Assembly: GCA_016208235.1 (NCBI GenBank)
Contig: JACQYN010000118.1
Span: 11,891-75,890, forward strand
Reading direction: 5' to 3'
DNA: 64,000 bases
Source: Deltaproteobacteria bacterium
GTDB lineage: Bacteria > Desulfobacterota > Desulfobaccia > Desulfobaccales > 0-14-0-80-60-11
The notes under the pieces: generated by a model
The model's database searches: none
Told to the model about the DNA's origin: nothing
What the model saw: the letters and a program-made list of their open reading frames with translations, nothing else
In this document: in pieces, positions 1 through 64,000 of the stretch
Position numbering within the stretch: position 1 is the first letter of the stretch
How the letters are laid out: each line of letters starts with the position of its first letter
Program-made: the position numbers and the translations under genes

Positions 1-3
1 CCT

Positions 4-38
4 CTGGCCCCTGGCCCCTGACCCCTGGCCCCTGCCCT
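4..38. repeat. 7-nt tandem array (CTGGCCC/CTGACCC) x5
   Basis: ctggccc ctggccc ctgaccc ctggccc ctgccct, ending exactly at the stop codon (39-41) of the minus-strand gene. Confidence 0.9.
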
Positions 39-1112
39 TCACCCCCGCACCCAATGGCGTCCTTCCAGGAGCGCGGCCAGGGACAGGAAGTTATAGGGAT
101 GGAGCAGGGTGCCCAGGCCTTTGAGCCACCGGCCCTGGCCCCAGGCCTTGAGGGTATCCGCCACTGATACGGCCACGTATTGGAAGACGCTGGGGTCCCG
201 GTAGCAGTCGATGACGCAGGCGGTGCAGTTGTCGCGCACCGGGGTTATCTGATGGATTTCTTCCAGGGGGCCCAGGGTTTCCCCTACAAAATGACAGCGG
301 GAAACCTGGAGATGCCAGTCCACAAAGAAATATTTATAGCCCGCCAGGCAGGGGAAGCGCACACTCTGGCCCCGGAGTTGGCGTTGCAGTTCGCTCAGGC
401 CCAACCTGGGGTTGAGGATGCTCAGGGGGGAATCTTTTTTTAACTCTTTGATCTCGGTGAACCACCGGTCCAATTCCCTTGGGGTGAAATCCACGGAATA
501 ATGATCGGCAAACCCTAGATAGGAGGAGTTAAGCCGGTTTAAAGGGTAGGAAAAAGTGACCCGGCGAAAGCCCAGGTCTTTTAAGAAATCCATCATTTCC
601 CGGAGATCGCCCAACATCCGGCTCAAGGTCACTGAAGCCACCGGGTCTAGGCCGGCTTGCCGCAGGAGGGGGAGCATCTCCCGGATGTGAGAGGTCAGAC
701 CCGGCAGTCCCCGGTGCTCGTCGTGCTCCTGGGCAGAAGCCGCGTCCAGAGAAATGATTAAGGTATGCAGGTCCAGGGCCTTAAGCTTCTGAATAAGACC
801 GGGCGTGAGCAGGGCCCCGTTGGAACACAGGATGATCTTCAGGCCCAGTCGCCGTCCCCAGTCCAGGGCCGGCAACAGGTCCGGGTAAAGCAGGGGTTCG
901 CCGCCGGTAATGGACAGGTAATGCACCCCGGCTTGCTTTAAGGCTTTTAATCCTTGGAACAGCCGCTCCGGGTCGGCCCCGACCCGGTCCCGGGCGGCCA
1001 CCTGGGGGAAACTGCAAAAACGGCAGCGGGCATTGCAGGCATTGGTGACGGCAATCTGGCAGAATCCAGGCCCGCCTTGCTGGACCAGATGAATCAGTTC
1101 TTTCAGGGTCAT
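39..1112 (-). CDS. radical SAM enzyme with Cys-rich C-terminal (SPASM/twitch-like) region
   Basis: Track ORF 39..1406 trimmed to the ATG at 1112 (MTLKELIH), which overlaps the upstream stop as ATGA (1109-1112). VTNACNARCRFC gives a CX3CX2C motif. GGEPLL motif present. C-terminal cysteines CLAGY..CHF..CTACVIDC. Confidence 0.75.
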   Translation of the reverse strand: MTLKELIHLVQQGGPGFCQIAVTNACNARCRFCSFPQVAARDRVGADPERLFQGLKALKQAGVHYLSITGGEPLLYPDLLPALDWGRRLGLKIILCSNGALLTPGLIQKLKALDLHTLIISLDAASAQEHDEHRGLPGLTSHIREMLPLLRQAGLDPVASVTLSRMLGDLREMMDFLKDLGFRRVTFSYPLNRLNSSYLGFADHYSVDFTPRELDRWFTEIKELKKDSPLSILNPRLGLSELQRQLRGQSVRFPCLAGYKYFFVDWHLQVSRCHFVGETLGPLEEIHQITPVRDNCTACVIDCYRDPSVFQYVAVSVADTLKAWGQGRWLKGLGTLLHPYNFLSLAALLEGRHWVRG

Positions 1113-2566
1113 GGACAACTGCGGCAGGTCCCCTTCTGCTCCTCTGGCGTCTGTCGCCGCCGGAACATGAAGTTTAAGAATTCCCGGCCCTCCCGGAGCA
1201 GCCGCCGCCGTTCCTCCGGGTCCCGGAGCATTATTTTCGCGGCCCGGGCCATATAGCGGGGCCGGAAATAAAAGCGGCGGTAAAACCGGGGCACGGCCTG
1301 GAAGATTTCGGCTGCGGCCAAGCCCGGATAATCCACCACGCACTGTTGATAGCCGGTCTGGCCGTTGACCAGGCTGTCGGCCTGCATATAGCCCTTCTCC
1401 CGGCAATAATCGTAAAACTCGGTGCCCGGGTAAGGTGTGGCCAGGGAGACCTGGATGGTGTCCGGGTCCAATTCGCAGGCAAAGCGGATGGAAGCCTCAA
1501 TGCTTTTTTGGGTCTCTCCGGGGAGGCCCACCATGAAAGTGCCATGCACCTGGATGCCCAGTTCCCGGCACCATTTGACCAAGCGGCGGCCCAGATCCAG
1601 GGTGGCCCCTTTGCGGATATTCTGTAATACCTGGGGGTCGCCGGTCTCAAAGCCCACCACCAGCAGGCGCAGGCCCCCTTCTTTCATGGCCTTTAAGGTT
1701 TCGTAAGAGGTGTTGACCCGGGCGGTGGCGGACCAGGTGAATTTCATATTCCGGAATTCCTTGCTCAGGTCCCGGGCCCGTTCCCCCGCGGCGGTGAAGG
1801 TGTCGTCATCGAAAAAGATCTCCGCGGCCTGGGGGAAGAGTTCTAGTGTCCGGCGCACCTCGGCCACCACGTTGGCAACGCTGCGCACCCGGAAGCGCCG
1901 GCCGGTGAAGGTCTGGGGCCAGAGGCAATAGACACAGTGGGCCGGGCAGCCCCGGCCCGTATAAAAAGAGACATAGGGATAGCGGAGGTAGGGAATGTTG
2001 TAATGCTCCATGACCAGGTCCCGGTGGTAAATCTCAGTGACCATGGGCAGCGCGTCCAGGTCCTCGATCCAGGAGCGATCCGGGTTATGTTTGATCTGGC
2101 CGTTTTGCCGGTAGCTGATCCCCTGAATCTCTGCCCAGGTCTTTCCTTGGGCCACCTCCAGGATGGCATAGTCAAACTCCCGGCGGGCCACAAAGTCCAC
2201 CTGGGGCCCCGCGGCCAGGGATTCCCCGGGCAGGACGCTCACCTGGGGACCCACCAGGCCCGCCAGCAATTTGGGGTTTTCTTCTTTAAGGCGGGTAATG
2301 GTCGCCAGGTCATGCTGAAAAGAAGGACTGGTGGTGAACAGGACCGCCAGGTCGAAGTCCCGGGCCATGGTGGCCACCTGGGAAGCTGTCATATTCTCCG
2401 GGGGCGCGTCCACCACCCGGCTCTCGGGAATGAGCCCCGCGGGGTAGCAGAGCCAGGTGGGATACCAGAAGGAGGTCACCTCCCGGGTGGCCTGGTAGCG
2501 GGAACCCGCGCCGCCGTCAAAGTCTTGAAAAGAAGGAGGGTTTAGCAACAGGGTGCGTTTCATCAA
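1109..2566 (-). CDS. B12-binding-domain radical SAM enzyme, HpnJ-like
   Basis: 485 aa. The N-terminus MMKRTLLLNPPSFQDFDGGAGSRYQATREVTSFWYPTWL and the core YTGRGCPAHCVYCLWP (CX3CX2C) match my recollection of the HpnJ family. The family call is from memory, not searched. Confidence 0.8.
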   Translation of the reverse strand: MMKRTLLLNPPSFQDFDGGAGSRYQATREVTSFWYPTWLCYPAGLIPESRVVDAPPENMTASQVATMARDFDLAVLFTTSPSFQHDLATITRLKEENPKLLAGLVGPQVSVLPGESLAAGPQVDFVARREFDYAILEVAQGKTWAEIQGISYRQNGQIKHNPDRSWIEDLDALPMVTEIYHRDLVMEHYNIPYLRYPYVSFYTGRGCPAHCVYCLWPQTFTGRRFRVRSVANVVAEVRRTLELFPQAAEIFFDDDTFTAAGERARDLSKEFRNMKFTWSATARVNTSYETLKAMKEGGLRLLVVGFETGDPQVLQNIRKGATLDLGRRLVKWCRELGIQVHGTFMVGLPGETQKSIEASIRFACELDPDTIQVSLATPYPGTEFYDYCREKGYMQADSLVNGQTGYQQCVVDYPGLAAAEIFQAVPRFYRRFYFRPRYMARAAKIMLRDPEERRRLLREGREFLNFMFRRRQTPEEQKGTCRSCP

Positions 2567-2860
2567 TTACCTCTTAAGGTCGCGCAGAAACTCAATGATA
2601 GCCGGATATTATCCAAGACGTCCCGGTTTGTCCAGGGAAAGAAGGCAATTTTAAAAATAGGGACAGACGCTATTTATTCCGCCCCCTGAGCCCAGGCCCC
2701 CTGCCTTTCAGTCTTTAAAAAATAGCCTCTTTCCCTATTTTTCCCTTTTATTATGTTTAAAATTTAGAAATGAACTTTTGCACTTATCCCAAGATGATTA
2801 TTATTGGGAAAGAGGGAAATTTTTCCTGCGAAATATCGATTTATGCAACCAGGCAACTTA

Positions 2861-2920
2861 TCGATAATCTTTATCTTTTAACCGAAAACCGAAAACTGAA
2901 AACCGAAAACGGTATTAAAA
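2861..2920. repeat. (CGAAAAC)n 7-nt array with conserved flanks, forming the copA leader
   Basis: ttatcgataatc...tta-ACCGAAAACCGAAAACTGAAAACCGAAAAC-GGTATTAAAA followed directly by the ATG of copA. Confidence 0.9.
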
Positions 2921-5131
2921 ATGCCCAAAGAAACCACGGAAGTCACCCTCACCCTGGAAGGCATGCACTGCGCTTCCTGTGTGGCCCGGGTGGAAAGGGC
3001 CCTGAGCGGGGTGCCCGGGGTGGAGCAGGCCCTGGTCAACCTGGCCACCCGCCAGGCTAAGGTCAGGTACGACGCACAGCAGACCGCGGTGGAAAACTTG
3101 CAGGCCGTGGTCCATGATGCTGGCTATGAGGTTACCGGCTGGGCTCTGGAAGCCCCTCCACCCGTTTCTCCGGAGATCGAGGCCCAAAACCTTAAGCGCC
3201 GTTTTCTCCTGGCCCTGATCTTGAGCCTCCCCGTCTTTCTGGGGGCCATGGTGCCGCCTCTGCCGGGGTGGTTGGGCCTGAAGCCGGAGCCCCTGGCTTA
3301 TCTGCTCCTGATCTTCACCACCCCGGTGTTGTTCTATTCCGGCGCGCCTTTTTTCCGGGGCGCGCTGAGCGCAGCCCGCCACGCCGCGGCTAATATGGAT
3401 ACCCTGGTGGCCCTGGGGACCAGCGCCGCATACTTTTATTCCGCGTGGGTGACTTTTTGGCCCCAATCAGTGGTTGCTCCCGGCAAAAGCCCGGACCTCT
3501 ACTTCGACACCACGGCCATGATTATCACCTTCATCCTCCTGGGCCGCTGGCTGGAGGCCCGCACCCGGGGCCGGGCCTCCCAGGCCATCCGCCGCCTCTT
3601 CGCCCTGGCCCCGCCCAACGCCCGCATCCGCCGGGAAGGCCTGGAATTGGAGGTGCCCCTGGAGCAGGTGCTGGTGGGGGACTTGATGACCGTGCGCCCC
3701 GGAGAGAAGATCCCGGTGGACGGGGTGGTGGTGGAGGGCGCGTCCAGCGTGGACGAATCCATGCTCACCGGGGAGAGCGTGCCGGTGGCCAAGGAACCGG
3801 GCGCCGAAGTCTGGGGGGCCACCCTCAACCAGCGAGGGTTTCTGGTCTTTAAGGCCACCCGGGTGGGCCGGGACATGGTGCTCTCGCAGATCATCCGCCT
3901 GGTGGAAGAGGCCCAGACCAGTAAGGCCCCCATTGAACGCCTGGTGGACCGGGTGGCGGGGATTTTCGTCCCTGTGGTCATGGGCCTGGCCGGCCTCACC
4001 TTCCTGGGTTGGCTGGTCTGGGGCCCGGCCCCGGCTCTCACCCCGGCCCTGGTCAGCATGGTGGCGGTCCTTATCATCGCCTGCCCCTGCGCCATGGGCC
4101 TGGCCACCCCCACCGCGGTGATGGTGGGCTCCGGCCGGGGCGCGGAAATGGGCATCCTGCTGCGGGGCGGCGAACCCCTGGAGCGGGCCTACCGCCTCAC
4201 CGCGGTGGTCTTCGACAAGACCGGCACCCTCACTCAAGGCCGCCCCCAGGTCACGGACATCCTGGCCTGGGAAGGCTGGCCTGAAGACCAGGTCCTGGCC
4301 TGGGCCGCGGCCGTGGAAGAAAAATCGGAACATCCCCTGGCGGAGGCTGTAACCCACGCCGCGGCCCACCGGCAACTACCGCTGCCGCTGGTGGCGGAGT
4401 TTCAGGCCATTCCGGGGCTGGGAGTCAAGGCTAGAATTGAAGGGCAGGAAGTACTCCTGGGCAATCTCACCTTCCTTAATCGGGAAAATATTCTGGTTCA
4501 GGCCCTCACCCCCCACCAGGAGCGCTTGGCCCAGGAAGGCAAAACCACCATCTTCCTGGTGGCCGGGGGTAAACCGGTGGGGCTGCTGGCCGCCGCGGAT
4601 ACCCTGAAACCGGGAGCCAAGGCGGCTGTGGCCGCGATCCAGGCCATGAATCTGAAAGTTGTCCTCCTCAGCGGCGACAACCGCCTGGCCGTGGAGGCTG
4701 CAGCCCGCACCGTGGGCATCTCCGAAGTGCTGGCGGAAGTCCTTCCCGGGGACAAGGCCCGCAAGGTCGCAGAATTGCAAGCTGCCGGGGAGACCGTGGC
4801 CATGGTGGGAGACGGCATTAACGACGCCCCGGCCCTGGCCCAGGCCGATGTGGGCATAGCCCTGGGCACCGGCGCGGACGTGGCCGCGGAAGCCGCGGAC
4901 CTGACCCTCATCCGGGACGACCTGACCCTCATCCCTCAGGCCATTCACCTCTCCCGGAAAATGATGCGCATCATCCGCCAGAACCTCTTTTGGGCCTTCT
5001 GTTACAACGTGGTGGCCATCCCCGCGGCTTCCCTGGGGCTGCTCAACCCGGCCATCGCCGCCGCGGCCATGGCGATGAGTTCGGTGAGCGTGGTTACAAA
5101 TTCCCTGCGCCTCCGGCGTTTTCGAGGGTAG
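2921..5131 (+). CDS. copA: copper-translocating P1B-type ATPase
   Basis: N-terminal HMA motif [11 protein letters not shown] motif ([13 protein letters not shown]), DKTGTLT phosphorylation site, GDGINDAP hinge. 736 aa. Confidence 0.95.
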
Positions 5132-5137
5132 ACTTTT

Positions 5138-5219
5138 TGGTGGGGCGGGCCTCTGTGCCCGCCCAAATTAAGAGAGGCAATCAGGCAATTTTTGGCGGGC
5201 ACGGAGGCCCGCCCCACCA
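5138..5219. repeat. 82-bp palindrome of the GGCGGGC...GCCCGCC family
   Basis: TGGTGGGGCGGGCCTCTGTGCCCGCC ... GGCGGGCACGGAGGCCCGCCCCACCA, 7 nt after the copA stop. Related hairpins at 6509-6532, 11033-11100, 13848-13868, 25455-25478, 40245-40269 and 57811-57836. Confidence 0.9.
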
Positions 5220-5372
5220 TATTTTAAATGGTAACAGATAAAGCCAACACCTGCCTCCCATGTTGAAAAGCCCCTTGGACAAAAAAGTCCTTGCCTGGCG
5301 TGAAATCCATTCTTATTTTTAGAAAAAAGTCTTCCATAACCCCGCTAACCCAAGATTGCACGGAGAAAAATC

Positions 5373-5870
5373 ATGCGAAAAATGCTGGTTCCACTAATTT
5401 TGGCAGGTCTGGCCGCGCTGTGCCTCACCGCCTCCGCCCAAAAGTACCCGCCTCCCACCACTTCGGGCGGCTCGGGGGAGGCCCTCCTTAACCTGGACAA
5501 TACCGTAGCGGTGCACGGCTACGACCCCACGGCCTATTTCACCGACAAGCGCGCCATCAAGGGCAACCAGCGGATTAACGAAAGGGTGGGAAGCGCCACC
5601 TACTATTTCCATTCCCGGGCATCCCGCTACGAGTTCCTGAGTAATGCCCCACAATACCAGCCTCAGTTCGGCGGTTACTGCGCCACCTCCATGTCCTTCG
5701 GGCGCCTGGAGGACATTAACCCCCATATTTTCGCCGTGTACAACGGCAAACTTTATCTTTTCCGGGACCCGGAGGCCCAGGCGCGGTTCTGGGCCAACCC
5801 GGAGAGGATCATCCGGGACGCCACCTTCAACTATTTCGAGATGGCCAGGCAGAAACGCGAGAGGTATTGA
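5373..5870 (+). CDS. secreted YHS-domain-like protein
   Basis: Signal peptide (LAALCLTASA). GYDPTAYF..YYF..PQFGGYC pattern typical of YHS-type domains. Lies next to copA. Confidence 0.6.
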   Translation: MRKMLVPLILAGLAALCLTASAQKYPPPTTSGGSGEALLNLDNTVAVHGYDPTAYFTDKRAIKGNQRINERVGSATYYFHSRASRYEFLSNAPQYQPQFGGYCATSMSFGRLEDINPHIFAVYNGKLYLFRDPEAQARFWANPERIIRDATFNYFEMARQKRERY

Positions 5871-5944
5871 GAGGGAATGCTTGCAGTTTGATCGCTAACC
5901 CAATAGAGTGTAGGCAATTTTTACCATGACCGGAGGGCGGCACC

Positions 5945-6490
5945 ATGACGAAAAAAGTTTTGGTCGCACTGGGGTTCGTGGCGGCAATCATCATCCTCTT
6001 GGTTTTCTACTTTTTTTACTCCGGAGCCCCGCCGTTTAAAGGCATGGAGAAACCGAAGACCCCCGAGGTAAAATCCCAGGCCGCCCCCGAGGTAAAGGAA
6101 AAGCCCACTCCTGCGCCCGCTTTACCGCCCTCCCCCGCTCCCCCAGAAAAACCCCAGCCCCAACCGGGTGCTCCTCCGGAAAAATCTTTAACCAAACCGG
6201 AGGCTGCTTCCCCGGCCCCTGAAAAAACCTTGCTGCCCCCCTTGGAACCTAAAAAAGAATCAGGGCTCCTGGCGGGTAGTTACCGAAGGTATGCCGATGC
6301 CGCCAAGATGATGGAAAAACTGAAAAAACAGGGCCAACCCGCGTTTATCCGCCGGGAAAAAGGGAAATATCAGGTGTGGGTGGGTCCTTTCTCCACCCCC
6401 GAAGAAGCCCAGGCGGCAGCCAAGGCGCTTAAAGGGAAAGCAAAAATTCCCTCAAAAATCCACCAAATCGAGACCCCGGTGCCCAAATAA
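5945..6490 (+). CDS. SPOR-domain membrane protein
   Basis: N-terminal TM helix, Pro/Glu/Lys-rich linker, and a C-terminal SPOR-like fold (GSYRRYADAAKMMEKLKKQGQPAFIRREKGKYQVWVGPFSTPEEAQAAAKAL). Confidence 0.75.
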   Translation: MTKKVLVALGFVAAIIILLVFYFFYSGAPPFKGMEKPKTPEVKSQAAPEVKEKPTPAPALPPSPAPPEKPQPQPGAPPEKSLTKPEAASPAPEKTLLPPLEPKKESGLLAGSYRRYADAAKMMEKLKKQGQPAFIRREKGKYQVWVGPFSTPEEAQAAAKALKGKAKIPSKIHQIETPVPK

Positions 6491-6650
6491 CCTGCGGGGG
6501 CAAGGGCCGTGGGGCGGGCCTCCGGGCCCGCCGGCGCCAACTTGGCCCCCCCGCTCATTTCCTGTCGCCCTTCCCGGTTTGAATCTCTCGCATCAATGAT
6601 TAACGTTCAATAACTGGGGAAAATAATCTTATACCAGGTGCCATGCAAGA

Positions 6651-6703
6651 GGTAGCACAGGCTTTCCAGCCTGTGCCGGCGCAGGCTAAAGCCTGCGGCT
6701 ACC
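6651..6703. repeat. double hairpin of the CACAGGC...GCCTGTG family
   Basis: GGTAGCACAGGCTTTCCAGCCTGTGCCGGCGCAGGCTAAAGCCTGCGGCTACC. Related hairpins at 14131-14152, 25407-25430, 52820-52843, 53038-53060 and 57888-57910. Confidence 0.9.
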
Positions 6704-6750
6704 AAGCATTACCGTTTGCAGGCTAACTGATATTAGGGGCAGGGTGCTCT

Positions 6751-7128
6751 ATGCGCATATTTCCTGTGATAATACTGGCCGTCCTCCTCTTGGCCGGTTG
6801 TTCCGTGGGCATGGCCCTGTACGGCCATTCCGAGCCGGATTTGCGAAACATCCAGGTGGGCAAGGATCGTAAAGAGGTGGAATCCTACCTGGGAAAGCCG
6901 GTGAAGACGAAAACCGAGGATTGGCGAACCATCGCCGTTTATAAATACCAGGTGGGCAATGAACCCGCGCCGGCCCGGGCGGGGATGCACGCCATCCTGG
7001 ACGTGGGCACCTTGGGCCTCTGGGAATTCATCGGCACCCCCATTGAACTGATCAAGGGGAGCACCCGACGGCTCACTGTTATCTATGGACCGGACAATAA
7101 GGTCGTGGAGATTAAGAAAGGCGGCTGA
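6751..7128 (+). CDS. small lipoprotein, unknown function
   Basis: Lipobox LLLAGC after a hydrophobic leader. 125 aa. No family recognised. Confidence 0.6.
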   Translation: MRIFPVIILAVLLLAGCSVGMALYGHSEPDLRNIQVGKDRKEVESYLGKPVKTKTEDWRTIAVYKYQVGNEPAPARAGMHAILDVGTLGLWEFIGTPIELIKGSTRRLTVIYGPDNKVVEIKKGG

Positions 7129-7137
7129 CTGTAAAAT

Positions 7138-7361
7138 ACGGTTTTCATTTTTTGGTTTTCAGTTTTCAATTAAAAAAAGTTGGACTATCCATGGTTATGG
7201 GCGGAGTCATCACTCTGCTTATCTGCTTTCCCCAACCCACCCATATAAGTCAGCCGGGGAATTCGGGGCTGCAGCGCCGACTTCTCCGGCTGCTAATCAA
7301 TTCAACATCTGATATCTCGATATTATTTAACCGAAAACCGAAAACCGAAAACTGAAAACTG
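7138..7361. repeat. ~225-bp element bounded by inverted (CGAAAAC)n arrays (MITE-like)
   Basis: Left arm acggttttcattttttggttttcagttttc (7138-7172). Right arm aaccgaaaaccgaaaaccgaaaactgaaaactg (7329-7361). Fills the spacer between two convergent genes. Confidence 0.85.
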
Positions 7362-7363
7362 TA

Positions 7364-8827
7364 TCATTCCCCCTCCACCAACAGCTTATAGAGGTTCAGG
7401 TAGGCGGACGCGGACCTTTCCCAGGAGAAGTCCTGGGACATGGCGTTTTCCACGAGACGGCGCCATTGCTTCTGATTCTTGTAAGCCTTCAGGGCCGCGT
7501 TGATGGCCGCCGCGAAGGCTTCCGGGGTGTAGTCGGTGAACAGGAAGCCGGTGCCCGAGCCTACGGCCGGGTCGGCCTGGGCCACGGTGTCGGCCAGGCC
7601 GCCGGTGGCCCGGACAATGGGAATGGTGCCGTATTTTAGGGAATACATCTGGTTGAGGCCGCAGGGCTCAAACCGGGAGGGCATGAGGAACATGTCCGCG
7701 CCGGCTTCCATGAGGTGAGCCAGGGCGTTGTCGAACGCGATCTTCACTCCCAGTTTGCCGGGGTATTTGGGGGCTTCCTGGGCCAGCCAGCGGTGGTATT
7801 TTTCCTCCCCGGTGCCCAGGATGACCACCATCAGGTCCTGGTCCAGGAGTTCCGGGAGCATCGCGGCCACCAGGTCGAAGCCTTTCTGGTCCGCCAGACG
7901 GGAGATCATGGCCAGGATGGGGGCCTTGGACAGCTTGGGGTCCAGATTGAAGGCCTCCATCAGCGCGGCCTTGTTCTTGGCCTTGCCCGCGAGGTTGCCC
8001 TTGCTGAAGGTGGCGGGGATGAGGCGATCGTTTTCCGGGCTCCAATCCTGATAATCCACCCCGTTCAAAATGCCGTGCAGGGCAGAGGCCCGGGCCCGCA
8101 GCAAGCCTTCCAGGCCGTAGCCGAACTCCGGGGTCTGAATCTCTTCGCTGTAGCCGACGCTGACGGTGGTGATGGCGTCGGCAAAGACGATCCCCCCTTT
8201 GAGCAGGCTGATCTGGTCGTAATATTCCAGGCCGTCAATACCGAACAGGGACCAGTCCAGGCCCAGAAGAGGAAATTTCTCTTTATAAAAAAGCCCCTGG
8301 TAGGCCAGATTATGAATGGTGAGCACGGTCTTGGCCCCGTTCAGAATTTCCGCCCCCTGCCATCGGTGGCGCAGGTAAACCGGAACCAAGGAAGACTGCC
8401 AGTCGTGGCAATGGATCACATCCGGCTGAAAGCCCAGGTTCTGGCAAACCGGCAGGATGGTGGAGCAGAAAAAAGAAAAGCGCTCCAGGTTGTCGAAATA
8501 ATCGCCTTTGGGCGTGCCGTAAAGCTGAGAGCGTTCAAAGAACTCATCCCGCTCCACGAAATAAAAGGGGTAATCGCCGGACTCGGGGGTCTTCACATCA
8601 AAGGCCAGCCCGGTTCCCCCCAAATGCCCTTCCAGGTTTTCCGCCACCGTGGTCATGGGAATCTTGCCCTGCTTGACCATGCCGTAATAAGGCATGAGGA
8701 CCCGGACGTCTGAGCCCAGGTCCTTCAGGGCGTTAGGCAGGGTGCCCACCACGTCGGCCAACCCCCCGGTCTTGGCAAAAGGCACCGCTTCCGAGGCAAC
8801 AAACAACACCCGCAAATTCCGCGCCAT
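7364..8827 (-). CDS. glgA: glycogen synthase
   Basis: 487 aa. N-terminal VLFVASEAVPFAKTGGLADVVGTLP motif and overall GT5 glycogen synthase pattern. AAGGAGG Shine-Dalgarno upstream. Confidence 0.95.
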   Translation of the reverse strand: MARNLRVLFVASEAVPFAKTGGLADVVGTLPNALKDLGSDVRVLMPYYGMVKQGKIPMTTVAENLEGHLGGTGLAFDVKTPESGDYPFYFVERDEFFERSQLYGTPKGDYFDNLERFSFFCSTILPVCQNLGFQPDVIHCHDWQSSLVPVYLRHRWQGAEILNGAKTVLTIHNLAYQGLFYKEKFPLLGLDWSLFGIDGLEYYDQISLLKGGIVFADAITTVSVGYSEEIQTPEFGYGLEGLLRARASALHGILNGVDYQDWSPENDRLIPATFSKGNLAGKAKNKAALMEAFNLDPKLSKAPILAMISRLADQKGFDLVAAMLPELLDQDLMVVILGTGEEKYHRWLAQEAPKYPGKLGVKIAFDNALAHLMEAGADMFLMPSRFEPCGLNQMYSLKYGTIPIVRATGGLADTVAQADPAVGSGTGFLFTDYTPEAFAAAINAALKAYKNQKQWRRLVENAMSQDFSWERSASAYLNLYKLLVEGE

Positions 8828-8842
8828 AGCCCCTCCTTAGGA

Positions 8843-8900
8843 CGGTTTTCAGTTTTCGGTTTTCGGTTTTCGGTTATAAATATATCGAATAATCGTATGG
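8843..8900. repeat. (GTTTTCG)n array plus ATCGA-box flank in the glgA leader
   Basis: acggttttcagttttcggttttcggttttcggtt ataaatatatcgaataatcg. Inverted relative to 7329-7361. Confidence 0.9.
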
Positions 8901-8964
8901 TTAAATTAAGCGTCGTCCTCTCAAGGGATCAGTGGCCAGAAAATATGGATTTTTTGCTACTAAT

Positions 8965-8996
8965 CCCTGGCCCCTGACCCCTGACCCCTGGCCCCT
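8965..8996. repeat. 7-nt tandem array (CCCTGGC/CCCTGAC)
   Basis: Same family as 4-38. Overlaps the stop codon (8995-8997) of the NYN gene. A complementary-orientation copy lies at 57751-57771. Confidence 0.9.
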
Positions 8997-9810
8997 AATA
9001 CTTGTACACCAGGTCGATGTCTGCGGCGACGAAGCCCTTTTCCCCTTCGGTGAGGGTAAATTCAAAGATATAGTCCCGGCTGGGCAGGTTTTCCGGGTTG
9101 ACCCCCGAGGGCAGGTCCTTTTCCATGAAAAACACGGAGGTATAGGGGGATTCTTCCAGACGGGTGTCGGTCACCCATGCCTTGCCGAAGCTGTGCATGA
9201 AGCGGAAGAATCCGTAGGAACGGTCCAGGAAATACTTGGTGCACACGCCCCGGACCCGGCTGCCCGACTCCCCCCAGGGGGGAGCCCCGGCAAAGGGGGG
9301 CGTGGTGGGCAAAAGACCAGGAATAAGATAACCGGGGATGAACAGGTCCACTTCCCGGCGCAGCCGCGCGGAGACGTTGGCGAAGGCCACCAGTTCCACG
9401 CGGCAGCCCTTGTTCTGGACCATGGTCACCACACTGCAAAAATCCCCATCCCCCGTAAACAGATAGATCAGGTCCAGGCGGTCCGACTGGGAGATGATGT
9501 CCAGGCCCATCTCCATGTCCAGGTTGGCCTTGCCGTAGGTGCGGCCCGAATCATCCGTGTACCACCTGATGGGCTTTTCTATTACCTTGAAGCCCAGGTC
9601 CCGGAGGGTGAGAATGAAGTTCAGGGTATTTTTGTAGTTGGGGTCGGAGCTGGCCCGCTCTTCGTCGATGGCCACATACGCGTTGAGGCGCATCACTTCA
9701 TCGCCGTCCCAGGCGGCCAGGCGGCGGATGACTTCGTAGCGCATGCCGTAGCCGCCGCAGCGCATGATGTTCATGGAATCCACATATATTCCCACTTTGC
9801 GATTATTCAC
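8995..9810 (-). CDS. NYN (LabA-like) domain protein with C-terminal cold-shock/OB-like domain
   Basis: N-terminal VGIYVDSMN..., FTGDGDF and VELVAF motifs of NYN/LabA RNase-like domains. C-terminal GVCTKYFLDRSYGFFRF resembles a CSD. Confidence 0.75.
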   Translation of the reverse strand: MNNRKVGIYVDSMNIMRCGGYGMRYEVIRRLAAWDGDEVMRLNAYVAIDEERASSDPNYKNTLNFILTLRDLGFKVIEKPIRWYTDDSGRTYGKANLDMEMGLDIISQSDRLDLIYLFTGDGDFCSVVTMVQNKGCRVELVAFANVSARLRREVDLFIPGYLIPGLLPTTPPFAGAPPWGESGSRVRGVCTKYFLDRSYGFFRFMHSFGKAWVTDTRLEESPYTSVFFMEKDLPSGVNPENLPSRDYIFEFTLTEGEKGFVAADIDLVYKY

Positions 9811-9917
9811 GATCTTCAGGCTCCTTTACTAAAACTAAAATAAAGATCAGGGTACTGCTCTAAACCGTCATGGAAGCAATTCTTTCCGAAAAGTCTTCCT
9901 GTCGATGGGCGATTGGT

Positions 9918-10868
9918 TCAAAAAATCGGCCTTTCCCCAGCCACGGGGCGGAAGGGAGCGGCGTCGGTAAGCACCCTTCCCTCCTTTTCCAGCCGCGTCT
10001 GCAAATAAACGGGCAGGTGCGGCAGGCCTGCGGCGAACTCCGGTCCCATCCACCGCAGTGGCGGCATGGCCCGGTCTTCGAGGCGGGTTGCCGCTTCCCA
10101 GGGGGAGGGCCAGTCAAAGTCATCCCCTCCGGCCAGATGGAAACCGTAGAGGTCCATAAAGCTGGGGACAAAAGCGGTATAGGCCAGCACCCTGGGAAAG
10201 ACGGCCCTGAGAGTGCAGTTGAGGTCCGGCAGGAGCCGGCCCCAGGGACCGGCTGTGCCTGATTGCAAGGCCACCAGGCCTCCAGGCGCGAGTTTGCTCC
10301 GGACCAGGTTATAAAACTCCCGGGTAAACAACAGCAGGGCCGGGCCCTCTTCCAGGGGCTCCGGCAGATCCAGGATGATGACGTCGAAACTCCCGTCCGG
10401 CTGAGCCGCCAGCCAGGCGCGGCCGTCGGCAAACACCAGTTCCGTGCGGGGGGCGTCGAAAGCCCCTTGATGGAACTCCGGCAGCCACTTGCGGCAGACC
10501 TCCACCAACTCCTGGTCGATGTCCGCCATCACCGCGGCTTCAACCAAGGAATGGCGCAGCACCTCCCGCAAAGTGGCCCCTTCCCCGCCGCCCAGCACCA
10601 GCACCCGCCGGGGTTCGGGATGGGCCAACATCACCGGGTGCACCAGGGCTTCATGGTAGATAAATTCGTCTTTCTCCGCGGACTGCAGCCTGCCGTCCAG
10701 GAGCAAGACCTTGCCCCAGAGCCGGCTGAGAAAAATTTCATATTCCTGAAAGCGGGTCTTCCCGAAGACCAGGACTTTCTGCTTCTCATAGGCCACCAGG
10801 TCCGCAGGGCTGGACAGGTCAATGAACCAATCTCCCGATGGCCAGGATGGGGACGACAAATCGCTCAT
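9918..10868 (-). CDS. speE: spermidine synthase-like polyamine aminopropyltransferase
   Basis: LLLDGRLQSAEKDEFIYHEALVHP, VLVLGGGEGATLREVL, DIDQELV and FDVIILDLPEP motifs. Confidence 0.8.
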   Translation of the reverse strand: MSDLSSPSWPSGDWFIDLSSPADLVAYEKQKVLVFGKTRFQEYEIFLSRLWGKVLLLDGRLQSAEKDEFIYHEALVHPVMLAHPEPRRVLVLGGGEGATLREVLRHSLVEAAVMADIDQELVEVCRKWLPEFHQGAFDAPRTELVFADGRAWLAAQPDGSFDVIILDLPEPLEEGPALLLFTREFYNLVRSKLAPGGLVALQSGTAGPWGRLLPDLNCTLRAVFPRVLAYTAFVPSFMDLYGFHLAGGDDFDWPSPWEAATRLEDRAMPPLRWMGPEFAAGLPHLPVYLQTRLEKEGRVLTDAAPFRPVAGERPIF

Positions 10869-11309
10869 TTTCTCCGTTCGCTCAGCATGGTTTTGCAGAT
10901 TATAATCGAAAAATCTTAGAGAGAAACTATTTTCAATGCAAGACGGGGTGAGAAGAAGTTGAAGTTTCTTAAATTGTTCTAGAAAAATGGTCGGATAAAA
11001 AGAATTAGTGAGGTTAGAGGACAGGGTCTAAAGGCGGGCGCGGAGGCCCGCCCCACTATCAAAAGGAAATGTATTGGTGGGGCGGCCATCCCTGGCCGCC
11101 TCCAAGAGTTCCTGGGAAAAAGGATTTACTTCACGTTCCCCAGCTTTGCTTGGGAACCAGAAGAATGTGGAACAGCCGCCCCCGGCTGTAATCGGGCAGG
11201 CGAGGGCGCCTGCTCCACATCCTGGTCCTCATCATACAAGCCTCTTTTTTATGAGGTCTCGCACCGGGTAATTTTGATAGAATGGGGCGAATCGGCTTAA
11301 GGGGGCGGA

Positions 11310-12050
11310 ATGCGGGAAGTCTGGCGCATGTGGCATTATTCCACCATGGTGGTCCTCACCGTGCTCACGGCCGGGATCTTCGCGGCCATCCTCATCCCTT
11401 TCAAAGGCATCCCCCTGATTCCCGGGCTCACGGAACTGCGGCCCGCCAACGTCATCCCCGTGGTCTTCGGCCTGCTCTTCGGGCCCGCGGGGGCCTGGGG
11501 CGCGGCTTTGGGGAACCTCATCGGCGATTTTTTCGGCACCCTGGGCGTGGGCAGTTTCTTCGGCTTTTGGGGCAATTTCCTGGCCGCGTACCTGCCTTAT
11601 AAGATGTGGCGGAACCGGCCTTTGGGGAGCATTCGGGGACACCTTCCCCGCTTCATGCTGGCGGTGCTCCTGGGGGCCATGGGTTGCGCCCTGGTGGTGG
11701 GCTTCGGCCTGGAAGCGCTGAAACTTTTGCCCTTCAGCGTCATCGCGGTGGCGGTCTTCATCAATAACGCGCTCATCACCCTGCTTTTGGGGCCCTTTCT
11801 CCTGGCCCTGCTGGAGCCCCGGGTAAGCCGCTGGGACCTTTCCTGGACCGAGATCGTGGACCCGGAGGACCGCGCCCCCGGACCCGCGCCCCGCCTGGGC
11901 CTGGCTCTGGCCTGGCTGGGCGCGGGAGGTGGCTTCTTGCTGGGACTGGCAGTGGGTCTGGGTCTGGTGGGCCTCCCCGGCCTCCCTTCCTTGGCGGCGC
12001 TACTGACGCCCTTTGTGGTGATCCTGCTAATCGGCTGCTTCTTCCTTTAG
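11310..12050 (+). CDS. ECF-type substrate-capture (S) component-like membrane protein (QueT-like)
   Basis: 246 aa polytopic membrane protein. ELRPANVIPVVFGLLFGPAGAWGAALGNLIGDFFG resembles S-component/QueT-like families as I recall them. Followed by an ECF-like ATPase. Confidence 0.6.
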   Translation: MREVWRMWHYSTMVVLTVLTAGIFAAILIPFKGIPLIPGLTELRPANVIPVVFGLLFGPAGAWGAALGNLIGDFFGTLGVGSFFGFWGNFLAAYLPYKMWRNRPLGSIRGHLPRFMLAVLLGAMGCALVVGFGLEALKLLPFSVIAVAVFINNALITLLLGPFLLALLEPRVSRWDLSWTEIVDPEDRAPGPAPRLGLALAWLGAGGGFLLGLAVGLGLVGLPGLPSLAALLTPFVVILLIGCFFL

Positions 12051-12063
12051 AAATGAATATTTT

Positions 12064-12140
12064 TCTCACGCAAAGACGCAAAGGCGCTAAAGATTTAATA
12101 TAATTATTGCGTCTTTGGGCCTTTGCGTCTTTGCGTGAGA
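12064..12140. repeat. hairpin with 8-nt periodic arms (CGCAAAGA)n
   Basis: tctcacgcaaagacgcaaaggcgc ... gcgtctttgggcctttgcgtctttgcgtgaga, between the S-component stop and the ATPase ORF. Confidence 0.9.
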
Positions 12141-12159
12141 ATTCAACGGAGAACCTACA

Positions 12160-13806
12160 ATAATCAGAATCACCGATCTCCATTTTAAGTATAAAAAAGC
12201 CGACCGGCCTGTCTTTTACGGGCTCAACCTGGAGGTTGCCCCAGGGGAGCGCCTCGCCATCCTGGGGCCCAGCGAGGCCGGCAAATCCACCCTGGCCCTC
12301 TGCCTGGGGGGCCTCATCCCCCGGATGATTAAAGGGGAATTTCGCGGGCAGGTGGAAGTGGCGGGCAGTCTCACTCACCTCTGCCGCCCCCGGGAGCTGG
12401 CCGACCGGGTGGGCCTTTTGTTCCAGGATTTCGAGGCCCAGCTCTTCTGCACCCGGGTGGACCAGGAGGTGGCCTTCGGGCCGGAAAACCTGGGGCTTAA
12501 CCGGACGGAACTACTCCGGCGGGTGCCCTGGGCCTTGGGCCGGGTGGGCCTGGAGGGGGTGGAAAATCGCGATCCCGCCACCCTCTCCGGGGGGCAGAAA
12601 CAACTCCTGGCCCTGGCCGGGGTCCTGGCCCTGGAACCCCGCATTCTGGTTCTGGATGAACCCACCACAGACCTCGATCCCCTGCGGGTGGAAGAACTTC
12701 TATCTGCCTTGGACTGCCTCAGCATGGATAAAAACCTTACCTTAATCCTGCTGGGCGCGGACCTGCGGCTGGCCCGGCATTGCTCCCGGATTGTCTTACT
12801 TAATCACGGGGGAGTGGCGGCCGACGGCCCCCGAGAGCAGGTGTTACGGAAGGTGGAGACCTTGCGCGGCCTGGGGCTGCGGCCCCCGGAACTGCCGGCC
12901 CTGTTCCACGACCTGGGGCAAACGGCCCTGCCCCTGACCCTGGAAGAGGCCGCGGTCCAGGCCCGGAGCCTGGGTTGGGAGTGTCCCGGGGCAGGAAGCC
13001 GGGAGCTTCCGGCCCCTCCCCTGCCCTCCCCGGCCCCGGAACTTCTGGCCCTGCGCCGGGTGACTTTCGCGTATCCGGATTCCTCCCCCATATTTCGGGA
13101 CTTTTCTTTCAGTTTGCGGGAAGGGGAGCTAACCGCGATTTTAGGCCCCAACGGCGGCGGCAAGACCACCCTGGTGAAGCTGCTCCGGGGCCTGCTCAAA
13201 CCTCAGGAGGGTGAGGCATGGTCCGCCCCGGGAGACCAACCTCTACGGGTGGGGTTTGTCTTCCAGAATCCCGATTATCAGTTATTTTCCGAGCAGGTCT
13301 GGGAAGAAGTGGCCTTTGGCCCCCGCCTCCTGGGGCTGGAACCGGAGGAAGTCAACCGCCGGGTGGAGCAGTCCCTGTCCCGGGTCCATCTCCTGGACCG
13401 GGCCGGGGAGGACCCCTTTTCCCTCACCAAGGGACAGCGCCAGCGACTGGCCGTGGCCGGGGTCCTGGCCCTCACCCCCCGGGTGATCATCCTGGATGAA
13501 CCCACCACCGGCCTGGACCACCGGGAGCAAGAAGACATGCTGGAGTTGATCCGGGAACTCCACGCCCAAGGCCACACCATCGTCATGGTCACCCACTCCA
13601 TGTGGGTTGCCGCCACTTATACCCAGCGGCTGGTGGTCCTGAACCGGGGCCGGATAGTCCTGGACGGCCCCACCCGGGAGGTCCTGGCCCAGGAAGAAAT
13701 TTTGTGTTCCTGCAACCTTAAGACCCCGGCGCTAGTGCAGCTCAGCCGGCGGTTGGGATTTATGGCCCTGACTCCGGAGGAGTTTCGCAACCACGTTTTG
13801 GGATAA
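12160..13806 (+). CDS. duplicated ABC ATPase (EcfA1-EcfA2-like fusion); start codon uncertain
   Basis: Two ABC cassettes: Walker A GPSEAGKST at ~12265-12291 and GPNGGGKTT; LSGGQKQ and LTKGQRQ signatures; LVLDEPT and IILDEPT Walker B. The first Walker A lies upstream of the first ATG (12325). The frame opens at 12139. GGAGA at 12148-12152 is followed by ATA/ATC at 12160/12163. Confidence 0.8.
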   Translation: MIRITDLHFKYKKADRPVFYGLNLEVAPGERLAILGPSEAGKSTLALCLGGLIPRMIKGEFRGQVEVAGSLTHLCRPRELADRVGLLFQDFEAQLFCTRVDQEVAFGPENLGLNRTELLRRVPWALGRVGLEGVENRDPATLSGGQKQLLALAGVLALEPRILVLDEPTTDLDPLRVEELLSALDCLSMDKNLTLILLGADLRLARHCSRIVLLNHGGVAADGPREQVLRKVETLRGLGLRPPELPALFHDLGQTALPLTLEEAAVQARSLGWECPGAGSRELPAPPLPSPAPELLALRRVTFAYPDSSPIFRDFSFSLREGELTAILGPNGGGKTTLVKLLRGLLKPQEGEAWSAPGDQPLRVGFVFQNPDYQLFSEQVWEEVAFGPRLLGLEPEEVNRRVEQSLSRVHLLDRAGEDPFSLTKGQRQRLAVAGVLALTPRVIILDEPTTGLDHREQEDMLELIRELHAQGHTIVMVTHSMWVAATYTQRLVVLNRGRIVLDGPTREVLAQEEILCSCNLKTPALVQLSRRLGFMALTPEEFRNHVLG

Positions 13807-13882
13807 GGGGTAGAAACCCCTTGGGCGTGCCGTGCACGCCGATTAATGGCGGCCACGGGCCGCCCTATGGCTGCTTGGAAAA

Positions 13883-14044
13883 GTTCCAAGTTCCCAGTTC
13901 CGTGTTCCAAGTTGAGACTTCTGCGAAAGTCTTTTAAGGTGTCATTCTGAACGGAGCGAAGCTTCGTTTCGAATCTCGTATTTGAGATTCTTCGGTCGCT
14001 TCGCTCCCTCAGAATGACAATTGATGAAGTTTCGCAGAAGTCTC
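13883..14044. repeat. composite nested palindrome, copy I-a
   Basis: GTTCCAA-type 7-mer array (13883-13913), GAGACTTCTGCGAAAG (13914-29) paired with TTTCGCAGAAGTCTC (14030-44), and the core GTCATTCTGA...TCAGAATGAC palindrome (13941-14018). Confidence 0.9.
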
Positions 14045-14282
14045 AAGTTAGGAATTAGCCATCAGGAACTTTTAATAATTTGCGGTAGGCCAACGGCCCA
14101 TGAATAATTGATCTGAAAAGTTGTACCCCGCACAGGCTGGAAAGCCTGTGCTACCGATACTTTTTATGGTTTATGGGTGAGCCTAAGGTCCATGAGGACC
14201 TGCCTTGATTTTTGATTTTTAAGCTGATGGCTGAAAGCTATTCGCCTTCTTTTTCATGGACCTTGACCGAACGGAGGCATCT

Positions 14283-15089
14283 ATGTGGGTAGCCGCAATT
14301 CAACTCAATTCCACCCCGGATATGGAGGGGAACCTGACTCGCGCCCGGTCCTTGATCGAGGAGGCCGCGTCCCGGGGCGCGCAGCTTATCGCCCTGCCGG
14401 AGCATTTTGCGTATCTGGGGCCGGAAGACAAAAAGCCGCCGTCCGCCCAGGCACTGGATGGGCCTCTGCTGAGTGAATTTCGGGAACTGGCCAGAAAATT
14501 GGGGGTCTTCCTGCTCCTCGGCTCCTTCCCGGAGCTTACCGCGGCCGGGGCCCGCCCCTTTAACACCAGCGTGCTCCTGGGACCCCAGGGAGACATTCTC
14601 GCGTCCTACCGCAAGATGCACCTCTTCGACGTGGATCTCGCCAAAGGGCCAAGATACCGGGAATCTCAATTTATTCAGGCCGGAGAAGAATTGGCCGTGG
14701 CCCCCCTTCCCGGCGCCCCCTTCACCGCGGGTCTGGCCATCTGCTACGACCTGCGCTTCCCGGAGCTTTTTCGGGCCCTGACGGCCCAAGGCGCGGATCT
14801 TCTGCTGTTGCCCGCGGCCTTCACCCTGGCCACCGGCCGGGACCACTGGGAGGTCCTGGTCCGGGCCCGAGCCATCGAAAACCTGGCTTACGTCATCGCC
14901 CCGGCCCAATGGGGCCAGCACTCCCCGGGCCGCCGCAGCTACGGCCGCTCCCTCATCATCGACCCCTGGGGCCTCATCCTGGCCCAGGCCCCGGACGGAG
15001 AAGGCATCATTTACGCCCGCCTGGACCACGATCGTTTGAACAGGCTGCGCCGGGAACTGCCTTGTTTGCACCATCGCCGATTGAAGTAA
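14283..15089 (+). CDS. carbon-nitrogen hydrolase (nitrilase/Nit family)
   Basis: Start at ATG 14283, after GGAGG at 14272-14276. Typical Nit pattern IALPE (catalytic Glu), YRKMHLFD (Lys), LAICYDLRFPE (Cys). Confidence 0.85.
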   Translation: MWVAAIQLNSTPDMEGNLTRARSLIEEAASRGAQLIALPEHFAYLGPEDKKPPSAQALDGPLLSEFRELARKLGVFLLLGSFPELTAAGARPFNTSVLLGPQGDILASYRKMHLFDVDLAKGPRYRESQFIQAGEELAVAPLPGAPFTAGLAICYDLRFPELFRALTAQGADLLLLPAAFTLATGRDHWEVLVRARAIENLAYVIAPAQWGQHSPGRRSYGRSLIIDPWGLILAQAPDGEGIIYARLDHDRLNRLRRELPCLHHRRLK

Positions 15090-15102
15090 GAGGTGGGTGG
15101 AA

Positions 15103-15373
15103 AGCTGTCAGCTATCAGCTATCAGCTGTCAGCTGTCAGCTTAATTGAAGAACTATTAGAGATTGGAGCTAAATCGAGTTCAGCTGAAGTTTTGGGGTCT
15201 GCCTTAATTTTTGATTTTATACCAAGTCGCAAACAAAAAACGCAGTATCGTAGGGGCGCACCCGTGTGTGCGCCCGAGTCCGGGGCGGACACATGGGTCC
15301 GCCCCTACAAGAAAATTGTCTTTTGTTTGCGACTTGGTATTAAAGCTGATGGCTGAAAGCTGATAGCTGAAAG
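15103..15373. repeat. composite nested palindrome, type II
   Basis: Outer (CAGCTRT)n arms at 15103-15141 / 15344-15373, enclosing the element at 15219-15340. Confidence 0.9.
15219..15340. mobile_element. 122-bp MITE-like palindromic insertion (ATACCAAG...CTTGGTAT)
   Basis: 20-bp perfect terminal inverted repeats (ataccaagtcgcaaacaaaa / ttttgtttgcgacttggtat) around a GTAGGGGCG...CGCCCCTAC double hairpin. An uninterrupted version of the flanks exists at 14201-14240. Confidence 0.65.
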
Positions 15374-15405
15374 TTAAGCAGCCTTTAGCCCCCTCCCCCA
15401 CCCCA

Positions 15406-15441
15406 ACAAAAAAAGGCGGAAGGAAAACCCTCCCGCCTTTT
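15406..15441 (-). terminator. rho-independent terminator after the sigma/dksA-like operon
   Basis: Stem GGCGGA/TCCCGCC (15415-15437). On the minus strand it is followed by a T7 run (plus-strand A-run 15408-15414). Lies 22 nt past the stop at 15463. Confidence 0.7.
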
Positions 15442-15462
15442 ATATTTCGGTGTTAGGCTGCG

Positions 15463-15816
15463 TTACCGGGACGTGGCTTTGGCCAGTTTTTCCCGAAGAG
15501 ACTGGCAGTTGCGGCACAAGGGGGTTTCGGGCATGATTTCCAGCCGCCGCGGCTCAATGGGCAGCCCGCAGTTTTCACATTGGCCGTAGCTGCCGTTTTC
15601 CAGCCTTTGCAGGGCTTCTTCGATGGCCTCCAGCTCCTGCCGTTTGGGTCCCAGAAGGGAGAGCTGGGTCTCCGCCAGGAGGCTGACCGAGGCCTGATCT
15701 TCCTCGTCCCGGGCGGTGGCCAGCATCTCCTGATAGCCGTCGCCGATACTGCTCTTCAGCTGTTGTTTCACTTCCAGCCAGAGGCGCTGTTTCCGGGACA
15801 GCAGCCGTTCTTTCAC
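15463..15816 (-). CDS. DksA/TraR-family C4 zinc-finger protein
   Basis: 117 aa. C-terminal CENCGLPIEPRRLEIMPETPLCRNC four-Cys finger after a coiled-coil region. GTG start overlaps the sigma stop (GTGA). Confidence 0.85.
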   Translation of the reverse strand: MKERLLSRKQRLWLEVKQQLKSSIGDGYQEMLATARDEEDQASVSLLAETQLSLLGPKRQELEAIEEALQRLENGSYGQCENCGLPIEPRRLEIMPETPLCRNCQSLREKLAKATSR

Positions 15817-17009
15817 TTCCGCCTGACGTCGATTTCCTCCAGGGTATGTTCCACTTCCTCCCCCACTCCGAAGCGCATCTTCATGATTTTCTCTTCCCGC
15901 TGGGTCAGGGTGGTGAGGATGGTGTCCGTCTTTTCCGTAAGCTGGGACTCCAGGATGGCCTCGTAAGGGGAGACCGCCTTGTCATTGCGGATGAAGTCTC
16001 CTAGCCGGTCCCCTTCGTCTCCCACCGGGGTTTCCAGGGAGATCAGCTCATCGGACAGATTGGTGACCATGAGGATTTTTTCCTCCGGCACCCCGGAACG
16101 CGCCGCGATCTCCTTGAGATTCGGTTCCCGGCCCAACTCTTTCAACAGGTCGTAAAAAGCCCGGTAGCAGCGGTTTCGGATCTCCTGCAGATGCACGGGG
16201 ATACGGATGGTCCGGGTCTTGTCGTAGATGGCCCGGGTGATGGTCTGCCGGATCCACCAGGACGCGAAGGTGCTCAGGCGGTAGCCGGTGGTATAGTCAT
16301 ACCGGGTTACGGCCTTCATCAGGCCCAGGTTGCCTTCCTGGATGAGGTCGGAGAAACTCAGGCCCCGGTGCAGGTATTTTTTGGCGATGCTCACCACCAG
16401 GCGCAGGTTCGCCTTGATCATCTGGTCCCGGGCCTGGGTGACTTCGTCTTCCATGGCCTGGATGCACCGCGCCAGTTCCTTGATATCCGCGGCCTCGGGA
16501 TAATGTCTCTCGAGCCAATGCAGCTTCTTATGGATATCCTTGAAAAGCTTCTCTTTGGCTTGGGCGCTCTTTTCCGGTGTCTGGAACCAGCCAAGAATCT
16601 TCTTTTGCAGGTAGCGGATCTCTTCCAGGTCGGAATCCACCATGGATACCAGTTTAAAGATGGTCTCCTGCCCTTCTTTGATGATGCGGCCCAGGTTCCG
16701 TTCTTCTTCCGGGGAAAGGATGGAATACCGCAGCATTTCCCGGAAATACGCGGCTACCAGGCCCTCATGTTCCGGAATTTCCTGGGCTTCCAGGCTCTCA
16801 TCCAGGTCTTCTTCCGCCTCTTCCCCGAGGACCAGGGCCGGGGTCAGGTCGCCTTCCAGGCCCTCCTCGGGTATAACCTCGTAGTTTTCCCGGTAATTTA
16901 GTGATTCATCCTCCTCTTCCGGAACGAAAAGATGAAACTGGTCATAGGGAATGATCTGGTCATTCCCCCCGCCAAGGTTGATGATCTTTTTAAAGTATTC
17001 TTTTTCCAT
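15813..17009 (-). CDS. sigma-70 family RNA polymerase sigma factor (C-terminally short)
   Basis: Region 2 (ANLRLVVSIAKKY..GLSFSDLIQEGNLGLMKAVTRYDY..GYRLSTFASWWIRQ), region 3 and region 4.1 (LTQREEKIMKMRFG) are present. The ORF ends at TLEEIDVRRK, before the expected 4.2 recognition helix. Confidence 0.85.
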   Translation of the reverse strand: MEKEYFKKIINLGGGNDQIIPYDQFHLFVPEEEDESLNYRENYEVIPEEGLEGDLTPALVLGEEAEEDLDESLEAQEIPEHEGLVAAYFREMLRYSILSPEEERNLGRIIKEGQETIFKLVSMVDSDLEEIRYLQKKILGWFQTPEKSAQAKEKLFKDIHKKLHWLERHYPEAADIKELARCIQAMEDEVTQARDQMIKANLRLVVSIAKKYLHRGLSFSDLIQEGNLGLMKAVTRYDYTTGYRLSTFASWWIRQTITRAIYDKTRTIRIPVHLQEIRNRCYRAFYDLLKELGREPNLKEIAARSGVPEEKILMVTNLSDELISLETPVGDEGDRLGDFIRNDKAVSPYEAILESQLTEKTDTILTTLTQREEKIMKMRFGVGEEVEHTLEEIDVRRK

Positions 17010-17261
17010 GAATTTGGGTCCTGTGGCCCCCTGCCACTGTTTAAATTTAAACGTTTATTTTAACTTCTTATAGAGTCATGTCAAGGAAAAAAGTTAATTT
17101 TTATTTATTAACTTTCGACTCTGCGACGTTTATATCGGCATTTTTTCTAATAATTTAAATATAATTACACCTTGTACCCTTGTCAAGACAGCTTAGAACA
17201 ACTCTTGACCCCCTTCCCCGGCCGCGAGTATCATGGCACCAGCCATTTGGAGGGAGAAGCC

Positions 17262-18278
17262 ATGCCCCACCGTTTCCTTACCGACCTGCAGGAAGGGGAT
17301 GCCATCCACCAGTTCTTGCTGGTGCGCCGGGTGGAGACCCGCATCGATAAATCCGGTAAGCCCTACCTGGCCCTGGTCTTAGGCGATCGCAGCCGCGACC
17401 TCGAAGCCCGGGTCTGGAGCGACGTCTTAGCCAAATGCCCCGGACCCTTCACACCCGGCGATTACGTGGGTGTGCAGGCCCAAGTGAGCAGTTACAAGGG
17501 CGAGATTCAGCTAAGCGTCCAATATATCAGTACCGTGGAGGCCTTGCGGGAGCGGGGCCGGGAACTCAAAGAGTTCGACCCGGAGCTGCTGCACCGGGCC
17601 ACTCCCTATGACCGTGAGCAATTGTGGCGGGAGCTGTGGGAGTTGGCGGAGGCCCACCTGAAGACGCCCTTAAAGGAGTTGGTGCTGGGCTTGCTGGGAA
17701 AATATCAGGAGGAACTGCTGGTCTGCCCCGCGGCCCGGGTCTATCATCACCCCTATCTGGGAGGCCTGCTGGAGCACACCTGGTCCGTAGCCCGCCATGC
17801 CCTCCAGTCTCTAAGCGTCTATCAGGACCTGCATCCGGACCTGGTCCTGGCCGGGGCCATCCTCCACGATCTGGGCAAAGTCAAAGAACTGGCCAATCCC
17901 CAGGCGCCGGACATCACCGTGGCCGGCGCGCTCCTGGGCCACATCGTCCTGGGCTGGGAAATGGTGCGGGAGGAAGCCCGGGCCCAAAACTTCCCTGACC
18001 CCGCCTTGCTCCTGGAACTGGAGCACATCATTCTCTCCCACCACGGTAGTCAGGAGTTCGGCTCACCGGTCCCCCCCAAAACCCGGGAGGCGATGCTCGT
18101 TTTTTATCTGGACGACCTGGACGCCAAACTGAAGATGATGGACATGCACCTGGAGAGCGATAACACCGCGGGGGATTTCACTAGCTATCACCGGGTCTTG
18201 CAGCGCGGGCTGTATAAAGGGGGAGATCGGTCCGAGGAAGAACCCGCTCCAACCCCGGAATCAAAAAAAAATAACTAA
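17262..18278 (+). CDS. OB-fold plus HD-domain phosphohydrolase (YhaM-like 3'-5' exoribonuclease family)
   Basis: Start at ATG 17262 after GGAGGGA. N-terminal OB fold (KSGKPYLALVLGDRSRDLEARVW). HD motifs HHPYLGGLLEH and ILHDLGK. Confidence 0.8.
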   Translation: MPHRFLTDLQEGDAIHQFLLVRRVETRIDKSGKPYLALVLGDRSRDLEARVWSDVLAKCPGPFTPGDYVGVQAQVSSYKGEIQLSVQYISTVEALRERGRELKEFDPELLHRATPYDREQLWRELWELAEAHLKTPLKELVLGLLGKYQEELLVCPAARVYHHPYLGGLLEHTWSVARHALQSLSVYQDLHPDLVLAGAILHDLGKVKELANPQAPDITVAGALLGHIVLGWEMVREEARAQNFPDPALLLELEHIILSHHGSQEFGSPVPPKTREAMLVFYLDDLDAKLKMMDMHLESDNTAGDFTSYHRVLQRGLYKGGDRSEEEPAPTPESKKNN

Positions 18279-18419
18279 GAATGATTATCTTATAAGAATT
18301 CTCCTCATGTGAACTTGACATCCCCCAAGTCTATTCTTAGCTTAATTCTCAGGTAAAGGCGAGGCTGCAGCGGCAGGGTAGTCCTGGCCAGCGCAAGTTA
18401 TCCTTCAAAGGAGGGCAAC

Positions 18420-18899
18420 ATGTTTAATAAGATTTTGGTTCCGTTGGATGGTTCTGAACTGGCTGCTAAGGTCCTCCCCAAAGTTACAGAGATGGCCAAG
18501 ACCTTCAAAGCCCAGGTTACTCTGATTCATGTCTGCTACACTCCCGCCATCGGCGAAACCACGCCAGAGACCATGAAAGCCGCGGCAGCCCACGAAGAGA
18601 AGTGGTGCGCCACCTTCCTCGGGAAGGTTGCCGGCGATCTTAAGGCCCAAGGATTGGACGTCAAGACCGAATGCGTCGAAGGAGTGCCGGCCCGGGAGAT
18701 CATCCACTATGCCGACAAAAACAACATGGACCTCATTGCCATGACTACCCATGGCATCGGCGAAGTGGCCTGGGTCTTGGGCAGTACCGCGGAAAAAGTG
18801 GTTTCCCATGCCACGGTGCCGGTGCTGCTGTTCAGGGTTATTGAATTCAAGCCTCCCTTGCTGAAAGAAGTTTATTACACCACACCCGGCGTAGGTTAA
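18420..18899 (+). CDS. universal stress protein
   Basis: MFNKILVPLDGSELA N-terminus and C-terminal GSTAEKVVSHATVPVLL motif typical of UspA. Confidence 0.9.
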   Translation: MFNKILVPLDGSELAAKVLPKVTEMAKTFKAQVTLIHVCYTPAIGETTPETMKAAAAHEEKWCATFLGKVAGDLKAQGLDVKTECVEGVPAREIIHYADKNNMDLIAMTTHGIGEVAWVLGSTAEKVVSHATVPVLLFRVIEFKPPLLKEVYYTTPGVG

Positions 18900-18935
18900 T
18901 ACTTCTGCGCAATTTACCCAGACCTGAATAATAAC

Positions 18936-18975
18936 GGGGGACCACCGGTCAAGCCCAGGGGGTCCCCCTTTGTTT
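18936..18975 (+). terminator. rho-independent terminator after the usp gene
   Basis: GGGGGACC ... GGTCCCCC stem followed by TTTGTTT. Confidence 0.65.
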
Positions 18976-19068
18976 ATTCAAAAAGCATTTTCCAGGAGGG
19001 GCCCAGAGGCTACCCCAGGTGAGACGCGTGTGCCACTGGCCCCTCGCACACCAATCTTTTCCACAATT

Positions 19069-20484
19069 TTAAGGCCGCAGCGCCAGAAGGCGGAGTTCCG
19101 TGAGTTCCTCGACGGCGTAACGCACCCCTTCCCGGCCCAGCCCCGAGTCCTTGACCCCGCCGTAGGGCATGCTGTCCACCCTAAAGACCGGGCCGTCGTT
19201 GATGATCACCCCCCCCACCTCCAGGGTCTCGAAGGCCTGCCAGGCGTGGGCCAGGTTGTTGGTGAAGACCCCGGCCTGGAGCCCGTAACTGGAGTCGTTG
19301 GCCAGCTCCAGGGCCTGGGCAAAATCCCGGCAGGGGGTGAGGGTCGCCACCGGCCCGAAGATTTCCCGGTTCCAGACCTTCATCTCCCGGGAGACGTTTT
19401 CGAGCACGGTGGGGGGCATGAGGTTCCCTTCTCCCAGGCCGCCGGCGGCCAGTGTCGCGCCTTCGTCCAGGGCCTCTTGGACCCAGGCCCGGACCCGGGC
19501 TGCGGCCCCGGGCTCCACCAAGGGGCCTACCACCGTGTCTTCTAAGGCCGGGGCCCCGGCTTTGATCTCCCGGGATACGGTTTCCAGGAAGATTTTCTTA
19601 AACTCCTCGTACACCTCCTCCACCACCAACAGGCGCTGCACCGCGATGCACACCTGGCCCGCGTGGGCAAAAGAGCCGATCGCGGCCCGATTCGCGGCCA
19701 ACTGCAGGTCGGCCCCCGCGTCCATGATGCACGCGGCATTGCCCCCCAGCTCCAGGATGACTCGCTTTTTTCCGGCCACGTTTTTCAGGTACCAGCCCAC
19801 CGCGGCGCTGCCGGTGAAAGACAAAGCCCGGAGGCGGTCGTCGGCCACGGCCCGCTCTGCCACTGCCGCAGTGCTGGGAAGGACCTGCAGGCCGCCGGGG
19901 GGCAGGCCCGCCTGGTCGTAGATCTCCGCCAGCAGCAGCGCGGTGAGGGGCGTCTTGGACGCGGGTTTGATGATAATGGGGTTGCCCGCGGCCAGGGCCG
20001 GGCCTACCTTGTGGGCCACCAGGTTGAAGGGGAAATTGAAGGGGGTAATCCCTAGGACCGGCCCTATGGGAAAGCGCCGGGTGAGGCCCCAGCGGCCTTT
20101 GAACGCGGCCTGCACATCCAGGGGGATCACTTCCCCGCCGATCCTCTCCGCCTCTTCCGCGGCCAGGGAAAGGGTCATCACCCCCCGGGCCATCTCCGCC
20201 CGGGCGTAGGTGATGGGTTTGCCGCCTTCGGCCATAATGGTCTGGGCCAGCTCCTCCTGGCGGGCCTTGACTCCGGCCACCAGCTTTTCCAGGATTTGGC
20301 GGCGCTCCAGGCTGGAGAATTTGCGCATCACTACCGCGGCCTCCTGGGCTGCAGTGATGGCCGTTTCCCACTCCGCGCCCCCGGCCAGGCAGACCTCCCC
20401 CACCACTTCCCCGGACCAGGGGGAGAGGACAGGGAGGCTGTCTTTGGTTTCCACCCAACGGCCAGTGATGAAACAGCCTTTCAT
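19069..20484 (-). CDS. NAD(P)-dependent aldehyde dehydrogenase
   Basis: Start trimmed to ATG 20484 (MKGCFITGRW); the track extension MSLRLCVRKKGG is repeat-derived. ALDH motifs FTGS, ELGGNA and catalytic-Cys region GQVCIA. Confidence 0.9.
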   Translation of the reverse strand: MKGCFITGRWVETKDSLPVLSPWSGEVVGEVCLAGGAEWETAITAAQEAAVVMRKFSSLERRQILEKLVAGVKARQEELAQTIMAEGGKPITYARAEMARGVMTLSLAAEEAERIGGEVIPLDVQAAFKGRWGLTRRFPIGPVLGITPFNFPFNLVAHKVGPALAAGNPIIIKPASKTPLTALLLAEIYDQAGLPPGGLQVLPSTAAVAERAVADDRLRALSFTGSAAVGWYLKNVAGKKRVILELGGNAACIMDAGADLQLAANRAAIGSFAHAGQVCIAVQRLLVVEEVYEEFKKIFLETVSREIKAGAPALEDTVVGPLVEPGAAARVRAWVQEALDEGATLAAGGLGEGNLMPPTVLENVSREMKVWNREIFGPVATLTPCRDFAQALELANDSSYGLQAGVFTNNLAHAWQAFETLEVGGVIINDGPVFRVDSMPYGGVKDSGLGREGVRYAVEELTELRLLALRP

Positions 20485-20502
20485 CGTATCCCCCCCTTTT
20501 TT

Positions 20503-20575
20503 TCTCACGCAAAGACGCAAAGACACAAAGAAAATAAATGCTTTGCGCCTTTGCGCCTTGGCGTCTTTGCGTGAG
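20503..20575. repeat. hairpin with 8-nt periodic arms (CGCAAAGA)n, second copy
   Basis: tctcacgcaaagacgcaaagacacaaag ... ctttgcgcctttgcgccttggcgtctttgcgtgag. Abuts the aconitase stop (20576-78) and lies 19 nt before the ALDH start. Confidence 0.9.
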
Positions 20576-22501
20576 CTATCCTTTCTTTGCCATATTCAGC
20601 GCCCCGCCCACGGCCAGCATCCGCCGCTGCCGCGCTGAGAGGTCCAGCCGCACCCAGATTTGGTGGCCATCCACTTTCAGGGGCAGGCGCTCCGCGCCGT
20701 CCAGGAGAAGTTTGCGCACCCCGGGAAGTTCCAGGGTTTTACCCAGATCCAGGATGTCGTAGTCAGCCGGGTTTTCAAAAGTTAAGGGCAGGATGCCGAA
20801 GTTGATGAGATTCGCCAGGTGGATACGGGCGAAGCTCTTCACCAGTTTCACCCGCACTCCCAGGTACCGGGGGGCCAGGGCCGCGTGTTCCCTGGAAGAG
20901 CCTTGCCCATAATTCTCGCCCCCAACGATGGCCCCTTCCCCCCGCCCCTGGACCCGGTCCGGGAAATCCCGGTCCAGCCGGGTGAAGGCAAAGCGGCTGA
21001 TGGCCGGGAGATTGCTCCTAAGCGGCAAAATCTGGCTGCCCGCGGGCAGAATGTCGTCGGTGGTGACGTTGTCCCCGGTTTTCAGCCAGACTTCACCGCA
21101 CCAGGAATCCGGCAGGCCGGACAGCCTGGGAAAGGCCACGATATTGGGGCCCCGGATCACTTCCGCCTTCCGGCTCTCCTCCGCCGGCAACGGGGCCATC
21201 AGGCTGCGGCCGTTCACCAGGAAATAGCGGGGCGGGGCCACTCGCGGATAATCCCCCAGGTTCCGGGGGTCCATAATTTCACCGGAAATAGCCGCAGCCA
21301 CCGCGGTCTCGGGGCTGGCCAGATAGACCTGATCGTCCTTGGTGCCGCTTCTGGCGGGAAAATTACGGGTGAAGGTGCGCACGCTCACCGCGCCGGTGGC
21401 CGGGGCCTGGCCCATACCGATGCAGCCCCAGCAGCCCGGAGGCATCACCCGCACCCCGGCTTTCAGGAGCGTCAGCAGCCCCCCGGAGAGGTCCAGGTTT
21501 TCCAATACTTGCAGAGATCCAGGATTTATTTCCATGCTCACCCGGGGATGCACCCGGCGGTCTTGCAAGGCCCGGGCAATGACCATCAGGTCCCGGAAGG
21601 AAGAGTTGGCGCAGGAGCCGATGAGCACCTGGTCCACCGGGGTACCCTCAGCTTCCTTAACCGGCACCACGTGGTCCGGAGAGCCCGGGGTGGCAATGAG
21701 GGGCGAAAGCTCGCCCAGGGCAATTTCCTCCACCTGGGCATAGCGGGGCCGCCCCTGGGCCTTAAGGGGCCGGTAATCTTCGGCCCGTCCCTGGAGCGCC
21801 AGAAAGCACTGCGTCTGGGCGTCCGCGGGAAAGATGGAGGTGGTGGCCCCCAGTTCCGTCCCCATGTTGGTGATGGAGGCCCGCTCCGGCACCGCCAGAT
21901 GGCGCAAAGCCGGGCCGAAAAACTCCAGGATCTTCCCCCGCCCCCCCTTCACCGTCAGGCGCCGGAGCAACTCCAAAATCACATCCTTGGCCGACACCCA
22001 GGGCTGGAACCGCCCCTCCAGCCGAACGCCGATGACCTCCGGCATTACCAAATAAAAGGGCTGCCCGGCCATGGCCAGGGCCACGTCCAGACCCCCGGCC
22101 CCGAAGGAGAGCATGCCCGCGCCCCCCGCAGTGGGGGTGTGGCTGTCCGAGCCGATCAAAGTCTTTCCCGGAATACCAAAACGCTCCAGGTGCACCTGGT
22201 GGCAGATGCCGTTGCCCGGGGGCGAGAAATACAGGCCATACTTAGCGGCAATGGTCTTCAAGAACCGGTGGTCGTCGGCATTGCGGTAATCCGTCTGCAA
22301 CAGATTGTGATCCACATAACTCACCGACAACTCGGTCTTGACCCGCTCCACCCCCATGGCCTCAAACTCCAGGTAGGCCAGGGTGCCGGTGGCGTCCTGG
22401 GTCAAAGTCTGATCAATCTTCAAGGCCACCTCCGCGCCCGGAACCAACTCCCCGGACACCAGGTGCGCGGCCATGATTTGTTCCACGATGGTCTTTGCCA
22501 T
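20576..22501 (-). CDS. aconitate hydratase (short ~640-aa aconitase family)
   Basis: 641 aa. IDQTLTQDATG, GSDSHT, cluster-ligand regions GSCANSS and CWGCIGMG, and C-terminal swivel domain GENYGQGSSREHAA. Confidence 0.9.
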   Translation of the reverse strand: MAKTIVEQIMAAHLVSGELVPGAEVALKIDQTLTQDATGTLAYLEFEAMGVERVKTELSVSYVDHNLLQTDYRNADDHRFLKTIAAKYGLYFSPPGNGICHQVHLERFGIPGKTLIGSDSHTPTAGGAGMLSFGAGGLDVALAMAGQPFYLVMPEVIGVRLEGRFQPWVSAKDVILELLRRLTVKGGRGKILEFFGPALRHLAVPERASITNMGTELGATTSIFPADAQTQCFLALQGRAEDYRPLKAQGRPRYAQVEEIALGELSPLIATPGSPDHVVPVKEAEGTPVDQVLIGSCANSSFRDLMVIARALQDRRVHPRVSMEINPGSLQVLENLDLSGGLLTLLKAGVRVMPPGCWGCIGMGQAPATGAVSVRTFTRNFPARSGTKDDQVYLASPETAVAAAISGEIMDPRNLGDYPRVAPPRYFLVNGRSLMAPLPAEESRKAEVIRGPNIVAFPRLSGLPDSWCGEVWLKTGDNVTTDDILPAGSQILPLRSNLPAISRFAFTRLDRDFPDRVQGRGEGAIVGGENYGQGSSREHAALAPRYLGVRVKLVKSFARIHLANLINFGILPLTFENPADYDILDLGKTLELPGVRKLLLDGAERLPLKVDGHQIWVRLDLSARQRRMLAVGGALNMAKKG

Positions 22502-22538
22502 AACTTATCCCTTCGGAAAATTTGATGTTGGATTTTTA

Positions 22539-22725
22539 AGTGGTCAGTGGCCAGTGGTCAGTTAGAGAGCTCTGAAAAAGTCTTGTCTGTCATCCTGAGC
22601 GAAGCGAAAGATCTCGTATTTGAGAGATTCTTCGGTCGCTCCGCTCCCTCAGAATGACATAAAAGACCAATTTTACAGAGGTCTCAGTCTTTTTTCTGGC
22701 CACTGGCCACTGACCACTGACCACT
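22539..22725. repeat. composite nested palindrome, copy I-b
   Basis: (CAGTGGY)n arms at 22539-22562 / 22696-22725, degenerate GAGAGCTCTGAAAAAG layer, and core GTCATCCTGA...TCAGAATGAC (22589-22658). The right arm overlaps the 3' end of CDS 22684..25395. Confidence 0.9.
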
Positions 22726-25395
22726 ACCTTTCAGCCTCAAAACCTCCTCCCGCAGACCCAGGGTGACGGCGTTAATCTCCGACGCGCCCGGGTCCACCTG
22801 CAGTCCCCGCGCTTTCAGCTCCTCCCAGGAATGCTCCCGGCCGAAAACTACCTGGATAGGATGGGAGCGGGGCAGGGTCGCGCCGGCAGGCCAGGCTTCG
22901 TAGGAGCCTTGAATATAGACCGGCACCAATTTCACCCCCAGTTCTTTGGCCAGGATGGCCGCGCCCTTCTTGAACCGGCCCACCTCTCCGGAAGGGCTCC
23001 GGGCGCCTTCGGGAAAGACGCAGAGCAACTGGCCGTTTCTGAGAATATAAGACGCCACCTGCATGGCCGCCACCACGTTCCGGGACGAGTCCACCGGGAT
23101 GACCCGGATGAGCTTGCTAAGATTCCGGACTACGGGAATATCGAAATACCGGCTGTATCCCATGGAAAAGAGGCGGTCCCGCAACGGCCCCGGCACCGCA
23201 TAAGCAATGAGAAACCCATCCAGGAAACTGGCGTGGTTGGGGCAGATCACATATCCTTGCTTCTGTAGCCTCTCTCCGCCATAGACCTGGAGGTTGAACA
23301 TCCATTTAAACCAACGGCCCAATACTGTCGATAGCCCCTGGGTGGCCATCCGGGCCGCGAGCCCCCCTTCGATGCCCAGGCGCTGGAGTAAGTCCGGCGG
23401 CGGATCAGTCCGGAGAATGGTGTCCCAGGCCGCGATTTCTTCTTCAGGCTCCTTGGCGGCTTCCGGTTTTTTCTCTTCGATAAAGTTGATGAGCTCTCTG
23501 ACCGTGAAGATCCCGGTAAATTCTTCATCCCTGATCTTGAGCTGGAACCGGCTTTCCAGGGCCGCGAGCAGTTGCACCAGGCCCAGGGAGTCCATACCTA
23601 AGTCCAGCTCCAGATGGTCGTCCAGGGAGATGCGGGAGTCTCCAATTTGCCGGGCCAAAACTTCCACCACCATCTCGCCCACGGGAGACAGCCCTTCTTC
23701 TATGGCCGGCTTTTTCTTTTCGTAACGTTGGCCGGCCCGCTCCTGGTAAAGCCGCTGGGCCTCGTGGATCTTGACTTTTCCCAAGCGGGTCTTGGGGAGT
23801 TCTTCGTTTATCAGGATAAAATCCCGCACTCGCTTGTAAGGCTCCAGGCCCTGGGACAACAGTTCCAGATCCCACTTCACCTTCCCGTAAATGTCCGTTT
23901 CTCCGATTTTCCGGAAAAAGTCCAGGTCCGGCACCACCACCGCGGCCAGTTTCTCGGCCTTGGCGTCCGCGGTCACGAAGATTTCTTTGATGGAAGGAGC
24001 CTTCAGGTAGTAATGCCCCACTTCCTCGGCGGAGACGTTCTTGCCCGAACTGAGGACGATGATCTCCTTGATCCGTCCCTGGATGAACAGATAGCCTTCC
24101 CGGTCGAGATACCCCAGATCGCCGCTGTGAAACCAGCCGTCTTTCAGGACCTCCCGGGTGGCGGCCTCATTGCGGTAATACCCGGCCATGACATTGTCAC
24201 CCCGGATGAGGACCTCGCCCACCCCGTCCGCAGCGGGGTTGAGAATCCTGACTTCCACCCCCTCCAGGGGCCGGCCCGCGGACCCCAGGCGGGGAGCCTC
24301 CGGCGAGTTCATGGTGACCACCGGCGCGGTCTCCGTTAAGCCGTAGCCTTCCAGGACCGTGAATCCCAGGCGCGCAAAACCCTCTGCCAAGACTTCCGGC
24401 AGCTTGGCCCCACCGCTGACAAAAAACCGGAACTGCTCCCCCAGGGCGCTGTGGAATCGCCGCAGCAGCGGCTGCGCGGGATTTACCCCCAAAAACCGCG
24501 AAATCTTCCAGGAAATATTGAGAAACCCCAGCAACAGGGGCCGCACCGGCCAGGGGATTTTGTCTATCTGCCTCTGGATGCCGTTATAAAAAAGCTGGAG
24601 CACCTGGGGGGTGACCGCCATGATGGTCACCTGCTGCTCCTTGATGCACCTCAGGATGGCGTCGGGCTTCAAGGTGTCCAGATAAGTGATCTGCAGTTGC
24701 AAGAAAAGCGGCGTGAGAAGGGTGGCGGTAAAAGAAAAAGAATGGGACAAGGGCAGGATGGAGAGAAAGTTGTCCCCCGGCCGGGTGGCGTTGAGCCGGG
24801 TAATGCCCAGGTAATTGGCGCAGAAATTTTTATGGGTGAGCATCACCCCTTTGGGAACCCCGGTGGTGCCGGAGGTATAAATGATGGAAGCCAGGTCGTG
24901 GGGATGGGCCTCAGGCAGAGGTCTGCGACTTGCCTTCGTCTCCAGCAACACCGGGAAACCTACGGTTTTCTCCCCGGCTTTCCCCCCCTCGCCGACGACC
25001 ACGATCTTTTCCAGGAAAGACGCCTCCCGCAATTGGGAGAGAGGGGCCTTGGGAAAGGTGAAGATGATCCGGGCCTGGGTCTCCTGCAGAACATGGTCCA
25101 GGAAGTCCCAGCGGGAGACCGGGTCCAGGGGCACGGCCACCGCGCCCGCCAAGAGCAGCCCGAAGTAGCAGATGCTCCATTCAGGGCGGTTTTCCAGGAG
25201 GATGACTCCCCGGTCGCCTTTTTTCACCCCCTGGGCCCGGAGCCAACGGGCCACGGCCAGGCTGTCCCGGTAAAGCCGGCCGTAGGTGTACTCATGCACC
25301 ATTTCCCCTTCCCGGAAGAGAATGGCCGTTTGGTCGGCAGCTTCTGAGGCCACCCGGGCTAGTTGACCCGTCAAAGTTTCCGCTGCGTCTTCCAT
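22684..25395 (-). CDS. tri-domain fusion: acyl-AMP/CoA ligase, acyl carrier domain, PlsC-type acyltransferase
   Basis: Start trimmed to ATG 25395 (MEDAAETL). AMP-binding YTSGTTGVPKG. PP-binding LDLGMDSLGLVQL. Acyltransferase HX4D motif PNHASFLDG plus FPEGARS. Confidence 0.85.
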   Translation of the reverse strand: MEDAAETLTGQLARVASEAADQTAILFREGEMVHEYTYGRLYRDSLAVARWLRAQGVKKGDRGVILLENRPEWSICYFGLLLAGAVAVPLDPVSRWDFLDHVLQETQARIIFTFPKAPLSQLREASFLEKIVVVGEGGKAGEKTVGFPVLLETKASRRPLPEAHPHDLASIIYTSGTTGVPKGVMLTHKNFCANYLGITRLNATRPGDNFLSILPLSHSFSFTATLLTPLFLQLQITYLDTLKPDAILRCIKEQQVTIMAVTPQVLQLFYNGIQRQIDKIPWPVRPLLLGFLNISWKISRFLGVNPAQPLLRRFHSALGEQFRFFVSGGAKLPEVLAEGFARLGFTVLEGYGLTETAPVVTMNSPEAPRLGSAGRPLEGVEVRILNPAADGVGEVLIRGDNVMAGYYRNEAATREVLKDGWFHSGDLGYLDREGYLFIQGRIKEIIVLSSGKNVSAEEVGHYYLKAPSIKEIFVTADAKAEKLAAVVVPDLDFFRKIGETDIYGKVKWDLELLSQGLEPYKRVRDFILINEELPKTRLGKVKIHEAQRLYQERAGQRYEKKKPAIEEGLSPVGEMVVEVLARQIGDSRISLDDHLELDLGMDSLGLVQLLAALESRFQLKIRDEEFTGIFTVRELINFIEEKKPEAAKEPEEEIAAWDTILRTDPPPDLLQRLGIEGGLAARMATQGLSTVLGRWFKWMFNLQVYGGERLQKQGYVICPNHASFLDGFLIAYAVPGPLRDRLFSMGYSRYFDIPVVRNLSKLIRVIPVDSSRNVVAAMQVASYILRNGQLLCVFPEGARSPSGEVGRFKKGAAILAKELGVKLVPVYIQGSYEAWPAGATLPRSHPIQVVFGREHSWEELKARGLQVDPGASEINAVTLGLREEVLRLKGSGQWSVASGQKKD

Positions 25396-25481
25396 AATTC
25401 CTTGGTGGCACAGGCTTCCAGCCTGTGCATGTAGGTTTTGCACCGTTACACCTATAAGGCGGGCGATGCCCGCCCTACCTA

Positions 25482-26318
25482 TTAAATCGGTTCTATATTC
25501 AATTTATATTTTGTTTCATCAATTATGGCCTGATATAAAACTATTTTTGTAGGATATCTTGAAACCCATTCCATTATCTTTTGCTTATTTTCTGGAGAAA
25601 TTAAAGCACCAAAAATTACGCCGGTTAATATCTCAGGTCTGAAATGTCGTATTCCTGGGCCTCCTTCCCGTTCAGTTTTTATTACCCTCCATTCTTCCTC
25701 ATATTCCCAATGATTTGATTTTGTTAAAAGAGCCTTCTTATATTCTGTTGGTTGATCTGATGCCATCACAAATGCCATCACATTTACAATGGGACGTTCC
25801 TCGCTATAAATAACTTTTAGTGCCTGTCCAAATAATATCATTCCACCAATCCTGGCATCAAGGATTGGGTCAAATTCTATACACAATCCCTTATGCCCAC
25901 TTGAATAATGAGACCACATCAGTATATCATCTTTCTTCTCTGAAAGACAATAAAGACCTGTTGTTTCTAAAAACCTTTCATATGCATTATCAATATGTTC
26001 TGGTCTATCCCTTAATATTCTATTATAATCTCTCATTAGTGCTTTACGAGCCTTTCTGTTATTACATGGCATCATATTCCGCACCCTTGCTCTAATAAAC
26101 TGCTGTCTTTTAAGTCCACTGTTATAAACCGTAAGTTTCGGTCGACATTCAAAGGGGTCGTTAAAATCTATTGGCTTTGGTAAGAAGATTTCTCTTTTTG
26201 TAAATATTCCCTCAAGTTCTTGAGATTCCATTGTACGGTATCTATATAGTTTCCTGATTTGACATAATTCAGGAGTTTTCAACAATTCCTTGATTTGATC
26301 TTCTCTTGTTGTGCTCAT
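25482..26318 (-). CDS. DUF2971-family protein
   Basis: 278 aa in a clearly low-GC segment. DFNDPFE and MWSHYSSGHKGLCIEF motifs characteristic of DUF2971 as I recall it. Confidence 0.7.
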   Translation of the reverse strand: MSTTREDQIKELLKTPELCQIRKLYRYRTMESQELEGIFTKREIFLPKPIDFNDPFECRPKLTVYNSGLKRQQFIRARVRNMMPCNNRKARKALMRDYNRILRDRPEHIDNAYERFLETTGLYCLSEKKDDILMWSHYSSGHKGLCIEFDPILDARIGGMILFGQALKVIYSEERPIVNVMAFVMASDQPTEYKKALLTKSNHWEYEEEWRVIKTEREGGPGIRHFRPEILTGVIFGALISPENKQKIMEWVSRYPTKIVLYQAIIDETKYKLNIEPI

Positions 26319-26454
26319 AAAATAATCTTAGGCATACTGAGGCGGAAACCTCATTAAATTTTATCGATTATTGCTTTAGCTTCCATTTCAAGCACACCCA
26401 AAGGGAAAAGGGAATCCAAGAATCCACTGATGCTTGAAAAATCGGCCGCTTAAG

Positions 26455-26568
26455 TTCCCCCTCCCTTGAGGGGAGGGGGTTAGGGGGAGGGTGGTGGCGA
26501 CTATGGGCAACAAGGGTTCAAAGACGCCACCCCCTCCCTAACCCTCCCCCCTCAAGGGGGAGGGAAAA
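26455..26568. repeat. 114-bp GC-rich palindrome (CCCCTCCC-TTGA-GGGGAGGG ... GGTGGCG / CGCCACC ...)
   Basis: Arms at 26455-26500 and 26523-26568. The right arm differs from the DUF559-cassette terminal repeat at 1 of 40 positions by hand alignment. Confidence 0.9.
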
Positions 26569-26613
26569 AGCGGGATCGCCATTGCTCTGAGGGAATTCCT
26601 TCAATTTTCAGAG

Positions 26614-27315
26614 TTAAGGGCATGATCGAAAAACATTATTCAAATAATTGATAATCTCCTCCGGCCGGTTGGTGCAGATGGCTTCCAGGTTCATACTCAG
26701 GTAAGGTTCCAGGGCTGCGGGATCGTCGATATTCCAGACGATGACCTTAAGCCCTTGCTGATGGGCGAGATCGGCCAGTTCCCGATTGACGTAACGATAG
26801 TTCAGGACCAGGGTGTCGGTGAGCGCGGCCCGGGCCAGGCCCCCGGGGTCGGCGGGGCAGCCCACCATGAGCGCGCCGGTGCGGAGCCTGGGTTCCTCTT
26901 CCTTAAGGGCCTTGACAGCCGGGTGCCAGAAAGAGATGGCGCGAACGTCCTCGAAAAGCAGGCGTTCCCGGCACAGGCGCAGGAGCGCGGGCGCGGCCTC
27001 AGGTTGTTTCAGTTCCACCAGCAGTTGCCCCCGGCCCCGGACCAGTTCCACCACTTCTTCCAGGGCGGGGATGCGCTCGCCTTGGCCCGTATCGAGTCTT
27101 TGCAGTTCCGCCAGGGTAAAGTCTTTCACCCAGCCCCGGCCATTGGTGGTGCGGTCCACGGTCTCATCGTGGATCACCGCTAAACGGCCATCTTTGGTCA
27201 TTTGCACGTCCAGCTCTACCGCGGCCGCGCCCGCGTCCAGGGCCCGCCGGAAGGAGCGCAGGGTGTTTTCCGGCTCAGACGCGGCCGCGCCCCGATGACC
27301 TATGATATTAACCAT
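26614..27315 (-). CDS. ugpQ: glycerophosphodiester phosphodiesterase
   Basis: IIGHRGAAASEPENTLRSF, ELDVQMTKDG and VIHDETVDRTT motifs of the GDPD family. Confidence 0.9.
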   Translation of the reverse strand: MVNIIGHRGAAASEPENTLRSFRRALDAGAAAVELDVQMTKDGRLAVIHDETVDRTTNGRGWVKDFTLAELQRLDTGQGERIPALEEVVELVRGRGQLLVELKQPEAAPALLRLCRERLLFEDVRAISFWHPAVKALKEEEPRLRTGALMVGCPADPGGLARAALTDTLVLNYRYVNRELADLAHQQGLKVIVWNIDDPAALEPYLSMNLEAICTNRPEEIINYLNNVFRSCP

Positions 27316-27524
27316 TGGATCTCCGGTGGTTGGGGGAGGAGGCTAAAAAGTTGTCAGTGGTCAGTGGTGCCGTCCACGTTTTTTCGTTTATAACTGGCAA
27401 CTGACTACTGTTTTACCCCCTCTCCACGCTTCCCATCTTTAATACTTACGATCCCTTGTGGAACCGATATGATATTGTTCATATATTAGAAGAAACATGG
27501 GAAACTGGCAAGGAGGAGGGTAAG

Positions 27525-27932
27525 GTGAACTGGCTGGTATTTTCCTTGATTGCCTTGGGTTTGTGGGGGGCGTGGGGTTTTCTGAGCAAAGTGGCCACCC
27601 AACAGTTGCCGCCCCAGGCCGTTTATCTTCTGGCCATTTGCGGCCACGTGGTGGTTGCCGCTTATTTATGGCTGGGTGGGGGTTTGACCCTCCCCGGCCA
27701 CCTCTGGGGCATAGCCGCGGCCCTGGCCGCGGGCATCTGCATGGCCTTCGGCCTGCTGTGCTTCTTCAAGGCCCTGGCCGCAGGGGCCGCCACCGTGGTG
27801 GTACCCCTCACCGCGCTTTATCCCCTGGTGACGGTAATCCTGAGTTGGGCCCTTCTCCGGGAAAGCCTGTCTCCCCGGCACCTGGCCGGCATCGCCCTGG
27901 CCCTGCTGGCGGGTTGGCTCCTGTCCAAATAA
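27525..27932 (+). CDS. small EamA/DMT-like membrane transporter
   Basis: GTG at 27525 preceded by AGGAGGAGGG (27511-20). About four TM helices. Single EamA-like repeat pattern. Confidence 0.65.
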   Translation: MNWLVFSLIALGLWGAWGFLSKVATQQLPPQAVYLLAICGHVVVAAYLWLGGGLTLPGHLWGIAAALAAGICMAFGLLCFFKALAAGAATVVVPLTALYPLVTVILSWALLRESLSPRHLAGIALALLAGWLLSK

Positions 27933-28101
27933 GCCCCACAAGCCTGAAACACACGCAAAACAAGATAATTGTCTTGATAATAGTTTACAATAAATAAAAT
28001 AATGTTTATCTTTGATGCCAAAGAACCCATAAACTCGGAATTAACGTGCTGGAAAATAAAACAATTACTTTCTCTTCAACCACGGCGATGTAGGACCGAC
28101 C

Positions 28102-31100
28102 ATGGGGAATAGAGAAGACATGCTGCGCGACGGCGGAAGAGACTTATTCGGGCGGTTCTTCAACTTGTCCCTGGACATGTTGTGCATTGCAGGATTTGAC
28201 GGCTCTTTTAAGAAAGTCAATCCCGCCATGATCAAGACCCTCGGCTGGACGGAAGAGGAGCTGTTTAGCAGGCCTTGGATCGAATTTGTCCAACCTGAGG
28301 ATCGCCAATTAACGAAGGCTGCCTGGGGAAAACTGAGGGCAGGGGAAAAGGTATTTCATTTTGAAAACCGGTATCAAGGTAAAGATGGCTCTTATCGGTG
28401 GTTTTCCTGGAACCCGATGCCGGTGCCGGAACAAGAACTGATCTTTGCTGTAGTCCGGGACATAACCAAGCAGAAGCAGATGGAGGAGGAACTGCACCGG
28501 TATCGCCTCGACCTGGAGAAGCAGGTCCAGGAGCGCACCGCGGTGTTGGCGGGGATCAACCGCATCTTCCGGGAAGCTCCATTCTGCGTGACCGAGGAAC
28601 AATTGGGCCACGTCTGTCTGGCCGCGGCCCAAAAACTGACTGGGAGCAAGTTCGGTTATATGGGCGAATTGGATCAGGCCGGAAATTTCAAGACCATTGC
28701 CGTTAGTAACCCGAGAGCGTCCGCCTCTGAGATGCCGGTACCGGAGGCGTGGCAATTTTGGAAATATATGGAAGTGCGCGGTCTGCACAGCCGGGTCATG
28801 GAGGGTGGAGAAGTTCTTATCTTTAACGACCCGGCCTCCCACCCCGAATGGATGGAGCCTCCCAAAGGCCATCCGGCCATTACTTCCTTCCTGGGGGTGC
28901 CGTTAAAACATGCCGGCCAAACCTTCGGCATGATGGGTTTGGTCAATAGGAAAGGGGGTTACGACCAGCGTAATCAAGAAGATATGAGGGTCTTGGCCAT
29001 ATCAGTGGTGGAAGCATTGATACGGAAAAGGGCCGAAGGGAAGCTGGCACAGCTCCGCCGGCATCACGAGCTCATCTTGTCTTCGGCCTCGGAAGGAATC
29101 CTGGGGCTTGACCTTGACGGGAACATGATCTTTGTGAACCCCGCGGCCGCGGCCATGCTGGGTTATGAAGTCGAGGAGCTGATCGGCCGGCATGCTCATA
29201 CTGTCTGGCACCATACCAAACCCGACGGCCGTCCCTACCCGCCGGAAGAATGTCGTTTCCTGGAGACACTGAAGGCAGGGATCCCTGTTCCCCTCGAAGA
29301 TGATTTCTTTTGGAGAAAAGACGGCACCGGGTTCCCGGTGATTTGCAGCAGAAATCCCATCATCCAGAACGACCAAATCTCTGGAGAGGTTGTCACCTTC
29401 CAGGACATCTCCAAGCGGAAGCAGATGGAAGAGGCGCTGCGGAAAAGCGAGGAGATCTATCGCCAAATTGTGGAAACCGCGTTGGAAGGCATTTGGACCA
29501 TTGACGCGGACAATAGGGTGACCTTCGCCAATAGCCGAATATTGGAAATGTTAGCTTACTCCCTGGACGAGGTGATGGGGGAACCCATATCAAAGTTCAT
29601 GGACCAGGAATGGGCGGCGGTGGCCATCACCACCATCAACGAGCGTCTCCGGAAAGGCCTAAGAGAACAGCTTGATTTGAAGCTCCGCTGCAAGGAAGGC
29701 CTGGAGTTATGGGTAATATTGACTGCCAGCCCCATCTTCGACCAGGAGGGGCGATACGCCGGAGCCCTGGGGATGGTCACCGACATCACCGCCCGCAAGC
29801 AGGCAGAGGAGGAGATTGCCCGCCTGGCGACCTTCCCTCAGTTAAATCCTAACCCCATACTGGAAGTGGACAACCAGGGCAACATCACCTTTGCCAACCC
29901 CGCAGCCCATGAGCTTGCCCAAAAATTGGACCTCCCGGACCTCCAGGCTTTCTTGCCCGCCGACCTGGAGAAGATTCTCCGTTCCGCCCAGGAAGTCAGG
30001 GAAAGGCAGTTTCGGTGTGAAAAGCACTTAAAGGAGGGGGTTTTTGCGATATATACTTCTTTAGTCCCCCAGTTCCAGGTAGCCCGCTTATTCTTCCTGG
30101 ATATCACTGAACGAAGACGAGCGGAGGAAGCAATCCGGCAGAGTGAGGAGAAGTTTCGCCGCACTTTTGACCAGTCCCCCATCGGCGCGGCCATGGTGGG
30201 CCTGGATTTTCACTATCAGCGGGTCAACGCCGAGTTATGCCGCATCACGGGGTACTCCGACGAGGAACTGACCGCCCGCACCTTTGTGGACATCACCCAT
30301 CCCGATGATGTGACCCTGGATGTGAAGCTGGCGCGGCGCCTGGCTGCCGGCAAAATCGACCATTACTCCCTGGAAAAGCGCTACCTCCGCAAGGACGGCA
30401 GCACTGTCTGGGTCCGTCTTTCGACGCGCCTGATAAGAGACGCCGCCGGGAAACCCCTCTACTACCTGCCCATGATACAAGACATCTCCGCCCACAAACG
30501 GGCGGAGGAGACCCTCCGGCAAAGTTTCAACCGATTGCAGAAGGTCCTGGGAGATATCGTCCGGGCCATGGCCCTGATTGTGGAGGTCAGGGACCCTTAT
30601 ACCGCGGGCCACCAACGTCGGGTGACCCAATTGGCCCAGGCGATTGCCTGGGAAATGGGTCTGCCCAAAGAGCAACAGGAGGCGGTCTGGTGTGCCGGGA
30701 ATCTCCACGACCTGGGAAAGGTCTTTGTGCCCGAAGCCATCCTCAGCAGGTCGGGGGAGCTGTCTGATATCGAGTCTGCCATGGTTAAGACTCACTGCCA
30801 GAAAGGATATGAAATCCTGCAGTCCATAGAGTTTCCCTGGCCGGTGGCCAATATAGTCCGACAACATCACGAAAGGCTGAATGGTTCCGGTTATCCGGAC
30901 GGTTTGCAGGGCGAGGAGATTTTACTGGAGGCCAGAATCCTGGGGGTGGCGGACGTGGTGGAAGCCATGGCTTCCCACCGGCCTTACCGGCCGGCCTTGG
31001 GGATAAACGAGGCCTTGACGGAAATCCATCGAAACAGGGAAATCCTTTTTGACCCTGAGGTGGTAGATGCATGCTTAAGGGTCTTCAAAGAGAACGCCTT

Positions 31101-31113
31101 CACCTTTGAGTAG
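28102..31113 (+). CDS. multi-PAS/GAF sensor with C-terminal HD-GYP domain (likely c-di-GMP phosphodiesterase)
   Basis: 1003 aa. Several PAS/PAC units (..DITKQKQMEE.., ..DISKRKQMEE.., ..DITARKQAEE.., ..DITERRRAEE.., ..DISAHKRAEE..), a GAF-like segment, and a C-terminal HDLGK...HHERLNGSGYPDG motif. Confidence 0.9.
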   Translation: MGNREDMLRDGGRDLFGRFFNLSLDMLCIAGFDGSFKKVNPAMIKTLGWTEEELFSRPWIEFVQPEDRQLTKAAWGKLRAGEKVFHFENRYQGKDGSYRWFSWNPMPVPEQELIFAVVRDITKQKQMEEELHRYRLDLEKQVQERTAVLAGINRIFREAPFCVTEEQLGHVCLAAAQKLTGSKFGYMGELDQAGNFKTIAVSNPRASASEMPVPEAWQFWKYMEVRGLHSRVMEGGEVLIFNDPASHPEWMEPPKGHPAITSFLGVPLKHAGQTFGMMGLVNRKGGYDQRNQEDMRVLAISVVEALIRKRAEGKLAQLRRHHELILSSASEGILGLDLDGNMIFVNPAAAAMLGYEVEELIGRHAHTVWHHTKPDGRPYPPEECRFLETLKAGIPVPLEDDFFWRKDGTGFPVICSRNPIIQNDQISGEVVTFQDISKRKQMEEALRKSEEIYRQIVETALEGIWTIDADNRVTFANSRILEMLAYSLDEVMGEPISKFMDQEWAAVAITTINERLRKGLREQLDLKLRCKEGLELWVILTASPIFDQEGRYAGALGMVTDITARKQAEEEIARLATFPQLNPNPILEVDNQGNITFANPAAHELAQKLDLPDLQAFLPADLEKILRSAQEVRERQFRCEKHLKEGVFAIYTSLVPQFQVARLFFLDITERRRAEEAIRQSEEKFRRTFDQSPIGAAMVGLDFHYQRVNAELCRITGYSDEELTARTFVDITHPDDVTLDVKLARRLAAGKIDHYSLEKRYLRKDGSTVWVRLSTRLIRDAAGKPLYYLPMIQDISAHKRAEETLRQSFNRLQKVLGDIVRAMALIVEVRDPYTAGHQRRVTQLAQAIAWEMGLPKEQQEAVWCAGNLHDLGKVFVPEAILSRSGELSDIESAMVKTHCQKGYEILQSIEFPWPVANIVRQHHERLNGSGYPDGLQGEEILLEARILGVADVVEAMASHRPYRPALGINEALTEIHRNREILFDPEVVDACLRVFKENAFTFE

Positions 31114-31141
31114 ATAACCCCACACTCTGTTTTCTGTTATA

Positions 31142-31435
31142 ATGCAATCATGCCCCCCAGCCTTTGTGGAACTTGGCACTTTGATGACCCTGGCATATCT
31201 AGGTTTGATTACTCTGATTATAATTAAATATTGCAGGAAGTTACGGCCGGTTGCTCAATCTCCCCCAGTGGATTTATACCGCCTCCTGGTTCCCATTGGG
31301 TTCGCCGTTCACTCCATGACTTATGATTCCTTGCTTTTTCCCTCGATAAGCTGGCTTTTCCATGTGCAGATGGGAGTTCTCGCAGGATATTCTTTTACAA
31401 CCGGCTGCATTCACGGCCAACCGGTGAATACTTAG
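31142..31435 (+). CDS. hypothetical membrane protein or remnant of a larger membrane protein gene
   Basis: 97-aa ORF in a lower-GC patch. The hydrophobic segments vaguely resemble the C-terminal end of O-antigen-ligase-like proteins. No Shine-Dalgarno seen. Confidence 0.25.
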   Translation: MQSCPPAFVELGTLMTLAYLGLITLIIIKYCRKLRPVAQSPPVDLYRLLVPIGFAVHSMTYDSLLFPSISWLFHVQMGVLAGYSFTTGCIHGQPVNT

Positions 31436-31445
31436 CTTCCCAGGA

Positions 31446-31907
31446 ATGAATATGGAAACCCAGGCGCCGTCAAAACCCCGGCGGGAAGTGCGCATCCTGG
31501 CCCTGGACGTGGGCCAGAAACGCATCGGCCTGGCGGTGAGCGACCCTTTGGGCATCACCGCCCAGGGCCTGGAAGTCCTTATCCGTAAGGACCCCGAAAC
31601 CGATCTAGCCCGGCTCCTGGAAGTGGCCCGGGAATGGCACGTCCAGGAAATCTTGGTGGGCCTCCCCCGCCACCTGGACGGCCGCGAAGCCAAGCAGGCC
31701 GGGGCTATCATGGATTTGGCCCAGGCCCTGGGAGAGGCTCTGGGCGTGCCGGTGACCCCCTGGGACGAACGGCTCACCACCGTGGAGGCGGAGCGCGTCC
31801 TCCTCCAGGCGGATTTGAGCCGCCGCCGCCGGCGCCGGGTGGTGGATCAGGTGGCGGCCGTCCTCATTCTGCAATCCTACCTGGAATACCGTAACCTCTC
31901 CAAATAA
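31446..31907 (+). CDS. ruvX: Holliday junction resolvase-like nuclease YqgF/RuvX
   Basis: ILALDVGQKRIGLAVSD, ILVGLPRHLDG and DERLTTVEAE motifs. Confidence 0.9.
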   Translation: MNMETQAPSKPRREVRILALDVGQKRIGLAVSDPLGITAQGLEVLIRKDPETDLARLLEVAREWHVQEILVGLPRHLDGREAKQAGAIMDLAQALGEALGVPVTPWDERLTTVEAERVLLQADLSRRRRRRVVDQVAAVLILQSYLEYRNLSK

Positions 31908-31987
31908 AATCCCCCCTCAAACCTTCTTTAATCCGGCCAAATCAGCGTTTAATGGTTTGTGAAAATTTTCTTTTTAATCTTTTTTCC

Positions 31988-32017
31988 TTGACACTTCCCT
32001 AGGAAAGGGCGTATTTT
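31988..32017 (+). promoter_or_regulatory. candidate sigma-70 promoter of the dcw cluster (Pmra-like)
   Basis: TTGACA at 31988-31993 and TATTTT at 32012-32017 with an 18-nt spacer, about 50 nt upstream of the mraZ ATG. Confidence 0.55.
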
Positions 32018-32025
32018 GACTACCA

Positions 32026-32050
32026 GTGGGAAAAAGTGGGATACTGTGGG
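32026..32050 (+). promoter_or_regulatory. three GTGGG direct repeats with exact 10-nt period (candidate MraZ operator)
   Basis: GTGGG at 32026-30, 32036-40 and 32046-50, immediately downstream of the -10 box. E. coli MraZ binds repeated TGGGN boxes in Pmra. Confidence 0.65.
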
Positions 32051-32065
32051 AAATGGTAGGGTCAG

Positions 32066-32500
32066 ATGTTCACCGGTAGCTACTTTCACCTCCTGGATAA
32101 CAAAGGCAGGGTCAGCATTTCACCCCGCTACCGGGAAATTTTGCAGGAGCGCCAGGATCGCGTCCTCATCATCACCAATTACGACGGTTATATTCTCGCT
32201 TTTCCCCAATCCGAATGGGTGAAGGTCGAGGCCAGGCTGGCGGAGCAGTCCACCTTGCGGAAGGAAGTGCGCGCGGTGCAACGGTTTCTCATCTCCGGCG
32301 TCCAGGAATGTCCCCTGGACCGCCAGGGACGGATCTTGATCGGCCCTTATCTCCGGGATTATGCCAAGCTTTCCCGGGAAGTGGCCCTGGTGGGGATGAT
32401 CCGCTGTTTTGAAATCTGGGACCGGCCCACTTATGAGGCGCACCGGAAGCAGTTAGAGGCTTCGATTAACGAAGAGGTACTCCACGAATTACTGATCTGA
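32066..32500 (+). CDS. mraZ: transcriptional regulator MraZ
   Basis: MFTGSYFHLLDNKGRVSISPRYR N-terminus, duplicated SpoVT/AbrB-like halves, first gene of the dcw cluster. Confidence 0.95.
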   Translation: MFTGSYFHLLDNKGRVSISPRYREILQERQDRVLIITNYDGYILAFPQSEWVKVEARLAEQSTLRKEVRAVQRFLISGVQECPLDRQGRILIGPYLRDYAKLSREVALVGMIRCFEIWDRPTYEAHRKQLEASINEEVLHELLI

Positions 32501-32517
32501 ACCAAGACCACTACCCG

Positions 32518-33447
32518 GTGCATGAACCGGTGATGGTAACGGAGGTGTTGGTGGGCCTCGATTGCCGGCCAGGCCGCGTGTACGTAGATGGCACCGTAGG
32601 TGAGGGGGGGCATGCTGCGGCCATCCTTAATCGTACCGCCCCGGACGGAAAGCTCTGGGGCCTGGACCGAGACCCGGCGGTCCTCAAGGCCGCGGCCGTG
32701 CGGCTGGCCCCCTACACCTCCAGATTTCGTCTGTTCCATTGTTCTTATGCCCAATTGGGGGAGATTCTCGAAGAAGCCGGGGAACCGGCGGTGGCCGGCA
32801 TCCTCCTGGACCTGGGGCTATCCCTCCATCAGTTGCAGCGCTCCGGTCGGGGCTTCAGTTTCCAGAAGGATGAGCCCCTGGATATGCGGTTTAACCCGGA
32901 AAAACCCGGAAAAACCGCGGCGGACATCCTCAACAGCGCCACTCCGGCAGCCCTGGAAAAAATCTTTGCCGAGTATGGCGAGGAACCGCGTGCCCGGCGT
33001 ATCACCCGCCTGGTGATGGAAGCCAGGCGGCAGCATCCTTTCCGGTCTACCCAGCAGTTGGTAACACTCGTACAGCAGGCCCAGGGACCCGGGCGGCGGC
33101 GGGGGGAGCGTCATCCCGCCACCCGGGTCTTCCAGGCCTTGCGGATTGCGGTAAACCGGGAACTGGAGGAACTGGCCCTGTTTCTGGGGGAGGTCCCGGG
33201 TTGGCTGGCGCCGGGGGGGCGCCTGGTGGTCATCTCCTATCACTCCCTGGAGGACCGGATGGTGAAGCAAAAGCTGCGGGCCTGGGAACAGTCCGGACTG
33301 ATGCGCCGCCTCACCCGGAAGCCCCTGGCCCCCTCCGGGGAGGAAGTACAGCGGAACCCCCGGGCCCGGAGCGCCAAATTGCGGGTGGCCGAAAAGGTTG
33401 GTGAGCAGTCGGTGAGCAAAGGAGAAATGGTATGGCCAGACATGTAA
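32518..33447 (+). CDS. rsmH: 16S rRNA m4C1402 methyltransferase
   Basis: HEPVMVTEVL, DGTVGEGGH, LLDLGLS and SYHSLEDR motifs. Confidence 0.95.
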   Translation: MHEPVMVTEVLVGLDCRPGRVYVDGTVGEGGHAAAILNRTAPDGKLWGLDRDPAVLKAAAVRLAPYTSRFRLFHCSYAQLGEILEEAGEPAVAGILLDLGLSLHQLQRSGRGFSFQKDEPLDMRFNPEKPGKTAADILNSATPAALEKIFAEYGEEPRARRITRLVMEARRQHPFRSTQQLVTLVQQAQGPGRRRGERHPATRVFQALRIAVNRELEELALFLGEVPGWLAPGGRLVVISYHSLEDRMVKQKLRAWEQSGLMRRLTRKPLAPSGEEVQRNPRARSAKLRVAEKVGEQSVSKGEMVWPDM

Positions 33448-33788
33448 CCCTCCGATTAAGCAGCGTCGAACAGCTCTTTCTCTCCCGTAACCGGAAGGTG
33501 GCCGTCCAATCCTCCCGGTGGGGGAAAACCGGGGTGTGGGTCCTGGTCCTGGTGGCCGCGGGGTTCATCATCTCCTCCGCGGTCTGGGCCTGGGCCAATC
33601 TCCAGCAGACCAACCTGAACTACCAGATCTCCCAGGCTCAAGAAACCCAAAAACAATACCTGGAGCTGAATCGCAAACTTCGCATCGAACTTTCCAACTT
33701 GACCTCCATCTCCCGTCTGGAGAGGTTAGCGGTGGAACAATTCGGCATGGGTCCGCCGCAACCTAGCCAGGTCGTGCGGCTGCCATGA
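33432..33788 (+). CDS. ftsL: cell division protein FtsL-like
   Basis: 118 aa. Single TM helix, coiled coil, and a C-terminal RLERLAVEQFGMGPP motif. Lies between rsmH and ftsI with overlaps at both ends. Confidence 0.75.
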   Translation: MARHVTLRLSSVEQLFLSRNRKVAVQSSRWGKTGVWVLVLVAAGFIISSAVWAWANLQQTNLNYQISQAQETQKQYLELNRKLRIELSNLTSISRLERLAVEQFGMGPPQPSQVVRLP

Positions 33789-35851
33789 CGCCGGGCCTCG
33801 ACAAATGGACCCGTCTGCGCATCGTCCTGGTAGGTTTGGGCTTGGTCTGTTTGGGTCTGTGGCTCGTGGGCAGATTTTTTCATTTGCAGATCATCCGGGG
33901 CCCCCAACTCCGGGAAGAGGCCAGCCGGGAAGTTCAGAAACTTTGCCCCGTTCTGCCGGTGCGGGGCCAGATCCTGGACCGCCGGGGCAACGAGTTGGCC
34001 ATCAGCACCAGGGTCTCTTCCCTGGTGGCCCATCCTCCCCAGATCAAAAATGCGCCTCGTCTCAGCCGGGAACTGGCCCCGGTTCTAGGGTTCAAGGTCC
34101 GGGAACTACAGCAGATCCTGACCCGGGCCAAACCCTTTGTCTGGGTGAAGCGCCACCTGACCCCGGAAAAAGAAGAAGCCTTCCGCGCCTGGCAGGCCGC
34201 GGCGGAGAAGGCCGCGTCCCGGCAAAAAATCACCGGCCGCCGGGATATTGACGCCATTTACCTTATCCCCGAGGCCTTCCGTTATTATCCCCAACTTTCC
34301 CTGGCCGGCCCGGTCCTGGGGTTCTGCAACCTGGACGGCCAGGGACTGGAAGGGCTGGAACTGCAGTACGAAAACTACCTCTATGGCAAGCCCAAAATGT
34401 GCGTGAAGATGCTGGACGCCCGGGGCCGGATCGTGGTCACCGGAGAAAAGGCCTGGGACCCGGAGGTCATCGGCAACAACGTGGTCCTTACCCTGGACAG
34501 CACCCTGCAATATATCGCGGAGAAGGAATTGAACCGGGGAGTGGCCCATTGGAAAGCCGCCGGGGGCCTGGCCCTGGTGGTTAAGCCCCAGACCGGGGAG
34601 ATTCTGGCCCTGGCCCAGCATCCCGCGGTGGACCCCAACCGCTATGCCCAGTATCCTGAGGAAAACCGCCGGATTCGCCATTTCACTCATGCCTTGGAGC
34701 CGGGTTCCACTTTCAAGGTGTTTATAGCCGCCGCGGCCCTGGATGCCCAGGTGGTGAAGGCCGGTGACCGCTTCAACTGCGAAATGGGCGAATGGCGCCT
34801 GGGGGCCAAGGAAGTGATCCATGACGCCCACCCTTACGGTACCCTGACGGTGCAGCAGATTATCCAGAAGTCCAGCAACATCGGAACCGCGAAAATCGCC
34901 AACCGTACCGGCGGACCTCGCCTGGATCAATATCTCCGGGCCTTCGGCTTCGGCAGACGCACCGGTATTCTCTTTCCCGGAGAAAACGCCGGGATTCTGA
35001 AAAATCTGCGCACGACCCGCTCGCTCATTGACCGGGCTACCCTGGCTTTCGGCCAGGGGGTCTCCGTCACCCCCCTACAGTTGACCATGGCCCTGGCGGC
35101 CATGGGTAATGACGGGGTCCTCATGAAGCCCATGCTGGTCAAAGAGATCGTCAGTCCCCAGGGAAAGGTGGTAAAAGAATTTCAGCCCCAGTCCACCTGT
35201 CGGGTTATTTCCTCCGGTACGGCCCAACTGATGCTAAACATTATGCAAACCGTGACCCAGACCGGCGGCACGGCCAAGGAGGCCGTCCCTCCCGGCTTTA
35301 CTGTGGCCGGCAAGACCGGCACGGCCCAAAAGCTGGTGGGCCGGTCTTATTCCCACAGCAAATATCAGGCTCTATTCATGGGGCTGACACCGGCCCAGAA
35401 GCCGGCCTTGGCCATTGCCGTGATCATTGATGAACCCAAAGGCGCAATTTACGGAGGGGTGGTGGCCGCCCCCATTTTCCGGGAAATCGCGGCCCAATCC
35501 TTGCGCTTCCTGGGGTATTATCCCCAAGGTAACGAAAACAATACGGTGCTGGCTGGATTGCTGCCCACCCCGGCCGCGGCCCAACCCCCGCCCGAGGCCA
35601 AACTCCGGGCCCCGAAGGCCGCGGCGCCGCCGAAACCTTTGACAGTACGAGAGGCGGCCCCGAAAAAGCCTTTGCAGGTGATGCCGGATTTGAGCGGATT
35701 GACCATCCGCCAGGCATTGGACCTGCTGCACCGTTCCGGATTGCATTGTCGCTTTGAGGGCAGCGGCCGGGCCGTCAGCCAGGAGCCGGCCCCCGGAACC
35801 TCCCTCACCCCTGGCGCCACCTGTTTGGTGAGATTCCGCTCCCAGCCCTGA
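33785..35851 (+). CDS. ftsI: penicillin-binding protein 3 (FtsI) with C-terminal PASTA domain
   Basis: Transpeptidase motifs STFK, SSN and KTGTA. The C-terminal ~60 aa (MPDLSGLTIRQALDLLHRSGLHCRFEGSGRAVSQEPAPG) look like a PASTA domain. Confidence 0.9.
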   Translation: MTPGLDKWTRLRIVLVGLGLVCLGLWLVGRFFHLQIIRGPQLREEASREVQKLCPVLPVRGQILDRRGNELAISTRVSSLVAHPPQIKNAPRLSRELAPVLGFKVRELQQILTRAKPFVWVKRHLTPEKEEAFRAWQAAAEKAASRQKITGRRDIDAIYLIPEAFRYYPQLSLAGPVLGFCNLDGQGLEGLELQYENYLYGKPKMCVKMLDARGRIVVTGEKAWDPEVIGNNVVLTLDSTLQYIAEKELNRGVAHWKAAGGLALVVKPQTGEILALAQHPAVDPNRYAQYPEENRRIRHFTHALEPGSTFKVFIAAAALDAQVVKAGDRFNCEMGEWRLGAKEVIHDAHPYGTLTVQQIIQKSSNIGTAKIANRTGGPRLDQYLRAFGFGRRTGILFPGENAGILKNLRTTRSLIDRATLAFGQGVSVTPLQLTMALAAMGNDGVLMKPMLVKEIVSPQGKVVKEFQPQSTCRVISSGTAQLMLNIMQTVTQTGGTAKEAVPPGFTVAGKTGTAQKLVGRSYSHSKYQALFMGLTPAQKPALAIAVIIDEPKGAIYGGVVAAPIFREIAAQSLRFLGYYPQGNENNTVLAGLLPTPAAAQPPPEAKLRAPKAAAPPKPLTVREAAPKKPLQVMPDLSGLTIRQALDLLHRSGLHCRFEGSGRAVSQEPAPGTSLTPGATCLVRFRSQP

Positions 35852-36031
35852 ACCCCTGGGCTGCCGGGAATGCGTCTTGCGAAGGGTTTAAAGTTTTTAT
35901 AGGATTATTATGAAAGCCGGTTGAGAAACCATACCCGCCATCATTTTCAACCTCGGTGGAGTAAGTCCGGGAAAGAAAATATCTCCCCGGCCTTCAACCT
36001 CCACCAGCCGATACAAGGACCGGTACGGAGA

Positions 36032-37561
36032 ATGCATCGCCCAGCCCAAACATTGAAAAACCTCCTGGCCGGCCTGGAAGGCTGTCACGTCTCCGGCGAT
36101 GACCGCTTGACCGTCCCCGGGGTGGCCTATCATTCCCAGGATGTGGTCCCCGGGGGCGTTTTCGTGGCCCTGAAAGGCGTCCGCACCGACGGCCACCGCT
36201 TTTTAGACGCAGCCTTGAACCGGGGCGCCCGGGTCATCGTCACTGAACAGGATTTAACCCCGCCCCCGGGGGTCACGGTAGTGCGGGTGCCCGACGCCCG
36301 CCTGGCCCTGGCCCACCTGTCCGCCGCATTTTACCGCCATCCCAGCCGGGAACTCAAGTTGGTGGGCATCACCGGCACCAACGGCAAGACCACCACCACT
36401 TATCTGCTGGAGGCCATTCTGGACGCAGCCGGACACCGGGTGGGGGTGGTCGGGACCGTCAACTACCGGGTGGGCTCCCGCACCTGGCCCGCGCCGGTGA
36501 CCACTCCCGAATCCTTGGACCTGCAGCGGCTGCTCCGGGAAATGCGCGGCCACGACGTGAGCCACGTCTTCCTGGAGGTCTCCTCCCACGCCCTGGACTT
36601 GCGGCGGGTGGACTGCGCCACCTTTGCCGCGGGGGTCTTCACCAACCTCTCCCAGGACCACCTGGACTATCACCGGGAGATGGACGATTATTTTGCCGCC
36701 AAGTCCCGCCTCTTTTTAGAAATTATGGCCAATGGCTTTAGCGCTGGCGGCACCGCGGTCCTCAACCTGGACGACCCCCGGGGAGAGGAACTGCACCGCC
36801 GCGTGTCCGTCCCCGCTCTCACTTACGGCCTCCATCCTCGGAGCCAGGTGCGGCCCCTGATGCAGCGCTATCGGCGACACGGCCTGGAGGCCCGGCTCAC
36901 CACGCCCGCCGGAGAAGTAGAGATCAACTCCCGGCTGGTCGGCCACTTTAACCTGGCCAACATCCTGGCGGCCGCGGCCACCGCCCTGGCCCTGGGTTTG
37001 AGCCCGGATGAGGTGGCCCAAGGCATCGCCTCTCTAAACGGCGTGCCAGGGCGCTTGGAGCGTTTCGGGCCCCTGGAAGGTCCCGCGGTCTTGGTGGATT
37101 ACGCGCACACCCCCGCGGCCCTGGCTTCGGCCCTGAAGGCCTTGCGGGCCTTGAACTTTTCCCGGATGATCACCGTCTTCGGCTGCGGTGGGGACCGGGA
37201 CCGCAGCAAGCGCCCTTTGATGGGCCAGGCCGCGGCTGCGGCCTCCCATCTTCTGGTAGTCACCAGCGACAATCCCCGGAGCGAAGACCCTTTGAGCATT
37301 ATCCAGGAGATTGAAGAAGGCCTGAAGGTTATGAATGTCCCCCGGCTCACGGCCGCTGCGGCCAAGAAGGGGAAGACCGGTTACCTGGTGATCCCGGAAC
37401 GCCGGGAAGCCATCCGCCTGGCTGTGGAACTGGCCCGTCCTGGCGACGCGGTCCTGGTGGCCGGCAAGGGCCATGAAAACTACCAGATTCGCGGGAATGA
37501 GCGCCTCCATTTCGACGACCGGGAGGAAGTCCGGGAGGCTCTGAAGGAGTATCACGGCTGA
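36032..37561 (+). CDS. murE: UDP-MurNAc-L-Ala-D-Glu:meso-DAP ligase
   Basis: Start trimmed to ATG 36032. GITGTNGKTTT P-loop and DNPR motif (TSDNPRSEDP) indicating meso-DAP specificity. Confidence 0.9.
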   Translation: MHRPAQTLKNLLAGLEGCHVSGDDRLTVPGVAYHSQDVVPGGVFVALKGVRTDGHRFLDAALNRGARVIVTEQDLTPPPGVTVVRVPDARLALAHLSAAFYRHPSRELKLVGITGTNGKTTTTYLLEAILDAAGHRVGVVGTVNYRVGSRTWPAPVTTPESLDLQRLLREMRGHDVSHVFLEVSSHALDLRRVDCATFAAGVFTNLSQDHLDYHREMDDYFAAKSRLFLEIMANGFSAGGTAVLNLDDPRGEELHRRVSVPALTYGLHPRSQVRPLMQRYRRHGLEARLTTPAGEVEINSRLVGHFNLANILAAAATALALGLSPDEVAQGIASLNGVPGRLERFGPLEGPAVLVDYAHTPAALASALKALRALNFSRMITVFGCGGDRDRSKRPLMGQAAAAASHLLVVTSDNPRSEDPLSIIQEIEEGLKVMNVPRLTAAAAKKGKTGYLVIPERREAIRLAVELARPGDAVLVAGKGHENYQIRGNERLHFDDREEVREALKEYHG

Positions 37562-38961
37562 TGCAGGCTTTATTCACCATCCCGGAGATTTTGGCCGCCA
37601 CCCGCGGGACTCTGGCGCAAAAGGGCGCATCCGCCACTTTTTGCGGCGTCAGCACCGACTCCCGCACCTGCCAGGCGGGGCAGCTTTTCATCCCCCTCAC
37701 CGGCGAACGCCATGACGGCCATGAGTATATCCCCGGGGCCCTGCGCCGGGGGGTACGCGGGGTTTTGGTGGGAAGATATTGTCATCCTGGGGAAAGCGGC
37801 GCCCATTTCCAACTGCCCCCGGAAGTGACGGTCATTTCCGTTCCCGACACCCTCACCGCCCTGGGGGACCTGGCCCGGGCCTGGCGCGACCGCTTCTCCA
37901 TTCCGGTGGTGGGCATCACCGGCAGTTGCGGCAAGACCACCACCAAAGAAATGACCGCGGCCGTGCTCTCCTCGAAGTTCCGGGTTCTGAAAAATACCCT
38001 GAACCTGAACAACCTAATCGGCCTGCCCTCCACCCTCCTGGGACTGGACGCGGGCCATGGGGCCGCGGTGGTGGAAATGGGCATGAACCGTTTCGGGGAA
38101 ATCCGGCGGTTGACCCAGATCTGCCGCCCCACGGTGGGCGCTCTCATCAATGTGCATCCGGCCCATACCGAAGGGGTGGGGGACGTGGCGGGCGTGGCCC
38201 GGGCCAAAGGGGAGTTGCTGGAGACCCTGGAACGCGGCGCCACCCTGATCTATAACGCGGACGACCGCTGGTCGGCCGGGTTGGCCCGGGATTATCCGGG
38301 CCGGGCCCTGGGGTTCGGCCTCAAGCCCGGCGCGGACTTGCGGGCCTGGGGCCGCCAGGTCCGGGGCTGGGACGGCCAGGTGGCCCGGGTCTCTTTTGCC
38401 GGGCGCAGTTGGACCCTGAACCTGGCGGTACCGGGTCTGCACCAGTTGTACAACGCCCTGACGGCCACCGCGGTGGGGCTGGCCTTAGGGTTGGACCCGG
38501 AGGAAGCCGCCCGGTCCCTGGCGAACTTCCGGGCCATCCACCGGCGCTCCCAGATTCTCACCCTGCCTTCCGGGGTGCACCTCTTAAACGATTGCTACAA
38601 CGCCAACCCCGGCTCCATGGCCATGGCCCTGAACACCTTGAAGGAACTGCGGGATCGGGGCCGGGGGGCCGCGGCCCTGGGGGATATGCTGGAGTTGGGA
38701 AACGACGCCTCTCAGGCCCACCGGGACCTGGGACGCGTGGCTGCGGCCACCGGCCTGGACTTCCTGGTCGTTTACGGCAACTTCAACAAAGAAGTGGCCG
38801 CGGGGGCCAAAGAAGGGGGTCTGGCTCCGGAGCGGGTTATGCTCGTGAACAGCCGGCTCGAGGGAGCCAAAGTCTTAAAAGAGTTCCTGCAACCCGGGGA
38901 CTGGCTCCTGGTGAAGGGCTCCCGTTCCATGCACATGGAAGGGCTGACTGAGCTTTTATAA
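37561..38961 (+). CDS. murF: UDP-MurNAc-tripeptide:D-Ala-D-Ala ligase
   Basis: GITGSCGKTTTKEM P-loop and Mur ligase domains. The ATG overlaps the murE stop by 1 nt. Confidence 0.9.
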   Translation: MQALFTIPEILAATRGTLAQKGASATFCGVSTDSRTCQAGQLFIPLTGERHDGHEYIPGALRRGVRGVLVGRYCHPGESGAHFQLPPEVTVISVPDTLTALGDLARAWRDRFSIPVVGITGSCGKTTTKEMTAAVLSSKFRVLKNTLNLNNLIGLPSTLLGLDAGHGAAVVEMGMNRFGEIRRLTQICRPTVGALINVHPAHTEGVGDVAGVARAKGELLETLERGATLIYNADDRWSAGLARDYPGRALGFGLKPGADLRAWGRQVRGWDGQVARVSFAGRSWTLNLAVPGLHQLYNALTATAVGLALGLDPEEAARSLANFRAIHRRSQILTLPSGVHLLNDCYNANPGSMAMALNTLKELRDRGRGAAALGDMLELGNDASQAHRDLGRVAAATGLDFLVVYGNFNKEVAAGAKEGGLAPERVMLVNSRLEGAKVLKEFLQPGDWLLVKGSRSMHMEGLTELL

Positions 38962-39018
38962 TTCAAGGATTATCCAGGCCCAGGACGGGCGGAACCTGCC
39001 TGGGGGGGAAAAACCTAA

Positions 39019-40098
39019 GTGCTTTACCATCTCTTTTATCCTTTAAAGACGGTTTTCGGCGGCTTCAACGTCTTCCGTTATATTACCTTCCGCAGCATCT
39101 TCGCGGTGCTCACCGCGCTGCTGATTACCTTGTTCATCGGCGCCTGGTTTATCCGCAAGCTCAAGGCCATGCAGGTGGGCCAGTATATCCGGGAAGACGG
39201 CCCCCAGTCCCATTTCTCCAAGGCCGGCACCCCCACCATGGGGGGCCTGATGATCATCTTCACCGCGCTGTTGGCCACCTTGCTGTGGGCCGAACTTTCC
39301 AATTCTTACATCTGGCTCTTAATCCTGGTGACTCTGGGCTTCGGCTTCATCGGCTTTGTGGACGACTATCTCAAGGTGATCAAAAAACATAACCGGGGCC
39401 TCAGCGGCCGGGCCAAGCTCCTGACCCAAACCGTAATCGCCCTGGTGGCGGCCTTCTGGCTCTATCACAGCCCCGGGTTCAATACCACCCTGACGCTGCC
39501 CTTTTTCAAGCAGTTGCAGCCGGATTTGGGTTGGGGTTTCATTCCCCTGGCGGTGTTCATCATCGTGGGCGCGGCCAACGCGGTGAACCTGACGGACGGT
39601 CTGGACGGCTTGGCCATCGGCCCGGTGACCATTGCTGCGGGCATTTTTATGATCTTGTGCTATTTGGCCGGCAACAAAGTTATCGCTGCCTATCTGCAGA
39701 TTCCCTATATCCGGGGGGTGGGGGAGCTGTCCATTTTTCTGGGCGCGGTGGTGGGCGCGGGCGTGGGTTTCCTGTGGTTCAACGCCTACCCGGCCCAGGT
39801 GTTCATGGGGGACGTGGGGGCTTTAGCCCTGGGGGGCGTCCTGGGCACCGTGGCCCTGGCCACCAAGCAGGAATTCCTCCTGGCCATTGTCGGGGGCATC
39901 TTCGTGGTGGAGGCTTTGTCGGTCATTATCCAGGTCTGCTTTTTCAAGGTGTCCAACGGCAAGCGCGTCTTTCGCATGGCGCCTTTGCACCACCACTTCG
40001 AACTGAAGGGCTGGCCGGAGCCCAAGGTGATCGTCCGCTTCTGGATTCTGTCCCTGATCCTGGGGCTCATCTCCTTGAGCTTCCTGAAACTGAGGTAG
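39019..40098 (+). CDS. mraY: phospho-N-acetylmuramoyl-pentapeptide transferase
   Basis: GTG start. [21 protein letters not shown] and HHHFE motifs. 10-TM pattern. Confidence 0.95.
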
Positions 40099-40335
40099 CA
40101 CCGCCCCCGGCCTGTGGGTGGCCGCCGGGCGTTGGGTAACGAGGGGGACCTTAACTTGCTTGCTGGTAGGTTACTGACGCCCAACCTAATCTTCACCCTT
40201 CCCGGGGAAGGGCAGGACCCGCCCTTCCCCAGGAAGATAGGCATCATAGGGCGGCCCGTGGCCGCCACCAGGAGGCGTGCCCGGTACCCCCTGGTGTACT
40301 ATCCTCAGGATTATCTTACCTAAGTTTTAAGGTCT

Positions 40336-40444
40336 TTACTCCCTCCCCCTTGATGGGGGAGGGCTGGGGTGGGGGTGAAATTTCTGGCAACTGCGCCCGC
40401 TTATCCCCCTCCCCCCAACCCCCTCCCACCAGGGGAGGGGGAGT
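40336..40444. repeat. diverged copy of the GC-rich palindrome family, inside the mraY-murD spacer
   Basis: ttactccctcccccttgatgggggagggctggggtgggggtgaaa ... tccccctccccccaaccccctcccaccaggggagggggagt. The same variant arm occurs at 57011-57055. Confidence 0.85.
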
Positions 40445-40513
40445 TTGGGAAACAGGAATTTATAAGGTGCATCCAGGATACGATGCTAAAGATAGGAATG
40501 AAGCTGAGGTAAA

Positions 40514-41872
40514 ATGGATCTGGCCGGAAAAAAAATTCTGGTGGTGGGGCTGGCCCGAACCGGGGTGGCCCTGGCCCGTTTCCTGGCCGGAGCCGGTGCC
40601 CGGGTGACGGTCACCGACCTGGCCCCGGCCGCGGCCCTGGAGGAGCAGCGCCGGGAGATCCAGGGTCTGGGGATCAAGGAAGAACTGGGGATGCCGCAAC
40701 CCTCCTGGCAGGGCTACGATCTCCTGCTGCTGAGCCCCGGGGTGCCCCCGGAGCTCCCCTGGATCGGCGCGGCCCAGGAAGAGGGCATCCCGGTATGGGG
40801 GGAACTGGAACTGGCCTCCCACTTTTTCACCCGTCCCTTGATCGCCGTGAGCGGCACCAACGGCAAGACCACCACCACCACTTTGGTGGGGGAGCTGCTC
40901 CGGGCCTCGGGCCTCAAGCCCCTGGTGGGGGGCAATATCGGCACTCCGGTGGTGTCTCTGCTCTCCCGCCAGGAGGATGCGGATTTCCTGGTCCTGGAGG
41001 TTAGCAGCTTCCAGTTGGACACCGCGCCCCACTTCCATCCCCAGGCCGCGGCCTTGCTGAACATCTCCCCGGATCACCTGGACCGGTACCCCGATTTCCC
41101 GGCCTACATCTCGTCTAAGGCCGGACTCTTCAGATGCCAGAATCCCGGGGATTTAAAGGTCCTCAACTATGACGACCCTGCGGTGCGGCCTTTGAGAGAG
41201 GGAGGGAGACGGATATTTTACTTCTCTTCCTGCCATACTCTAGAGGAAGGGGCCTGGCTGGAAGACGGGGCCCTCCGGGTGGTGCTCCCCGGAAAGCTTG
41301 ACGAACGCTTCTCCTTACAAAAAATCCGCCTTCCGGGCCGCCATAACCTGGAAAACGCCATGGCTGCGCTCCTTCTGGCCCTGGATGCCGGGGCTACGGT
41401 CTCTGCCTGCCGGGAAGTGCTGGCCCGATTCCAGGGTCTGCCGCACCGGTTGGAGTGGGTGGCGAAGATTGGCGGCGTGGATTTTTATGACGACTCCAAG
41501 GGCACCAACGTGGGCGCGGTGGCCCGCTCCCTCACTTTTTTTGAGCAGCCGGTGATCCTCATTGCCGGCGGCCGGGATAAAGACAGCGATTTCAGCCTGC
41601 TCTCGACCCTGATCAGGGAGCGGGTCAAGGCCCTGGTCCTGATGGGGGAGACCCGGGAGTTGCTGGCCCGAACCTGGAACGGCCTGGTGCCCGCTTATCT
41701 GGCAGATGATATGCGGGCCGCGGTGGCCCGGGCTTATGAACTGGCCGCCCCCGGGGAGGTGGTGCTGCTTTCCCCGGCCTGCGCCAGTTTTGATATGTTT
41801 CGGGACTACGCCCATCGGGGTGAAACTTTCCAGAAACTGGTGGAGGAACTGCAGGATGTCGCCAAATCCTGA
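40514..41872 (+). CDS. murD: UDP-MurNAc-L-Ala:D-Glu ligase
   Basis: VSGTNGKTTTT P-loop, N-terminal Rossmann motif VVGLARTG, and position in the cluster. Confidence 0.95.
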   Translation: MDLAGKKILVVGLARTGVALARFLAGAGARVTVTDLAPAAALEEQRREIQGLGIKEELGMPQPSWQGYDLLLLSPGVPPELPWIGAAQEEGIPVWGELELASHFFTRPLIAVSGTNGKTTTTTLVGELLRASGLKPLVGGNIGTPVVSLLSRQEDADFLVLEVSSFQLDTAPHFHPQAAALLNISPDHLDRYPDFPAYISSKAGLFRCQNPGDLKVLNYDDPAVRPLREGGRRIFYFSSCHTLEEGAWLEDGALRVVLPGKLDERFSLQKIRLPGRHNLENAMAALLLALDAGATVSACREVLARFQGLPHRLEWVAKIGGVDFYDDSKGTNVGAVARSLTFFEQPVILIAGGRDKDSDFSLLSTLIRERVKALVLMGETRELLARTWNGLVPAYLADDMRAAVARAYELAAPGEVVLLSPACASFDMFRDYAHRGETFQKLVEELQDVAKS

Positions 41873-43028
41873 GTCCGGGTCCCGGTCTTACGACCACCTC
41901 ATCCTGATCAGCGCCCTCACCCTCCTGGGCCTGGGCCTGACCATGGTCTTCAATGCCAGCACGGTGATGGCCCAGGCCCAATATCAAGACCCTTATTATT
42001 TCATCAAGCGCCAGGCCCTGTATGCCTTGCTGGGTATCGGAGTCCTTTTTCTGGGCCGCACCGTTGATTACCATCGCTACCAGCGCTTGGCTTATCCTTT
42101 TCTATTCCTTTCCTTAATCTGCCTGGTCCTGGTCTTTATCCCCGGTATCGGCGGCAAAGTGCGGGGCGCGGCCCGCTGGCTCAAGCTGGGCCCCTTTACC
42201 TTGCAGCCTTCGGAGTTCGCCAAACTGGCGGTGGCCCTCTTCCTGGCCTATTCTTTGACGAAAAAGCAGGAAAAGATGAAGTTCTTTTCCATCGGCTTCC
42301 TCCCCCATATGATGGTGGCCGGTGTCTTCATCATCCTGGTGGGCCTGGAGCCGGACTTCGGCACGGCCATCACCATCGCGGCCATCGTCTTTACCATGCT
42401 CTTCATAGGCGGCACCCGACTCACCCATATCATGCTGGCCCTGGGGAGCGGCGTGGGCCTGGCCGTTATCATGGTGCTTAGGGACCCCAAGAAGATGGGG
42501 CGCGTCTTTTCTTATCTCGATCCCTGGAAGTACGGCCAGGACGTGGGCTACCAACTCAAGCAGTCGCTGCTGGCCATCGGCTCCGGGGGCCTGTGGGGAA
42601 TGGGGCCTGGTCAGAGCCGGGCCAAACTCTTCTACCTGCCGGATGCGCACACCGATTTCATCATCTCCATCTTTAGCGAGGAGACGGGCTTTCTGGGGGT
42701 GATGCTGGTCCTTATCCTCTTTGGCGTTCTGGTGTACCGCGGCTTTCTCCTCAGCTTCCGGGCCCCGGACAGCTTCGGTTCTTACCTGGCCCTGGGCCTC
42801 ACCCTCTTGATCGGTTTGCCCGCGGTCATCAACCTGGGAGTGGTGAGCGGCATCTTCCCCACCAAGGGCTTGTCTCTGCCCTTTCTCAGCTACGGCGGGT
42901 CCTCCCTGCTGGCCAACCTGCTGGCCGTGGGCATCCTGCTGAACATCAGCAGCCGCATCAAACGCCCGGGCCTGACGATGCGGAGGGGGGAGGAGAAGCA
43001 AGGGAATGTGGGGGGAGGGTCAGGGTAA
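41856..43028 (+). CDS. ftsW: SEDS peptidoglycan polymerase FtsW
   Basis: Start trimmed to ATG 41856 (MSPNPES), overlapping the murD end by 17 nt. SEDS motifs QPSEFAK, LEPDFGT, LPDAHTDF and LSYGGSS. Confidence 0.9.
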   Translation: MSPNPESGSRSYDHLILISALTLLGLGLTMVFNASTVMAQAQYQDPYYFIKRQALYALLGIGVLFLGRTVDYHRYQRLAYPFLFLSLICLVLVFIPGIGGKVRGAARWLKLGPFTLQPSEFAKLAVALFLAYSLTKKQEKMKFFSIGFLPHMMVAGVFIILVGLEPDFGTAITIAAIVFTMLFIGGTRLTHIMLALGSGVGLAVIMVLRDPKKMGRVFSYLDPWKYGQDVGYQLKQSLLAIGSGGLWGMGPGQSRAKLFYLPDAHTDFIISIFSEETGFLGVMLVLILFGVLVYRGFLLSFRAPDSFGSYLALGLTLLIGLPAVINLGVVSGIFPTKGLSLPFLSYGGSSLLANLLAVGILLNISSRIKRPGLTMRRGEEKQGNVGGGSG

Positions 43029-43029
43029 A

Positions 43030-43153
43030 CCAGTGGTCAGTGGCCAGTGATCAGTTTTTAGTTTTCGGTTTTGGGTTTTGGGTTTTGGGTTTTATCTTAC
43101 AAGGATTAAATGCCTATACTTACCTAATCACTGGCCACTGACCACTGACCACT
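43030..43153. repeat. (CAGTGGY)n inverted arms enclosing a (GTTTTSG)n array, ftsW-murG spacer
   Basis: ccagtggtcagtggccagtgatcagt (43030-55), tttttagttttcggttttgggttttgggttttgggtttt (43056-94), tcactggccactgaccactgaccact (43129-53). Confidence 0.9.
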
Positions 43154-43200
43154 TTTAAGGCCTTAGCACCTCACCCACTGCTCCTTCTGCGAGGGTTTGA

Positions 43201-44277
43201 ATGGACCTAAAGATCGTCATCGCCGGCGGCGGCACCGGGGGGCATCTCTTTCCGGGGATTGCTGTGGCCCAGGAGTTCCAGTCCTCCCGGGGTGCGGCGG
43301 TGACTTTCCTCACGTCCCCCAAATCAGTGACCGCCCAGATCCTGGAACGCTACGGCTTTCCCTGGGAGGCCATCGCCAGCCGGGCTTTGAAGGGACAGGG
43401 GTGGTGGAGCCGGGTCCGCACCCTGTGCGGCCTGCCGGGGAGCGTGCTGGAGGCCAGAGCCCGGCTCAAGGCCTTGGCTCCCCAACTGGTTCTGGGCATG
43501 GGGGGTTATGCCTCCGGCCCGGTGGGGGCGGCCGCGTATCTGTTGGGCATTCCTTTGGCGATCCATGAACAGAACGCCATTCCCGGGGTGGCCAACCGCT
43601 GGCTGGCCAAATTGGCGAGCCGGGTATTTTTGTCTTTCCCGGATACTTCCGGCTATTTTCCTCGGGACCGGGCGGTGTGGACCGGGAACCCCATCCGCCC
43701 CGAATTTTTCGAGCTGCGCCCGGAACGGCCCGCCGCGCCCTTTACGGTGCTCCTCATGGGGGGAAGCCAGGGAGCGCACAGTCTCAATATGGCGGCTTTG
43801 GCGGCGTTGCCCTTGCTTGCGGATTTAAAAGAAAAGATTTCTTTCCTCCACATCACTGGCGAACAGGACCGGGAAGAGGTGGCCGGGGGTTACGAAAAAG
43901 CCGGTTTTGCCGCGCAAGTTGCGGCTTTCACCCCGGAGGTGGCCGCGTGGATGGGCCGGGCCCACCTGGTGGTCTGCCGGGCCGGGGCCTCCACCCTGGC
44001 GGAGCTCACTGCGATGGGCCGGGCTGCGATGCTGGTCCCCTTCCCTTTTGCGGCCAACAATCATCAGGAGTTTAACGCCCGTTTCCTGGCGGATGCGGGC
44101 GCTGCGGAATTAATTTTGAATAAAGATTTTACCGGGGAGATTTTGGCTGATAAGATAAGACATCTCATATCGCGCCCCGATTCATTGATGAGCATGGAGA
44201 CCGCCAGCCGCTCCCTGGCCAAGCCGGACGCAGCCAAAGAGATTGTCCAGGGGTGTATGGAATTGATTGAAATGTAG
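43201..44277 (+). CDS. murG: UDP-GlcNAc:lipid I GlcNAc transferase
   Basis: IAGGGTGGHLFPGIAVA, GGSQGA and RAGASTLAEL motifs. Confidence 0.95.
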   Translation: MDLKIVIAGGGTGGHLFPGIAVAQEFQSSRGAAVTFLTSPKSVTAQILERYGFPWEAIASRALKGQGWWSRVRTLCGLPGSVLEARARLKALAPQLVLGMGGYASGPVGAAAYLLGIPLAIHEQNAIPGVANRWLAKLASRVFLSFPDTSGYFPRDRAVWTGNPIRPEFFELRPERPAAPFTVLLMGGSQGAHSLNMAALAALPLLADLKEKISFLHITGEQDREEVAGGYEKAGFAAQVAAFTPEVAAWMGRAHLVVCRAGASTLAELTAMGRAAMLVPFPFAANNHQEFNARFLADAGAAELILNKDFTGEILADKIRHLISRPDSLMSMETASRSLAKPDAAKEIVQGCMELIEM

Positions 44278-44353
44278 GGAGGGCACGGCCCGCAGATAAT
44301 GCGTGGCTGCATCACCTTTTGAAAGGCTGGGAACTGTTTGGAACGTACAAACC

Positions 44354-44900
44354 TACGCCACCCCCACCCTAACCCTCCCCCCTCAAGGGGGAGGGGATAG
44401 ATCGCTGGATTTTTGGGGGGTTAGTAGATATGCATGACCTTGTCAGTCTTTCCAGAAATCTGAGAAAAAATCAGACTGATGCGGAAAATCTATTATGGCG
44501 GCATCTGCGGGGAAAACAATTAGAAGGATTGAGATTTAGGAGGCAACACCCCATCGGACGATACATTGTGGATTTCGTATGTCTCGAAAAACGATTGGTT
44601 CTGGAAATTGACGGCGGCCAGCATGGGATGGAAAAAGAAAAGATTAAAGATGATGAACGGGATCATTGGTTAAGGACGGAAGGTTACCAGGTATTAAGAT
44701 TTTGGAATAACGACGTCTTAACAAACCTGGAAGGCGTCATGGAAACGATACGATTAACTGCCCTCCCTAATTCTAACTGATAGATAAAGGGGCCATAAAA
44801 AAGAAAACTGCCAATAAAAGAAATGCCCCATAATACCACAGATGTCTTTGCTTTTATCCCCTCCCCCTTGAGGGGGGAGGGTTAGGGTGGGGGTGGCGTA
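44354..44900. mobile_element. 547-bp cassette: DUF559 gene bounded by ~46-bp perfect inverted repeats of the GC-rich palindrome family
   Basis: Left TACGCCACCCCCACCCTAACCCTCCCCCCTCAAGGGGGAGGGGATA (44354-44399) equals the reverse complement of 44855-44900 by hand comparison. The interior is low GC. Confidence 0.7.
44430..44780 (+). CDS. DUF559 (Vsr-like endonuclease fold) protein
   Basis: 116 aa, low GC. LRKNQTDAENLLWRHLR..FRRQHPIGRYIVDF..LVLEIDGGQH..D..RD.WL...GY.VLRFWNNDV matches the DUF559 pattern. Confidence 0.85.
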   Translation: MHDLVSLSRNLRKNQTDAENLLWRHLRGKQLEGLRFRRQHPIGRYIVDFVCLEKRLVLEIDGGQHGMEKEKIKDDERDHWLRTEGYQVLRFWNNDVLTNLEGVMETIRLTALPNSN

Positions 44901-45374
44901 TTGAAGGTTGAGAAAAGTTCTCGGCATTCCAAAATCACAGGTAACTTCGCAGAAGGTCTTATTCTATATTGGCTTTCAAAGTATGGTTTCGAGCGTGCTT
45001 TGGTAGACCATGTCGGTGTAGACATCATAGCACGGAACCCGCTGACCCAAGAACTTATGGGTATATCGGTGAAGTCAAGATCAAGGAGTACCGGCAAAGA
45101 AGGACAATATGTGCATATACCAAACGATCATTTCGAAAAAATCGAAGCGGCATGTCGTGCCTTCGCCTGTGTTCCCTACATCGCAGTGGTGGTCGATGAA
45201 AGCAGTGATATCCATGCCTTTTTAACGCCTATGGCCCATTTTTTAACTTTGTTCCCTCGTCGGGAAACGTCCGCGGGTTGGAAAATGAACCGGACGTGGC
45301 TTGATCATTATGAAAAAGATCCGGAGATAAAGTACTTTCATTTCAGCCATAGGACTATTAATTGGTGGAAGTAG
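44901..45374 (+). CDS. hypothetical protein, possible PD-(D/E)xK nuclease fold (DUF4365-like)
   Basis: 157 aa, low GC, TTG start abutting the right inverted repeat. GNFAEGLILYWLSKYGF..VDHVGVDIIAR..GISVKSRS resembles the D...(D/E)xK core of restriction-endonuclease-like folds. Weak call. Confidence 0.45.
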   Translation: MKVEKSSRHSKITGNFAEGLILYWLSKYGFERALVDHVGVDIIARNPLTQELMGISVKSRSRSTGKEGQYVHIPNDHFEKIEAACRAFACVPYIAVVVDESSDIHAFLTPMAHFLTLFPRRETSAGWKMNRTWLDHYEKDPEIKYFHFSHRTINWWK

Positions 45375-45428
45375 CTTAACAAGAAGATCCAGTATGTTAG
45401 ATTCACACTGCGCACCTGAACTTGAGTT

Positions 45429-46802
45429 ATGGTGAAAAAAACCTACCACTTCATCGGCGTCGGCGGGATCGGCATGAGCGGGTTGGCCGAGATCTTGGTG
45501 CGGCGCGGGCAGCGGGTTAGCGGCTCCGATCTGGCGGCCAATGCCATCACCGCGCGGCTGGAGACCCTGGGGGTCCGGTTTCGTCAGGGCCATCAGCCGG
45601 AGCACCTGGGGGAGGCCGAAGTGGTAGTCCACTCCACCGCGGTGAAGGAAGACAACCCGGAGCTGGCCGCGGCCCGGGCTAAGGGCCTCACGGTTCTGCG
45701 CCGGGGGGAGATGCTGGCCCGCTTGATGGTCGGCCATTTCCAGATCGCGGTCACCGGCGCGCACGGCAAGACCTCTACCACCGCCATGGTGGCCTCCATT
45801 CTTAGGGCCGGGGGCCTGGACCCCACGGTGTTGGTGGGCGCCTTGTGGGACAGCCTGGGCTCCAACGCGGTCCTGGGCCGGGGGGAATTTTTTGTAACCG
45901 AGGCGGATGAAAGCGACGGCTCCTTTGCTTATCTTCAGCCCCAGATCACGGTGATCACCAACCTGGACCGGGAGCACCTGGATTATTACCGGGATCTGGC
46001 CCATATCCAGGAGGTCTTTGCCCGTTACCTGGCGGAACTCCCGCCGGGCTCCCGGGTGGTGGCCTGGCGGGACGACCCCCATTTGGCTCCTGTTCTCCAG
46101 GGAACGCCCCATCCCTTGGTGACCTACAGCCTTCACCCCGGTGCTGATTTCTGGGCCACGGAGATCCAAGCCCAGGAACTGGGCACCAGCTTTCATCTGT
46201 TTCATCGGGACCAAGACCTGGGGCAAGTGACTCTGCCTTTAACCGGCAAACACTACGTGCTCAACGCCATGGCCGCGTGCGCGGTGGCCCACTCCCTGGG
46301 GCTGGATTTTTCGGTGTGGCGGCAGGGGCTGAAAGAATTGGGGCAGATTCACCGGCGCTGCCAGCCCAAGGGCGAGGCCCAAGGCATCCTGGTGATGGAC
46401 GACTACGGCCATCACCCCACGGAGATCAACACCACCATTAATGCCCTGGCCCAGGCCTTCCCGGAGCGGCGATTAGTGGTCGCTTTCCAGCCCCACCGCT
46501 ACAGCCGCACCCAGGCCCTGCTGCCGGATTTTTTCCCGGTCTTCGGCCAGGCGGAAATGGTCTTTGTCACCGAGATTTACGCGGCTGGGGAGAATCGGCT
46601 TAATGGGGTCACGGGCCGGGCCATTTATGAAGGCATCCGCCATACCGGCCACCCCTCCGTGCATTTCGTGGGGGAAAAAGCCGCGACCGCGGACATTATC
46701 CTGGACCACCTACTCCCCGGGGACCTGGTCCTCACCCTGGGCGCGGGCGACATCTGGAAAACCGGGGAAGAGTTATTGGCGCGGCTGGCGGGAGAAAAGT
46801 AA
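45429..46802 (+). CDS. murC: UDP-MurNAc:L-Ala ligase
   Basis: HFIGVGGIGMSGLAEIL, VTGAHGKTSTT and DDYGHHPTEI motifs. Confidence 0.95.
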   Translation: MVKKTYHFIGVGGIGMSGLAEILVRRGQRVSGSDLAANAITARLETLGVRFRQGHQPEHLGEAEVVVHSTAVKEDNPELAAARAKGLTVLRRGEMLARLMVGHFQIAVTGAHGKTSTTAMVASILRAGGLDPTVLVGALWDSLGSNAVLGRGEFFVTEADESDGSFAYLQPQITVITNLDREHLDYYRDLAHIQEVFARYLAELPPGSRVVAWRDDPHLAPVLQGTPHPLVTYSLHPGADFWATEIQAQELGTSFHLFHRDQDLGQVTLPLTGKHYVLNAMAACAVAHSLGLDFSVWRQGLKELGQIHRRCQPKGEAQGILVMDDYGHHPTEINTTINALAQAFPERRLVVAFQPHRYSRTQALLPDFFPVFGQAEMVFVTEIYAAGENRLNGVTGRAIYEGIRHTGHPSVHFVGEKAATADIILDHLLPGDLVLTLGAGDIWKTGEELLARLAGEK

Positions 46803-47683
46803 TGGCGTGGAGATCTTCCAACCTGAAGCCCCAACGCCCGGACAAGAAAGAAGCGCGTCTCCGCCGCAAACGCAACAACTACCGCCGCCGCAGTGAAAAG
46901 GAACCCCGCAAGTATTGGGGCTGGGTGGCATTTTTCTCCTTTGGTTTTTTGACCCTGGCCGGTCTGGGCCTGGGGCTGGCGCTACTCTATTATCAGGTCT
47001 TGACCTCGAACCTCTTTTTCATTAAAGATATTAAAAATATTGAGCTCACGGGCCTAACGCGGCTCCAACCGGAACTTATCCTTGAACTGGCCAAACTCGG
47101 TCCCGGCACCAATCTCCTGGCTCTGAAGCCCGTCCAGGCGGAACACGCCCTGGAAACCCACCCCTGGATCGCCCGGGCTACCCTGACGCGCAAGTGGCCC
47201 CAGCGAGTGCACCTCCACATCCAGGAACGGGAACCCACGGCCCTGGTGCAGGTGGGAGAGCTGTATTACGTGGATCAGCGGGGCCAGCTGTTTAAACCCC
47301 TGTCCCCCGGCGACCCCCATGATTTTCCCATCATCACCGGTTTGCCCCGGGAGTTCTTCTCCCCCAAAGAAGGGGCCCTGCCGGAGACCATGGCCCGTAT
47401 CAGTCAATTAATGGATCTACTTAAGAAGGCGCCACCCCCCCTCGGCCTGGAGAACATCTCCGAGATCCACGTGGACCTGGAGCGGGGACTCACCCTTTAT
47501 GCCAATGGCCTGGGGGCGGGCGTGGACCTGGGCCGGGATCTTTATCAGGAAAAATTGCAGCGGCTGGCCCTGGCCTGGCCCGTCATCACCCAAAAGGGCT
47601 ATTTGCCCCGGGCCGCCCGCATTAATCTAGACTATCCCCAAAAGGTGCTTTTAACCCTCAAGGGGACGGAAGAACTTGAATAG
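46802..47683 (+). CDS. ftsQ: cell division protein FtsQ
   Basis: Basic N-terminus, single TM helix, POTRA-like region (IKNIELTGLTRL) and FtsQ-type C-terminal domain. Lies between murC and ftsA. Confidence 0.85.
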   Translation: MAWRSSNLKPQRPDKKEARLRRKRNNYRRRSEKEPRKYWGWVAFFSFGFLTLAGLGLGLALLYYQVLTSNLFFIKDIKNIELTGLTRLQPELILELAKLGPGTNLLALKPVQAEHALETHPWIARATLTRKWPQRVHLHIQEREPTALVQVGELYYVDQRGQLFKPLSPGDPHDFPIITGLPREFFSPKEGALPETMARISQLMDLLKKAPPPLGLENISEIHVDLERGLTLYANGLGAGVDLGRDLYQEKLQRLALAWPVITQKGYLPRAARINLDYPQKVLLTLKGTEELE

Positions 47684-48932
47684 GATCAGCAAAGTGCCAC
47701 AAGACTTAATCGTTGGTTTGGACATCGGCACCACTAAGATCTGCGCGGTGGTGGGGGAAGTGCGGGACCGGCAGGTGGAGATCGTGGGGCTGGGCAGCGC
47801 CCCCACCGCCGGGGGGATGCGCAAAGGAGTGGTGGTTAACATCGAAAACACCGTCCGTTCCATCCGCCGAGCTATAGAAGAGGCGGAAACCATGGCGGGC
47901 TGCGAAATCCGTTCGGTTTTTGCCGGGGTGGGAGGCGGCCAGACCAAGGGCTTCAACAGCCACGGGATCATCGCCATCAAGGACCGGGAAGTGAGCCAGG
48001 CCGACGTGGAGCGGGTCATCGACGCGGCCCGCACCATCGCCATTCCCTCGGACCGGGAAGTGATCCACACCCTGGTCCAGGATTTCATGATCGACGGCCA
48101 GGACGGCATTAAGGACCCCATCGGCATCCACGGCGTGCGCTTGGAGTGCAAGGTGCACATCGTCACCGGCGCGGTGACCGCCCTGAACAACATCATCAAG
48201 TGCGCCAACCGGGCCGGATTGGAAGTGAGCGGCATCGCCTTGCAAAGCCTGGCCTCCGGTGAGGCGGTGCTCACCGAGGAGGAAAAGGAACTGGGGGTGG
48301 CATTGGTGGATTTCGGGGGCGGCACCACGGATCTGGCCATCTTCTCCGAAAACGCCTTGCGCTATAATTTCGTCCTGCCCGTGGGGGGCAACAACCTCAC
48401 CAACGACATCGCCATCGGGTTGCCCTCCTCCCTGCAAAACGCCGAACAGTTGAAGAGAAACTACGGTTGCTGCCTCAATGTCCTGGCCGACCCCCAGGAA
48501 CAGGTGGAAGTGCCGGGTCTGGGCGGGCGGAAAGCCCGCAGTCTGCCCCGAGGGCGCCTGTCGGAAATCGTCCATATGCGGGTGGCGGAAATCCTTAATT
48601 ACGTTGCCAAAGAGATCAACCGGGCCGGGTTCGCCAACCCCCTGATTTCCGGGGCGGTCCTCACCGGGGGCACTGCCCTGGTGGAAGGCCTGCCGGAATT
48701 GGCCGAAGAAATTTTTAATTTGCCCACCCGCCGGGGCTATCCCATGGGCGTGGGCGGCCTTACCGACATTATTCACGACCCGGCCTATGCCACCGGCGTG
48801 GGGTTGATCCTTCACGCCCATCGCACGCAACAGACCCAGCAGCGTCACCGCGGCCGCGCCGGCCGCCATCGCGGGGGCTCCGGCGCCGGTTTTTGGTCTC
48901 GTGTAAGAAATTGGTTGCGCGAGGTGGTTTGA
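47676..48932 (+). CDS. ftsA: cell division protein FtsA
   Basis: GLDIGTTKICAVVGE, actin-like fold motifs (VDFGGGTTDLAIF), and a basic/amphipathic C-terminus. The start is either TTG 47676 or GTG ~47694. Confidence 0.95.
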   Translation: MNRISKVPQDLIVGLDIGTTKICAVVGEVRDRQVEIVGLGSAPTAGGMRKGVVVNIENTVRSIRRAIEEAETMAGCEIRSVFAGVGGGQTKGFNSHGIIAIKDREVSQADVERVIDAARTIAIPSDREVIHTLVQDFMIDGQDGIKDPIGIHGVRLECKVHIVTGAVTALNNIIKCANRAGLEVSGIALQSLASGEAVLTEEEKELGVALVDFGGGTTDLAIFSENALRYNFVLPVGGNNLTNDIAIGLPSSLQNAEQLKRNYGCCLNVLADPQEQVEVPGLGGRKARSLPRGRLSEIVHMRVAEILNYVAKEINRAGFANPLISGAVLTGGTALVEGLPELAEEIFNLPTRRGYPMGVGGLTDIIHDPAYATGVGLILHAHRTQQTQQRHRGRAGRHRGGSGAGFWSRVRNWLREVV

Positions 48933-49416
48933 TTTTCAGAAAAGTGGCTAACCTCAATTACTCAGCAACAATTGCTTGAAATCGGCTTAACTATAGGCCC
49001 AAAACCATAATCTAAAATTTAAAGAATTTCATTTTAGATTTCAGCAGATAGCTTTTTTTGCACTCTTTTTTTCTGGACCCCTATGAAAATCGATGTTATT
49101 TCCAGGAAACGGGAGATTGGCCACAGACCAGGCGCTTTTCCCCCCACATGGCCCAGAGCCGGGGATAACTTACTTTAACTAATCGTTAAATTAATTTAAT
49201 CATTATGTCTGTAAAATTTCTGAAAACGTCAACGTTGGAGGGCTTCAAGGGAGCCCCGGGGCAGAGCCGGGGTAATCTAAATTTGGCTTCACCCCCTTTG
49301 ACCGGGCTGGAGGGGGGAGGCTAATATATTCCTAACTAGAATGCGCGTCGTGCCCTTCCCGTATGGCCTTGTCCGCGGGGAAATGCCCGGTAATATGCTG
49401 CAAGGGGGTGGTGGGT

Positions 49417-50619
49417 ATGAAAATACAATTAGTCACCAATGAATTATCGGCTAAAATCAAGGTGTTAGGAGTCGGCGGAGCCGGCGGCAATGCCATCAAC
49501 GACATGATCGCCTCCCAGATGGCGGGGGTGGATTTCATGGCCGCCAATACCGATTCCCAGGCCCTGGAACGCAGCCTGGCCTCGGTTAAAATCCATTTGG
49601 GTCCCACGGTGACCCGGGGGTTGGGAGCCGGAGGCGATCCGGAGATGGGCCGCAATGCCACCCTGGAGGAAAGCGAACGCATTAAGCAGGTCCTCCAAGG
49701 CGCGGACATGGTGTTCATTGCCGCGGGCATGGGCGGCGGCACCGGCACCGGCGGGGCGCCGGTGATCGCCGAACTCAGCCGGGAGTTGGGCGCGCTCACC
49801 GTGGCGGTGGTGAGCAAGCCCTTCGACTTCGAAGGCAAGATGAAAAAACGTCTGGCCGATTCCGGCATCGAAGAGCTGCGCAAGGTGGTGGACACCATCA
49901 TCACCATCCCCAACGATCAGCTCTTCAAACTGAGTTCCAAAAACTCCCGCATCAAAGACGTCTTCGCCATGGCCAACGAAGTTCTGGGCTTTGCCGTGCG
50001 GGGCATCTCCGATCTGATCATGGTGCCCGGCTTCGTCAACCTGGACTTCGCGGACGTGCGCACCATCATGCGGGAACGGGGTATGGCCCTCATGGGCACC
50101 GGCATCTCCGGCGGCGCCAACCGCGCCTGCGAGGCCGCCCAGAAAGCCATCTCCAGCCCTCTGCTGGAGGACATCTCCATCCGAGGGGCCCGGGGGATTC
50201 TCATCAACATCACCTCCACCCCGGACATCTCCATGGACGAACTGAAGGAAATTTGCGGCATCATCCAGGAAGAAGCGGACGAAGAAGCCATCATCAAATG
50301 GGGCCTGGTTTACGACGAGAGCCTGGCCGAAGAGATCCGGGTCACAGTCATCGCCACCGGTCTGGGCAAGCGCGCAGAAGCTGAAAGAGTCATCTGGTCC
50401 CCGCCGGTCACTACCCAGGCCGAGATGGAAGACCTGGAAATTCCCACCATCCTACGGAAACCCACGGAAATGCAGGGCATGGCCGCGGAAGGGCACCAGC
50501 CTGGAAGGCCTTCCCCCAACCTGGGGGTGGTGGCCGCCAAGAAGTACATCGTTCATCCCGACCTCCAATACGAGGAAAACGAACTGGACACCCCTCCTTT
50601 TTTGAGAAGGGCTGATTAA
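49417..50619 (+). CDS. ftsZ: cell division GTPase FtsZ
   Basis: Start trimmed to ATG 49417. GVGGAGGNAIN, tubulin signature GGGTGTGGAPVIA, NDQL, and C-terminal conserved peptide DTPPFLRR. Confidence 0.95.
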   Translation: MKIQLVTNELSAKIKVLGVGGAGGNAINDMIASQMAGVDFMAANTDSQALERSLASVKIHLGPTVTRGLGAGGDPEMGRNATLEESERIKQVLQGADMVFIAAGMGGGTGTGGAPVIAELSRELGALTVAVVSKPFDFEGKMKKRLADSGIEELRKVVDTIITIPNDQLFKLSSKNSRIKDVFAMANEVLGFAVRGISDLIMVPGFVNLDFADVRTIMRERGMALMGTGISGGANRACEAAQKAISSPLLEDISIRGARGILINITSTPDISMDELKEICGIIQEEADEEAIIKWGLVYDESLAEEIRVTVIATGLGKRAEAERVIWSPPVTTQAEMEDLEIPTILRKPTEMQGMAAEGHQPGRPSPNLGVVAAKKYIVHPDLQYEENELDTPPFLRRAD

Positions 50620-50622
50620 AAT

Positions 50623-50648
50623 ACGGTTTTCAGTTTTCGGTTTTCGGT
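50623..50648. repeat. (GTTTTCG)n array abutting the ftsZ stop
   Basis: gattaaaat-acggttttcagttttcggttttcggt. The ftsZ TAA lies inside the conserved TTAAAATAC flank. Confidence 0.9.
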
Positions 50649-50649
50649 G

Positions 50650-50682
50650 GGGGCGTGATTTTGTCACGCCCCTTGCTTTTTT
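50650..50682 (+). terminator. rho-independent terminator after ftsZ
   Basis: GGGGCGTGA-TTTTG-TCACGCCCC stem-loop followed by TTGCTTTTTT. Confidence 0.75.
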
Positions 50683-50720
50683 AAGGCAAATCATTAAGTT
50701 ACAATATCAAACTATTGCTT

Positions 50721-50830
50721 ATACCAAGAAATTGTAGGGGCGGACCCGCGTGTCCGCCCTTGGGTGGGCGCACACACATGGGTGCGCCCCTACAACAGAT
50801 AATTCTAGTTTTTTGACGGCAACTTGGTAT
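50721..50830. mobile_element. second copy of the ATACCAAG...CTTGGTAT element, flanked by a 19-bp direct repeat
   Basis: Core tgtaggggcggacccgcgtgtccgccc..gggcgcacacacatgggtgcgcccctaca. Flanks tacaatatcaaactattgc (50700-18) and tacaatatcaaactactgc (50831-49). Confidence 0.6.
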
Positions 50831-51044
50831 TACAATATCAAACTACTGCCAGTTAGGAGGTTGCGCCCTGCGCACCAGTTAAGTTGCCGACTTTTCATAA
50901 TTTAAGGGTGAGTCGAAGGCTCATGTTCAAATGCTTGGGCAAAATGGATGCGCGTGGCATAATAAATAATGGAATTGTGGGGACGGTTTAAAACCGCCCC
51001 TCTTTGGTTCGCAAATCGCAGGATTATCCTCAAAAAGCTATTCC

Positions 51045-52787
51045 ATGTCCGCCAAGATCAAGGCACGCCTGAAAAAGCTACTGTCCCAGGAAAAAGGCGC
51101 ACATGCGCGGGAGTGGGGCGCGCGCTGGCCCGTGGCCCTGGTTTACCCCCACATCTATCCCGTAGCCATGGGCAACCTGGGGTTTCAGGTGATTTACCAC
51201 CTGCTCAACTCCCAGACCGGTTTGGTCTGTGAGCGGGCCTTCCTGCCCGGACCCCAGGAGTGGGAGGAGCACCGGCGCACCGGCACCCCTGTACTTTCCC
51301 TTGAATCCCAGCGGCCCCTCACCGATTTTGCCGCGGTGGCGTTTTCCATCTCTTTTGAGGGCGATTATCCCCAGGTCCTGCAAATTCTGGAAGGAGCGCG
51401 GATTCCCTTATTGGCCAGGGATAGAGGCCCCGGCGACCCCCTGATCCTGGCCGGAGGCGTGGCCACCTTCCTCAATCCCGAACCCTTGGCCCTTTTTGTG
51501 GACGCCTTTTTCCTGGGGGAGGGGGAGGCCGGTGCGGTTGATTTTTTTCAATTCCTGGCGGAAGCGAGCGGCGCCCGTGAGAGAAAAGAATTGCTCCGGG
51601 AACTGGCCCAGGCGGTCCCCGGCGTCTATGTCCCTCAAGGTTATCAGCCCCACTACTCCGGGGACGGCTCCCTATCCGCATTCACGCCGGAGGCCGGTTA
51701 TCCCCCCCGGGTGAGGCCGCCCCATCTCCCCGAACTGGCCCCCTACCCTACCCACAGCCACCTCCTGGCGCCCCAGAGCGAATGGGGGGAGATGTTCCTG
51801 GTGGAGACCGGCCGGGGCTGCTCCCGGGGTTGCCGTTTTTGCGCCGCGGGTTTCATCTACCGCCCGCCCCGGGAGAGAGCCGCGGAGTCTTTATACCCCC
51901 AAATTTTGGAGGGCTTACAAAATTCCCGGAAAGTCGGTCTGTTGGGCGCCGCGGTCTCCGATCACCCCGGGGTTAAGGATTTGTGCCGCAAGGTCCTGGA
52001 CGCGGGCGGGGACCTGGGTATCAGTTCTTTAAGGGCCGATTCCGTGGATGAAGAACTCTTCCGGCTGCTGGCCCAAGGGGGGGTGCGCACCCTGGCCTTG
52101 GCCCCGGACGCGGGCAGCGAACGTCTGCGCCAGGTCCTGAACAAGGGCCTTACCCAAGAAGACCTGGCCCAGGCCGCCATCGCTCTTAATGCCGCGGGTA
52201 TCTCCCAGATGCGCCTCTATTTCATGGTGGGCCTCCCCACCGAAACCCTGGAGGACGTGGAGGAGATCCCCCGCCTGGTGAAGCACCTGGAACACCGGGT
52301 AATCAAGGACTCCCGGGGCAAAAAGCGCCTGGGCCAGATCACCCTCAGCCTCTCCTCCTTTGTGCCCAAGCCCTTCACTCCCTTCCAATGGACCCCCTTT
52401 TTAGAGGTGGGGGAGTTGAAAAAGCGCCTGAAACTGGTGCGCCAGGGGCTCCAGGGGATGAAAGAGGTGCGGGTGAACACGGACCTCCCCAAATGGGCCT
52501 ATGTCCAGGCCCTTTTGTCCCGGGGCGACCGGCGGGTGGGGGACCTGCTCCTGGCCGCGCACCGCACCAACTGGACCCGGGCCTTCCGGGAAAGCCCCGT
52601 CAACCCGGACTTCTTCACCCTCCGGGAACGCCTCCAGCACGAACTCTTCCCCTGGGACTTCATCGACCACGGCCTGAATAAAGAATACCTGTGGGAGGAA
52701 TACCAAAAGGCCCTGGCCGGGGAGGAGACCCCCCCCTGCCGCCCGGAAATCTGCACCCGCTGCGGGGTTTGCGGCGGGGTGGAGTGA
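51045..52787 (+). CDS. radical SAM protein (uncharacterised large family with B12-binding-like N-terminal domain)
   Basis: 580 aa. ETGRGCSRGCRFCAAG has a CX3CX2C motif. The N-terminal domain resembles the flavodoxin/B12-like fold seen in the TIGR03960-type family (from memory). Confidence 0.8.
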   Translation: MSAKIKARLKKLLSQEKGAHAREWGARWPVALVYPHIYPVAMGNLGFQVIYHLLNSQTGLVCERAFLPGPQEWEEHRRTGTPVLSLESQRPLTDFAAVAFSISFEGDYPQVLQILEGARIPLLARDRGPGDPLILAGGVATFLNPEPLALFVDAFFLGEGEAGAVDFFQFLAEASGARERKELLRELAQAVPGVYVPQGYQPHYSGDGSLSAFTPEAGYPPRVRPPHLPELAPYPTHSHLLAPQSEWGEMFLVETGRGCSRGCRFCAAGFIYRPPRERAAESLYPQILEGLQNSRKVGLLGAAVSDHPGVKDLCRKVLDAGGDLGISSLRADSVDEELFRLLAQGGVRTLALAPDAGSERLRQVLNKGLTQEDLAQAAIALNAAGISQMRLYFMVGLPTETLEDVEEIPRLVKHLEHRVIKDSRGKKRLGQITLSLSSFVPKPFTPFQWTPFLEVGELKKRLKLVRQGLQGMKEVRVNTDLPKWAYVQALLSRGDRRVGDLLLAAHRTNWTRAFRESPVNPDFFTLRERLQHELFPWDFIDHGLNKEYLWEEYQKALAGEETPPCRPEICTRCGVCGGVE

Positions 52788-52795
52788 GGTGAGAT

Positions 52796-53176
52796 GTGGG
52801 GGAGGGGGCTAAGGGCCGGTAGCACAGGCGTCTCGCCTGTGGACCTTAGCCCCCTTCCCCTATACCCGCCACAGGCGCTAACTTAAACAATATTTGTCAT
52901 TCTGAACGGAGCGAAGCGGAGTGAAGAATCTCTAATTTTCCTACGAAATGAGAGATTCTTCGCTGCGCTCAGAATGACAAAAAGCCTTATGTTAACGCTT
53001 ATGCCCACACCCCCTCCCCCAATCCCATAAGCTTTGGTGGCACAGGCTTCCAGCCTGTGCGGTCAACTCGCTGGGTCTCCTATCTCATGCTGATTTACCT
53101 GCAAACGACATGTTCTGTAGGGGCGAACCTTGTGTTCGCCCACGATTCCCCAGGCGAACACAAGGTTCGCCCCTAC
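52796..53176. repeat. cluster of at least four different palindrome families in one spacer
   Basis: 52796-52858 (GGGGAGGGGGCTAAGG..CACAGGCG..), 52896-52978 (GTCATTCTGA core), 53038-53060 (CACAGGC hairpin), 53118-53176 (GTAGGGGCGAAC...GTTCGCCCCTAC). Confidence 0.9.
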
Positions 53177-53259
53177 GGGAACTGAGAAAAGTCTTGCCAA
53201 AATTGCCCGCATCTTCTACTAATGCTTCAAGTTTCTCAGCAACTTAGGGAGCCGAGGCC

Positions 53260-54222
53260 ATGTCCCAGGACCTGGACCAGCAGGTGAGAAAAGCGGTGGC
53301 GGATTTTTGCCGCCAAGCGCCGCGGCGATACCCGTTAGTCGCCGGAACATTAGGAATTCTCGTCATAGTCCTCATCATCTGGTTTATCCCCCACTGGCAA
53401 GTGCCGGTATCGGGCCTGTCCCTCAAGGACCGGCTGCACCAGATCAACGAAAACCGCAAGACCGTGGCCCAGATCGTGGGGGGCGTCTTTATCCTATGGG
53501 GCCTGTACATCGCCTGGGTGCGCTCCAAGGCCATGCGTGATCAGGCAGAGGTGGAACGGGAGCAGCAACTCACCGACCTCTACGTCAAGGCTATCGAGCA
53601 ACTGGGCAACGGGAACATTCATATACGCCTGGGCGGCATTTACGCCCTGGAGCGCATCGCCCGGGAATCGCCCAAAGACCACTGGACCATCATGGAGGTC
53701 CTCACCGCGTTCGTCCGGGAAAATGCTCCTCTAAGGGAAGAAGCGCCAGTGGCAAAAGCCAAGGAAGAGGAACCTGCGGCCACACCGGAAGCTGCGGAAA
53801 AAACCGCACCCCCGGCGCCCCCAGAAAAGCCCCCCACCGACATTCAGGCGGTGCTCACCGTCCTGGGCCGTACGGCTGTTGACTACGCTCAGAAGGGGGA
53901 GAAGCGGTCTCTGGATTTGACGGCCACTCATCTGGCCCAAGCCGACATGCATGAGCTCAACCTTAATGGAGTTCTTCTTAATAATGCTAATTTAAGGTTA
54001 GGATACCTTTTGGGAGCCAACTTTTGCAACGCACGTTTCGGGAATGCCAATCTCCAAAGTGCAGATCTCGAGAAGGCCAACCTCCGGGGAGCGGATTTAC
54101 GGTGGGCCAGTGGCCTTACTGCCGAGCAGTCGGCTTACGCGCTTTGGGATGAGACTACACGCTGGCCGGATGATTTTGAACCACTTCCTCCACTCCAGGC
54201 AAAGGAAGTAGAAAAGGATTAA
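53260..54222 (+). CDS. membrane-anchored pentapeptide-repeat protein
   Basis: Two N-terminal TM helices, an IRLGGIYALERIA helical region, a Pro/Glu/Ala linker, and C-terminal pentapeptide repeats (ANLRLGYLLGANFCNARFGNANLQSADLEKANLRGADLR). Confidence 0.8.
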   Translation: MSQDLDQQVRKAVADFCRQAPRRYPLVAGTLGILVIVLIIWFIPHWQVPVSGLSLKDRLHQINENRKTVAQIVGGVFILWGLYIAWVRSKAMRDQAEVEREQQLTDLYVKAIEQLGNGNIHIRLGGIYALERIARESPKDHWTIMEVLTAFVRENAPLREEAPVAKAKEEEPAATPEAAEKTAPPAPPEKPPTDIQAVLTVLGRTAVDYAQKGEKRSLDLTATHLAQADMHELNLNGVLLNNANLRLGYLLGANFCNARFGNANLQSADLEKANLRGADLRWASGLTAEQSAYALWDETTRWPDDFEPLPPLQAKEVEKD

Positions 54223-54255
54223 TTAATACGGACGGCCAATCCTGGTAATGGACCT

Positions 54256-54849
54256 GTGACCTCATCATTCTTAGAACAACTCTCCCAACCCCAACCCGAT
54301 CCCGGGGGCGGGGCCGCGGCTGCGTATGGCGGCATGTTAGCCTTGGCGCTACTGGAGAAAGTGGCGCAACTGGAGGCCCAGCGGCCCGCAAACCAAGGGG
54401 ACCGGCAGGTTTGGGAAGAAAAGTTAGAGCAGATAAAGCAATTGAGCGAGGATCTGGACCGCCTCCGGGAGGAGGACGTCCGGGCTTACGCGCAGATGGC
54501 GCAAGTTCGGGCCTCCGGCTGCCAGGGTCCGGAGTGGCAGGAGGCCATTAAATACGCCCTGGAAGTACCTCAGGAAATCATGGCCCGGGCCCGGGAAGCC
54601 CTGGGTTTGGTGGCCTGGGCCGGGGCGCGCTGTAGAAAACACCTGGTCTCCGACCTCCAGGTGGCCCGGGAGTTTCTGGGAGCCGCGCTCCTGGGGGCCT
54701 ACCACATCGCCTGGGCCAATCTCCCTCTAGTGGAGGATGAATCGCGCAGGCAAGATTTCTCCCAGCAACTTGTGCAGGCCGAGACCCAGGGCCGCCAGGC
54801 CTTCCGGGAGGCCGGGGCCACCCTGGCAGCCCGGGGATTTGCAAAATGA
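54256..54849 (+). CDS. cyclodeaminase/cyclohydrolase-family protein (FTCD C-terminal-like)
   Basis: GTG start. The PDPGGGAAAAYGGMLALAL motif is typical of the formiminotetrahydrofolate cyclodeaminase / methenyl-THF cyclohydrolase helical family. Confidence 0.7.
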   Translation: MTSSFLEQLSQPQPDPGGGAAAAYGGMLALALLEKVAQLEAQRPANQGDRQVWEEKLEQIKQLSEDLDRLREEDVRAYAQMAQVRASGCQGPEWQEAIKYALEVPQEIMARAREALGLVAWAGARCRKHLVSDLQVAREFLGAALLGAYHIAWANLPLVEDESRRQDFSQQLVQAETQGRQAFREAGATLAARGFAK

Positions 54850-55010
54850 TTTAAGAGAAAAGCGGGGGAAGGTGGAGCAAGCGCCCTCGCCTGCTCAATA
54901 ACAGCCGGGCGCCGCTGTTCCCCATTTACTCCCCTCCCCATCCCCTGTATGGGGTTGGGGGAGGGGGCAGGGGCCTAAGGCGGCTGGCCTCCTCCCCCCA
55001 GAACCCAAAC

Positions 55011-55040
55011 AAAAAAAGCCCGGCCTGAGCCGGGCTTTTC
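55011..55040. terminator. bidirectional rho-independent terminator between convergent genes
   Basis: A7 - AGCCCGGC CTGA GCCGGGCT - TTTT. Confidence 0.75.
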
Positions 55041-55058
55041 TATTCTAAAAGGTTACCG

Positions 55059-55970
55059 CTACTTCTTCTTGCTGCTGGAGGAACTGGAACTTGACGAGCT
55101 AGAGCTGCTGGAGCTGGAGGAACTGGAGCTGGACTTGCTGGGCGTGCTGGAGGAGCTGGAAGAACTGGGGGTGCTCCTTTGCACCTGCGGCGCCGGCGGC
55201 GGTGTCGGCCGGCTCAAGGTGGGCGGGGACGAGGCCGGACGGGACGGCGGCGGTGTAGGCCGCACCGCGGCAGGCGGCGGGGAGGCCGGGCGACTGGGCG
55301 TAGGTGTAGGTGTGGGCCGCACCGTGGCAGGCGGCGGCGTCGGGGTTGAACGGTAAGTCGAAGTCGACGGGGTCACCATGGAGCGGGGTGGAGTCGCGGG
55401 CGTTGGGCTCTTGGTGCCCGGCGGCGGTGGGGGCGCCGTAGTTTTCAGGCCCTTGGTGGGCTTCGGTTCCTGCTGTTTGATTTTCTGGATCTGCTCCTGC
55501 TGCCTCTTTACAGAATCAGCCTGCTCCTGCTGGGTTTTCTTTTGCCAATCAGAAAATTGCTGAGACTGGGGCTGGGTCTTGGCCGGTTGGGTCTTGGCCG
55601 GTTGAGCCGCGGGGGTCTGGGTTTTGGGCTTAGGAGTGGTGGGTGCCACCTGTTTGCCAGGCGGCACCGGAGGGACCTTTTGGGGTTTTATCGGCACCGG
55701 CTCATTCAAAGTGCTGCCCGGGCCGCCGTCAAAACGTTGCCCTTCATAAGTGCCGGAGCCACCGGGACCCTGGCCGGCAACGCCTTTTAACTGCTGCATG
55801 GCCTTGCCGTCTTGCTTGGGCTGCACCTGCTTTTGCTGCTGTTGTTGGGCTTTCTGTTTCTGTTGGGGGTCGGTGGGTTGACTGCTGCTTTGGGCCAGCG
55901 AGAGTGAATTGCTCATAAATAGCCCTAAAGCCACTGCGAGAGGCACCGCCAGGACTTTACGCCAATTCAT
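55059..55970 (-). CDS. secreted low-complexity Gln/Pro/Thr/Ser-rich protein with C-terminal poly-Ser tract
   Basis: Signal peptide MNWRKVLAVPLAVALGLFMSNSLSLAQS. Q-rich, then P/T-rich repeats (RPTPTPTPSRPASPPP..). Ends SSSSSSSSSSSSSSSSSSSSKKK. A terminator lies downstream. Confidence 0.6.
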   Translation of the reverse strand: MNWRKVLAVPLAVALGLFMSNSLSLAQSSSQPTDPQQKQKAQQQQQKQVQPKQDGKAMQQLKGVAGQGPGGSGTYEGQRFDGGPGSTLNEPVPIKPQKVPPVPPGKQVAPTTPKPKTQTPAAQPAKTQPAKTQPQSQQFSDWQKKTQQEQADSVKRQQEQIQKIKQQEPKPTKGLKTTAPPPPPGTKSPTPATPPRSMVTPSTSTYRSTPTPPPATVRPTPTPTPSRPASPPPAAVRPTPPPSRPASSPPTLSRPTPPPAPQVQRSTPSSSSSSSTPSKSSSSSSSSSSSSSSSSSSSSSKKK

Positions 55971-56160
55971 CAGGCACTCTCCTTTGGGATGAAATTTATC
56001 TTAATCGAAATAATATCGGACGTTATCCAATTTTCCATTAAGGGTCAATTAAAAGGCCTGATTAAATTGATGTTCGAAACATCCAATAATTGCTGATAAA
56101 ATTGATGGAAGGATAAAATGTAAGCGGACACTGCCCGCCAGAATCTCTTTTTTTTTTCAC

Positions 56161-56192
56161 GGAAAACGGAAAACAGAAAACGGGTATTTAAA
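56161..56192. repeat. (GGAAAAC)n array plus GGGTATTTAAA flank forming the leader of the pterin-binding gene
   Basis: ggaaaacggaaaacagaaaacgggtatttaaa followed directly by ATG 56193. Compare with the copA leader. Confidence 0.85.
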
Positions 56193-56954
56193 ATGCTCCT
56201 GGCCGCGGATAATTTGCAGATCTTTAACCCGGTGGTGGCCGCGGCTTTGGAAAAACAAGACCCCCGGCCGCTCCAGGATTTGGCCCGGCGCTGCCGGGAG
56301 GCCGGGGCCGCCATGTTGGACATTAATCCCGGCTTTCTCAGCAAGCGCCACCAGGAGCGCATGGCCTTCATGGTGGAAGCGGTGCAGGAGACGGTGGACC
56401 TGCCCTTGATCCTGGACAGCCCTGACGCCGCGGTCCTGGCTAAGGGCCTGGCCGCCTGTCGCAGTAAACCCACTCTCAACGCCCTGACCCTGGAACCCAA
56501 AAAACTCGAAGAGATCCTCCCCGTGGCCGCGGCCCAGCAGACCGACCTGGTGCTGCTGCTCCTGGATGAACGCTCTTTTCCGGCCCCCACCCTGGAAGGC
56601 AAAATCGCTCTAGCCGTGGAGCTGCGGGAGCGGGCCCTGGCCGCGGGCCTGGCTGCGGAGCAGTTGATTTTCGACCCGGTGCTCCCCAACCTCAGTTGGC
56701 CCGACGCCTGGGAGCAGGTGCGGGAGTGTATCAAAACCGTGCGTCTGCTGGCCGCAGGCGCCATCTTTCCCGAACCCGCGCGCACCATGGCGGGGCTGTC
56801 CAATCTGCGCAGCCACCTGCGCCGGGTTTATCCCCTGGAGGTGGAGGTAACCTGCCTGGGTATGCTGGCGGGCGCGGGCCTTAACATCTTCCTGGCGGAC
56901 GTGCTGCAGCCGGGGTTCAGGGAAGGGATCAAACTTATTCGGGAATTAAGTTGA
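56193..56954 (+). CDS. pterin-binding (DHPS/MeTr-like) domain protein
   Basis: 253 aa TIM-barrel-like pattern (AGAAMLDINPG, LILDSPD, TLNALT) resembling methyltetrahydrofolate:corrinoid methyltransferase / dihydropteroate synthase-like proteins. Confidence 0.65.
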   Translation: MLLAADNLQIFNPVVAAALEKQDPRPLQDLARRCREAGAAMLDINPGFLSKRHQERMAFMVEAVQETVDLPLILDSPDAAVLAKGLAACRSKPTLNALTLEPKKLEEILPVAAAQQTDLVLLLLDERSFPAPTLEGKIALAVELRERALAAGLAAEQLIFDPVLPNLSWPDAWEQVRECIKTVRLLAAGAIFPEPARTMAGLSNLRSHLRRVYPLEVEVTCLGMLAGAGLNIFLADVLQPGFREGIKLIRELS

Positions 56955-57168
56955 TTAAAAAACCTGGCAAGGGGTTGGGGGAGGGGGATAATTGGCGCTG
57001 TTCCCAAAAATTTCACCCCCACCCCAGCCCTCCCCCCTCAAGGGGGAGGGAGTAAGTGCCTTAAAACTAAATAAATTTACTCCAGTGGCGGCACACGGTA
57101 ATAGGCAACTGATAGGGACCGACAGAGAATATGTGTTTCCGGGAAAAGTTGGAGTACCGCTGCCGCCA

Positions 57169-57631
57169 TCAAACCACCTCGGCCCCCAGGACCCGCTGCA
57201 TGTATTTCAGGGCGAACGCGTGGCCTTCGGGGTCGAAGTCGGCCACGCCCTCCCGGTAAACCAGGCGGGGGATGTCCCGGTCGAAGAGTTCCTTCACGGT
57301 TTCCATGACGCAAATGGAAGTGCACACCCCCACGATCTCCACCCGCTCCACCTGCTCCCGTTTAAGGACGGCGTCCATCTCGGTGTTATGGAAACAGCTA
57401 TAGCTGGTCTTTTCCACCCGGTAATCCCCGGGCAGCACCTGGAGTTCGGGAATGATCTCCGCGCCCCGGGTGCCCGACATAAATCACCACCCCGCCTGCG
57501 GCCCGGGTTTCCTCGATCTTCCGGGCCACAAAGGGGATGATCTCCCGGGCTTCAGCCCCCAGGTAAAGGGTCCCCTGGGGCTCCATGAAATCCCGGAGCA
57601 TGTCCGCCACGATCAAGGCCTTTTTCCCCAT
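57169..57631 (-). pseudogene. isochorismatase/nicotinamidase-family cysteine hydrolase, frameshifted with internal deletion
   Basis: Two overlapping ORFs in different frames: 57398..57631 (MGKKALIVADMLRDF...GGVVIYV) and 57169..57480 (..GTRGAEIIPEL..VEKTSYSCF..VGVCTSICV). The junction at ~57470-57490 lacks the ~20 aa normally found between the beta-strand VVIYV and GT.GAEI. Confidence 0.6.
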
Positions 57632-57650
57632 TTAAGCCCTCTTTAATGAC

Positions 57651-57674
57651 GTTTTTGGTTTTTGGTTTTTCGTT
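57651..57674. repeat. (GTTTTTG)n array in the leader of the isochorismatase-family pseudogene
   Basis: gtttttggtttttggtttttcgtt, 20 nt upstream (minus strand) of the start at 57631. Confidence 0.8.
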
Positions 57675-57810
57675 AAATAAATAAGATTGTCAAAAGAAAT
57701 GAGAAGTACCGGGGCGGAACCCGTAGGCCTATTATAAGCACGGCCAAGGACAGGGGCCAGGGGTCGGGGTCCCTTTTATCCGGCTGGTGGCGGTAGGGGT
57801 ATGATCTAAA

Positions 57811-57930
57811 GGCGGGCACGGAGGCCCGCCCCACCATATATGTAGGGGGTTAGGGGAGGGAGTCTGAGGGAGTGGGCAGGGGCCGGTAGCCACAGGCGTC
57901 CCGCCTGTGGTTTCCCTGGCCCCCTCCCTC
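57811..57930. repeat. adjacent palindromes (GGCGGGC family, GGGAGGG/CACAGGCG nested family)
   Basis: ggcgggcacggaggcccgcc, then tgtagggggttaggggagggagtctgagggagtgggcaggggccggtagccacaggcgtcccgcctgtggtttccctggccccctccctc. Confidence 0.85.
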
Positions 57931-57939
57931 AAATTATTT

Positions 57940-58539
57940 TCATACAAACAGGGTAATATCCGCGTCCGCGGCGAAGTCCAGAAACGCGCCGGCCCCGGCG
58001 AATTCCAGGCCGTCCAGCAGGTCTTCTTTTTTGATCCCCAACACGTCCAGAGACATCTGGCAGGCGATGAGGCGCACCCCGTTTTCCTTGGCCATGTCCA
58101 GCAGATCAGGGATGGTGGGCACCCCGCCCTTTTTCATCCAATCCTGCATCATCCAGCTAGCCATGCGGGTCATGCCCGGGAGCACCCCGATGATGTTGGG
58201 CATGGGCACGGGCATGGCCGGGTTGGCCAGGGGCGGCACCTTGAGGTGGGCGGATTTGCTCTTTTTGACGATCTCCAGGCCGTAGAAAGTGAAAAAGATG
58301 GCGGCCTCCATGTCCATGGCCGCGGCGGTGGTGGCCAGGATCAGGGGCGGATAAGCCATGTCCAGGGTGCCTTTGGAGGCGATGAGGGCCACGCGTTTGG
58401 GCCGGGCCGGGTCCAGGCCCAGGCGCTTGAGTTCCCCGGCCACCTGCAGGCGCACCTGTTCGGCAATCAGGGCCTGAAGTTCCGGAGATAAGGCCGGACC
58501 GCCGCCGGAAGCGGTTTGAGGTTCATCGTGATGACTCAT
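57940..58539 (-). CDS. DsrE2/DsrE3-like (DsrE/DsrF/DrsH-like family) sulfur carrier protein
   Basis: 199 aa. VALIASKGTLDMAYPPLILATTAAAMDMEAAIFFTFYG and conserved Cys region RLIACQMS, as in DsrE-like proteins that partner with TusA. Confidence 0.75.
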   Translation of the reverse strand: MSHHDEPQTASGGGPALSPELQALIAEQVRLQVAGELKRLGLDPARPKRVALIASKGTLDMAYPPLILATTAAAMDMEAAIFFTFYGLEIVKKSKSAHLKVPPLANPAMPVPMPNIIGVLPGMTRMASWMMQDWMKKGGVPTIPDLLDMAKENGVRLIACQMSLDVLGIKKEDLLDGLEFAGAGAFLDFAADADITLFV

Positions 58540-58551
58540 GTTTGCTCCTTG

Positions 58552-58725
58552 TTACCACCAGGAGATCACCTGGTCGTGGGTGGTGATTAAATCCAGCAAC
58601 CGGTCATAATCCACCGGCTCTTGATAAAGAAAAAATTCCGCGGCCTCCCGGTCCCGGGAGAGGATGGTTGCCAGTTCCCGGGTAACGGGATCGGGGGGGT
58701 GGCGAAAGACATGGAGAATTTTCAT
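58552..58725 (-). CDS. miniature DsrH/TusB-like protein
   Basis: ATG at 58725 after GAGG. The C-terminus VDYDRLLDLITTHDQVISWW resembles the TusB/DsrH C-terminus (IDY..F..L....(M/I).W). Only ~57 aa. Confidence 0.55.
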   Translation of the reverse strand: MKILHVFRHPPDPVTRELATILSRDREAAEFFLYQEPVDYDRLLDLITTHDQVISWW

Positions 58726-58733
58726 AAGCTGCC

Positions 58734-59018
58734 TCAAAAAGGAATAATAATATCCTGCCCGCGCAGAAGCTCCCCCATCTCCGCCAGGCTTAAGGAGGTG
58801 AAACCGTGCTTTTCCACGTTGGCCGGCTGATTGCTGTAGCGCCGGCCTTCCATTTCGTCCAAAAAACCCAGGTTGTCGGAAAAGGCCTCATCCGGGTGGA
58901 TCTCCTCATCCAGCACCAGGTAACTCACCTCATGGTCCTCCAGAAGGCATCCCAGGCTGGTGCGCAGGGCCTCGTACTGACGTTGGGGCTGGCGCACCAC
59001 TACTGCGACTTTTTTCAT
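58734..59018 (-). CDS. DsrF/TusC-like protein
   Basis: 94 aa. MKKVAVVV N-terminus and C-terminal QDIIIPF resemble TusC/DsrF (..YDVILRF). Confidence 0.6.
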   Translation of the reverse strand: MKKVAVVVRQPQRQYEALRTSLGCLLEDHEVSYLVLDEEIHPDEAFSDNLGFLDEMEGRRYSNQPANVEKHGFTSLSLAEMGELLRGQDIIIPF

Positions 59019-59030
59019 GGTGTTACTCCT

Positions 59031-59348
59031 CTACAGCACCAGGTAATAGGGACAGTCTTCCACCATGGCCGCGTGGCGGGCCTGGGTGGCAAAATCCTTG
59101 AACCCCATGCCCGGCACGTCCCCCTCCAAGCCTAAGGCCCGGAAGCTCACTTCACAAAGGGCCAACCGGGCCCGGCCCGCGAGTTGGGCAAAGCGGGGGT
59201 CCTGGGTGACCAGCACACCCTCGCCGCTGAGAAAGACCTCCACCTTCAGGCCCCTTTTTTCCGCGGCGGCCACCACCCCCAGGAGATGATCCAGGGAACC
59301 CCGGGTAGTCACCATGATGCCTAAGGGTCCGGTCATCTCGGGCCTCAT
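59031..59348 (-). CDS. DsrE/TusD-like protein
   Basis: Start ATG 59348 overlaps the tusA stop as ATGA. 105 aa. The LALCEVSFRALG Cys region resembles the DsrE/TusD active-site Cys context. Confidence 0.65.
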   Translation of the reverse strand: MRPEMTGPLGIMVTTRGSLDHLLGVVAAAEKRGLKVEVFLSGEGVLVTQDPRFAQLAGRARLALCEVSFRALGLEGDVPGMGFKDFATQARHAAMVEDCPYYLVL

Positions 59349-59581
59349 TTCTTCTGGAGAAAGAAGTGGAAGACGCTGCCTTCTTCCTCGTCTCCCAGGT
59401 AAAGGTTGCCGGTGCGGTTGGCCCAAGCGGGGAGATCGTTTTTGGAGCCAGGATCGGTGCCCACTATCTCCAAAATCTCGCCGCTGGCCAATTCCGCCAT
59501 GGCCTTCTTGGTCTTCAGCAGGGGCATGGGGCAGACGTCCCCCCGGCAATCCAGGGTGCGCTGCGGGGTGTATTTGGTCAT
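59345..59581 (-). CDS. tusA: TusA-family sulfurtransferase
   Basis: 78 aa. The LDCRGDVCPMPLLKTKKAM CPxP motif is diagnostic for TusA/SirA. Confidence 0.85.
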   Translation of the reverse strand: MTKYTPQRTLDCRGDVCPMPLLKTKKAMAELASGEILEIVGTDPGSKNDLPAWANRTGNLYLGDEEEGSVFHFFLQKK

Positions 59582-59666
59582 GTCTTGCTCCTTTAAAAAG
59601 TGTTTCTAAGGGAGGTAGCCGGGACGGGCGGGGAAACCCGCGCCCAGGTCCTTTTCCTCCTCCGGC

Positions 59667-59963
59667 TTATTCCTTGCAAAACAGCTCCCGGGTTAGGGAG
59701 ATGAGATCCATAAAGCGGGGGTTGTTCAGGCGGTAGAAGACCTGTTGGGCCGCCCGCCGGGAAGCCACAATCTCCTTGTCTTTCAAGAGATTGAGATGCT
59801 GGGAGATGCTGGATTGAGAAGCCTCCAGCTCTTTTTCCAGCTCCTGTACGGAATATTCCCTCTGGCTGAGGAGGTGAATGATCATCAGCCTTAAGGGGTG
59901 GGCCATGGTCCGTAAACACCGGGCCGCCTTTTCCAGACGTTCGGCTTTATATTTGCTTTTCAT
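59667..59963 (-). CDS. ArsR/SmtB-family transcriptional regulator
   Basis: LRTMAHPLRLMIIHLL..EYSVQELEKELEASQSSISQHLNLLKDKEIV winged-HTH pattern. Confidence 0.9.
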   Translation of the reverse strand: MKSKYKAERLEKAARCLRTMAHPLRLMIIHLLSQREYSVQELEKELEASQSSISQHLNLLKDKEIVASRRAAQQVFYRLNNPRFMDLISLTRELFCKE

Positions 59964-59970
59964 AATATTA

Positions 59971-59986
59971 GAATATAATAATATTC
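59971..59986. promoter_or_regulatory. AT-rich inverted repeat GAATAT-N4-ATATTC adjacent to the arsR start (candidate operator)
   Basis: Perfect 6-4-6 palindrome 8 nt upstream of the arsR-family start codon (59963), in the 210-bp divergent region shared with the radical SAM gene at 60174. Confidence 0.3.
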
Positions 59987-60173
59987 ATATATTTCTCTTT
60001 GTCAAGAAAATATCCAGAAACTGCAAAAATTTTCCCCCGGCTTCGAAGCCTTTGGATATAATGAAACAATTCATCACGCACTATTTTTGATAAATTTCAG
60101 AAACTTCGCCCAGAATTCCTCCGGGAAGTTCGCCCATATTGACAATCCTGGTCCCTGATCCAAAAATATTTTC

Positions 60174-61412
60174 ATGATTTCTCCAAACCTTCAGGATAAC
60201 TGCACGCCGGCCCTAGACGGGGAAAATTTTTTCTTTGAGATGGGCCCCATCCGCCCCCCCAGCGAAGGCAGCGACCATTCCCTGCTGATCCGCACCACCA
60301 GGAACTGCAGTTGGAACCGGTGTGAGTTTTGCGGCACCTACCGGGGGGAAAAATTCAGTTACCGGCCGGTGGCGGAGATTAAGAAAGATATCGAGGTGGC
60401 CCGGACTCTGTATGAGGAATTGCAAGCCGTTGCCGCCCGGGGTGGGGTCCGGGAGATCAGTTCCCAGGCAGTGCGCTCTCTCTGGGCCGGCAACCCCCGG
60501 CGTTATGGGGAAAGTGCCGGGAATCTGACCCTTAAATGGCAAAATCTCCACAACGTCGCTAACTGGCTCCATGCCGGGGCCAAAACCGTGTTTCTCCAGG
60601 ACGCGGACGCCTTAATCATGCGCACCCCGGATTTACTGGAGGTTATCACCTATCTGCGCGCGGCCTTCCCCACGGTGGCGCGGGTCACCGCGTATGCCCG
60701 CTCCCAGAGTTGTTACCGCAAGTCATTGGAAGAATTAAGTGAATTACGCCAGGCGGGCCTGCTGCGGTTGCACGTGGGTCTGGAATCCGGCTGCGACGCG
60801 GTGCTCAAACGGATGAAAAAAGGAGTCTCCGCCCGGAAACAAGTGGAAGGCGGCCAAAAGGTGGTGGCCGCGGGCATCTCGCTGTGCGAATACCTCATGC
60901 CCGGCCTGGGGGGCAAGGATTTTTCCGAGAGGCATGCCCTGGACAGCGCCGCGGTGTTGACCGCCATCAACCCGGCTTTCATCCGCCTGCGCAGTTTGGC
61001 CCTGCGCCGCCATTCCCCCCTGTTGGCCCAAAGCAAGGAGGGACTCTTCACCGAACTCTCCGAAGACGGCGTAGTGGCGGAGATTGCCTTGCTGATCGCC
61101 AACTTGCATTGCCACTCGTATCTGGTCTCCGACCAGATGTCCAACCTGCTGTATGGCGTAGAAGGGCAACTGCCCCAGGATAAAGAGAAAATATTGCAGG
61201 TGATCGACGATTATTTACAAAAACCGGAGTCGGAGAGATTGGCTTTCCGGCTGCGGCAGCGCCGGCGGTCTTTCCTGGCGGTTTACGGCTCTCTTCCCGA
61301 ACCCCTGGAAGAAAAGGCCGAATTAGCCTGGGACGCCCTCCGCCGGGAATCCCCCGAAGCCCGGGAACGGGTGGACGCCGCTATTGCTGCGCTCAAGGAG
61401 GGTTTTGTTTGA
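60174..61412 (+). CDS. radical SAM-like protein with CX4CX2C cluster motif
   Basis: 412 aa. GPIRPPSEG..SLLIRTTRNCSWNRCEFCGTY, read directly from codons tgc agt tgg aac cgg tgt gag ttt tgc at ~60306-60332. TIM-barrel-like remainder. The start (60174 or 60240) is uncertain. Confidence 0.75.
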   Translation: MISPNLQDNCTPALDGENFFFEMGPIRPPSEGSDHSLLIRTTRNCSWNRCEFCGTYRGEKFSYRPVAEIKKDIEVARTLYEELQAVAARGGVREISSQAVRSLWAGNPRRYGESAGNLTLKWQNLHNVANWLHAGAKTVFLQDADALIMRTPDLLEVITYLRAAFPTVARVTAYARSQSCYRKSLEELSELRQAGLLRLHVGLESGCDAVLKRMKKGVSARKQVEGGQKVVAAGISLCEYLMPGLGGKDFSERHALDSAAVLTAINPAFIRLRSLALRRHSPLLAQSKEGLFTELSEDGVVAEIALLIANLHCHSYLVSDQMSNLLYGVEGQLPQDKEKILQVIDDYLQKPESERLAFRLRQRRRSFLAVYGSLPEPLEEKAELAWDALRRESPEARERVDAAIAALKEGFV

Positions 61413-61448
61413 TTTTTCTGGTCGTGTGGAGGGAGGAGCAGGGGTACT

Positions 61449-61787
61449 AAGCTGTCAGCTATCATCTGTCAGCTTAAAAGAATATGGAGTTTGATTGTAA
61501 ATTGAGACCTCTGCGAAAGCCTACTCAGCTGTCATTCTGAGGGAGCGGAGCGACCGAAGAATCTCGTTTTTGGCAGTACAGCTTTTCCAGATGGTGCCGA
61601 TGATTCCACCCAGATTGGAAATCCTGGGCGCTAAAATACGAGATTCTTCACTCCGCTTCGCTCCGTTCAGAATGACATTTTAAAGACTTTCGCAGAGGTC
61701 TCAAATTGAGATAAACCAGGATTCCGATCTTAATTTCAAATCTTGCTTTAAAAAAAGCTGAAAGCTGACTGCTGAAAGCTGTAAGCT
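61449..61787. repeat. composite nested palindrome, copy I-c (largest)
   Basis: (CAGCTRT)n arms 61449-61475 / 61755-61787. GAGACCTCTGCGAAAG 61504-19 pairs with CTTTCGCAGAGGTCTC 61687-702. The core GTCATTCTGA...CAGAATGAC at 61531-61676 has an enlarged loop. Confidence 0.9.
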
Positions 61788-61806
61788 ATTTATTAGAGGT
61801 CCACGC

Positions 61807-61938
61807 ATGCCCAAAAAAGCGATCTGGCTGGTGATCATTTTTACCGCCCTCTTCATTCTGGGGATCAATACCGGAGACCTGGAGTACCTCATGAACCTGG
61901 GCAACACCATCTGCCTGTCCTGCATCGGAGTGGGTTGA
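61807..61938 (+). CDS. 43-aa membrane protein with C-terminal CXXC (not in ORF track)
   Basis: My translation: MPKKAIWLVIIFTALFILGINTGDLEYLMNLGNTICLSCIGVG. AGAGG at 61795-99 lies 7 nt upstream of the ATG. The stop TGA 61936-38 overlaps the ATG (61938) of the next gene. Confidence 0.5.
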   Translation: MPKKAIWLVIIFTALFILGINTGDLEYLMNLGNTICLSCIGVG

Positions 61939-62816
61939 TGGTCGCTCTCAGGTGGCTGATCCAGACCGTGGTGGCTCTGGGAACCAACGCTTATCTGCTC
62001 TTTCCCTGGGGCTCGGTGATCTACCAGGGCCCCTTGAAGGCGGTGTGCCATCCGGGCCTCAATTGCTATTCCTGCCCCGCGGCCCTGCTCTCCTGCCCGG
62101 TAGGCGCGGTGCAGAATTTTGTCGCCAGCCTGCGTTATATTACCCCGGGCAGCATCCCGCACCTGGGGGCCATGGTGGTGGGCTATCTGGGGTTCATCGG
62201 CACCCTGGTGGGCCGCCTGCCCTGTGGTTGGCTCTGTCCTTTCGGCTTCATCCAGGACCTGCTCAACAAAATTCCCTCGCCCAAGTTCAATCTCTGGGCC
62301 CCCTTGAGGTGGGTGAAATACGGGGTGCTGGTGGTGATGGTGATCCTCATGCCCTTCTTCCTGCTGGATCAATATGGTTTGGGGCAACCCTGGTTCTGTA
62401 AGCTGCTTTGCCCCGCGGGCACCATGTTGGGGGCGCTCCCCCTGGTGGCCCTCAAACCTGCACTGTGGACCACCCTGGGTTTTTACTTCTGGAACAAGAT
62501 CACCATTTTGGTGGCCATCGTCATTCTGGCCATTTTTATCAGCCGCCCCTTCTGCCGCATCCTTTGCCCCCTGGGAGCTTTTTACAGTTTATTTACCCGG
62601 ATGACCCTGGTGCAATTGGAGTTTATCGAGGGAAATTGCGTCGAATGCCGGGCCTGCGTGCGGGTCTGCCCCACCGGGGTAGCGCCCCATGAACAGAGAG
62701 ACAGCCGGGAATGCATCATGTGTCTGAAGTGCCTGGACGCCTGCCAGTTCCGGGCCCTGGGCTTCGGTCTGAGGCGGCCTTTGCCGCCGCCCAAGGAGTC
62801 CCATATTCACCCCTGA
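61938..62816 (+). CDS. NapH/MauN-like integral-membrane polyferredoxin (4Fe-4S binding protein)
   Basis: Repeated CxxCP motifs (CYSCP, CGWLCPFG, CKLLCPAG, CRILCPLG) plus two ferredoxin motifs CVECRACVRVCP and CIMCLKCLDAC. The track start 61935 is a TTG; the ATG is at 61938. Confidence 0.8.
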   Translation: MVALRWLIQTVVALGTNAYLLFPWGSVIYQGPLKAVCHPGLNCYSCPAALLSCPVGAVQNFVASLRYITPGSIPHLGAMVVGYLGFIGTLVGRLPCGWLCPFGFIQDLLNKIPSPKFNLWAPLRWVKYGVLVVMVILMPFFLLDQYGLGQPWFCKLLCPAGTMLGALPLVALKPALWTTLGFYFWNKITILVAIVILAIFISRPFCRILCPLGAFYSLFTRMTLVQLEFIEGNCVECRACVRVCPTGVAPHEQRDSRECIMCLKCLDACQFRALGFGLRRPLPPPKESHIHP

Positions 62817-62908
62817 ATAATAGGGCAAAAAATACTTGACACGGATTTTTGTTTAAGCCATTATATAAGCTACAGATTTAGCCGCTAACAAAAGGTTAGA
62901 ACAAGCCT

Positions 62909-63202
62909 ATGGCCCTCACCAAAGAAAAATTGATCAGCCGTCTGCAGACCCAGGTAGGTCTGAGCAAACAAGAATCCCGGGCAGTGGTGGAACGGGTCCT
63001 GGACCTCATGAAGGATTCCTTGGCCCGGAGTGAAGACCTGCTCATCAGCGGCTTCGGCAAGTTCTCGGTCAGGCAGAAAAACGCCCGCCGGGGCAGAAAC
63101 CCTCAAACCAAAGAAAATCTCATCCTGCGAGCCCGCAAGGTGGTGGTGTTCAAGACCTCCGGGGTGCTGCGCAACCGCATCAACGGCATCAGGTCCACCT
63201 AA
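62909..63202 (+). CDS. integration host factor / HU-family DNA-binding protein
   Basis: 97 aa. MALTKEKLISRL...GFGKFSVRQKNARRGRNPQTKENLILRARKVVVFKTS is the classical IHF/HU fold signature. Confidence 0.9.
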   Translation: MALTKEKLISRLQTQVGLSKQESRAVVERVLDLMKDSLARSEDLLISGFGKFSVRQKNARRGRNPQTKENLILRARKVVVFKTSGVLRNRINGIRST

Positions 63203-63333
63203 TTCGCCCCCTGGGTACCAGCGCCTGAAACAGGGAATACTCCCGATTCCTCCCCTGAAAATCAGGGGTGGATCTCGGGTTCAGGCCCATTTCGAGCCCC
63301 TTTGAGGCCCCCGACCATGGAAGGCAAAGGCAG

Positions 63334-64000
63334 ATGAGGACCGGCCCGCCGCCCTGGCTGTGCCGGCAGTGCAGCCGCCGCGCTTTTCTCCAGAGCAGCG
63401 CCTGCGCCCTGGCCCTCCTGGCCCTGCCACCTGCCCCCGCTCCGGCCCAGGAGATGCGCTCCGGCTTCATTCAACCCCACCCTGCCCTCTACTACCACGC
63501 CGTGGCCAAAGGCCTGGTGGAATGCCGGCTCTGCCCCCGCAAATGCGAGGTTAAGGATGGAGAACGGGGAGATTGCCTGGTCCGGGAAAACCGGGGCGGG
63601 AAATATTTCACCCTGGTTTACGGCAACCCCTGCGCGGTGCATCTGGACCCCATTGAGAAAAAGCCCTTTTTCCACGTCCTCCCGGGCACCCTGTCCTTCT
63701 CTATCGCCACTGCGGGATGCAACCTGCACTGCAGGTTCTGCCAGAACTGGGAGATCTCCCAGGCCCGGCCGGAAAAGACCTACAACTTCGTTCTCCCCCC
63801 GGAAAAGGTGGTGGCCGCGGCCCAGGAAGGAAAGTGCCCCTCCATCGCCTACACCTACGTGGAGCCCCTGATCTTTTATGAATACATGCTGGACACGGCC
63901 CGCCTGGGGAAGAAAGCGGGCCTCCTCAACACCTGCCACTCCGCGGGCTACATCAATACCGAGCCCCTACAAACCCTTACGGAAGTCCTGGACGCGGCCT
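63334..64000 (+). CDS. radical SAM enzyme (PflA-like / AmmeMemoRadiSam-type) with Tat signal peptide, 3'-partial
   Basis: Not in the ORF track because it runs off the window. My translation from ATG 63334: MRTGPPPWLCRQCSRRAFLQSSACALALLALPPAPAPAQE...ECRLCPRKCEVKDGERGDCLVREN...DPIEKKPFFHVLPG...GCNLHCRFCQNWEIS. Confidence 0.8.
   Translation, partial: MRTGPPPWLCRQCSRRAFLQSSACALALLALPPAPAPAQEMRSGFIQPHPALYYHAVAKGLVECRLCPRKCEVKDGERGDCLVRENRGGKYFTLVYGNPCAVHLDPIEKKPFFHVLPGTLSFSIATAGCNLHCRFCQNWEISQARPEKTYNFVLPPEKVVAAAQEGKCPSIAYTYVEPLIFYEYMLDTARLGKKAGLLNTCHSAGYINTEPLQTLTEVLDAA

Follow-up and report, generated by a model that had tools for sequence, protein, structure and literature searches.

Heptanucleotide Tandem Arrays with a Fixed Polarity at Gene Borders in a Desulfobaccales Bacterium: An Extension of a Known Repeat Class

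Introduction

The spacer between ftsW and murG in an uncultured Desulfobaccales bacterium (Thermodesulfobacteriota), a relative of sulfate reducers, carries tandem arrays of 7-nt units, and further arrays with the same period and other units are scattered through the surrounding 64,000 nt, the stretch of DNA analyzed here and referred to as the window. This raises the question of why such different units share one period, and whether that period is set by how the arrays are generated or by something that reads them. In cyanobacteria, heptanucleotide arrays have been on record since 1990, and they were later found in Xanthomonas, Burkholderia, Beggiatoaceae, and Geobacter. An initial annotation had described the arrays of the window as sequence-unrelated families, mostly in inverted pairs of 25–35 bp, with one family enclosing another in the ftsW-murG spacer; as detailed below, the arrays themselves are real, while these three descriptions did not hold in that form.

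Results and Discussion

Abundance of Period-7 Arrays

Arrays were present at every coordinate given in the initial annotation, at or within 1–3 nt. TRF returned 22 rows with period 7 in the 64-kb window, and a uniform scan of the window for strict arrays (at least three copies) found eight with period 7 and none with periods 4–6 or 8–12; 30 Markov shuffles of the window contained no strict period-7 array, placing this period far above chance. Among non-overlapping arrays of no fewer than 2.8 copies with matches of 80% or more, 16 had period 7, five had period 8, and each other period was represented at most once. The units CAGTGGY, CAGGGGY, CRGTTTT, CAGCTRT, NAGTTCC, and GTTTTTG coexist in the window, which is about 78–82% coding, and all of its arrays lie in spacers or reach only into the last codons of a gene. 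A scan of the whole 64 kb against Rfam at the gathering score gave no matches.

The 7-nt excess extends beyond the window and is lineage-wide, with period 7 dominant in relatives too. Array density falls with distance from the window genome, from 25.0 per 100 kb in the window to 11.4 in relatives whose MurG is at least 81% identical, 4.8 in those at 65–73%, and 1.0–1.9 beyond that. An assembly artifact was rejected, as the arrays are shorter than reads, are identical between independent assemblies, and occur in MAGs of many studies. Exact-protein look-ups for length variants within the population yielded either nothing or three short contigs from one study (SRR12113402, SRR12113406), all of them identical to the window.

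Unit Kinship and Slippage

The families are not unrelated in sequence: along individual arrays, one passes into the next without loss of phase. Such in-phase switches of unit were seen in the window and in the relatives L021, L087, L089, and L110, and the families are therefore best described as mutational derivatives spread by slippage. CAG or CTG occurs in 22 of 44 consensus units (null 20%), and CAGT or ACTG in 16 of 44 (null 5%). Steps of one or two bases distinguish the orthologous arrays of 15 relatives, and one and the same orthologous border bears CAGTGGT, CAGGGGY, CAGTAAT, or AAGTAAT depending on the species, with CNGTTTT in more distant relatives, contrary to the earlier proposal that the shared period did not reflect descent from one ancestor.

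Array dynamics are directly visible in L021 and L090: across 9.5 kb of 97.7% identity, the two genomes differ by two 7-nt indels, both inside heptamer arrays, with no other indel of 2 nt or more. Array lengths thus differ between these genomes by whole 7-nt units, as a fixed 7-nt step predicts, and their arrays show parallel changes in neighboring units. In more divergent pairs (L086/L087, L087/L089, L003/L006, and L005/L089), the spacers interrupt the BLAST alignments, which makes their indel spectra uninformative. The observations agree with the slippage hypothesis for the excess of heptamer SSRs in bacteria, as it is relayed from Mrazek 2007 by later work (PMC4679880, PMC4692102), and replication slippage would both create and homogenize the units.

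The step of 7 nt is preferred and not obligatory, because an 8-nt family that behaves alike also exists. Its two inverted pairs lie past the queT stop (12063–12141; ACGCAAAG), with 29 of 30 arm pairs formed in the predicted fold, and in the spacer that separates the stop of aconitase from the start of the aldehyde dehydrogenase gene (20503–20575). Of the original interpretation, the fixed step survives, but separate origins of the families and a strict period of 7 do not. The presence of TGA, TAA, or TAG in the CAGTGAT, CAGTAAT, and TAGTTTT units had also raised the idea of stops in all three frames, which was rejected because CGGTTTT and CAGGGGY units contain no stop.

Slippage of this kind could leave arrays with no function at all. 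Under this account, which we consider somewhat unlikely, heptamers slip wherever selection tolerates them, which means in spacers only, as far as the edge of coding sequence, and the arrays are a neutral mutational by-product. The 7-nt indels and fast turnover of units are in its favor, as are arrays that reach up to, and at times into, coding ends, and the finding that before the same gene arrays have been gained, lost, or swapped for an octamer array between species.

Placement and Polarity at Gene Borders

Arrays sit 0–15 nt past stop codons or about 8–50 nt before start codons, and 16 of the 17 arrays in the window have their G/T-rich "CAG" strand pointing 5′ to 3′ away from the neighboring gene (p = 0.0003), beside starts and stops alike. 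The sole array whose CAG/CTG count violates this polarity (56159–56183) still obeys the rule in its T-rich form. On the sense strand, the consequence is that arrays past stops are G/U-rich and arrays before starts are A/C-rich. In relatives, the sense strand has more T than A in 26 of 31 arrays past stops, a count that includes orthologous, non-independent sites and relies on heuristic gene calls.

At the left edge of the window, (CAGGGGY)n at 4–38 (−) directly adjoins the stop of a radical-SAM gene (39–1406, −). A degenerate (CRGTTTT)n array at 7138–7172 (+) begins 9 nt past the stop of an ORF at 6751–7128 (+) and forms the left arm of a pair whose right arm, (CRGTTTT)4.7 at 7329–7361 (−), lies 2 nt past the stop of glgA (7364–8827, −). 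This right arm is also complementary, across glgA, to (CRGTTTT)4.7 at 8843–8876 (+), an array of sequence (AAAACYG)n in the sense direction of glgA; a Shine-Dalgarno sequence lies in the 15 nt that separate it from the glgA start downstream. The adjacent (CAGGGGY)4.6 at 8965–8996 (−) overlaps the stop of an NYN-domain gene (8995–9810, −) and follows the polarity rule without complementarity to 8843–8876. Farther along, (NAGTTCC)4.7 at 13881–13913 (+) lies 74 nt past the stop of an ABC ATPase gene and flanks a nested MITE-like palindrome.

The CN-hydrolase gene is bracketed by arrays complementary to each other across it, namely (TTGATTT)2 followed by (AGCTGAN)2.7 at 14205–14239 (−), 16 nt 5′ of its start (14256), and (CAGCTRT)5.6 at 15103–15141 (+), 13 nt past its stop. 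The latter is in turn the left arm of a pair with 15342–15373 (−; (AGCTGAN)4.6 on the + strand), the loop of which holds nested palindromic elements. A similar pair comprises a (CAGCTRT)-type left arm at 61449–61475 (+), 36 nt past the stop of a second radical-SAM gene (60174–61412, +), and a right arm at 61754–61787 (−; (AAAGCTG)4.9 on the + strand), with a nested MITE-like palindrome in the loop. Upstream of aconitase (− gene), (CAGTGGY)3.4 at 22539–22562 (+) stands 37 nt 5′ of the start and is the left arm to (CAGTGGY)4.3 at 22696–22725 (−), which encodes the last residues (SGQWSVASGQ) of an ORF at 22684–25443 (−). In a divergent spacer, (CAGTGGT)2.9 at 27349–27369 (+), 33 nt 5′ of the start of a GDPD gene (− gene), is the left arm of a short pair completed by ACTGGCA ACTGACT ACTG at 27393–27410 (−), 5′ of an EamA gene (+).

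The remaining arrays before starts include (CNGTTTT)4 at 2881–2912 (−), read as (AAAACYG)4 on the sense strand, 8 nt 5′ of the ATG of a P-type ATPase gene (2921–5131, +) with no Shine-Dalgarno sequence between. Likewise without one is (CYGTTTT)3.6 at 56159–56183 (−), with the sense-strand reading (ACGGAAA)n, 9 nt 5′ of an ATG at 56193. An isochorismatase-like gene on the − strand is preceded by (GTTTTTG)3.4 at 57651–57674 (+), ~22 nt 5′ of its probable start (~57628), and the same upstream region contains CAGGGGC CAGGGGT CGGGGTC at 57751–57771 (+).

Before starts, the sense strand thus presents ACTG- or A/C-rich arrays 8–50 nt away, and at the six closest array-proximal starts we found no core Shine-Dalgarno sequence, compared with about 60% of called genes. 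On the neutral account, the polarity would reflect the base composition tolerated in 5′ and 3′ untranslated regions; its strictness, which extends to single arrays, and the lack of Shine-Dalgarno sequences at array-adjacent starts speak against that account. Explanations by integron attC sites, dif/Xer sites, or transcription-coupled skew were dropped, given the dcw operon context, the lack of core motifs, and a sense strand that is A/C-rich before starts.

The ftsW-murG Spacer and the ftsZ Border

The left array of the ftsW-murG spacer (43031–43094, +) begins 2 nt past the ftsW stop and consists of nine in-phase heptads, CAGTGGT CAGTGGC CAGTGAT CAGTTTT TAGTTTT CGGTTTT GGGTTTT GGGTTTT GGGTTTT. 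The right array, (CACTGRC)3.6 at 43129–43153 (−), lies 47 nt 5′ of the murG ATG and pairs with 43031–43055 in the predicted fold (19 of 25 arm pairs; spacer MFE −53.4 kcal/mol, z = −6.2). The inner GTTTTGG array, which had been taken for a second family enclosed by the first, continues the left arm in register and lacks a right-hand partner. A left CAG-type and a right ACTG-type array are present in every one of the 15 relatives that cover this spacer and whose MurG is at least 81% identical, and more distant relatives have CNGTTTT/AAAACCG versions at the same border. At the ftsZ border, (CRGTTTT)3.6 at 50624–50648 (+) begins 4 nt past the ftsZ stop and is followed directly by an intrinsic terminator (50649–50673 plus a T-run), a layout of stop, array, and terminator shared by at least 15 related loci, down to 68% MurG identity.

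The positions of the arrays at these two sites therefore persist across the order while the units turn over. That arrays of 3–5 units are kept at the same two borders at 68–85% MurG identity, where the spacer sequence around them has diverged, is a further difficulty for a neutral by-product. We suggest instead that selection on the transcript would maintain the presence and polarity of arrays at given borders, namely in the spacer between ftsW and murG and at the junction of the ftsZ stop with its terminator.

A conserved period with variable sequence could also arise if the arrays were bound by a protein that covers 7 nt of single strand, e.g., a cold-shock-domain protein, so that the reader and not the polymerase sets the period and the array controls hairpin or terminator formation or translation initiation. 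CspB binds T-rich heptamers, one protein per heptamer (PMC4679880), which the G/T-rich units past stops (GGTTTTC, AGTTTTT, and GGTTCTG) resemble, and the arrays adjoin the terminator and intercistronic hairpins. However, a single specific reader would not easily accommodate units as different as the G-rich CAGGGGY and the A/T-rich ones, the octamers show the same behavior, no csp gene lies within the window, and 7-nt slippage alone explains the period. We regard a period-setting reader as quite improbable.

Inverted Pairs and Folding

Only about half of the heptamer arrays have an inverted partner in the same spacer, so the reported predominance of pairs applies in part, and arm-to-arm pairing in the minimum-energy folds spans 13–29 bp, not 25–35 bp. 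The window contains six heptamer and two octamer inverted pairs, all eight of which fold arm-to-arm in silico (z from −3.3 to −16.7). Because polarity is fixed, an array at each border of a spacer yields an inverted pair as a matter of course. Spacers of all three kinds (co-directional, convergent, and divergent) contain pairs, which fits a DNA-level origin as well as an RNA role.

Cross-species comparison gave little sign that pairing itself is maintained. Across 15 species, own arms paired at −27.5 kcal/mol and foreign arms at −26.1 kcal/mol (permutation p = 0.15), and folds of the 170-nt spacer were not significant in L003, L006, L008, L086, L087, and L089. Hairpin complementarity was dropped as a conserved property after this arm-pairing test, and with it quasi-palindrome correction as a process keeping the arms matched; that the specific complementarity is not conserved also suits the neutral account. 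Folding z-scores of sense and antisense RNA from 16 orthologous spacers lacked strand asymmetry and therefore provide no evidence of sense-RNA-specific structure.

The paired layout invites comparison with dispersed MITE- or REP-like palindromic mobile elements, whose terminal inverted repeats would be built of heptads. Transposition or recombination, instead of local birth, would then account for the spread of the arrays, and single arrays would be half-elements. Consistent with this reading, the six heptamer and two octamer pairs provide terminal inverted repeats, arm orientation is fixed relative to the spacer center, and the loops are hot spots of other nested palindromic elements. Moreover, a GATWAT-N11-TTTTAACSG-(AAAACNG)3-4-GTATTA module recurs beside different neighbors in the window, L086, L031, and L003, and the variant order CGG-CAG-CGG-CGG is repeated at non-orthologous loci. 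Against it, we found no target-site duplications or direct repeats around the pairs, and presence or absence before the same gene lacked precise boundaries; copies are alike for only ~15–30 nt past the arrays, with unrelated interiors. Nor was a transposase or RAYT gene present among the window ORFs scanned, some pairs have non-complementary arms (8843/8965 in the window; L003 and L006), and orthologous persistence with 7-nt indels needs no mobility. Overall, an origin as mobile elements appears improbable.

Comparison with Known Repeat Systems

REP, BIME, and REPIN elements are extragenic, mostly post-stop or intercistronic, and hairpin-forming, with proposed roles in mRNA stabilization or termination. 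Each REP is a unique, imperfect palindrome that bears a GTAG or CGTC head and is mobilized by a RAYT transposase, whereas the window arrays are tandem heptads lacking either head. GTAG-headed REP-type palindromes do occur in the window at 53117–53176, separate from the arrays.

Cyanobacterial STRR are closer, being likewise short tandem 7-bp arrays that are intergenic and present as several unit families per genome. Mazel and colleagues reportedly described the STRR units CCCCAGT and CAACAGT in 1990, and these units share a CAGT core with the window units. The window differs in belonging to another phylum and a high-GC genome and in its unit sequences, and to our knowledge STRR have not previously been reported to follow a polarity rule at gene borders, to change unit in phase, or to persist in position across an order. 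As in the window, inverted STRR arrays yield hairpins between cistrons that are kept in several species; an example is the 7-bp STRR hairpin of the hupS-hupL interval in four cyanobacteria, for which roles in stability or translational coupling have been proposed (PMC2670836).

TAACTGA direct repeats, known from marine Beggiatoaceae, cyanobacteria, and Bacteroidetes (MacGregor 2015, PMC4679880), resemble the arrays before starts in the window. They form arrays of 2–6 heptamers a few nt before starts, in forward orientation (ACTG sense) and often replacing the Shine-Dalgarno sequence (PMC4679880). The TAACTGA unit is absent from the window arrays, the nearest being ACTGATC/ACTGATT in relatives; ACTGATA of the TAACTGA family is one base off the ACTGATY units of L005, L007, and L083. 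In contrast to that system, which has essentially a single unit and almost no inverted copies (PMC4679880), the window has many interconverting units, arrays past stops as well, and inverted pairs.

Heptameric long SSRs, reportedly treated by Mrazek in 2007 for bacteria generally, include GGGAATC in Xanthomonas and GGGGAYT in Nostoc (Rehm 2015, PMC4692102). Like the window arrays, they show an intergenic heptamer excess and occasional inverted pairs, and related species share the occupied spacer while length and sequence vary (PMC4692102). Their G-rich units have G-quadruplex potential, for which CAGGGGY is the comparison in the window; the Desulfobaccales arrays belong to another lineage, have other units, mostly not G4-forming, and display polarity and in-phase family transitions. 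In a neighboring lineage (former Deltaproteobacteria), Geobacter metallireducens has sites of five tandem heptanucleotides with an MTYCTGA consensus, drawn as strand-switching pairs, and four-copy GGGACCG elements in 49 copies (PMC2700814). A CTGA core is common to those sites and the ACTGAYY units found here, but the Geobacter elements, some of them inside genes, were read as binding sites of global regulators, without comparative or polarity analysis (PMC2700814). The literature on these heptamer families contains no established function (PMC4692102, PMC4679880, PMC2670836), as a neutral by-product would have it.

Proposed Role and Significance

The arrays are an extension of a known class and not a new kind of element. 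We are confident in their identity as STRR or long-SSR-type arrays and in their slippage dynamics; the fuller account, in which such arrays also have a role in the transcript, is on balance probable when identity, dynamics, and function are weighed together. Function by itself is a guess that we hold at well below even confidence, and the most likely role would be as untranslated-region and intercistronic elements. Candidate forms of this role are a hairpin between cistrons, for stability or processing; an unstructured A/C-rich leader in place of a Shine-Dalgarno sequence; and a G/U-rich spacer, or platform for a single-strand protein, from stop codon to terminator. The G/U-rich arrays also fit the RN|WUU preference of RNase E. 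Such roles were proposed earlier for the STRR hairpins of cyanobacteria (PMC2670836) and the TAACTGA repeats of Beggiatoaceae (PMC4679880).

A bolder reading would make the arrays a polar "punctuation" system of gene borders, genome-wide and conserved in Desulfobaccales. The G/U-rich heptads past stops and A/C-rich heptads before starts would be read single-stranded by a putative protein with a 7-nt footprint, e.g., a cold-shock-domain chaperone, which would tune the formation of terminator and intercistronic hairpins and Shine-Dalgarno-independent initiation, and cyanobacterial STRR and Beggiatoaceae TAACTGA repeats would belong to the same system. Taken jointly, with the reader included, this reading seems to us very doubtful.

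The Desulfobaccales clade adds an independent lineage of heptanucleotide arrays with many sequenced relatives. In this clade, whole-unit slippage, in-phase conversion between families, and a strict border polarity with order-wide positions are legible from sequence, and these regularities give concrete, testable predictions of array function.

Heptanucleotide Arrays of the Window

The ftsW-murG spacer of the dcw cell-division cluster (ftsW stop at 43028 to murG ATG at 43201) contains two heptanucleotide arrays, at 43031–43094 (+) and 43129–43153 (−). These and all other arrays listed in the initial annotation were found in the window. Using a uniform scan with one relative threshold for every period, we detected eight strict arrays with period 7, none with periods 4–6 or 8–12, and none in 30 second-order Markov shuffles; the 7-nt excess is present and is not a detection artefact. 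Non-overlapping TRF rows comprised 16 with period 7, five with period 8, and at most one at any other period, the five period-8 arrays corresponding to two octamer palindromes. With gene borders set by ORFs and Pfam domains, all arrays were intergenic, save two reaching into the terminal codons of a gene; the array at 22696–22725 codes for a C-terminal end (SGQWSVASGQKKD, then the stop).

The octamer family (ACGCAAAG / CTTTGCGT, ending in GCGTGAG; 12063–12141 and 20503–20575) likewise forms inverted pairs at gene borders. It also occurs in related loci (L005, L007, L086, L087, L089, L025, and L028), where a single arm lies ~15 nt upstream of the gene following ftsZ.

Polarity at Gene Borders and Hairpin Potential

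Post-stop arrays begin 0–15 nt 3′ of stop codons (2 nt for ftsW and glgA, 4 nt for ftsZ, and overlapping the stop in the NYN gene), and pre-start arrays end 8–50 nt upstream of start codons. On the strand leading 5′ to 3′ off the adjacent gene, CAG exceeded CTG in 16 of 17 informative arrays (binomial p = 0.0003) and T exceeded A in 14 of 18, alike at eight starts and ten stops. The arrays at 57651 and 57751 match if the isochorismatase-like gene starts near 57628, its probable start. In relatives, the sense strand 3′ of stops had T>A in 26 of 31 arrays (orthologous sites counted, gene calls heuristic), and the CAG rule was weaker owing to units such as CTGTTTT and GGGTTCT. Of six starts with an array within 17 nt upstream, none had a core Shine-Dalgarno sequence, compared with ~60% of called genes, a rough comparison given that start choice favoured such sequences.

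Given this polarity, any two-array spacer has a CAG-type array followed by a CTG-type array along its top strand and is therefore an inverted pair, as we observed for co-directional, convergent, and divergent genes alike. Polarity is also kept by single arrays (4–38, 2881, 8843, 8965, and 50624) and by the 8843/8965 pair, the arms of which are non-complementary, so polarity looks primary and the hairpin secondary.

Hairpin potential is evident: in predicted minimum-energy folds, every inverted pair of the window (six heptamer, two octamer) folds arm-to-arm with 13–29 arm pairs and z-scores of −3.3 to −16.7, partly due to nested palindromes. Folds of 170 nt across the spacer were strong in the window and five relatives (L005, L007, L083, L084, and L088), not strong in six (L003, L006, L008, L086, L087, and L089), and showed no preference for the sense strand. 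Hairpins are thus less well supported across species, where a left arm also paired nearly as strongly with right arms from other species (−26.1 kcal/mol) as with its own (−27.5 kcal/mol; permutation p = 0.15). Both glgA and a CN-hydrolase gene (7364–8876 and 14205–15141) have complementary same-family arrays 5′ of the start and 3′ of the stop, so the 5′ and 3′ ends of either transcript, if monocistronic, could pair.

Unit Conversion and Slippage

The initial annotation described unrelated families, one enclosing another at 43030–43153. Read in 7-nt steps, 43031–43094 resolves into one array in continuous phase (CAGTGGT CAGTGGC CAGTGAT CAGTTTT TAGTTTT CGGTTTT GGGTTTT GGGTTTT GGGTTTT), and the "enclosed" family is thus an in-register extension of the left arm. 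Nor are the families unrelated, as units pass into each other in phase and have common CAG/CAGT cores. Similar transitions occur in L021, L087 (TAGTAAT CAGTGAT CAGTTGT CAGTTTT, TAGTTTT ×3, TAGTTGC GGGTTGG), L089 (CAGTGAT CAGGGGC CGGTTCT TGGTTCT TGGTTTT GGGTTCT … GGGTTGC), and L110 (GAAACTC ×3 to ACTGACC ACTGACA). The orthologous left array 3′ of the ftsW stop varies with species: CAGTGGY (window, L004, L008, and L088), CAGGGGY (L003, 13.7 copies, and L006), CAGTRAT (L005 and L083), AAGTAAT (L007), and CNGTTTT (the more distant L025). Of 44 consensus units, 22 contained CAG/CTG, against a null expectation of 20%, and 16 contained CAGT/ACTG, for which the null was 5%. Units interconvert.

The genomes L021 and L090 (97.7% identity over 9.5 kb) differ by only two indels of at least 2 nt, both of 7 nt, one in a TAGTTTT sub-array and the other in an ACTGCTC array (ftsW-murG spacer), with identical inter-array loop and flanks. 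Two neighbouring units were altered in parallel (TAGTGGT CAGTGGT vs. AAGTGAT GAGTGAT). This is direct evidence of 7-nt slippage, with whole-unit length change and concerted evolution; the arrays may be a neutral by-product.

The G-rich strand of (CAGGGGY)n arrays (4–38 and 8965–8996; L003 9823–9918, 13.7 copies) fits the canonical G-quadruplex motif and is the sense strand 3′ of stop codons. TTGATTTTTGATTTTT (14205–14220) is TTTTGAT ×2, a heptad also found in the Vibrio cholerae ctxAB promoter, probably by coincidence given just two copies.

Distribution and Positional Persistence

The closest MurG relatives are uncultured Desulfobaccales/Thermodesulfobacteriota MAGs (82–84% identity for species representatives, up to 89% for metagenome contigs); the only same-species contigs found, three short Logan contigs, were identical to the window. 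Rather than being restricted to the window, arrays extend to relatives: TRF on 148 de-duplicated sequences gave 25.0 period-7 arrays per 100 kb in the window, 11.4 at ≥81% MurG identity, 4.8 at 65–73%, 1.0 at 54–58%, and 1.9 at ≤45%.

Array positions persist. Both ftsW-murG arrays were present in all 15 relatives spanning the spacer (≥81% MurG identity), and several at 65–73% carried CNGTTTT/AAAACCG or GAAACTY versions. At 15 loci or more, in relatives with as little as 68% MurG identity, the ftsZ stop is followed by 3–7 nt and (NNGTTTT)3–7, after which comes a conserved intrinsic terminator (GGGGCGTGA…TCACGCCCC and a T-run). In some species the next gene has no preceding array, and in others it is preceded by a heptamer or an octamer array, so arrays are also gained, lost, and replaced.

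In the distant relatives L134 (783–822) and L116 (9920–9975), an (AAAACCG)4 array lies within the sole open frame for the MurG N-terminus and, if translated, would give (S/P)TENRK(P/Q)KTENR before the IAGGGTGGH glycine loop. Between murG and murC, the dcw cluster carries what looks like an insertion (44430–45374; lower G+C, 0.52 vs. ~0.60), made up of a gene for a DUF559 protein (Vsr-like endonuclease fold) and an orphan ORF of 157 aa.

Mobile-Element Reading and Other Repeats

Could the arrays be the terminal repeats of a heptad-TIR mobile element (MITE)? A GATWAT-N11-TTTTAACSG-(AAAACNG)3–4-GTATTA module does occur beside differing neighbours in four genomes. However, likeness among array copies otherwise stops 15–30 nt past the arrays, and we saw no target-site duplications at array pairs in the window and no transposase among its scanned ORFs, leaving this reading possible but weak.

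Other repeats accompany the arrays. GTAG-headed G+C-rich palindromes (53117–53176, 50732–50795, and 15249–15310; e.g., GTAGGGGCGAACCTTGTGTTCGCC / GGCGAACACAAGGTTCGCCCCTAC, perfect 24-nt arms), also at many related loci, resemble REP/REPIN elements. One is surrounded by an inverted-repeat family (ATACCAAGTCGCAAAC…, 15215–15344) nested in the 15103/15342 heptamer pair, with a copy in L014 (103–228) at 84% identity over 126 nt in a genome of 69% MurG identity. A nested MITE-like element (outer inverted repeat GAGACYTCTGCGAAAG, inner palindrome GTCATTCTGAGCGAAGCGAAGAATCTC) occurs at 13909–14049, 22563–22695, and 61499–61707, and also at 52893–52981; three copies each lie within a heptamer-array pair of differing unit type, making array-pair loops look like insertion hot spots. 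Long G/C-run palindromes (TTCCCCCTCCCTTGAGGGGAGGGGG…) lie at 26455–26566 and 52798–52860, and similar GGGGGAGGG/CCCTCCCCC elements occupy the ftsW-murG spacer in three relatives without heptamer arrays (L009, L010, and L097).

Known Heptanucleotide Repeats and Possible Role

Heptameric repeats are in excess in bacterial intergenic DNA, and the stretch of DNA gripped by the polymerase has been proposed to favour 7-nt slippage (Mrazek 2007, as summarised in PMC4679880 and PMC4692102). Xanthomonas species have repeat-bearing spacers in common that vary in length and sequence, some with inverted pairs (PMC4692102), and in Geobacter metallireducens heptanucleotides with the consensus MTYCTGA occur five in tandem at paired sites (PMC2700814). 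Cyanobacterial STRR sequences, which usually consist of 7-bp units, form hairpins, for instance in the hupS-hupL intergenic region of four cyanobacteria, with proposed roles in transcript stability or translational coupling (PMC2670836). We found no literature on such arrays in Desulfobaccales; the arrays of the window extend STRR-like heptanucleotide simple-sequence repeats to a new lineage.

In Beggiatoaceae, forward-oriented TAACTGA repeats lie directly 5′ of starts in place of Shine-Dalgarno sequences, with CspB suggested as reader, one protein per T-rich heptamer (PMC4679880). It is less likely that the present arrays are read by a protein with a 7-nt footprint. We infer selection for a transcript-level role, in which the arrays would act as intercistronic or UTR hairpins, as A/C-rich leaders, or as G/U-rich pre-terminator spacers or protein platforms.

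What the first reader, a model, noticed from the sequence alone, without database searches (positions are those of the whole stretch)
44354..44900. DUF559 endonuclease-fold gene bracketed by perfect ~46-bp inverted copies of a dispersed palindromic repeat (REPtron-like cassette)
Seen directly: 44354-44399 (TACGCCACCCCCACCCTAACCCTCCCCCCTCAAGGGGGAGGGGATA) is identical to the reverse complement of 44855-44900 by hand comparison. These two repeats enclose only the 116-aa DUF559 ORF. The same sequence family recurs as short solo palindromes at 26455-26568 (1 mismatch in 40 against the cassette end). Diverged copies occur at 40336-40444, 56971-57055 and 54925-54985. In the solo copies the two arms are joined with the ...GGTGGCG / CGCCACC... 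ends facing each other. That means the outer termini of the cassette sit side by side across a ~22-nt loop, as expected for an empty doublet or an end-to-end junction. The cassette interior is visibly AT-rich, while its ends and the host DNA are GC-rich. Inference: this resembles the REPtron arrangement, in which a RAYT gene is flanked by inverted REP sequences, but with a Vsr-like DUF559 nuclease in place of a Y1 transposase. DUF559 proteins have no established function. A role as the nuclease that propagates or maintains this repeat family would be new.
Basis: partly seen in the sequence, partly recalled or inferred. Interest (0 to 1): 0.8.

Follow-up and report, generated by a model that had tools for sequence, protein, structure and literature searches.

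The report
DUF559 nuclease gene bracketed by BoxC repeats
A small Vsr-like nuclease gene of unknown function (DUF559/YcjD family) sits between two perfect inverted copies of a long-known but unexplained bacterial repeat (BoxC / "triplex motif"), and comparison with about 170 other loci shows that this gene-plus-repeat pairing recurs across bacterial phyla, so the nuclease becomes the first testable candidate partner for the repeat.

Summary
A perfect 46-nt inverted repeat (44354-44399 / 44855-44900) encloses only a 116-aa DUF559 ORF between murG and murC.

The repeat is not new. It is the BoxC / PIT / TM (intrastrand triplex motif) / HPGQ element, known since the 1990s, with no known function or mobilising gene.

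What appears undescribed is the link to DUF559:
- In 80 DUF559 loci from many phyla, TM units are 50-fold enriched within 150 nt of the gene. E. coli ycjD shows the same pairing.
- At the murG-murC junction of 63 relatives, 19 of 19 DUF559-positive junctions carry TM units, against 4 of 44 DUF559-negative ones.
- In 22 relatives the same slot holds a true REPtron (RAYT plus GTAG REPs), never together with DUF559.

The cassette is old and vertically inherited: dS matches murG, dN/dS is 0.07-0.21, and the arms stay about 95-100% conserved while synonymous sites saturate.

Best reading: a RAYT/REPIN-like nuclease-repeat partnership built on a PD-(D/E)xK nuclease. The association is strong. The mechanism is inferred. 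E. coli copy-number data are confounded by phylogroup.

The parts
44273..44295 (+). Decayed GTAG-type REP copy (TGTAGGGAGGGCACGGCCCGCAG). Its TAG is the murG stop codon. It is the left boundary of the island inserted between murG and murC.
   Evidence: Read and matched by pattern. Intact homologues (AATGTAGGGTGGGCACTGCCCACC) flank a RAYT gene, or the DUF559 cassette, at the same position in relatives.
44354..44399 (+). Left arm, a BoxC/TM unit in the 'C-tail then hairpin' orientation. C-tail CCCCCACCC 44361-44369, linker TAA 44370-44372, C-stem 44373-44381, loop 44382-44386, G-stem 44387-44395.
   Evidence: Perfect inverted repeat of the right arm. 9-bp hairpin at -11.7 kcal/mol as ssDNA. 42-46 of 46 nt conserved in the close orthologous loci L002-L004 and L097. 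Same block structure as E. coli BoxC/TMECO (PMC4666352).
44430..44780 (+). DUF559 (YcjD-family, Vsr-like PD-(D/E)xK) ORF of 116 aa, co-directional with murG and murC.
   Evidence: Pfam PF04480 at E 5.7e-41. NCBIfam PRK09767 (YcjD) at 107 bits. PDB 3HRL at E 3e-24 and weak similarity to I-Bth0305I, 3R3P. dN/dS 0.07-0.21 against orthologues. Invariant D48, E59, D61 and H65 in 20 homologues.
44855..44900 (+). Right arm, a BoxC/TM unit in the 'hairpin then G-tail' orientation. C-stem 44859-44867, loop 44868-44872, G-stem 44873-44881, linker TTA 44882-44884, G-tail GGGTGGGGG 44885-44893. The tail is the mirror image of the G-stem, with T opposite A.
   Evidence: 44-45 of 46 nt matched in orthologues whose synonymous sites are saturated or nearly so (L091, L124, L144). 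Mirror covariation of stem and tail in 194 distinct units. Homology with relatives ends exactly at 44900.
26455..26568 (.). Solo inverted TM doublet (hairpin-tail, 25-nt loop, tail-hairpin) in intergenic DNA.
   Evidence: Folds as a 114-nt hairpin, z = -6.9. Lies between ORFs 25482-26318 and 26614-27315.
40336..40444 (.). Solo inverted TM doublet of a second subfamily (linker CTG, tail ending GGGTGAAATTT), upstream of murD. The loop keeps a short match to the 3' end of a DUF559b-type gene.
   Evidence: Alignment to the L115 element: 42/45 on the left unit, and CAACTGC...GCTTA in the loop (suggestive only).
56971..57055 (.). Partial doublet of the same subfamily. The right unit is complete (57014-57050) and the left unit is truncated.
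   Evidence: 91% identical to 40336-40415 in reverse orientation.
44901..45374 (+). Neighbouring 157-aa ORF in the variable 'slot 2' between the right arm and murC. It is not a constant partner of DUF559.
   Evidence: No family hit. 967 homologues, some labelled 'Holliday junction resolvase-like'. They are solitary in other genomes. Slot 2 holds unrelated genes in relatives.

Best explanation
The cassette is a long-resident DUF559 (YcjD-type, Vsr-like PD-(D/E)xK) nuclease gene, kept by purifying selection, together with two inverted copies of the BoxC/PIT/TM intrastrand-triplex motif. Gene and repeat form one evolutionary unit. The dispersed single and paired TM copies in the same genome belong to the same system. 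In architecture and evolutionary behaviour it parallels a RAYT gene with its REP/REPIN population.

Proposed working, step by step:
1. Shown: each unit is C-block, loop, G-block, 3-nt linker, then a mirror G-block.
2. Shown in vitro by others: as single-stranded DNA the unit folds into a hairpin or triplex.
3. Inferred: the DUF559 protein recognises the folded unit or the inverted pair. This would happen when the DNA is transiently single-stranded or extruded.
4. Inferred: it nicks near the hairpin/tail junction.
5. Inferred: nick-induced fork breakage and recombinational repair or template switching, using other TM copies, then copy, delete or replace TM units and adjacent DNA.

Step 5 would maintain the repeat population. 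It would also account for the hypervariable DNA next to the cassette and the known instability around TM sites. The chemistry must differ from RAYT, because a PD-(D/E)xK hydrolase forms no covalent HUH/tyrosine intermediate.
For: Tight pairing across phyla:
- In 69% of the 85 DUF559 genes tested (80 cross-phylum genome loci plus the window's orthologues L002-L005), the best bracketing inverted repeat beats the 99th percentile of random positions in the same loci.
- The commonest arrangement is a hairpin-tail unit ending 8-40 nt before the start codon and a tail-hairpin unit starting -7 to +16 nt from the stop.
- TM units occur at 5.4 per kb within 150 nt of the gene against 0.107 per kb elsewhere, p = 3e-142.
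- Database DUF559 proteins carry translated repeat sequence in their N- or C-terminal extensions.
- E. coli ycjD ends inside one unit and has another about 190 nt downstream.

Same locus, presence or absence:
- DUF559-positive junctions have TM in 19 of 19 cases. DUF559-negative junctions have TM in 4 of 44. Fisher p = 1.4e-12.

Selection:
- dN/dS is 0.07-0.21.
- The aligned parts of the arms are about 95-100% identical, while dS runs from 0.46 to saturation.
- dS of DUF559 is about equal to dS of murG.

The repeat population matches the resident gene:
- Dispersed units resemble the local arms at 0.83, against 0.69 for arms in other genomes, p = 3e-9.

Structural constraint:
- 94% of stem/tail mirror positions are triad-compatible, against a null of 0.84 +/- 0.005.
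- A stem A pairs with a tail A or T in 301 of 316 cases.

Breakpoints:
- Breakpoints fall at the G-stem/tail junction in L119 and L147, and at the end of the tail in the window.
- Duplicated 3' gene ends lie next to TM units in E. coli and Desulfosoma.

Parallel with RAYT:
- The gene is single-copy and fixed in E. coli, present in 3378 of 5426 genomes at one place each in nearly all (median 1, maximum 2).
- A RAYT flanked by REPs occupies the same slot in 22 relatives and never together with DUF559, p = 2.5e-5.

Literature:
- TM loci are unusually rearranged, and no mobility gene had been found for them (PMC4666352).
Against: - No biochemical or genetic evidence shows that any DUF559 protein binds or cuts TM DNA. 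Every mechanistic step after folding is inference.
- The E. coli correlation between ycjD and BoxC copy number follows phylogroup. ycjD-positive genomes have 11-26 places (median 17) and ycjD-negative genomes 1-12 (median 4). O157-type strains without ycjD still have about 12 copies, the same as ycjD-positive D/E-type strains with 12-13. The gene is therefore not needed for the copies to persist.
- No recent gain of a TM copy or of a DUF559 gene was caught. The same protein always lies in the same context.
- Holder et al. saw no triplex in double-stranded DNA or in vivo.
- The counts from relatives are not phylogenetically independent.
- The survey covers only the YcjD-like short DUF559 subfamily (51-87% identity to this protein).
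Confidence: 0.5

Rival explanations
1. Free-standing homing-type selfish gene. The DUF559 nuclease cuts 'empty' TM inverted doublets, and its gene is copied into the loop by recombinational repair. The solos are empty targets or landing pads rather than products of the enzyme.
For: - In the majority geometry the ORF fills the space between the two tails exactly, where solos have a 25-nt loop.
- The nearest characterised relative by sequence, I-Bth0305I, is a homing endonuclease (PMC3424549).
- Some genomes hold tandem or multiple DUF559 copies (L030, L091, L011, L034, and P0121 with three domains).
- Protein identity of 51-67% across phyla suggests horizontal spread.
Against: - The gene is single-copy and positionally fixed in E. 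coli (one place per genome in nearly all 3378 genomes) and in the lineages sampled.
- dS equals that of the flanking murG, and dN/dS is 0.07-0.21. That fits long vertical residence under selection, not the homing cycle of invasion and decay.
- Relatives lacking DUF559 at the murG-murC site mostly have no TM there, so there was no pre-existing target.
- The gene is very rare on plasmids and phages.
Confidence: 0.15
2. Host 'guardian' nuclease. DUF559 is a repair or structure-processing endonuclease that removes hairpin or triplex obstacles at TM sites. It is retained because TMs are harmful, and the TMs spread by some other means. The flanking units serve as autoregulatory binding sites.
For: - Strong purifying selection and vertical inheritance.
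- Membership of the Vsr repair-nuclease clade (PMC1189080).
- The TM folds into structures that block polymerases in vitro (PMC4666352).
- The arms are conserved as if they were protein-binding sites.
Against: - It does not explain why TM units are absent from the locus whenever the gene is absent.
- It does not explain why the ORF's stop codon and C-terminal codons lie inside a unit.
- E. coli lineages with about 12 TMs do without ycjD.
Confidence: 0.15
3. The flanking units are only the gene's own expression signals (ribosome-binding purine tract, mRNA-stabilising or terminator hairpins). The dispersed copies are unrelated in function, or are decayed relics of former DUF559 genes. DUF559 acts on some other substrate.
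For: - The G-rich tail sits where a Shine-Dalgarno sequence would be, and the 3' hairpin overlaps the stop codon.
- Solo loops keep short matches to the 3' end of a DUF559 gene.
- Remnant junctions exist where the gene has been deleted but units remain.
Against: - Copies outnumber genes by far: 23 TMECOs to 1 ycjD in K-12 (PMC4666352; single ycjD), and at least 4 sites to 1 gene in this 64-kb window.
- The arms are not predicted terminators. PIT elements showed no promoter or terminator activity (work of Maher et al. as cited in PMC4666352).
- The cassette lies inside the dcw operon upstream of murC-ftsQAZ, where an efficient terminator would be polar.
- Mirror covariation of stem and tail points to a DNA-level triplex or mirror constraint, which an RBS or terminator role does not need.
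Confidence: 0.12
4. Cargo of a REP/RAYT element. The DUF559-TM cassette sits between GTAG-type REPs because the murG-murC island is a REPtron or REPIN vehicle. Its presence here owes to RAYT/REP-mediated or homologous exchange, not to any activity of DUF559.
For: - REP copies bracket the cassette and slot 2 in L004 and L005. A REP remnant forms the murG stop codon in the window.
- RAYT and DUF559 are alternative occupants of the same REP-bounded slot.
Against: - It explains the location at this site only. It does not explain the TM bracketing of DUF559 in 80 unrelated loci where no RAYT lies nearby (one weak hit), nor E. coli ycjD.
- The window holds no RAYT gene and at most one other approximate REP-like match (25467-25479, one mismatch, within chance expectation).
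Confidence: 0.05

Closest known systems
REPtron / RAYT-REPIN systems (REP-associated tyrosine transposases with flanking REP sequences)
   Same: - A single small nuclease gene is flanked by inverted copies of a short hairpin-forming repeat.
- The repeat is also dispersed in extragenic DNA as singlets and inverted doublets.
- The gene is single-copy, vertically inherited and under purifying selection (RAYT behaviour as described in PMC5581495 and PMC3116915).
- The repeat variant matches the flanks of the resident gene.
- In relatives a real RAYT/REP unit occupies the same slot.
   Different: - The enzyme has a PD-(D/E)xK Vsr-like fold, not a HUH/Y1 fold, so ssDNA transposition through a covalent intermediate is excluded.
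- The repeat lacks the GTAG head and instead has a third, mirror G-block (triplex motif).
- No activity has been shown.
BoxC / PIT / TM (TMECO) / HPGQ repeats of E. coli and more than 260 other genomes
   Same: - The arms and solos have the defining block structure: C-block, loop, G-block, TTA or CTG linker, mirror G-block, about 37 nt.
- They are intergenic and occur partly as inverted pairs (PMC4666352, PMC5100583).
- They coincide with locally rearranged DNA.
   Different: - The published work found no associated gene or mobility function and does not mention ycjD/DUF559.
- Here the units bracket a nuclease gene and travel with it.
E. coli YcjD (PRK09767, DUF559)
   Same: - Same family: 107 bits to PRK09767, about 47% identity by tblastn.
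- Same size, about 117 aa.
- The 3' end lies inside a TM unit.
- It occupies a replaceable slot between housekeeping genes, where eefRABCD sits in other phylogroups (PMC12817139).
   Different: - The score is below the equivalog cut-off of 218 bits.
- E. coli ycjD has lost the upstream unit.
- No function is known for either protein.
Vsr very-short-patch repair endonuclease
   Same: Same superfamily clade (VSR/DUF559/DUF2726; PMC3424549). Small single-domain nicking-type nuclease fold.
   Different: - TIGR00632 scores 16.7 bits against a cut-off of 97.85.
- No adjacent C5-cytosine methyltransferase gene; the neighbours are murG, ORF157 and murC.
I-Bth0305I (EDxHD family homing endonuclease, PDB 3R3P)
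   Same: Weak sequence similarity over the catalytic core (E 0.19). It is a selfish-gene precedent for a Vsr-like nuclease.
   Different: That enzyme is encoded within a group I intron and has an extra DNA-binding domain. The gene here is free-standing, intergenic, long-resident and single-domain.
MITEs and their parent insertion sequences
   Same: The short palindromic solos look like internally deleted versions of the gene-bearing element.
   Different: No transposase, no target-site duplication seen, and no evidence of recent transposition.

Membership tests
BoxC / PIT / TM intrastrand triplex motif (for the arms and solos) | Three consecutive blocks: a pyrimidine (C-rich) block, its complementary G-rich block, then a second G-rich block that mirrors the first. 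Two short loops. About 37 nt in all. | tested here: met
   Right arm: CCCTCCCCC-TTGAG-GGGGGAGGG-TTA-GGGTGGGGG. The tail mirrors the stem with T opposite A. 94% of mirror positions are triad-compatible over 194 units. Same layout as the E. coli copy CCCCTCGCCCC-TCT-GGGGAGAGGG-TTA-GGGTGAGGGG and the TMECO description.
BoxC / PIT / TM intrastrand triplex motif (for the arms and solos) | Dispersed, intergenic, multi-copy, and sometimes as two units in inverted configuration. | tested here: met
   Five sites in 64 kb against 0 in shuffles. Solos lie between ORFs. Inverted doublets at 26455 and 40336.
BoxC / PIT / TM intrastrand triplex motif (for the arms and solos) | Forms an intrastrand triplex as single-stranded DNA. 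| not testable with these tools
   Only hairpin folding could be computed. Triplex formation was shown in vitro for the E. coli sequence by Holder et al. (PMC4666352).
REPtron / RAYT-REPIN system | The nuclease gene encodes a Y1 (HUH) IS200-like transposase. | tested here: not met
   The ORF is DUF559 / PD-(D/E)xK. There is no Y1_Tnp match and no RAYT anywhere in the window.
REPtron / RAYT-REPIN system | The gene is flanked by the repeat in inverted orientation. | tested here: met
   46-nt perfect inverted repeat here. The same holds in most of the 85 DUF559 genes tested in other loci.
REPtron / RAYT-REPIN system | The repeat is an imperfect palindrome headed by a conserved GTAG. | tested here: not met
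   TM units have no GTAG head. The true REPs at this locus in relatives do (AATGTAGGGTGGGCACTGCCCACC).
REPtron / RAYT-REPIN system | Single-copy, vertically inherited gene with a co-resident repeat population that matches its flanks. | tested here: met
   One copy in the window. One place per E. coli genome in nearly all cases (median 1, maximum 2). dS(DUF559) is about dS(murG). Dispersed units match the local arms. Whole-genome copy number for this MAG could not be counted.
REPtron / RAYT-REPIN system | The enzyme cleaves and mobilises the repeat. | not testable with these tools
   Needs biochemistry or genetics.
Vsr (very short patch repair endonuclease) | Matches the Vsr model above its cut-off, and is genetically linked to a Dcm-type cytosine methyltransferase. 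| tested here: not met
   TIGR00632 scores 16.7 bits against a cut-off of 97.85. The neighbours are murG, ORF157 and murC.
DUF559 / YcjD family (PF04480; PRK09767) | Full-length match to PF04480 above the gathering score. Conserved D...ExDGxQH...RFWN core. | tested here: met
   139 bits against a cut-off of 20.6. Invariant D48, E59, D61, G62, G63, H65, R90 and W92. 3HRL at E 3e-24. Below the YcjD equivalog cut-off (107 against 218 bits), so it is a family member, not an equivalog.
EDxHD homing endonucleases (I-Bth0305I) | Encoded inside a group I intron or intein, with the intron-less allele as target. | tested here: not met
   Free-standing intergenic ORF. Rfam gathering search of the window finds no intron. 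Sequence similarity is only E 0.19.

The most novel reading that the evidence does not exclude
YcjD-type DUF559 proteins are the missing enzyme behind the BoxC/PIT/TM triplex-motif repeats. On this reading they form a second, convergently evolved class of domesticated nuclease plus intragenomic repeat population, parallel to RAYT-REPIN. A Vsr-like PD-(D/E)xK nickase would recognise a folded hairpin or triplex, seed the spread and turnover of the repeats, and cause the genomic instability seen around them.
Probability: 0.35. Interest if true: 0.9.

Novelty: new variant of a known kind. Interest (0 to 1): 0.78.

Why it matters
Two long-standing unknowns would be tied together and become testable.

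- **The repeat.** BoxC/PIT/TM/HPGQ repeats have been known in E. coli since the 1990s and occur in hundreds of genomes. They have been studied biophysically under four names, with no origin, partner protein or function. Holder et al. state that they never found a mobility activity near them.
- **The protein family.** DUF559/YcjD is a very large family of unknown function, with 28,156 clusters at 50% identity, and it includes a gene of E. coli K-12.

If the nuclease acts on the repeat, three things follow:
1. It would be a second kind of long-term nuclease-repeat partnership besides RAYT-REPIN, with different chemistry.
2. It would explain rearrangement hot spots next to TM sites.
3. It would give a protein that reads a non-B DNA structure.

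The experiment is easy, because E. coli K-12 carries both partners.

Tried and rejected
- **Recent insertion.** Rejected. Orthologous cassettes sit at the same site at dS 0.46 to saturation, equal to murG.
- **Arms as two independent solos also present in relatives without the gene.** Rejected for most relatives: 40 of 44 DUF559-negative junctions have no TM. The 4 exceptions include junctions that look like deletion remnants (L119, L147).
- **Invertible switch.** Rejected. All DUF559 genes found at the junction are co-directional with murG.
- **Arms as intrinsic terminators or promoters.** No prediction supports this, and the cassette lies inside the dcw operon.
- **Known RNA family.** No Rfam hit in the window.
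- **Defence system.** PADLOC gives only a local DpdF-nuclease similarity.
- **Vsr/Dcm pair.** No methyltransferase nearby, and the Vsr model scores below its cut-off.
- **ORF157 as a fixed partner.** Rejected. Its homologues are solitary elsewhere and not flanked by inverted repeats.
- **Plasmid or phage vehicle.** DUF559 is very rare there: 39 of 72,556 plasmids and 3 of 50,697 phages.
- **E. coli ycjD against BoxC copy number.** A correlation exists (Mann-Whitney p = 4e-10), but I judge it confounded by phylogroup.
- **Solo loops as gene remnants.** Only short matches were found, so this is suggestive and no more.
- **GTAG REPs or RAYT in the window.** Only one decayed REP, at the murG stop (plus one approximate match within chance expectation), and no RAYT.
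- **Not run.** Structure prediction, because a solved homologue (3HRL) exists.
Full report
**1. The observation**

The sequence is as described.
- The repeat finder reports arms 44354-44399 and 44855-44900, 46 nt, 100% complementary, 455 nt apart.
- The only ORF inside is 44430-44780, 116 aa. It matches Pfam DUF559 at E 5.7e-41 and the E. coli YcjD model PRK09767 at 107 bits, below the equivalog cut-off of 218.
- The neighbours are murG (43201-44277) and murC (45429-46802). A further 157-aa ORF (44901-45374) starts directly after the right arm.
- The window comes from a Desulfobaccales-type MAG, GCA_016209115.1.
- The 23-nt core of the arm occurs at five places in the window against none in 100 shuffles.
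- The solo copies at 26455-26568, 40336-40444 and 56971-57055 are real. The copy at 54925-54985 is only loosely similar.
- The interior is 41.5% GC, against 67% in the arms and 59% in the window.

**2. What the repeat is**

Each arm has four parts: a 9-bp C/G hairpin, a 5-nt loop, a 3-nt linker (TTA), and a second G-block that mirrors the G-stem. In the right arm this reads GGGGGAGGG-TTA-GGGTGGGGG.

E. coli K-12 ycjD shows the same element. The gene ends inside CCCTCTCCC-TGAAAGAG-CGAGGGGG. About 190 nt downstream lies CCCCTCGCCCCTCTGGGGAGAGGGTTAGGGTGAGGGG.

That E. coli sequence is a known repeat with four published names:
- BoxC
- PIT, 'potential intrastrand triplex'
- TM/TMECO (Holder et al. 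2015, PMC4666352)
- HPGQ (Kaplan et al. 2016, PMC5100583)

The published facts are as follows:
- 23 copies in MG1655, five of them as inverted pairs.
- A G/C-rich motif of this type is present in more than 260 genomes.
- It forms a triplex as ssDNA in vitro but not detectably in vivo.
- It has no promoter or terminator activity.
- Flanking DNA is unusually rearranged.
- The authors explicitly found no associated mobility gene.

So the repeat family itself is already known.

Across 194 distinct units from the window and the 80 DUF559 genome loci, stem and tail co-vary by the mirror (purine-triad) rule. 94% of positions are compatible, against a permutation null of 0.84 +/- 0.005. A stem A faces a tail A or T in 301 of 316 cases. 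This is evolutionary support for a structural constraint.

**3. The link to DUF559 is general**

- Database homologues with extended N- or C-termini translate the repeat, for example ...PTLTLPPQGGGDK... and ...PSPNPSLKGGEN.
- I collected 80 DUF559 loci from a species-representative genome collection (51-67% identity). They span Desulfobacterota, Nitrospirota, Planctomycetota, Chloroflexota, Alpha-, Beta- and Gammaproteobacteria, Elusimicrobia, Spirochaetes and others.
- In 69% of the 85 DUF559 genes tested (these loci plus the window's orthologues L002-L005), the best inverted repeat bracketing the gene exceeds the 99th percentile of random same-size positions in the same loci. The arms are almost always this motif.
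- Tailed units occur at 5.4 per kb within 150 nt of the gene against 0.107 per kb in the remaining 624 kb. That is a 50-fold enrichment, p = 3e-142.
- The commonest geometry has a hairpin-tail unit ending 8-40 nt before the start codon and a tail-hairpin unit starting -7 to +16 nt from the stop. The gene therefore fills the place that the 25-nt loop occupies in the solos.
- The window and its orthologues show the opposite, minority geometry, with hairpins towards the gene. Outside this locus only L017 and L041 share it.
- Where a locus also holds dispersed units, they resemble the arms of the local DUF559 more than arms from other genomes: 0.83 against 0.69, p = 3e-9.

**4. This locus in relatives**

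Close DUF559 homologues (76-87% identity) lie at the same murG-murC site with the same arms.

I then fetched 80 metagenomic loci encoding MurG relatives. The junction proved hypervariable, from a 13-nt gene overlap (L098, L099) to 2027 nt.

| Junction class | n | With TM units |
|---|---|---|
| DUF559 present | 19 | 19 |
| DUF559 absent | 44 | 4 |

Fisher p = 1.4e-12.

- The exceptions aligned (L119, L147, and also L123) look like remnants. L119 and L147 share the left part with gene-bearing loci, and homology breaks at the G-stem/tail junction.
- In the window, homology with relatives ends exactly at the end of the right arm.
- L091 carries two DUF559 genes in the array arm-geneA-arm'-geneB-arm. 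L115 keeps geneB plus a remnant of geneA's 3' end. The window keeps geneA only. This explains the minority geometry and shows how internal deletions produce doublets of either polarity.

**5. A true REPtron in the same slot**

- In 22 relatives the position directly after murG holds a 167-182-aa Y1 transposase. This includes the closest relative, L095, with MurG 89% identical.
- The L095 protein matches Pfam Y1_Tnp at 32.9 bits and has the HLH and YIHxNP motifs.
- The gene is flanked by 31-32-nt inverted GTAG-type REPs, AATGTAGGGTGGGCACTGCCCACC, 97-100% complementary.
- Occupancy across informative junctions is mutually exclusive:

| Occupant of the slot | Junctions |
|---|---|
| DUF559 only | 22 |
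| RAYT only | 22 |
| Both | 0 |
| Neither | 25 |

One-sided Fisher p = 2.5e-5.

- REP copies still bracket the DUF559 cassette in L004 and L005. A decayed REP supplies the murG stop codon in the window at 44273-44295.
- The window has no RAYT and at most one other approximate REP-like match, within chance expectation.

**6. Age and selection**

- Against orthologues, DUF559 has dN/dS of 0.07-0.21, with dS from 0.46 to saturation.
- murG shows the same dS for the same close pairs, 0.53-0.70. The cassette has therefore co-diverged with its neighbour.
- The aligned parts of the arms stay about 95-100% identical over this range, for example 45/46 at dS about 1.7. The perfect complementarity thus reflects constraint, not recency.
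- The gene keeps GC3 of 0.39-0.54 in hosts whose murG has GC3 of 0.77-0.87. I cannot explain this.
- In E. coli, ycjD is in 3378 of 5426 complete genomes, at one place per genome in nearly all (median 1, maximum 2).
- The same metagenomic DUF559 protein always has the same neighbours.
- Close homologues are very rare on plasmids (39 of 72,556) and phages (3 of 50,697).

**7. E. coli copy numbers**

- BoxC-like matches number 1-27 per genome, median 15.
- In a spread sample of 60 genomes, 37 with ycjD have 11-26 places (median 17), and 23 without it have 1-12 (median 4). Mann-Whitney p = 4e-10.
- The pattern follows lineage. Nissle-like genomes have 1-4 and O157:H7 genomes have about 12 without ycjD, while the genomes carrying the divergent (92%-identity) ycjD allele have 12-13.
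- I therefore treat this as weak, confounded support. It also shows that copies persist without the gene.
- ycjD occupies the fabI-sapF site where other phylogroups carry eefRABCD (PMC12817139).
- K-12 has a 23-nt duplicate of the ycjD 3' end beside a TM-like remnant. Desulfosoma (L030) has tandem DUF559 copies and a duplicated 3' end plus unit.

**8. The protein**

- The closest solved structure is the uncharacterised N. gonorrhoeae protein 3HRL (E 3e-24). Similarity to the catalytic domain of the homing endonuclease I-Bth0305I is weak (E 0.19).
- The family belongs to the Vsr/DUF559/DUF2726 clade of PD-(D/E)xK nucleases (PMC1189080, PMC3424549).
- It is not Vsr. The Vsr model scores 16.7 bits against a cut-off of 97.85, and no methyltransferase gene is adjacent.
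- D48, E59, D61 and H65 are invariant in 20 homologues. Together with the low dN/dS this argues for an active enzyme. The catalytic assignment is inference.
- The family is very large: 28,156 clusters at 50% identity with E <= 1e-3.

**9. Interpretation**

*Shown:*
- the gene-repeat unit and its cross-phylum recurrence;
- co-presence of gene and repeat at one locus;
- long vertical residence under selection;
- constraint on the arms and on their mirror structure;
- rearrangement breakpoints at the units;
- replacement of, or by, a RAYT REPtron in the same slot.

*Inferred:*
- the DUF559 protein recognises the folded unit, nicks it, and through break repair maintains and spreads the repeat and destabilises adjacent DNA.

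I give about 0.5 to 'DUF559 acts on TM DNA as its partner' and about 0.35 to the stronger claim that it propagates the repeats. The rivals are a homing-type selfish gene, a guardian repair nuclease, mere expression signals, and REP-vehicle cargo. They are listed with their evidence in the rival explanations.

**10. Novelty**

Searches of the held library returned no paper linking the gene family to the repeat. I searched for DUF559 (25 papers), ycjD (17), 'intrastrand triplex' (20), BoxC/PIT terms, and the repeat sequence itself. Holder et al. state the opposite expectation. The library lacks most subscription-journal papers, so prior description cannot be excluded.

I classify the finding as a new variant of a known kind: a REPtron-like nuclease-repeat partnership with a different nuclease fold and a known but unexplained repeat.

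Noticed in passing
L095:1777-2448, L101:1843-2483, L102:3596-4234, L108:1945-2523 (relatives; same position as window 44278-44900): In 22 MurG relatives the slot directly after murG holds a RAYT (Y1_Tnp) gene flanked by 31-32-nt inverted GTAG-type REPs. This is a textbook REPtron. It is mutually exclusive with the DUF559-TM cassette: 22 junctions with DUF559 only, 22 with RAYT only, 0 with both, 25 with neither.
   Followed up: yes
window 44278-45428 and loci L095-L174: The murG-murC junction inside the dcw cluster is a hypervariable hot spot, from a 13-nt gene overlap to 2027 nt. 'Slot 2', between the cassette or RAYT and murC, carries unrelated small genes in different relatives: DUF488 plus DuOB (L125), RQC-HRDC (L109), an Mrr-like protein (L144), and 103-285-aa unknowns.
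   Followed up: partly
window 44901-45374: The 157-aa ORF abutting the right arm has no Pfam, NCBIfam, PADLOC or PDB match, but has 967 homologues at 57-91% identity. They include Vibrio, Patescibacteria and Nanoarchaeota, and some are labelled 'Holliday junction resolvase-like'. The motif GVDIIA...ISVKSRS suggests a PD-(D/E)xK nuclease. Homologues are solitary in unrelated contexts and not flanked by inverted repeats.
   Followed up: partly
window 44430-44780 and orthologues in L002-L004, L091, L097, L124, L144, L164, L165: The DUF559 gene keeps GC3 of 0.39-0.54 in hosts whose murG has GC3 of 0.77-0.87, although its dS equals that of murG. The compositional anomaly has therefore been maintained through long vertical descent. 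This is unexplained.
   Followed up: partly
window 44273-44295: A decayed GTAG-type REP overlaps the murG stop codon (ATGTAG). The REP supplies the TAG stop here and in relatives. The island therefore seems to have entered at the ancestral murG/murC overlap.
   Followed up: partly
L086 (E. coli K-12 NC_000913.3, about 1351300-1351470) and L030:6338-6405: A partial duplicate of the 3' end of the DUF559 gene lies beside a TM unit or remnant. In E. coli it is a 23-nt exact repeat, GGAGACGGTGCTGGAGAATATTC. In Desulfosoma it is a repeat of about 65 nt that includes the unit, plus a tandem second gene copy 783 nt away.
   Followed up: partly
L104, L115, L136, L145 (DUF559b-type genes): The second DUF559 subclade at this locus (60-69% identity) appears to have no ATG, GTG or TTG start between the upstream in-frame stop and the conserved N-terminus. 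In L115 its reading frame runs on through the downstream TM unit. These may be pseudogenes or may use an unusual start.
   Followed up: no
E. coli complete genomes: BoxC copy number differs sharply by lineage. Nissle-like (probably phylogroup B2) strains have 1-4, O157:H7 strains about 12, K-12-like strains 16-18, and some other strains 22-28.
   Followed up: partly
L119:3570-4105 and L147:1468-1745 against L115 and L104: In junctions that keep TM units but lack DUF559, homology with gene-bearing relatives breaks right after the G-stem (GGGGGAG|), at the hairpin/tail boundary of the unit. This is a candidate cleavage or recombination point.
   Followed up: partly
L124 and L166: In these loci MurG is only 68-70% identical to the window's, yet the ORF157 homologue is 86.6% identical and DUF559 79%. 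The island may have been exchanged between lineages, or these small genes may be under stronger constraint.
   Followed up: no

Follow-up and report, generated by a model that had tools for sequence, protein, structure and literature searches.

The three nested palindromes found in the window, i.e., the whole 64-kb stretch of DNA analysed here, are an ordinary, yet unusually tidy, pile-up of known selfish repeats and not a new kind of element. Their layers represent three unrelated kinds of repeat, each of which has been described before (PMC10969869, PMC3733652, PMC11893778, PMC4679880), so that the statement of the initial annotation that no described element family has such an organisation does not hold. 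Most likely, the loci are an IS5-derived MITE that carries a dimer of TGTC-headed hairpins and that landed in or between pre-existing heptamer arrays.

Nested repeats of the window and their innermost hairpin units

Repeat finding and shuffles confirmed, far above chance, the three nested loci and the solo copy of the inner layer at the places where they had been annotated initially (Table 1). If at most one mismatch is allowed, TGTCATTCTGA occurs eight times in the window and forms four inverted pairs exactly at these four places, while about 0.47 occurrences are expected and none of 100 shuffles reached eight. With up to three mismatches, GAGACYTCTGCGAAAG was found six times, as three inverted pairs around three of the TGTCATTCTGA places (about 0.83 expected; 0 of 100 shuffles reached six). 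Copies 1 (+), 2 (+), and 3 (-) can be aligned through the middle and inner layers, inter-layer spacers included. Other parts of the initial description required correction. Heptamer outer arms are present on both sides of copies 2 and 3, whereas copy 1 has a true array on its left side only and comprises merely about 9 complementary bases on its right (AAAAGTTCC / GGAACTTTT). The additional central DNA of copy 3, initially given as about 75 nt, measures about 64 bases and has no relative in the window or in loci L001-L246.

Table 1. Features of the three nested loci and of the solo hairpin pair, with positions in the window.
Locus	Feature	Position	Strand	Remark
Copy 1	Heptamer array, AAGTTCC, 4.7 units	13881..13913	.	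Last AAGTT is the insertion target
Copy 1	MITE of 131 bases (13914-14044) and two AAGTT target duplications	13909..14049	+	
Copy 1	Hairpin unit	13940-13977	+	
Copy 1	Hairpin unit	13984-14019	-	
Copy 2	Left heptamer array, AGTGGTC type	22539..22562	.	
Copy 2	Degenerate MITE, 121 bases	22565..22685	+	3 mismatches per terminal repeat
Copy 2	Imperfect flank duplication AGTTA/AGTCT			3/5 positions matching
Copy 2	Hairpin unit	22588-22615	+	
Copy 2	Hairpin unit	22624-22659	-	
Copy 2	Right heptamer array, CTGACCA	22696..22725	.	Inverted relative to the left array
Solo	Inverted pair of TGTC-headed units	52895..52979	+	Without MITE ends
Solo	Individual unit	52895-52932	+	
Solo	Individual unit	52952-52979	-	
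Copy 3	Left outer heptamer array, AGCTGTC type, ~3.6 units	61449..61476	.	Host intergenic, outside the mobile element
Copy 3	Left target-site duplication AAATT, 5 bases	61499..61503	.	
Copy 3	Left terminal inverted repeat of MITE, GAGACCTCTGCGAAAG	61504..61519	+	End common to L168, L161, L150, L216
Copy 3	TGTC-headed hairpin unit, variant A, TGTCATTCTGA-GGGAGCGGAGCGACC-GAAGAATCTC	61530..61565	+	
Copy 3	Orphan 64-base insertion, spacer between two hairpin units	61572..61635	.	From alignment
Copy 3	TGTC-headed hairpin unit, variant B	61640..61677	-	
Copy 3	Right terminal inverted repeat of MITE, CTTTCGCAGAGGTCTC	61687..61702	-	
Copy 3	Right target-site duplication AAATT, 5 bases	61703..61707	.	
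Copy 3	Right outer heptamer array, AAAGCTG, 4.9 units	61754..61787	.	Inverted relative to the left array

The inner layer, initially described as a palindrome, is indeed an inverted pair; its arms, however, are not simple complements but two variants of one hairpin unit. All eight units of the window begin with TGTC, followed by ATTCT-GA, an apical mini-hairpin (e.g. GCGAAGC), GA-AGAAT, and CTC as the tail. In its short form, the unit is ATTCTGAGC-GAA-GCGAAGAAT plus CTC and has 9 'pairs' with the tandem G·A/A·G step included, while many units have longer apical parts, often of 15-40 bases. Within-unit complementarity was found in 82 of the 92 units in which the variable dinucleotide is not TT/AA, with 42 expected. 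Since the predicted folding energy of a single inner unit is not significant (z ~0 to +1), it is this covariation that argues for the single-unit hairpin. Dimers are arranged with heads outward in 87 cases, compared to 14 with heads inward and 8 in direct orientation. In the inverted pairs, partners differ at the covarying positions in 59/87 cases (59/87 are heterodimers) and in the apical part in 74/87. The inner pair was found in more than 119 genome loci. Many phyla are represented among the more than 100 genomes that contain the unit, which also occurs in 117 viral contigs. A BLAST search of the locus against plasmids delivered matches of 41-43 bases to the inner arm only, in Calothrix and Planktothrix, and a full-text literature search with the inner sequence led to vectors and primers only.

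Judged from its sequence, the inner layer belongs to the CGTC/TGTC-tagged REP class, as two TGTC-headed units in inverted orientation. This class includes dRS3/NTS of Neisseria and accepts TGTC as a head variant; its members have a stem of 8-9 pairs that starts with A-T, T-A, a loop of 4-5 bases and a 3-base tail, they mostly occur as inverted homo- or heterodimers whose units are 20-100 bases apart, and they were listed from five phyla in 2013 (PMC3733652). The units described here share the TGTC head, and their putative stem of about 9 pairs from A-T, T-A, their short loop and their 3-base tail appear to resemble those of the class, at least in the short form. They are likewise extragenic, spread over many phyla, and mostly organised in inverted, often hetero-, dimers with 20-100-base spacers. 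In contrast to the published class, they contain the tandem G·A/A·G step, their apical part is often extended to the length given above, and their tail reads CTC instead of CCA. No match to the published SRM string HGTCWYN(0-2)YYVSBRHN(0-5)WNVSBRGN(0-2)RNCYNB was obtained on either strand of the window; the units have CTGA...GAAG where the string demands a G+C-rich stem.

NTS repeats are the single-stranded DNA substrate that is cut by the small GIY-YIG nuclease SsnA in Neisseria, and sequence-specific binding and cleavage of a single-stranded repeat is known only for Neisseria SsnA and a few homologues (PMC11893778). Comparable to the arrangement NTS-ssnA-NTS (PMC11893778), in other genomes only, TGTCAnnCTGA units bracket GIY-YIG-like ORFs of about 95 aa (L002, L055, L063 from Lutibacter, and L350), three of which (L002, L055, L063; 93-102 aa) match Pfam PF01541 at about E 1e-17. 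For a GIY-YIG gene no match was obtained in the 64-kb window. Unlike in NTS/Ssn systems, the dimer resides inside a DDE-type MITE with no ssn-like gene in the window. A further parallel is given by REPINs (PMC3116915), in which two inverted hairpins and a spacer also act as one replicating unit that forms either one long hairpin or two. However, REPINs have GTAG heads and Y1 (HUH) transposases, whereas CGTC/TGTC-type units are found here. With E. coli RayT as the tblastn query, neither the window nor loci L001-L239 gave a match, which is weak negative evidence.

The IS5-type element that carries the hairpin pair

As the initial annotation had it, the middle layer wraps the inner one at all three loci; it consists of GAGACYTCTGCGAAAG / CTTTCGCAGARGTCTC terminal inverted repeats and is degenerate in copy 2, the mismatches to the GAGACYTCTGCGAAAG consensus per arm being 0/0 in copy 3, 0/1 in copy 1, and 3/3 in copy 2. 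The same 16-mer bounds elements of ~1.15-1.24 kb in the metagenome loci L168, L161, L150, and L216, which comprise one ORF each (317-330 aa). The two ORFs that were scanned, those of L168 and L216, contain DUF772 and DDE_Tnp_1 and match the IS5-family transposase model NF033581 of NCBIfam (E 8e-82 and 3e-76). The junctions of the L168 element read ccAAGTT/GAGACC...GTTCTC/AAGTTgc, with slashes at the element ends. By sequence comparison, an IS5-family insertion sequence has GAGACYTCTGCGAAAG as its terminal inverted repeat; its full-length parent copies were recovered from metagenome contigs rather than from this genome. The parent transposase has at most 42% identity to any IS5-family transposase of the plasmid collection.

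Exact 5-base direct repeats flank 28 of the 58 terminal-repeat pairs, compared to 0.06 expected, and enrichment was found at length 5 only. Copies 1 (AAGTT) and 3 (AAATT) of the window are among these exact duplications. Elements of copies 2, 1, and 3 (121, 131, and 199 bases) are non-coding, and their content is nearly all terminal repeat or hairpin unit, with short spacers besides in copies 1 and 2. About 60 unpaired metagenome matches of the 16-mer, which have no inverted partner with up to three mismatches in the locus, appear chance-like; in viral contigs only 22 single matches were obtained, consistent with chance. Because no transposase gene was found in the 64-kb window, mobilisation in this genome is what we infer. 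A name for a MITE family with these ends was not found in the searchable papers.

The middle and inner layers are one MITE of about 131 bases that has conserved internal spacers and transposes as a unit with 5-base target duplications. Serial insertion, as initially proposed, is correct in part: it is borne out by orthologous arrays that lack the MITE and by the 64-base insertion of copy 3, but the inner layer did not enter the middle one anew at each locus. One could nevertheless envision that the hairpin pair was inserted at each locus into the central loop of a resident MITE. The pair occurs solo and evidently moves between phyla, the middle of copy 3 was able to accept a further insertion, and a second MITE subfamily combines the same ends with a different REP-like pair. 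In addition, another terminal-repeat family of the window, TACCAAGTYGC (15220/15329) likewise wraps a GTAG pair, and hairpin loops may attract REP pairs. We consider this scenario quite unlikely, however, as the three window copies agree in their junctions, spacers (TCTTTTAA...), and arm asymmetry (A on one side, B or the short form on the other), and about 17 metagenome copies of 131-132 bases comprise the same heterodimer with a mostly 22-base central spacer. Such common junctions, spacers, and asymmetry would not result from repeated independent insertions. The high similarity of the 120-130-base cores could also be taken as a sign of recent segmental duplication. Yet this similarity ends at the terminal repeats, and the differing flanks with their heptamers, the 5-base duplications (AAGTT, AGTTA/AGTCT, AAATT), and the neighbouring genes rule out that the three loci are segmental duplicates of one another.

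MITEs of type II that derive from insertion sequences are known as Chunjie in Geobacter and Nezha in cyanobacteria, and also include the Correia element (PMC10969869, PMC3184786). Like these, the elements described here are small (121-199 bases), non-coding, and present in multiple intergenic copies; they have terminal inverted repeats of 16-20 bases in common with a full-length IS, to whose ends the likeness is confined, they produce target duplications of fixed length, and both filled and empty orthologous sites were found. What differs from known MITEs is the core, which is itself a dimer of another repeat class, the TGTC-headed hairpins.

In about a dozen metagenome loci, the core between the same IS5-type ends is a different one; it consists of two GC-rich hairpins and looks like a GTAG-type REP dimer. 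Both subfamilies have the same terminal repeats and a length of 129-131 bases. One might speculate that IS5-type ends are a general vehicle for REP-type hairpin dimers of both the TGTC/Ssn class and the GTAG/RAYT class, although we regard this as rather doubtful given a biased metagenome sample. If it were true, either hairpin dimers of single-strand-nuclease systems would have been captured and amplified repeatedly by an unrelated DDE transposase, or the dimer would be required in cis, e.g. as a single-strand hairpin that aids excision or shields the element. Under either scenario, two mobile systems that differ in mechanism would be linked by cross-mobilisation.

Outer heptamer arms and the proposed structured RNA

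The outer heptamer arms are independent of the mobile element. About 20 period-7 arrays, intergenic and head-to-tail, are found in the window, and among six inverted heptamer pairs only two enclose a MITE, while four have no core. MITEs within arrays comparable to that of copy 1 were detected in L123, L163, L184, L209, L218, and L238, and most metagenome loci show the core without heptamer arms. At the site of copy 3, the succession of radical-SAM, 43-aa ORF, ferredoxin, and HU is conserved in relatives. In loci L242-L246, the inverted AGCTGTC/AAAGCTG arrays border a spacer of about 80 bases that lacks the MITE, and L240 and L241 have neither heptamer arrays nor MITE. If the element and one AAATT are removed from the window, the remaining 193-base region is collinear with L242-L246; this comparison of filled and empty sites refers to copy 3 only, and the sequences are too diverged for a base-exact pre-insertion sequence.

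Elhai and colleagues reportedly described in 2008 very small palindromic repeats of Nostoc punctiforme that are nested in one another and in heptamer arrays; sequences and host differ from those studied here, and the resemblance is a lead only. Short tandem heptamer repeats (STRR) occur in cyanobacteria. TAACTGA heptamer repeats have been found in Beggiatoaceae, cyanobacteria, and Bacteroidetes (PMC4679880). In common with STRR and TAACTGA repeats, the arrays of the window are intergenic, comprise 3-6 heptamer units, belong to several types per genome, are often located beside gene starts or ends, and may be absent from close relatives. They differ by their host, a Deltaproteobacteria/Thermodesulfobacteriota MAG, and by their heptamers (AGCTGTC, CAGTGGY, GTTCCAA, CGGTTTT, and others). 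Furthermore, inverted bracketing was reported once for TAACTGA (PMC4679880), whereas many arrays here form inverted pairs around an intergenic spacer.

The second explanation offered by the initial annotation was a structured RNA or DNA in which the outer stem has no requirement other than pairing; this can be framed as a modular RNA or single-stranded DNA element that would combine a conserved functional core with freely co-varying heptamer arms. The very stable long hairpins predicted for the whole of copy 3 (-152.6 kcal/mol, z -12.3) and, as RNA, for copy 1 (-77.7 kcal/mol, z -11.2) appear to fit such a molecule, but folding scores of this kind come from any inverted repeat; the solo pair reaches -28.9 kcal/mol (z -8.1) if folded as DNA. 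The elements are located in transcribed-looking gaps between same-strand genes, and in copies 1 and 3 the two arms of the middle layer match each other at its Y/R position. Two changes in the window are common to both arms, one at position 6 (copy 1) and one at position 12 (copy 2). In the metagenome loci, the counts of terminal-repeat changes with and without compensation are biased, as the scan needed one exact terminal repeat per locus, and leave room for selection for pairing. However, the middle layer is already explained by the 5-base target duplications and the full-length parent IS. The only measurable covariation is within each inner unit, not arm-to-arm, and it is precisely where units covary internally that the partners of a pair usually differ.

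The outer stem itself speaks against the RNA as well. Its arms stand without the core at the orthologous site and at four other places of the window, and the core in turn mostly lacks them in the metagenome. In copy 3, where the heptamer arms had been said to wrap the middle layer, they are not contiguous with it and lie 22 and 46 bases from the target duplication. Rfam delivered no match for the whole 64-kb window at gathering thresholds, and two chance-level matches only for 61400-61820 at E up to 10. Consequently, we consider an RNA of this type highly improbable. Among known structures, a hammerhead, suggested by a CUGA...GAAG core, was rejected because the conserved GA after CUGAN is absent, and a CRISPR array because the repeats are inverted and regular spacing is absent.

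Origin and significance of the composite loci

Coming back to an IS5-derived MITE among heptamer arrays, the following course of events can be envisioned. The hairpin pair, i.e., two TGTC units with heads outward, each of which would fold on its own, was probably captured once and then spread as a passenger of the MITE. As its ends are those of an IS5-family element, the non-coding MITE of about 131 bases is expected to be moved in trans by a DDE transposase, and its insertion generates the 5-base target duplication, with a preference for AAnTT. Inverted heptamer arrays presumably bordered many intergenic regions beforehand, and the MITE would have landed in or between them, while copy 3 seems to have gained its unrelated 64-base central insertion later. 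The Russian-doll appearance would then be the sum of capture, landing of the MITE, and later insertion, and neighbouring genes would be affected only secondarily, if at all, e.g. through a strong transcript hairpin.

The apparent oddity of the nested palindromes is hereby removed, since neither a new kind of element nor an RNA is needed. A MITE family and its IS5-family parent are now defined and can be used for the annotation of Thermodesulfobacteriota genomes and metagenomes. This is of practical value, given that such hairpins break assemblies and produce spurious small ORFs. Compared to the five phyla of 2013, the TGTCATTCTGA-type unit occurs in many more phyla and in viral contigs. For the organism itself, the strong hairpin of 200 bases between the radical-SAM gene and the downstream ferredoxin/HU could alter expression. 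Beyond that, the loci represent natural cases of an Ssn-class hairpin dimer inside a DDE-type transposon, which may bear on how such repeats spread.

Architecture of the nested loci

The inner 11-mer, TGTCATTCTGA, occurs eight times in the 64-kb window (at most one mismatch), always within one of four inverted pairs, while shuffled windows held a mean of 0.47 occurrences and 0 of 100 attained eight. The middle 16-mer, GAGACYTCTGCGAAAG (at most three mismatches), was found six times against a chance expectation of about 0.83, forming three inverted pairs that enclose three of the four inner pairs. Outermost, beyond this middle layer, repeat finding located period-7 tandem arrays. Layered palindromes are thus present where the initial annotation had reported them, as judged by inspection of the four regions and by repeat finding. 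Its details need revision: the conserved middle layer holds for copies 1 and 3 (loci near 13883-14044 and 61449-61787), while copy 2 (near 22539-22725) is degenerate, with three mismatches per arm. Of the outer arms, copy 1 has a genuine heptamer array on its left side only, and at copy 3 the arrays exist but stand off from the middle layer, with unique sequence of 22 and 46 bases, counted from the target duplication, in between. Copy 3 has about 64 extra bases at its centre instead of about 75, and the inner arms, taken for a palindrome, are different variants of one unit and not perfect complements.

If copies 1(+), 2(+) and 3(-) are aligned, they match from outer 16-mer to outer 16-mer, including the short spacers (TCTTTTAA...) and an asymmetry of the inner arms, of which one side is the variant GAGATTCTTCGGTCGCTYCGCTCCCTCAGAATGACA and the opposite side a longer or shorter variant. 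Similarity ends at the 16-mers. Such collinearity points to copies of a single oriented element of about 131 bases, comprising middle and inner layers together, and to neither three separate nestings nor segmental duplicates. The latter explanation is refuted, as the flanks of the three loci differ.

Element ends and the insertion at copy 3

Scanning metagenome contigs with the 16-mer yielded 120 loci. With three mismatches allowed in the partner end, spacing of the inverted pairs clusters at about 113-116 bases, others enclose 160-500 bases, and four pairs lie 1134-1225 bases apart (L168, L161, L150, L216), each with a single 317-330 aa ORF. Domain scans of two of these, the L168 and L216 ORFs, gave matches to Pfam DUF772 and DDE_Tnp_1 as well as to NCBIfam NF033581 'IS5 family transposase' (E 8e-82 and 3e-76); the closest transposases of the plasmid collection share at most 42% identity with the parent IS ORF. 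The borders of the L168 element read ccAAGTT / GAGACCTCTGCGAAAGTCC ... TTTAGCAGAGTTCTC / AAGTTgc. Of 58 end pairs, 28 lie between exact direct repeats that are 5 bases long, neither more nor less (0.06 expected), with no enrichment of other lengths. AAGTT, AACTT and AAATT predominate, but TTAGA, ATCCG, TGAAG and others occur too, so the pentamers are genuine target duplications and do not belong to the ends. In the window, copy 1 carries AAGTT on both sides, copy 3 AAATT and the decayed copy 2 AGTTA/AGTCT. By this comparison, the middle layer is the terminus of an insertion sequence of the IS5 family, and ends, duplications and parent IS together define a miniature non-coding element (MITE). 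Since its likeness to the full IS is restricted to about 20-25 terminal bases, it corresponds to a 'type II' MITE (PMC10969869). Its mobilisation is most likely in trans, through a DDE transposase of the IS5 family that another part of the genome would encode.

About 12 metagenome loci share these ends but carry another core, two GC-rich hairpins (...GTGGCGTAGGCGCCCTCGCCTGCGCC...GGACAGCCGAGGGCGGCTATCCTAC...) that we read as a GTAG-headed REP pair. The two subfamilies have common ends and unrelated hairpin-dimer cores, yet almost equal total length.

One could envision that the hairpin pair entered each resident MITE separately. This is disfavoured, given that junctions, spacers and arm asymmetry are identical in the three window copies and that about 17 metagenome copies share this heterodimer, its central spacer being 22 bases in most of them. 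Rather, a hairpin dimer was probably captured once and then spread as MITE cargo. In copy 3, the 64-base centre has no relatives in the window or in L001-L246 and is probably a later insertion.

Comparison with relatives revealed an insertion polymorphism: copy 3 is a filled site, whereas the corresponding gaps in L240-L246 are MITE-free (see table). The gene preceding copy 3 encodes a protein that shares 100% identity with NCBI 'MAG: radical SAM protein [Deltaproteobacteria bacterium]' and whose nearest relatives stem from Thermodesulfobacteriota, Syntrophales and Desulfobaccales MAGs, and the gene order radical-SAM, small ORF, ferredoxin-like, HU is kept in five relatives. Without the MITE and one AAATT, the window gap measures 193 bases and is collinear, array for array, with L244 (204 bases) and L245 (160 bases). 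Consequently, the heptamer pair is older than and independent of the MITE, which is an insertion. Among the relatives, the array pair is kept in three and absent in two. Any expression effect on the flanking same-strand genes would be incidental.

Directly upstream of, and overlapping, the ferredoxin-like gene lies a 43-aa ORF (MPKKAIWLVIIFTALFILGINTGDLEYLMNLGNTICLSCIGVG). Four of the five relatives examined conserve its position and length; in L242/L243 a 54-aa ORF is called instead. The 43-aa product resembles a genuine small membrane protein and has CxxC at its C terminus.

Coordinates of repeat features and compared loci (window positions unless a locus is named; inner pairs from a pattern search with at most one mismatch, inverted heptamer pairs from the period-7 detector)
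Feature	Position or locus	Details
Inner 11-mer pair, copy 1	13940/14019	opposite strands
Inner 11-mer pair, copy 2	22588/22659	opposite strands
Inner 11-mer pair, solo	52895/52979	opposite strands
Inner 11-mer pair, copy 3	61530/61677	opposite strands
Copy 3 MITE plus one AAATT	61504-61707	
Copy 3 centre	61572-61635	about 64 bases
43-aa ORF	61807-61938	
Inverted heptamer pairs	7149/7329, 15103/15342, 22537/22696, 27349/27392, 43031/43129, 61449/61754	
Inverted-pair regions without MITE	7149-7363, 15103-15373, 27349-27410, 43031-43153	
Unpaired heptamer arrays	1-27, 2880-2910, 8843-8996, 50624-50648, 56159-56183, 57651-57674	
Inverted 8-base arrays	12068-12136, 20507-20571	
GTAG-headed REP dimers	15220-15340, 50734-50830, 53117-53176	
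CACAGGC hairpins	6656, 14131, 25409, 52823, 53041, 57891	
Gap after radical-SAM gene	L240, L241	protein identity to window 89-91%; gap ~90 bases, repeat-free
Gap after radical-SAM gene	L242/L243, L244, L245/L246	83-85% identity; gap 157-223 bases; inverted AGCTGTC / AAAGCTG arrays, AT-rich ~80-base spacer, nothing more
Gap after radical-SAM gene	window	self; gap 394 bases; same AGCTGTC / AAAGCTG arrays plus MITE
TGTC-core MITEs	window copy 1, L133, L203, L208, L212, L225	131-132 bases, same ends
GTAG-like-core MITEs	L154, L160, L166, L169, L180, L213, L226	129-130 bases, same ends
Bracketed GIY-YIG gene	L002:7066-7413	Saccharibacteria
Bracketed GIY-YIG gene	L055:4056-4432	Omnitrophota
Bracketed GIY-YIG gene	L063:2232-2620	Lutibacter
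Bracketed GIY-YIG gene	L350:10731-11228	viral contig

The inner hairpin unit

Among the 119 genome loci listed, the inner unit has the consensus TGTCA-yy-CTGA-[apical part]-GAAG-rr-TCTC. Positions yy and rr covary, being complementary in 82 of 92 units versus 42 under independence (TC/GA 58, CC/GG 16, TG/CA 7, CT/AG 1), a count that leaves out TT/AA, the combination dictated by the search pattern. The apical part is most commonly GCGNAGC but extends to 15-41 bases, and 49 of the 301 units allow at least three additional base pairs there. As DNA, GCGAAGC forms a mini-hairpin of very high stability. When one inner unit was folded by itself with nearest-neighbour energies, no signal emerged. Units are paired heads-outward in 87 cases, heads-inward in 14 and directly in 8; of the 87 heads-outward pairs, 59 have partners that are unlike at yy and rr, and 74 have partners with unlike apical parts. 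Covariation within units together with unlike partners thus suggests that every unit is a self-contained hairpin and the 'palindrome' a heterodimer of two hairpins.

This bears on the alternative of a modular structured RNA needing only a paired outer stem, which is disfavoured: inner partners are heterodimeric, outer arms and core each occur independently, Rfam gave no match, and transposon hallmarks account for the middle layer, although a small probability remains for the RNA reading, as the sample of ends is biased by the exact-match scan. Whole loci are predicted to fold very stably; we rejected this as RNA evidence because any nest of inverted repeats gives such folds.

At least 119 species-representative genomes (L001-L119) contain an exact match to TGTCATTCTGA-N(5-30)-GAAGAATCTC; by record title they come from, among others, Chloroflexota, Acidobacteriota, Bacteroidota, Nitrospirota, Omnitrophota, Patescibacteria/CPR, Verrucomicrobiota, Planctomycetota, Armatimonadota, Clostridia and Proteobacteria. 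It was also found in 117 viral contigs (L247-L363, IMG/VR), several with 3-5 copies, and such carriage could be one route between phyla. In L021, L028, L080, L081, L096 and L006 (Terriglobia and other MAGs) a unit sits in the apical part of another, TGTCATyCTGAGCCC..TTCGC[TGTCATTCTGAGCGnAGCGAAGAATCTC]GC..GCTCAGGG..AAGnATCTC, which is another nesting form of the TGTC repeat; partial TGTC units of about 20 bases each are arranged in tandem in L005, L102 and L065.

CGTC-tagged REPs, as defined by Di Nocera et al., have loops of 4-5 bases and 3-base tails, are mainly homo- or heterodimeric inverted dimers with spacers of 20-100 bases, and occur in five phyla without a dedicated transposase; the Neisseria CGTC-1 family was equated with dRS3 (PMC3733652). 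Chenal et al. extended dRS3 to the 28-base Neisseria repeat NTS, CGTCATTCCCGCGMAVGCGGGAATCYRG, which is bound and cut, solely as single-stranded DNA, by SsnA, a small GIY-YIG protein with one domain; across bacteria, hairpin repeats (Ssn-related motifs, SRMs) commonly flank ssn genes, and NTS-ssnA-NTS was likened to an insertion sequence (PMC11893778). In genomes outside the window, TGTCATTCTGA-type units agree with this pattern. A GIY-YIG family emerged from an all-against-all comparison of ORFs near inner units; ORFs from L002, L055 and L063 (93-102 aa) were scanned for domains and all three match Pfam PF01541 (E ~1e-17), and the nearest solved structure to the L055 protein is a UPF0213 protein. 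Two outward-facing units bracket the gene in four of six occurrences. The NTS-ssnA-NTS layout published in 2025 (PMC11893778) recurs here for the ATTCTGA...GAAGAAT variant, with TGTCAnnCTGA units as precise brackets in three phyla and one viral contig. However, the published degenerate SRM string, which misses the ATTCTGA...GAAGAAT variant, matched none of the window units, and the window has no GIY-YIG gene. Consequently, we place the units in the CGTC/TGTC-tagged class and would call them Ssn-like by association, not by the SRM-string definition.

Heptamer arrays, further repeats and novelty

The period-7 detector returned 28 runs in the window, about 20 of them convincing arrays. Only two of six inverted heptamer pairs enclose a MITE. 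Likewise, the ends occur without the TGTC core in full IS elements and in the loci with the alternative core, and the core without the ends in the solo pair, while the genome scan found the inner unit at 119 or more loci. Each layer was therefore found apart, so the independence that would have spoken against a nested design largely applies; the exception is the fixed order of middle over inner layer, because both form one transposable unit. Copy 1 lies beside a GTTCCAA-type array since such arrays contain the preferred target AAGTT, and L123, L163, L184, L209, L218 and L238 likewise have the MITE within arrays comparable to this one. Heptamer types in the window are AGCTGTC, CAGTGGY, CGGTTTT/AACCGAA, CCCTGRC and GTTTTGG, and many inverted pairs bracket an entire intergenic spacer adjoining gene ends. 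In the literature consulted, such arrays are not described for this phylum (the host being a Deltaproteobacteria MAG).

The window holds other repeats as well. In two separate intergenic regions, inverted pairs of 8-base arrays, (ACGCAAAG)n ... (CTTTGCGY)n, each flanked by tcTCACGC...GCGTGAGa, represent a further family of the same style with period 8. GTAG-headed REP dimers (GTAGGGGCGCAC..GTGCGCCC / GGGGCGGAC..GTCCGCCCCTAC) occur at least three times; the one at 15220/15329 lies inside the inverted repeat TACCAAGTCGCAAACAAAA, set between AGCTGTC heptamer arrays, so that other components make up a second Russian doll. At L168, L226 and L232 an IS5 element or MITE is inserted in TATACCAAGTT / GCG, resembling the TACCAAGTCGCAAACAAAA repeat, and the L226 site runs on into a GTAG hairpin. 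Two of the six short hairpins CACAGGC-N(5-6)-GCCTGTG flank the solo TGTC dimer.

The initial annotation knew of no described element family of this kind, while every layer belongs to an already described one. The newly seen points are modest: in Thermodesulfobacteriota-like genomes, a MITE family without a name that derives from IS5 and has a REP-type dimer as core, a sister MITE subfamily of nearly equal length with another REP type, and a host range of the TGTCATTCTGA unit much wider than the five phyla given for CGTC repeats in 2013.
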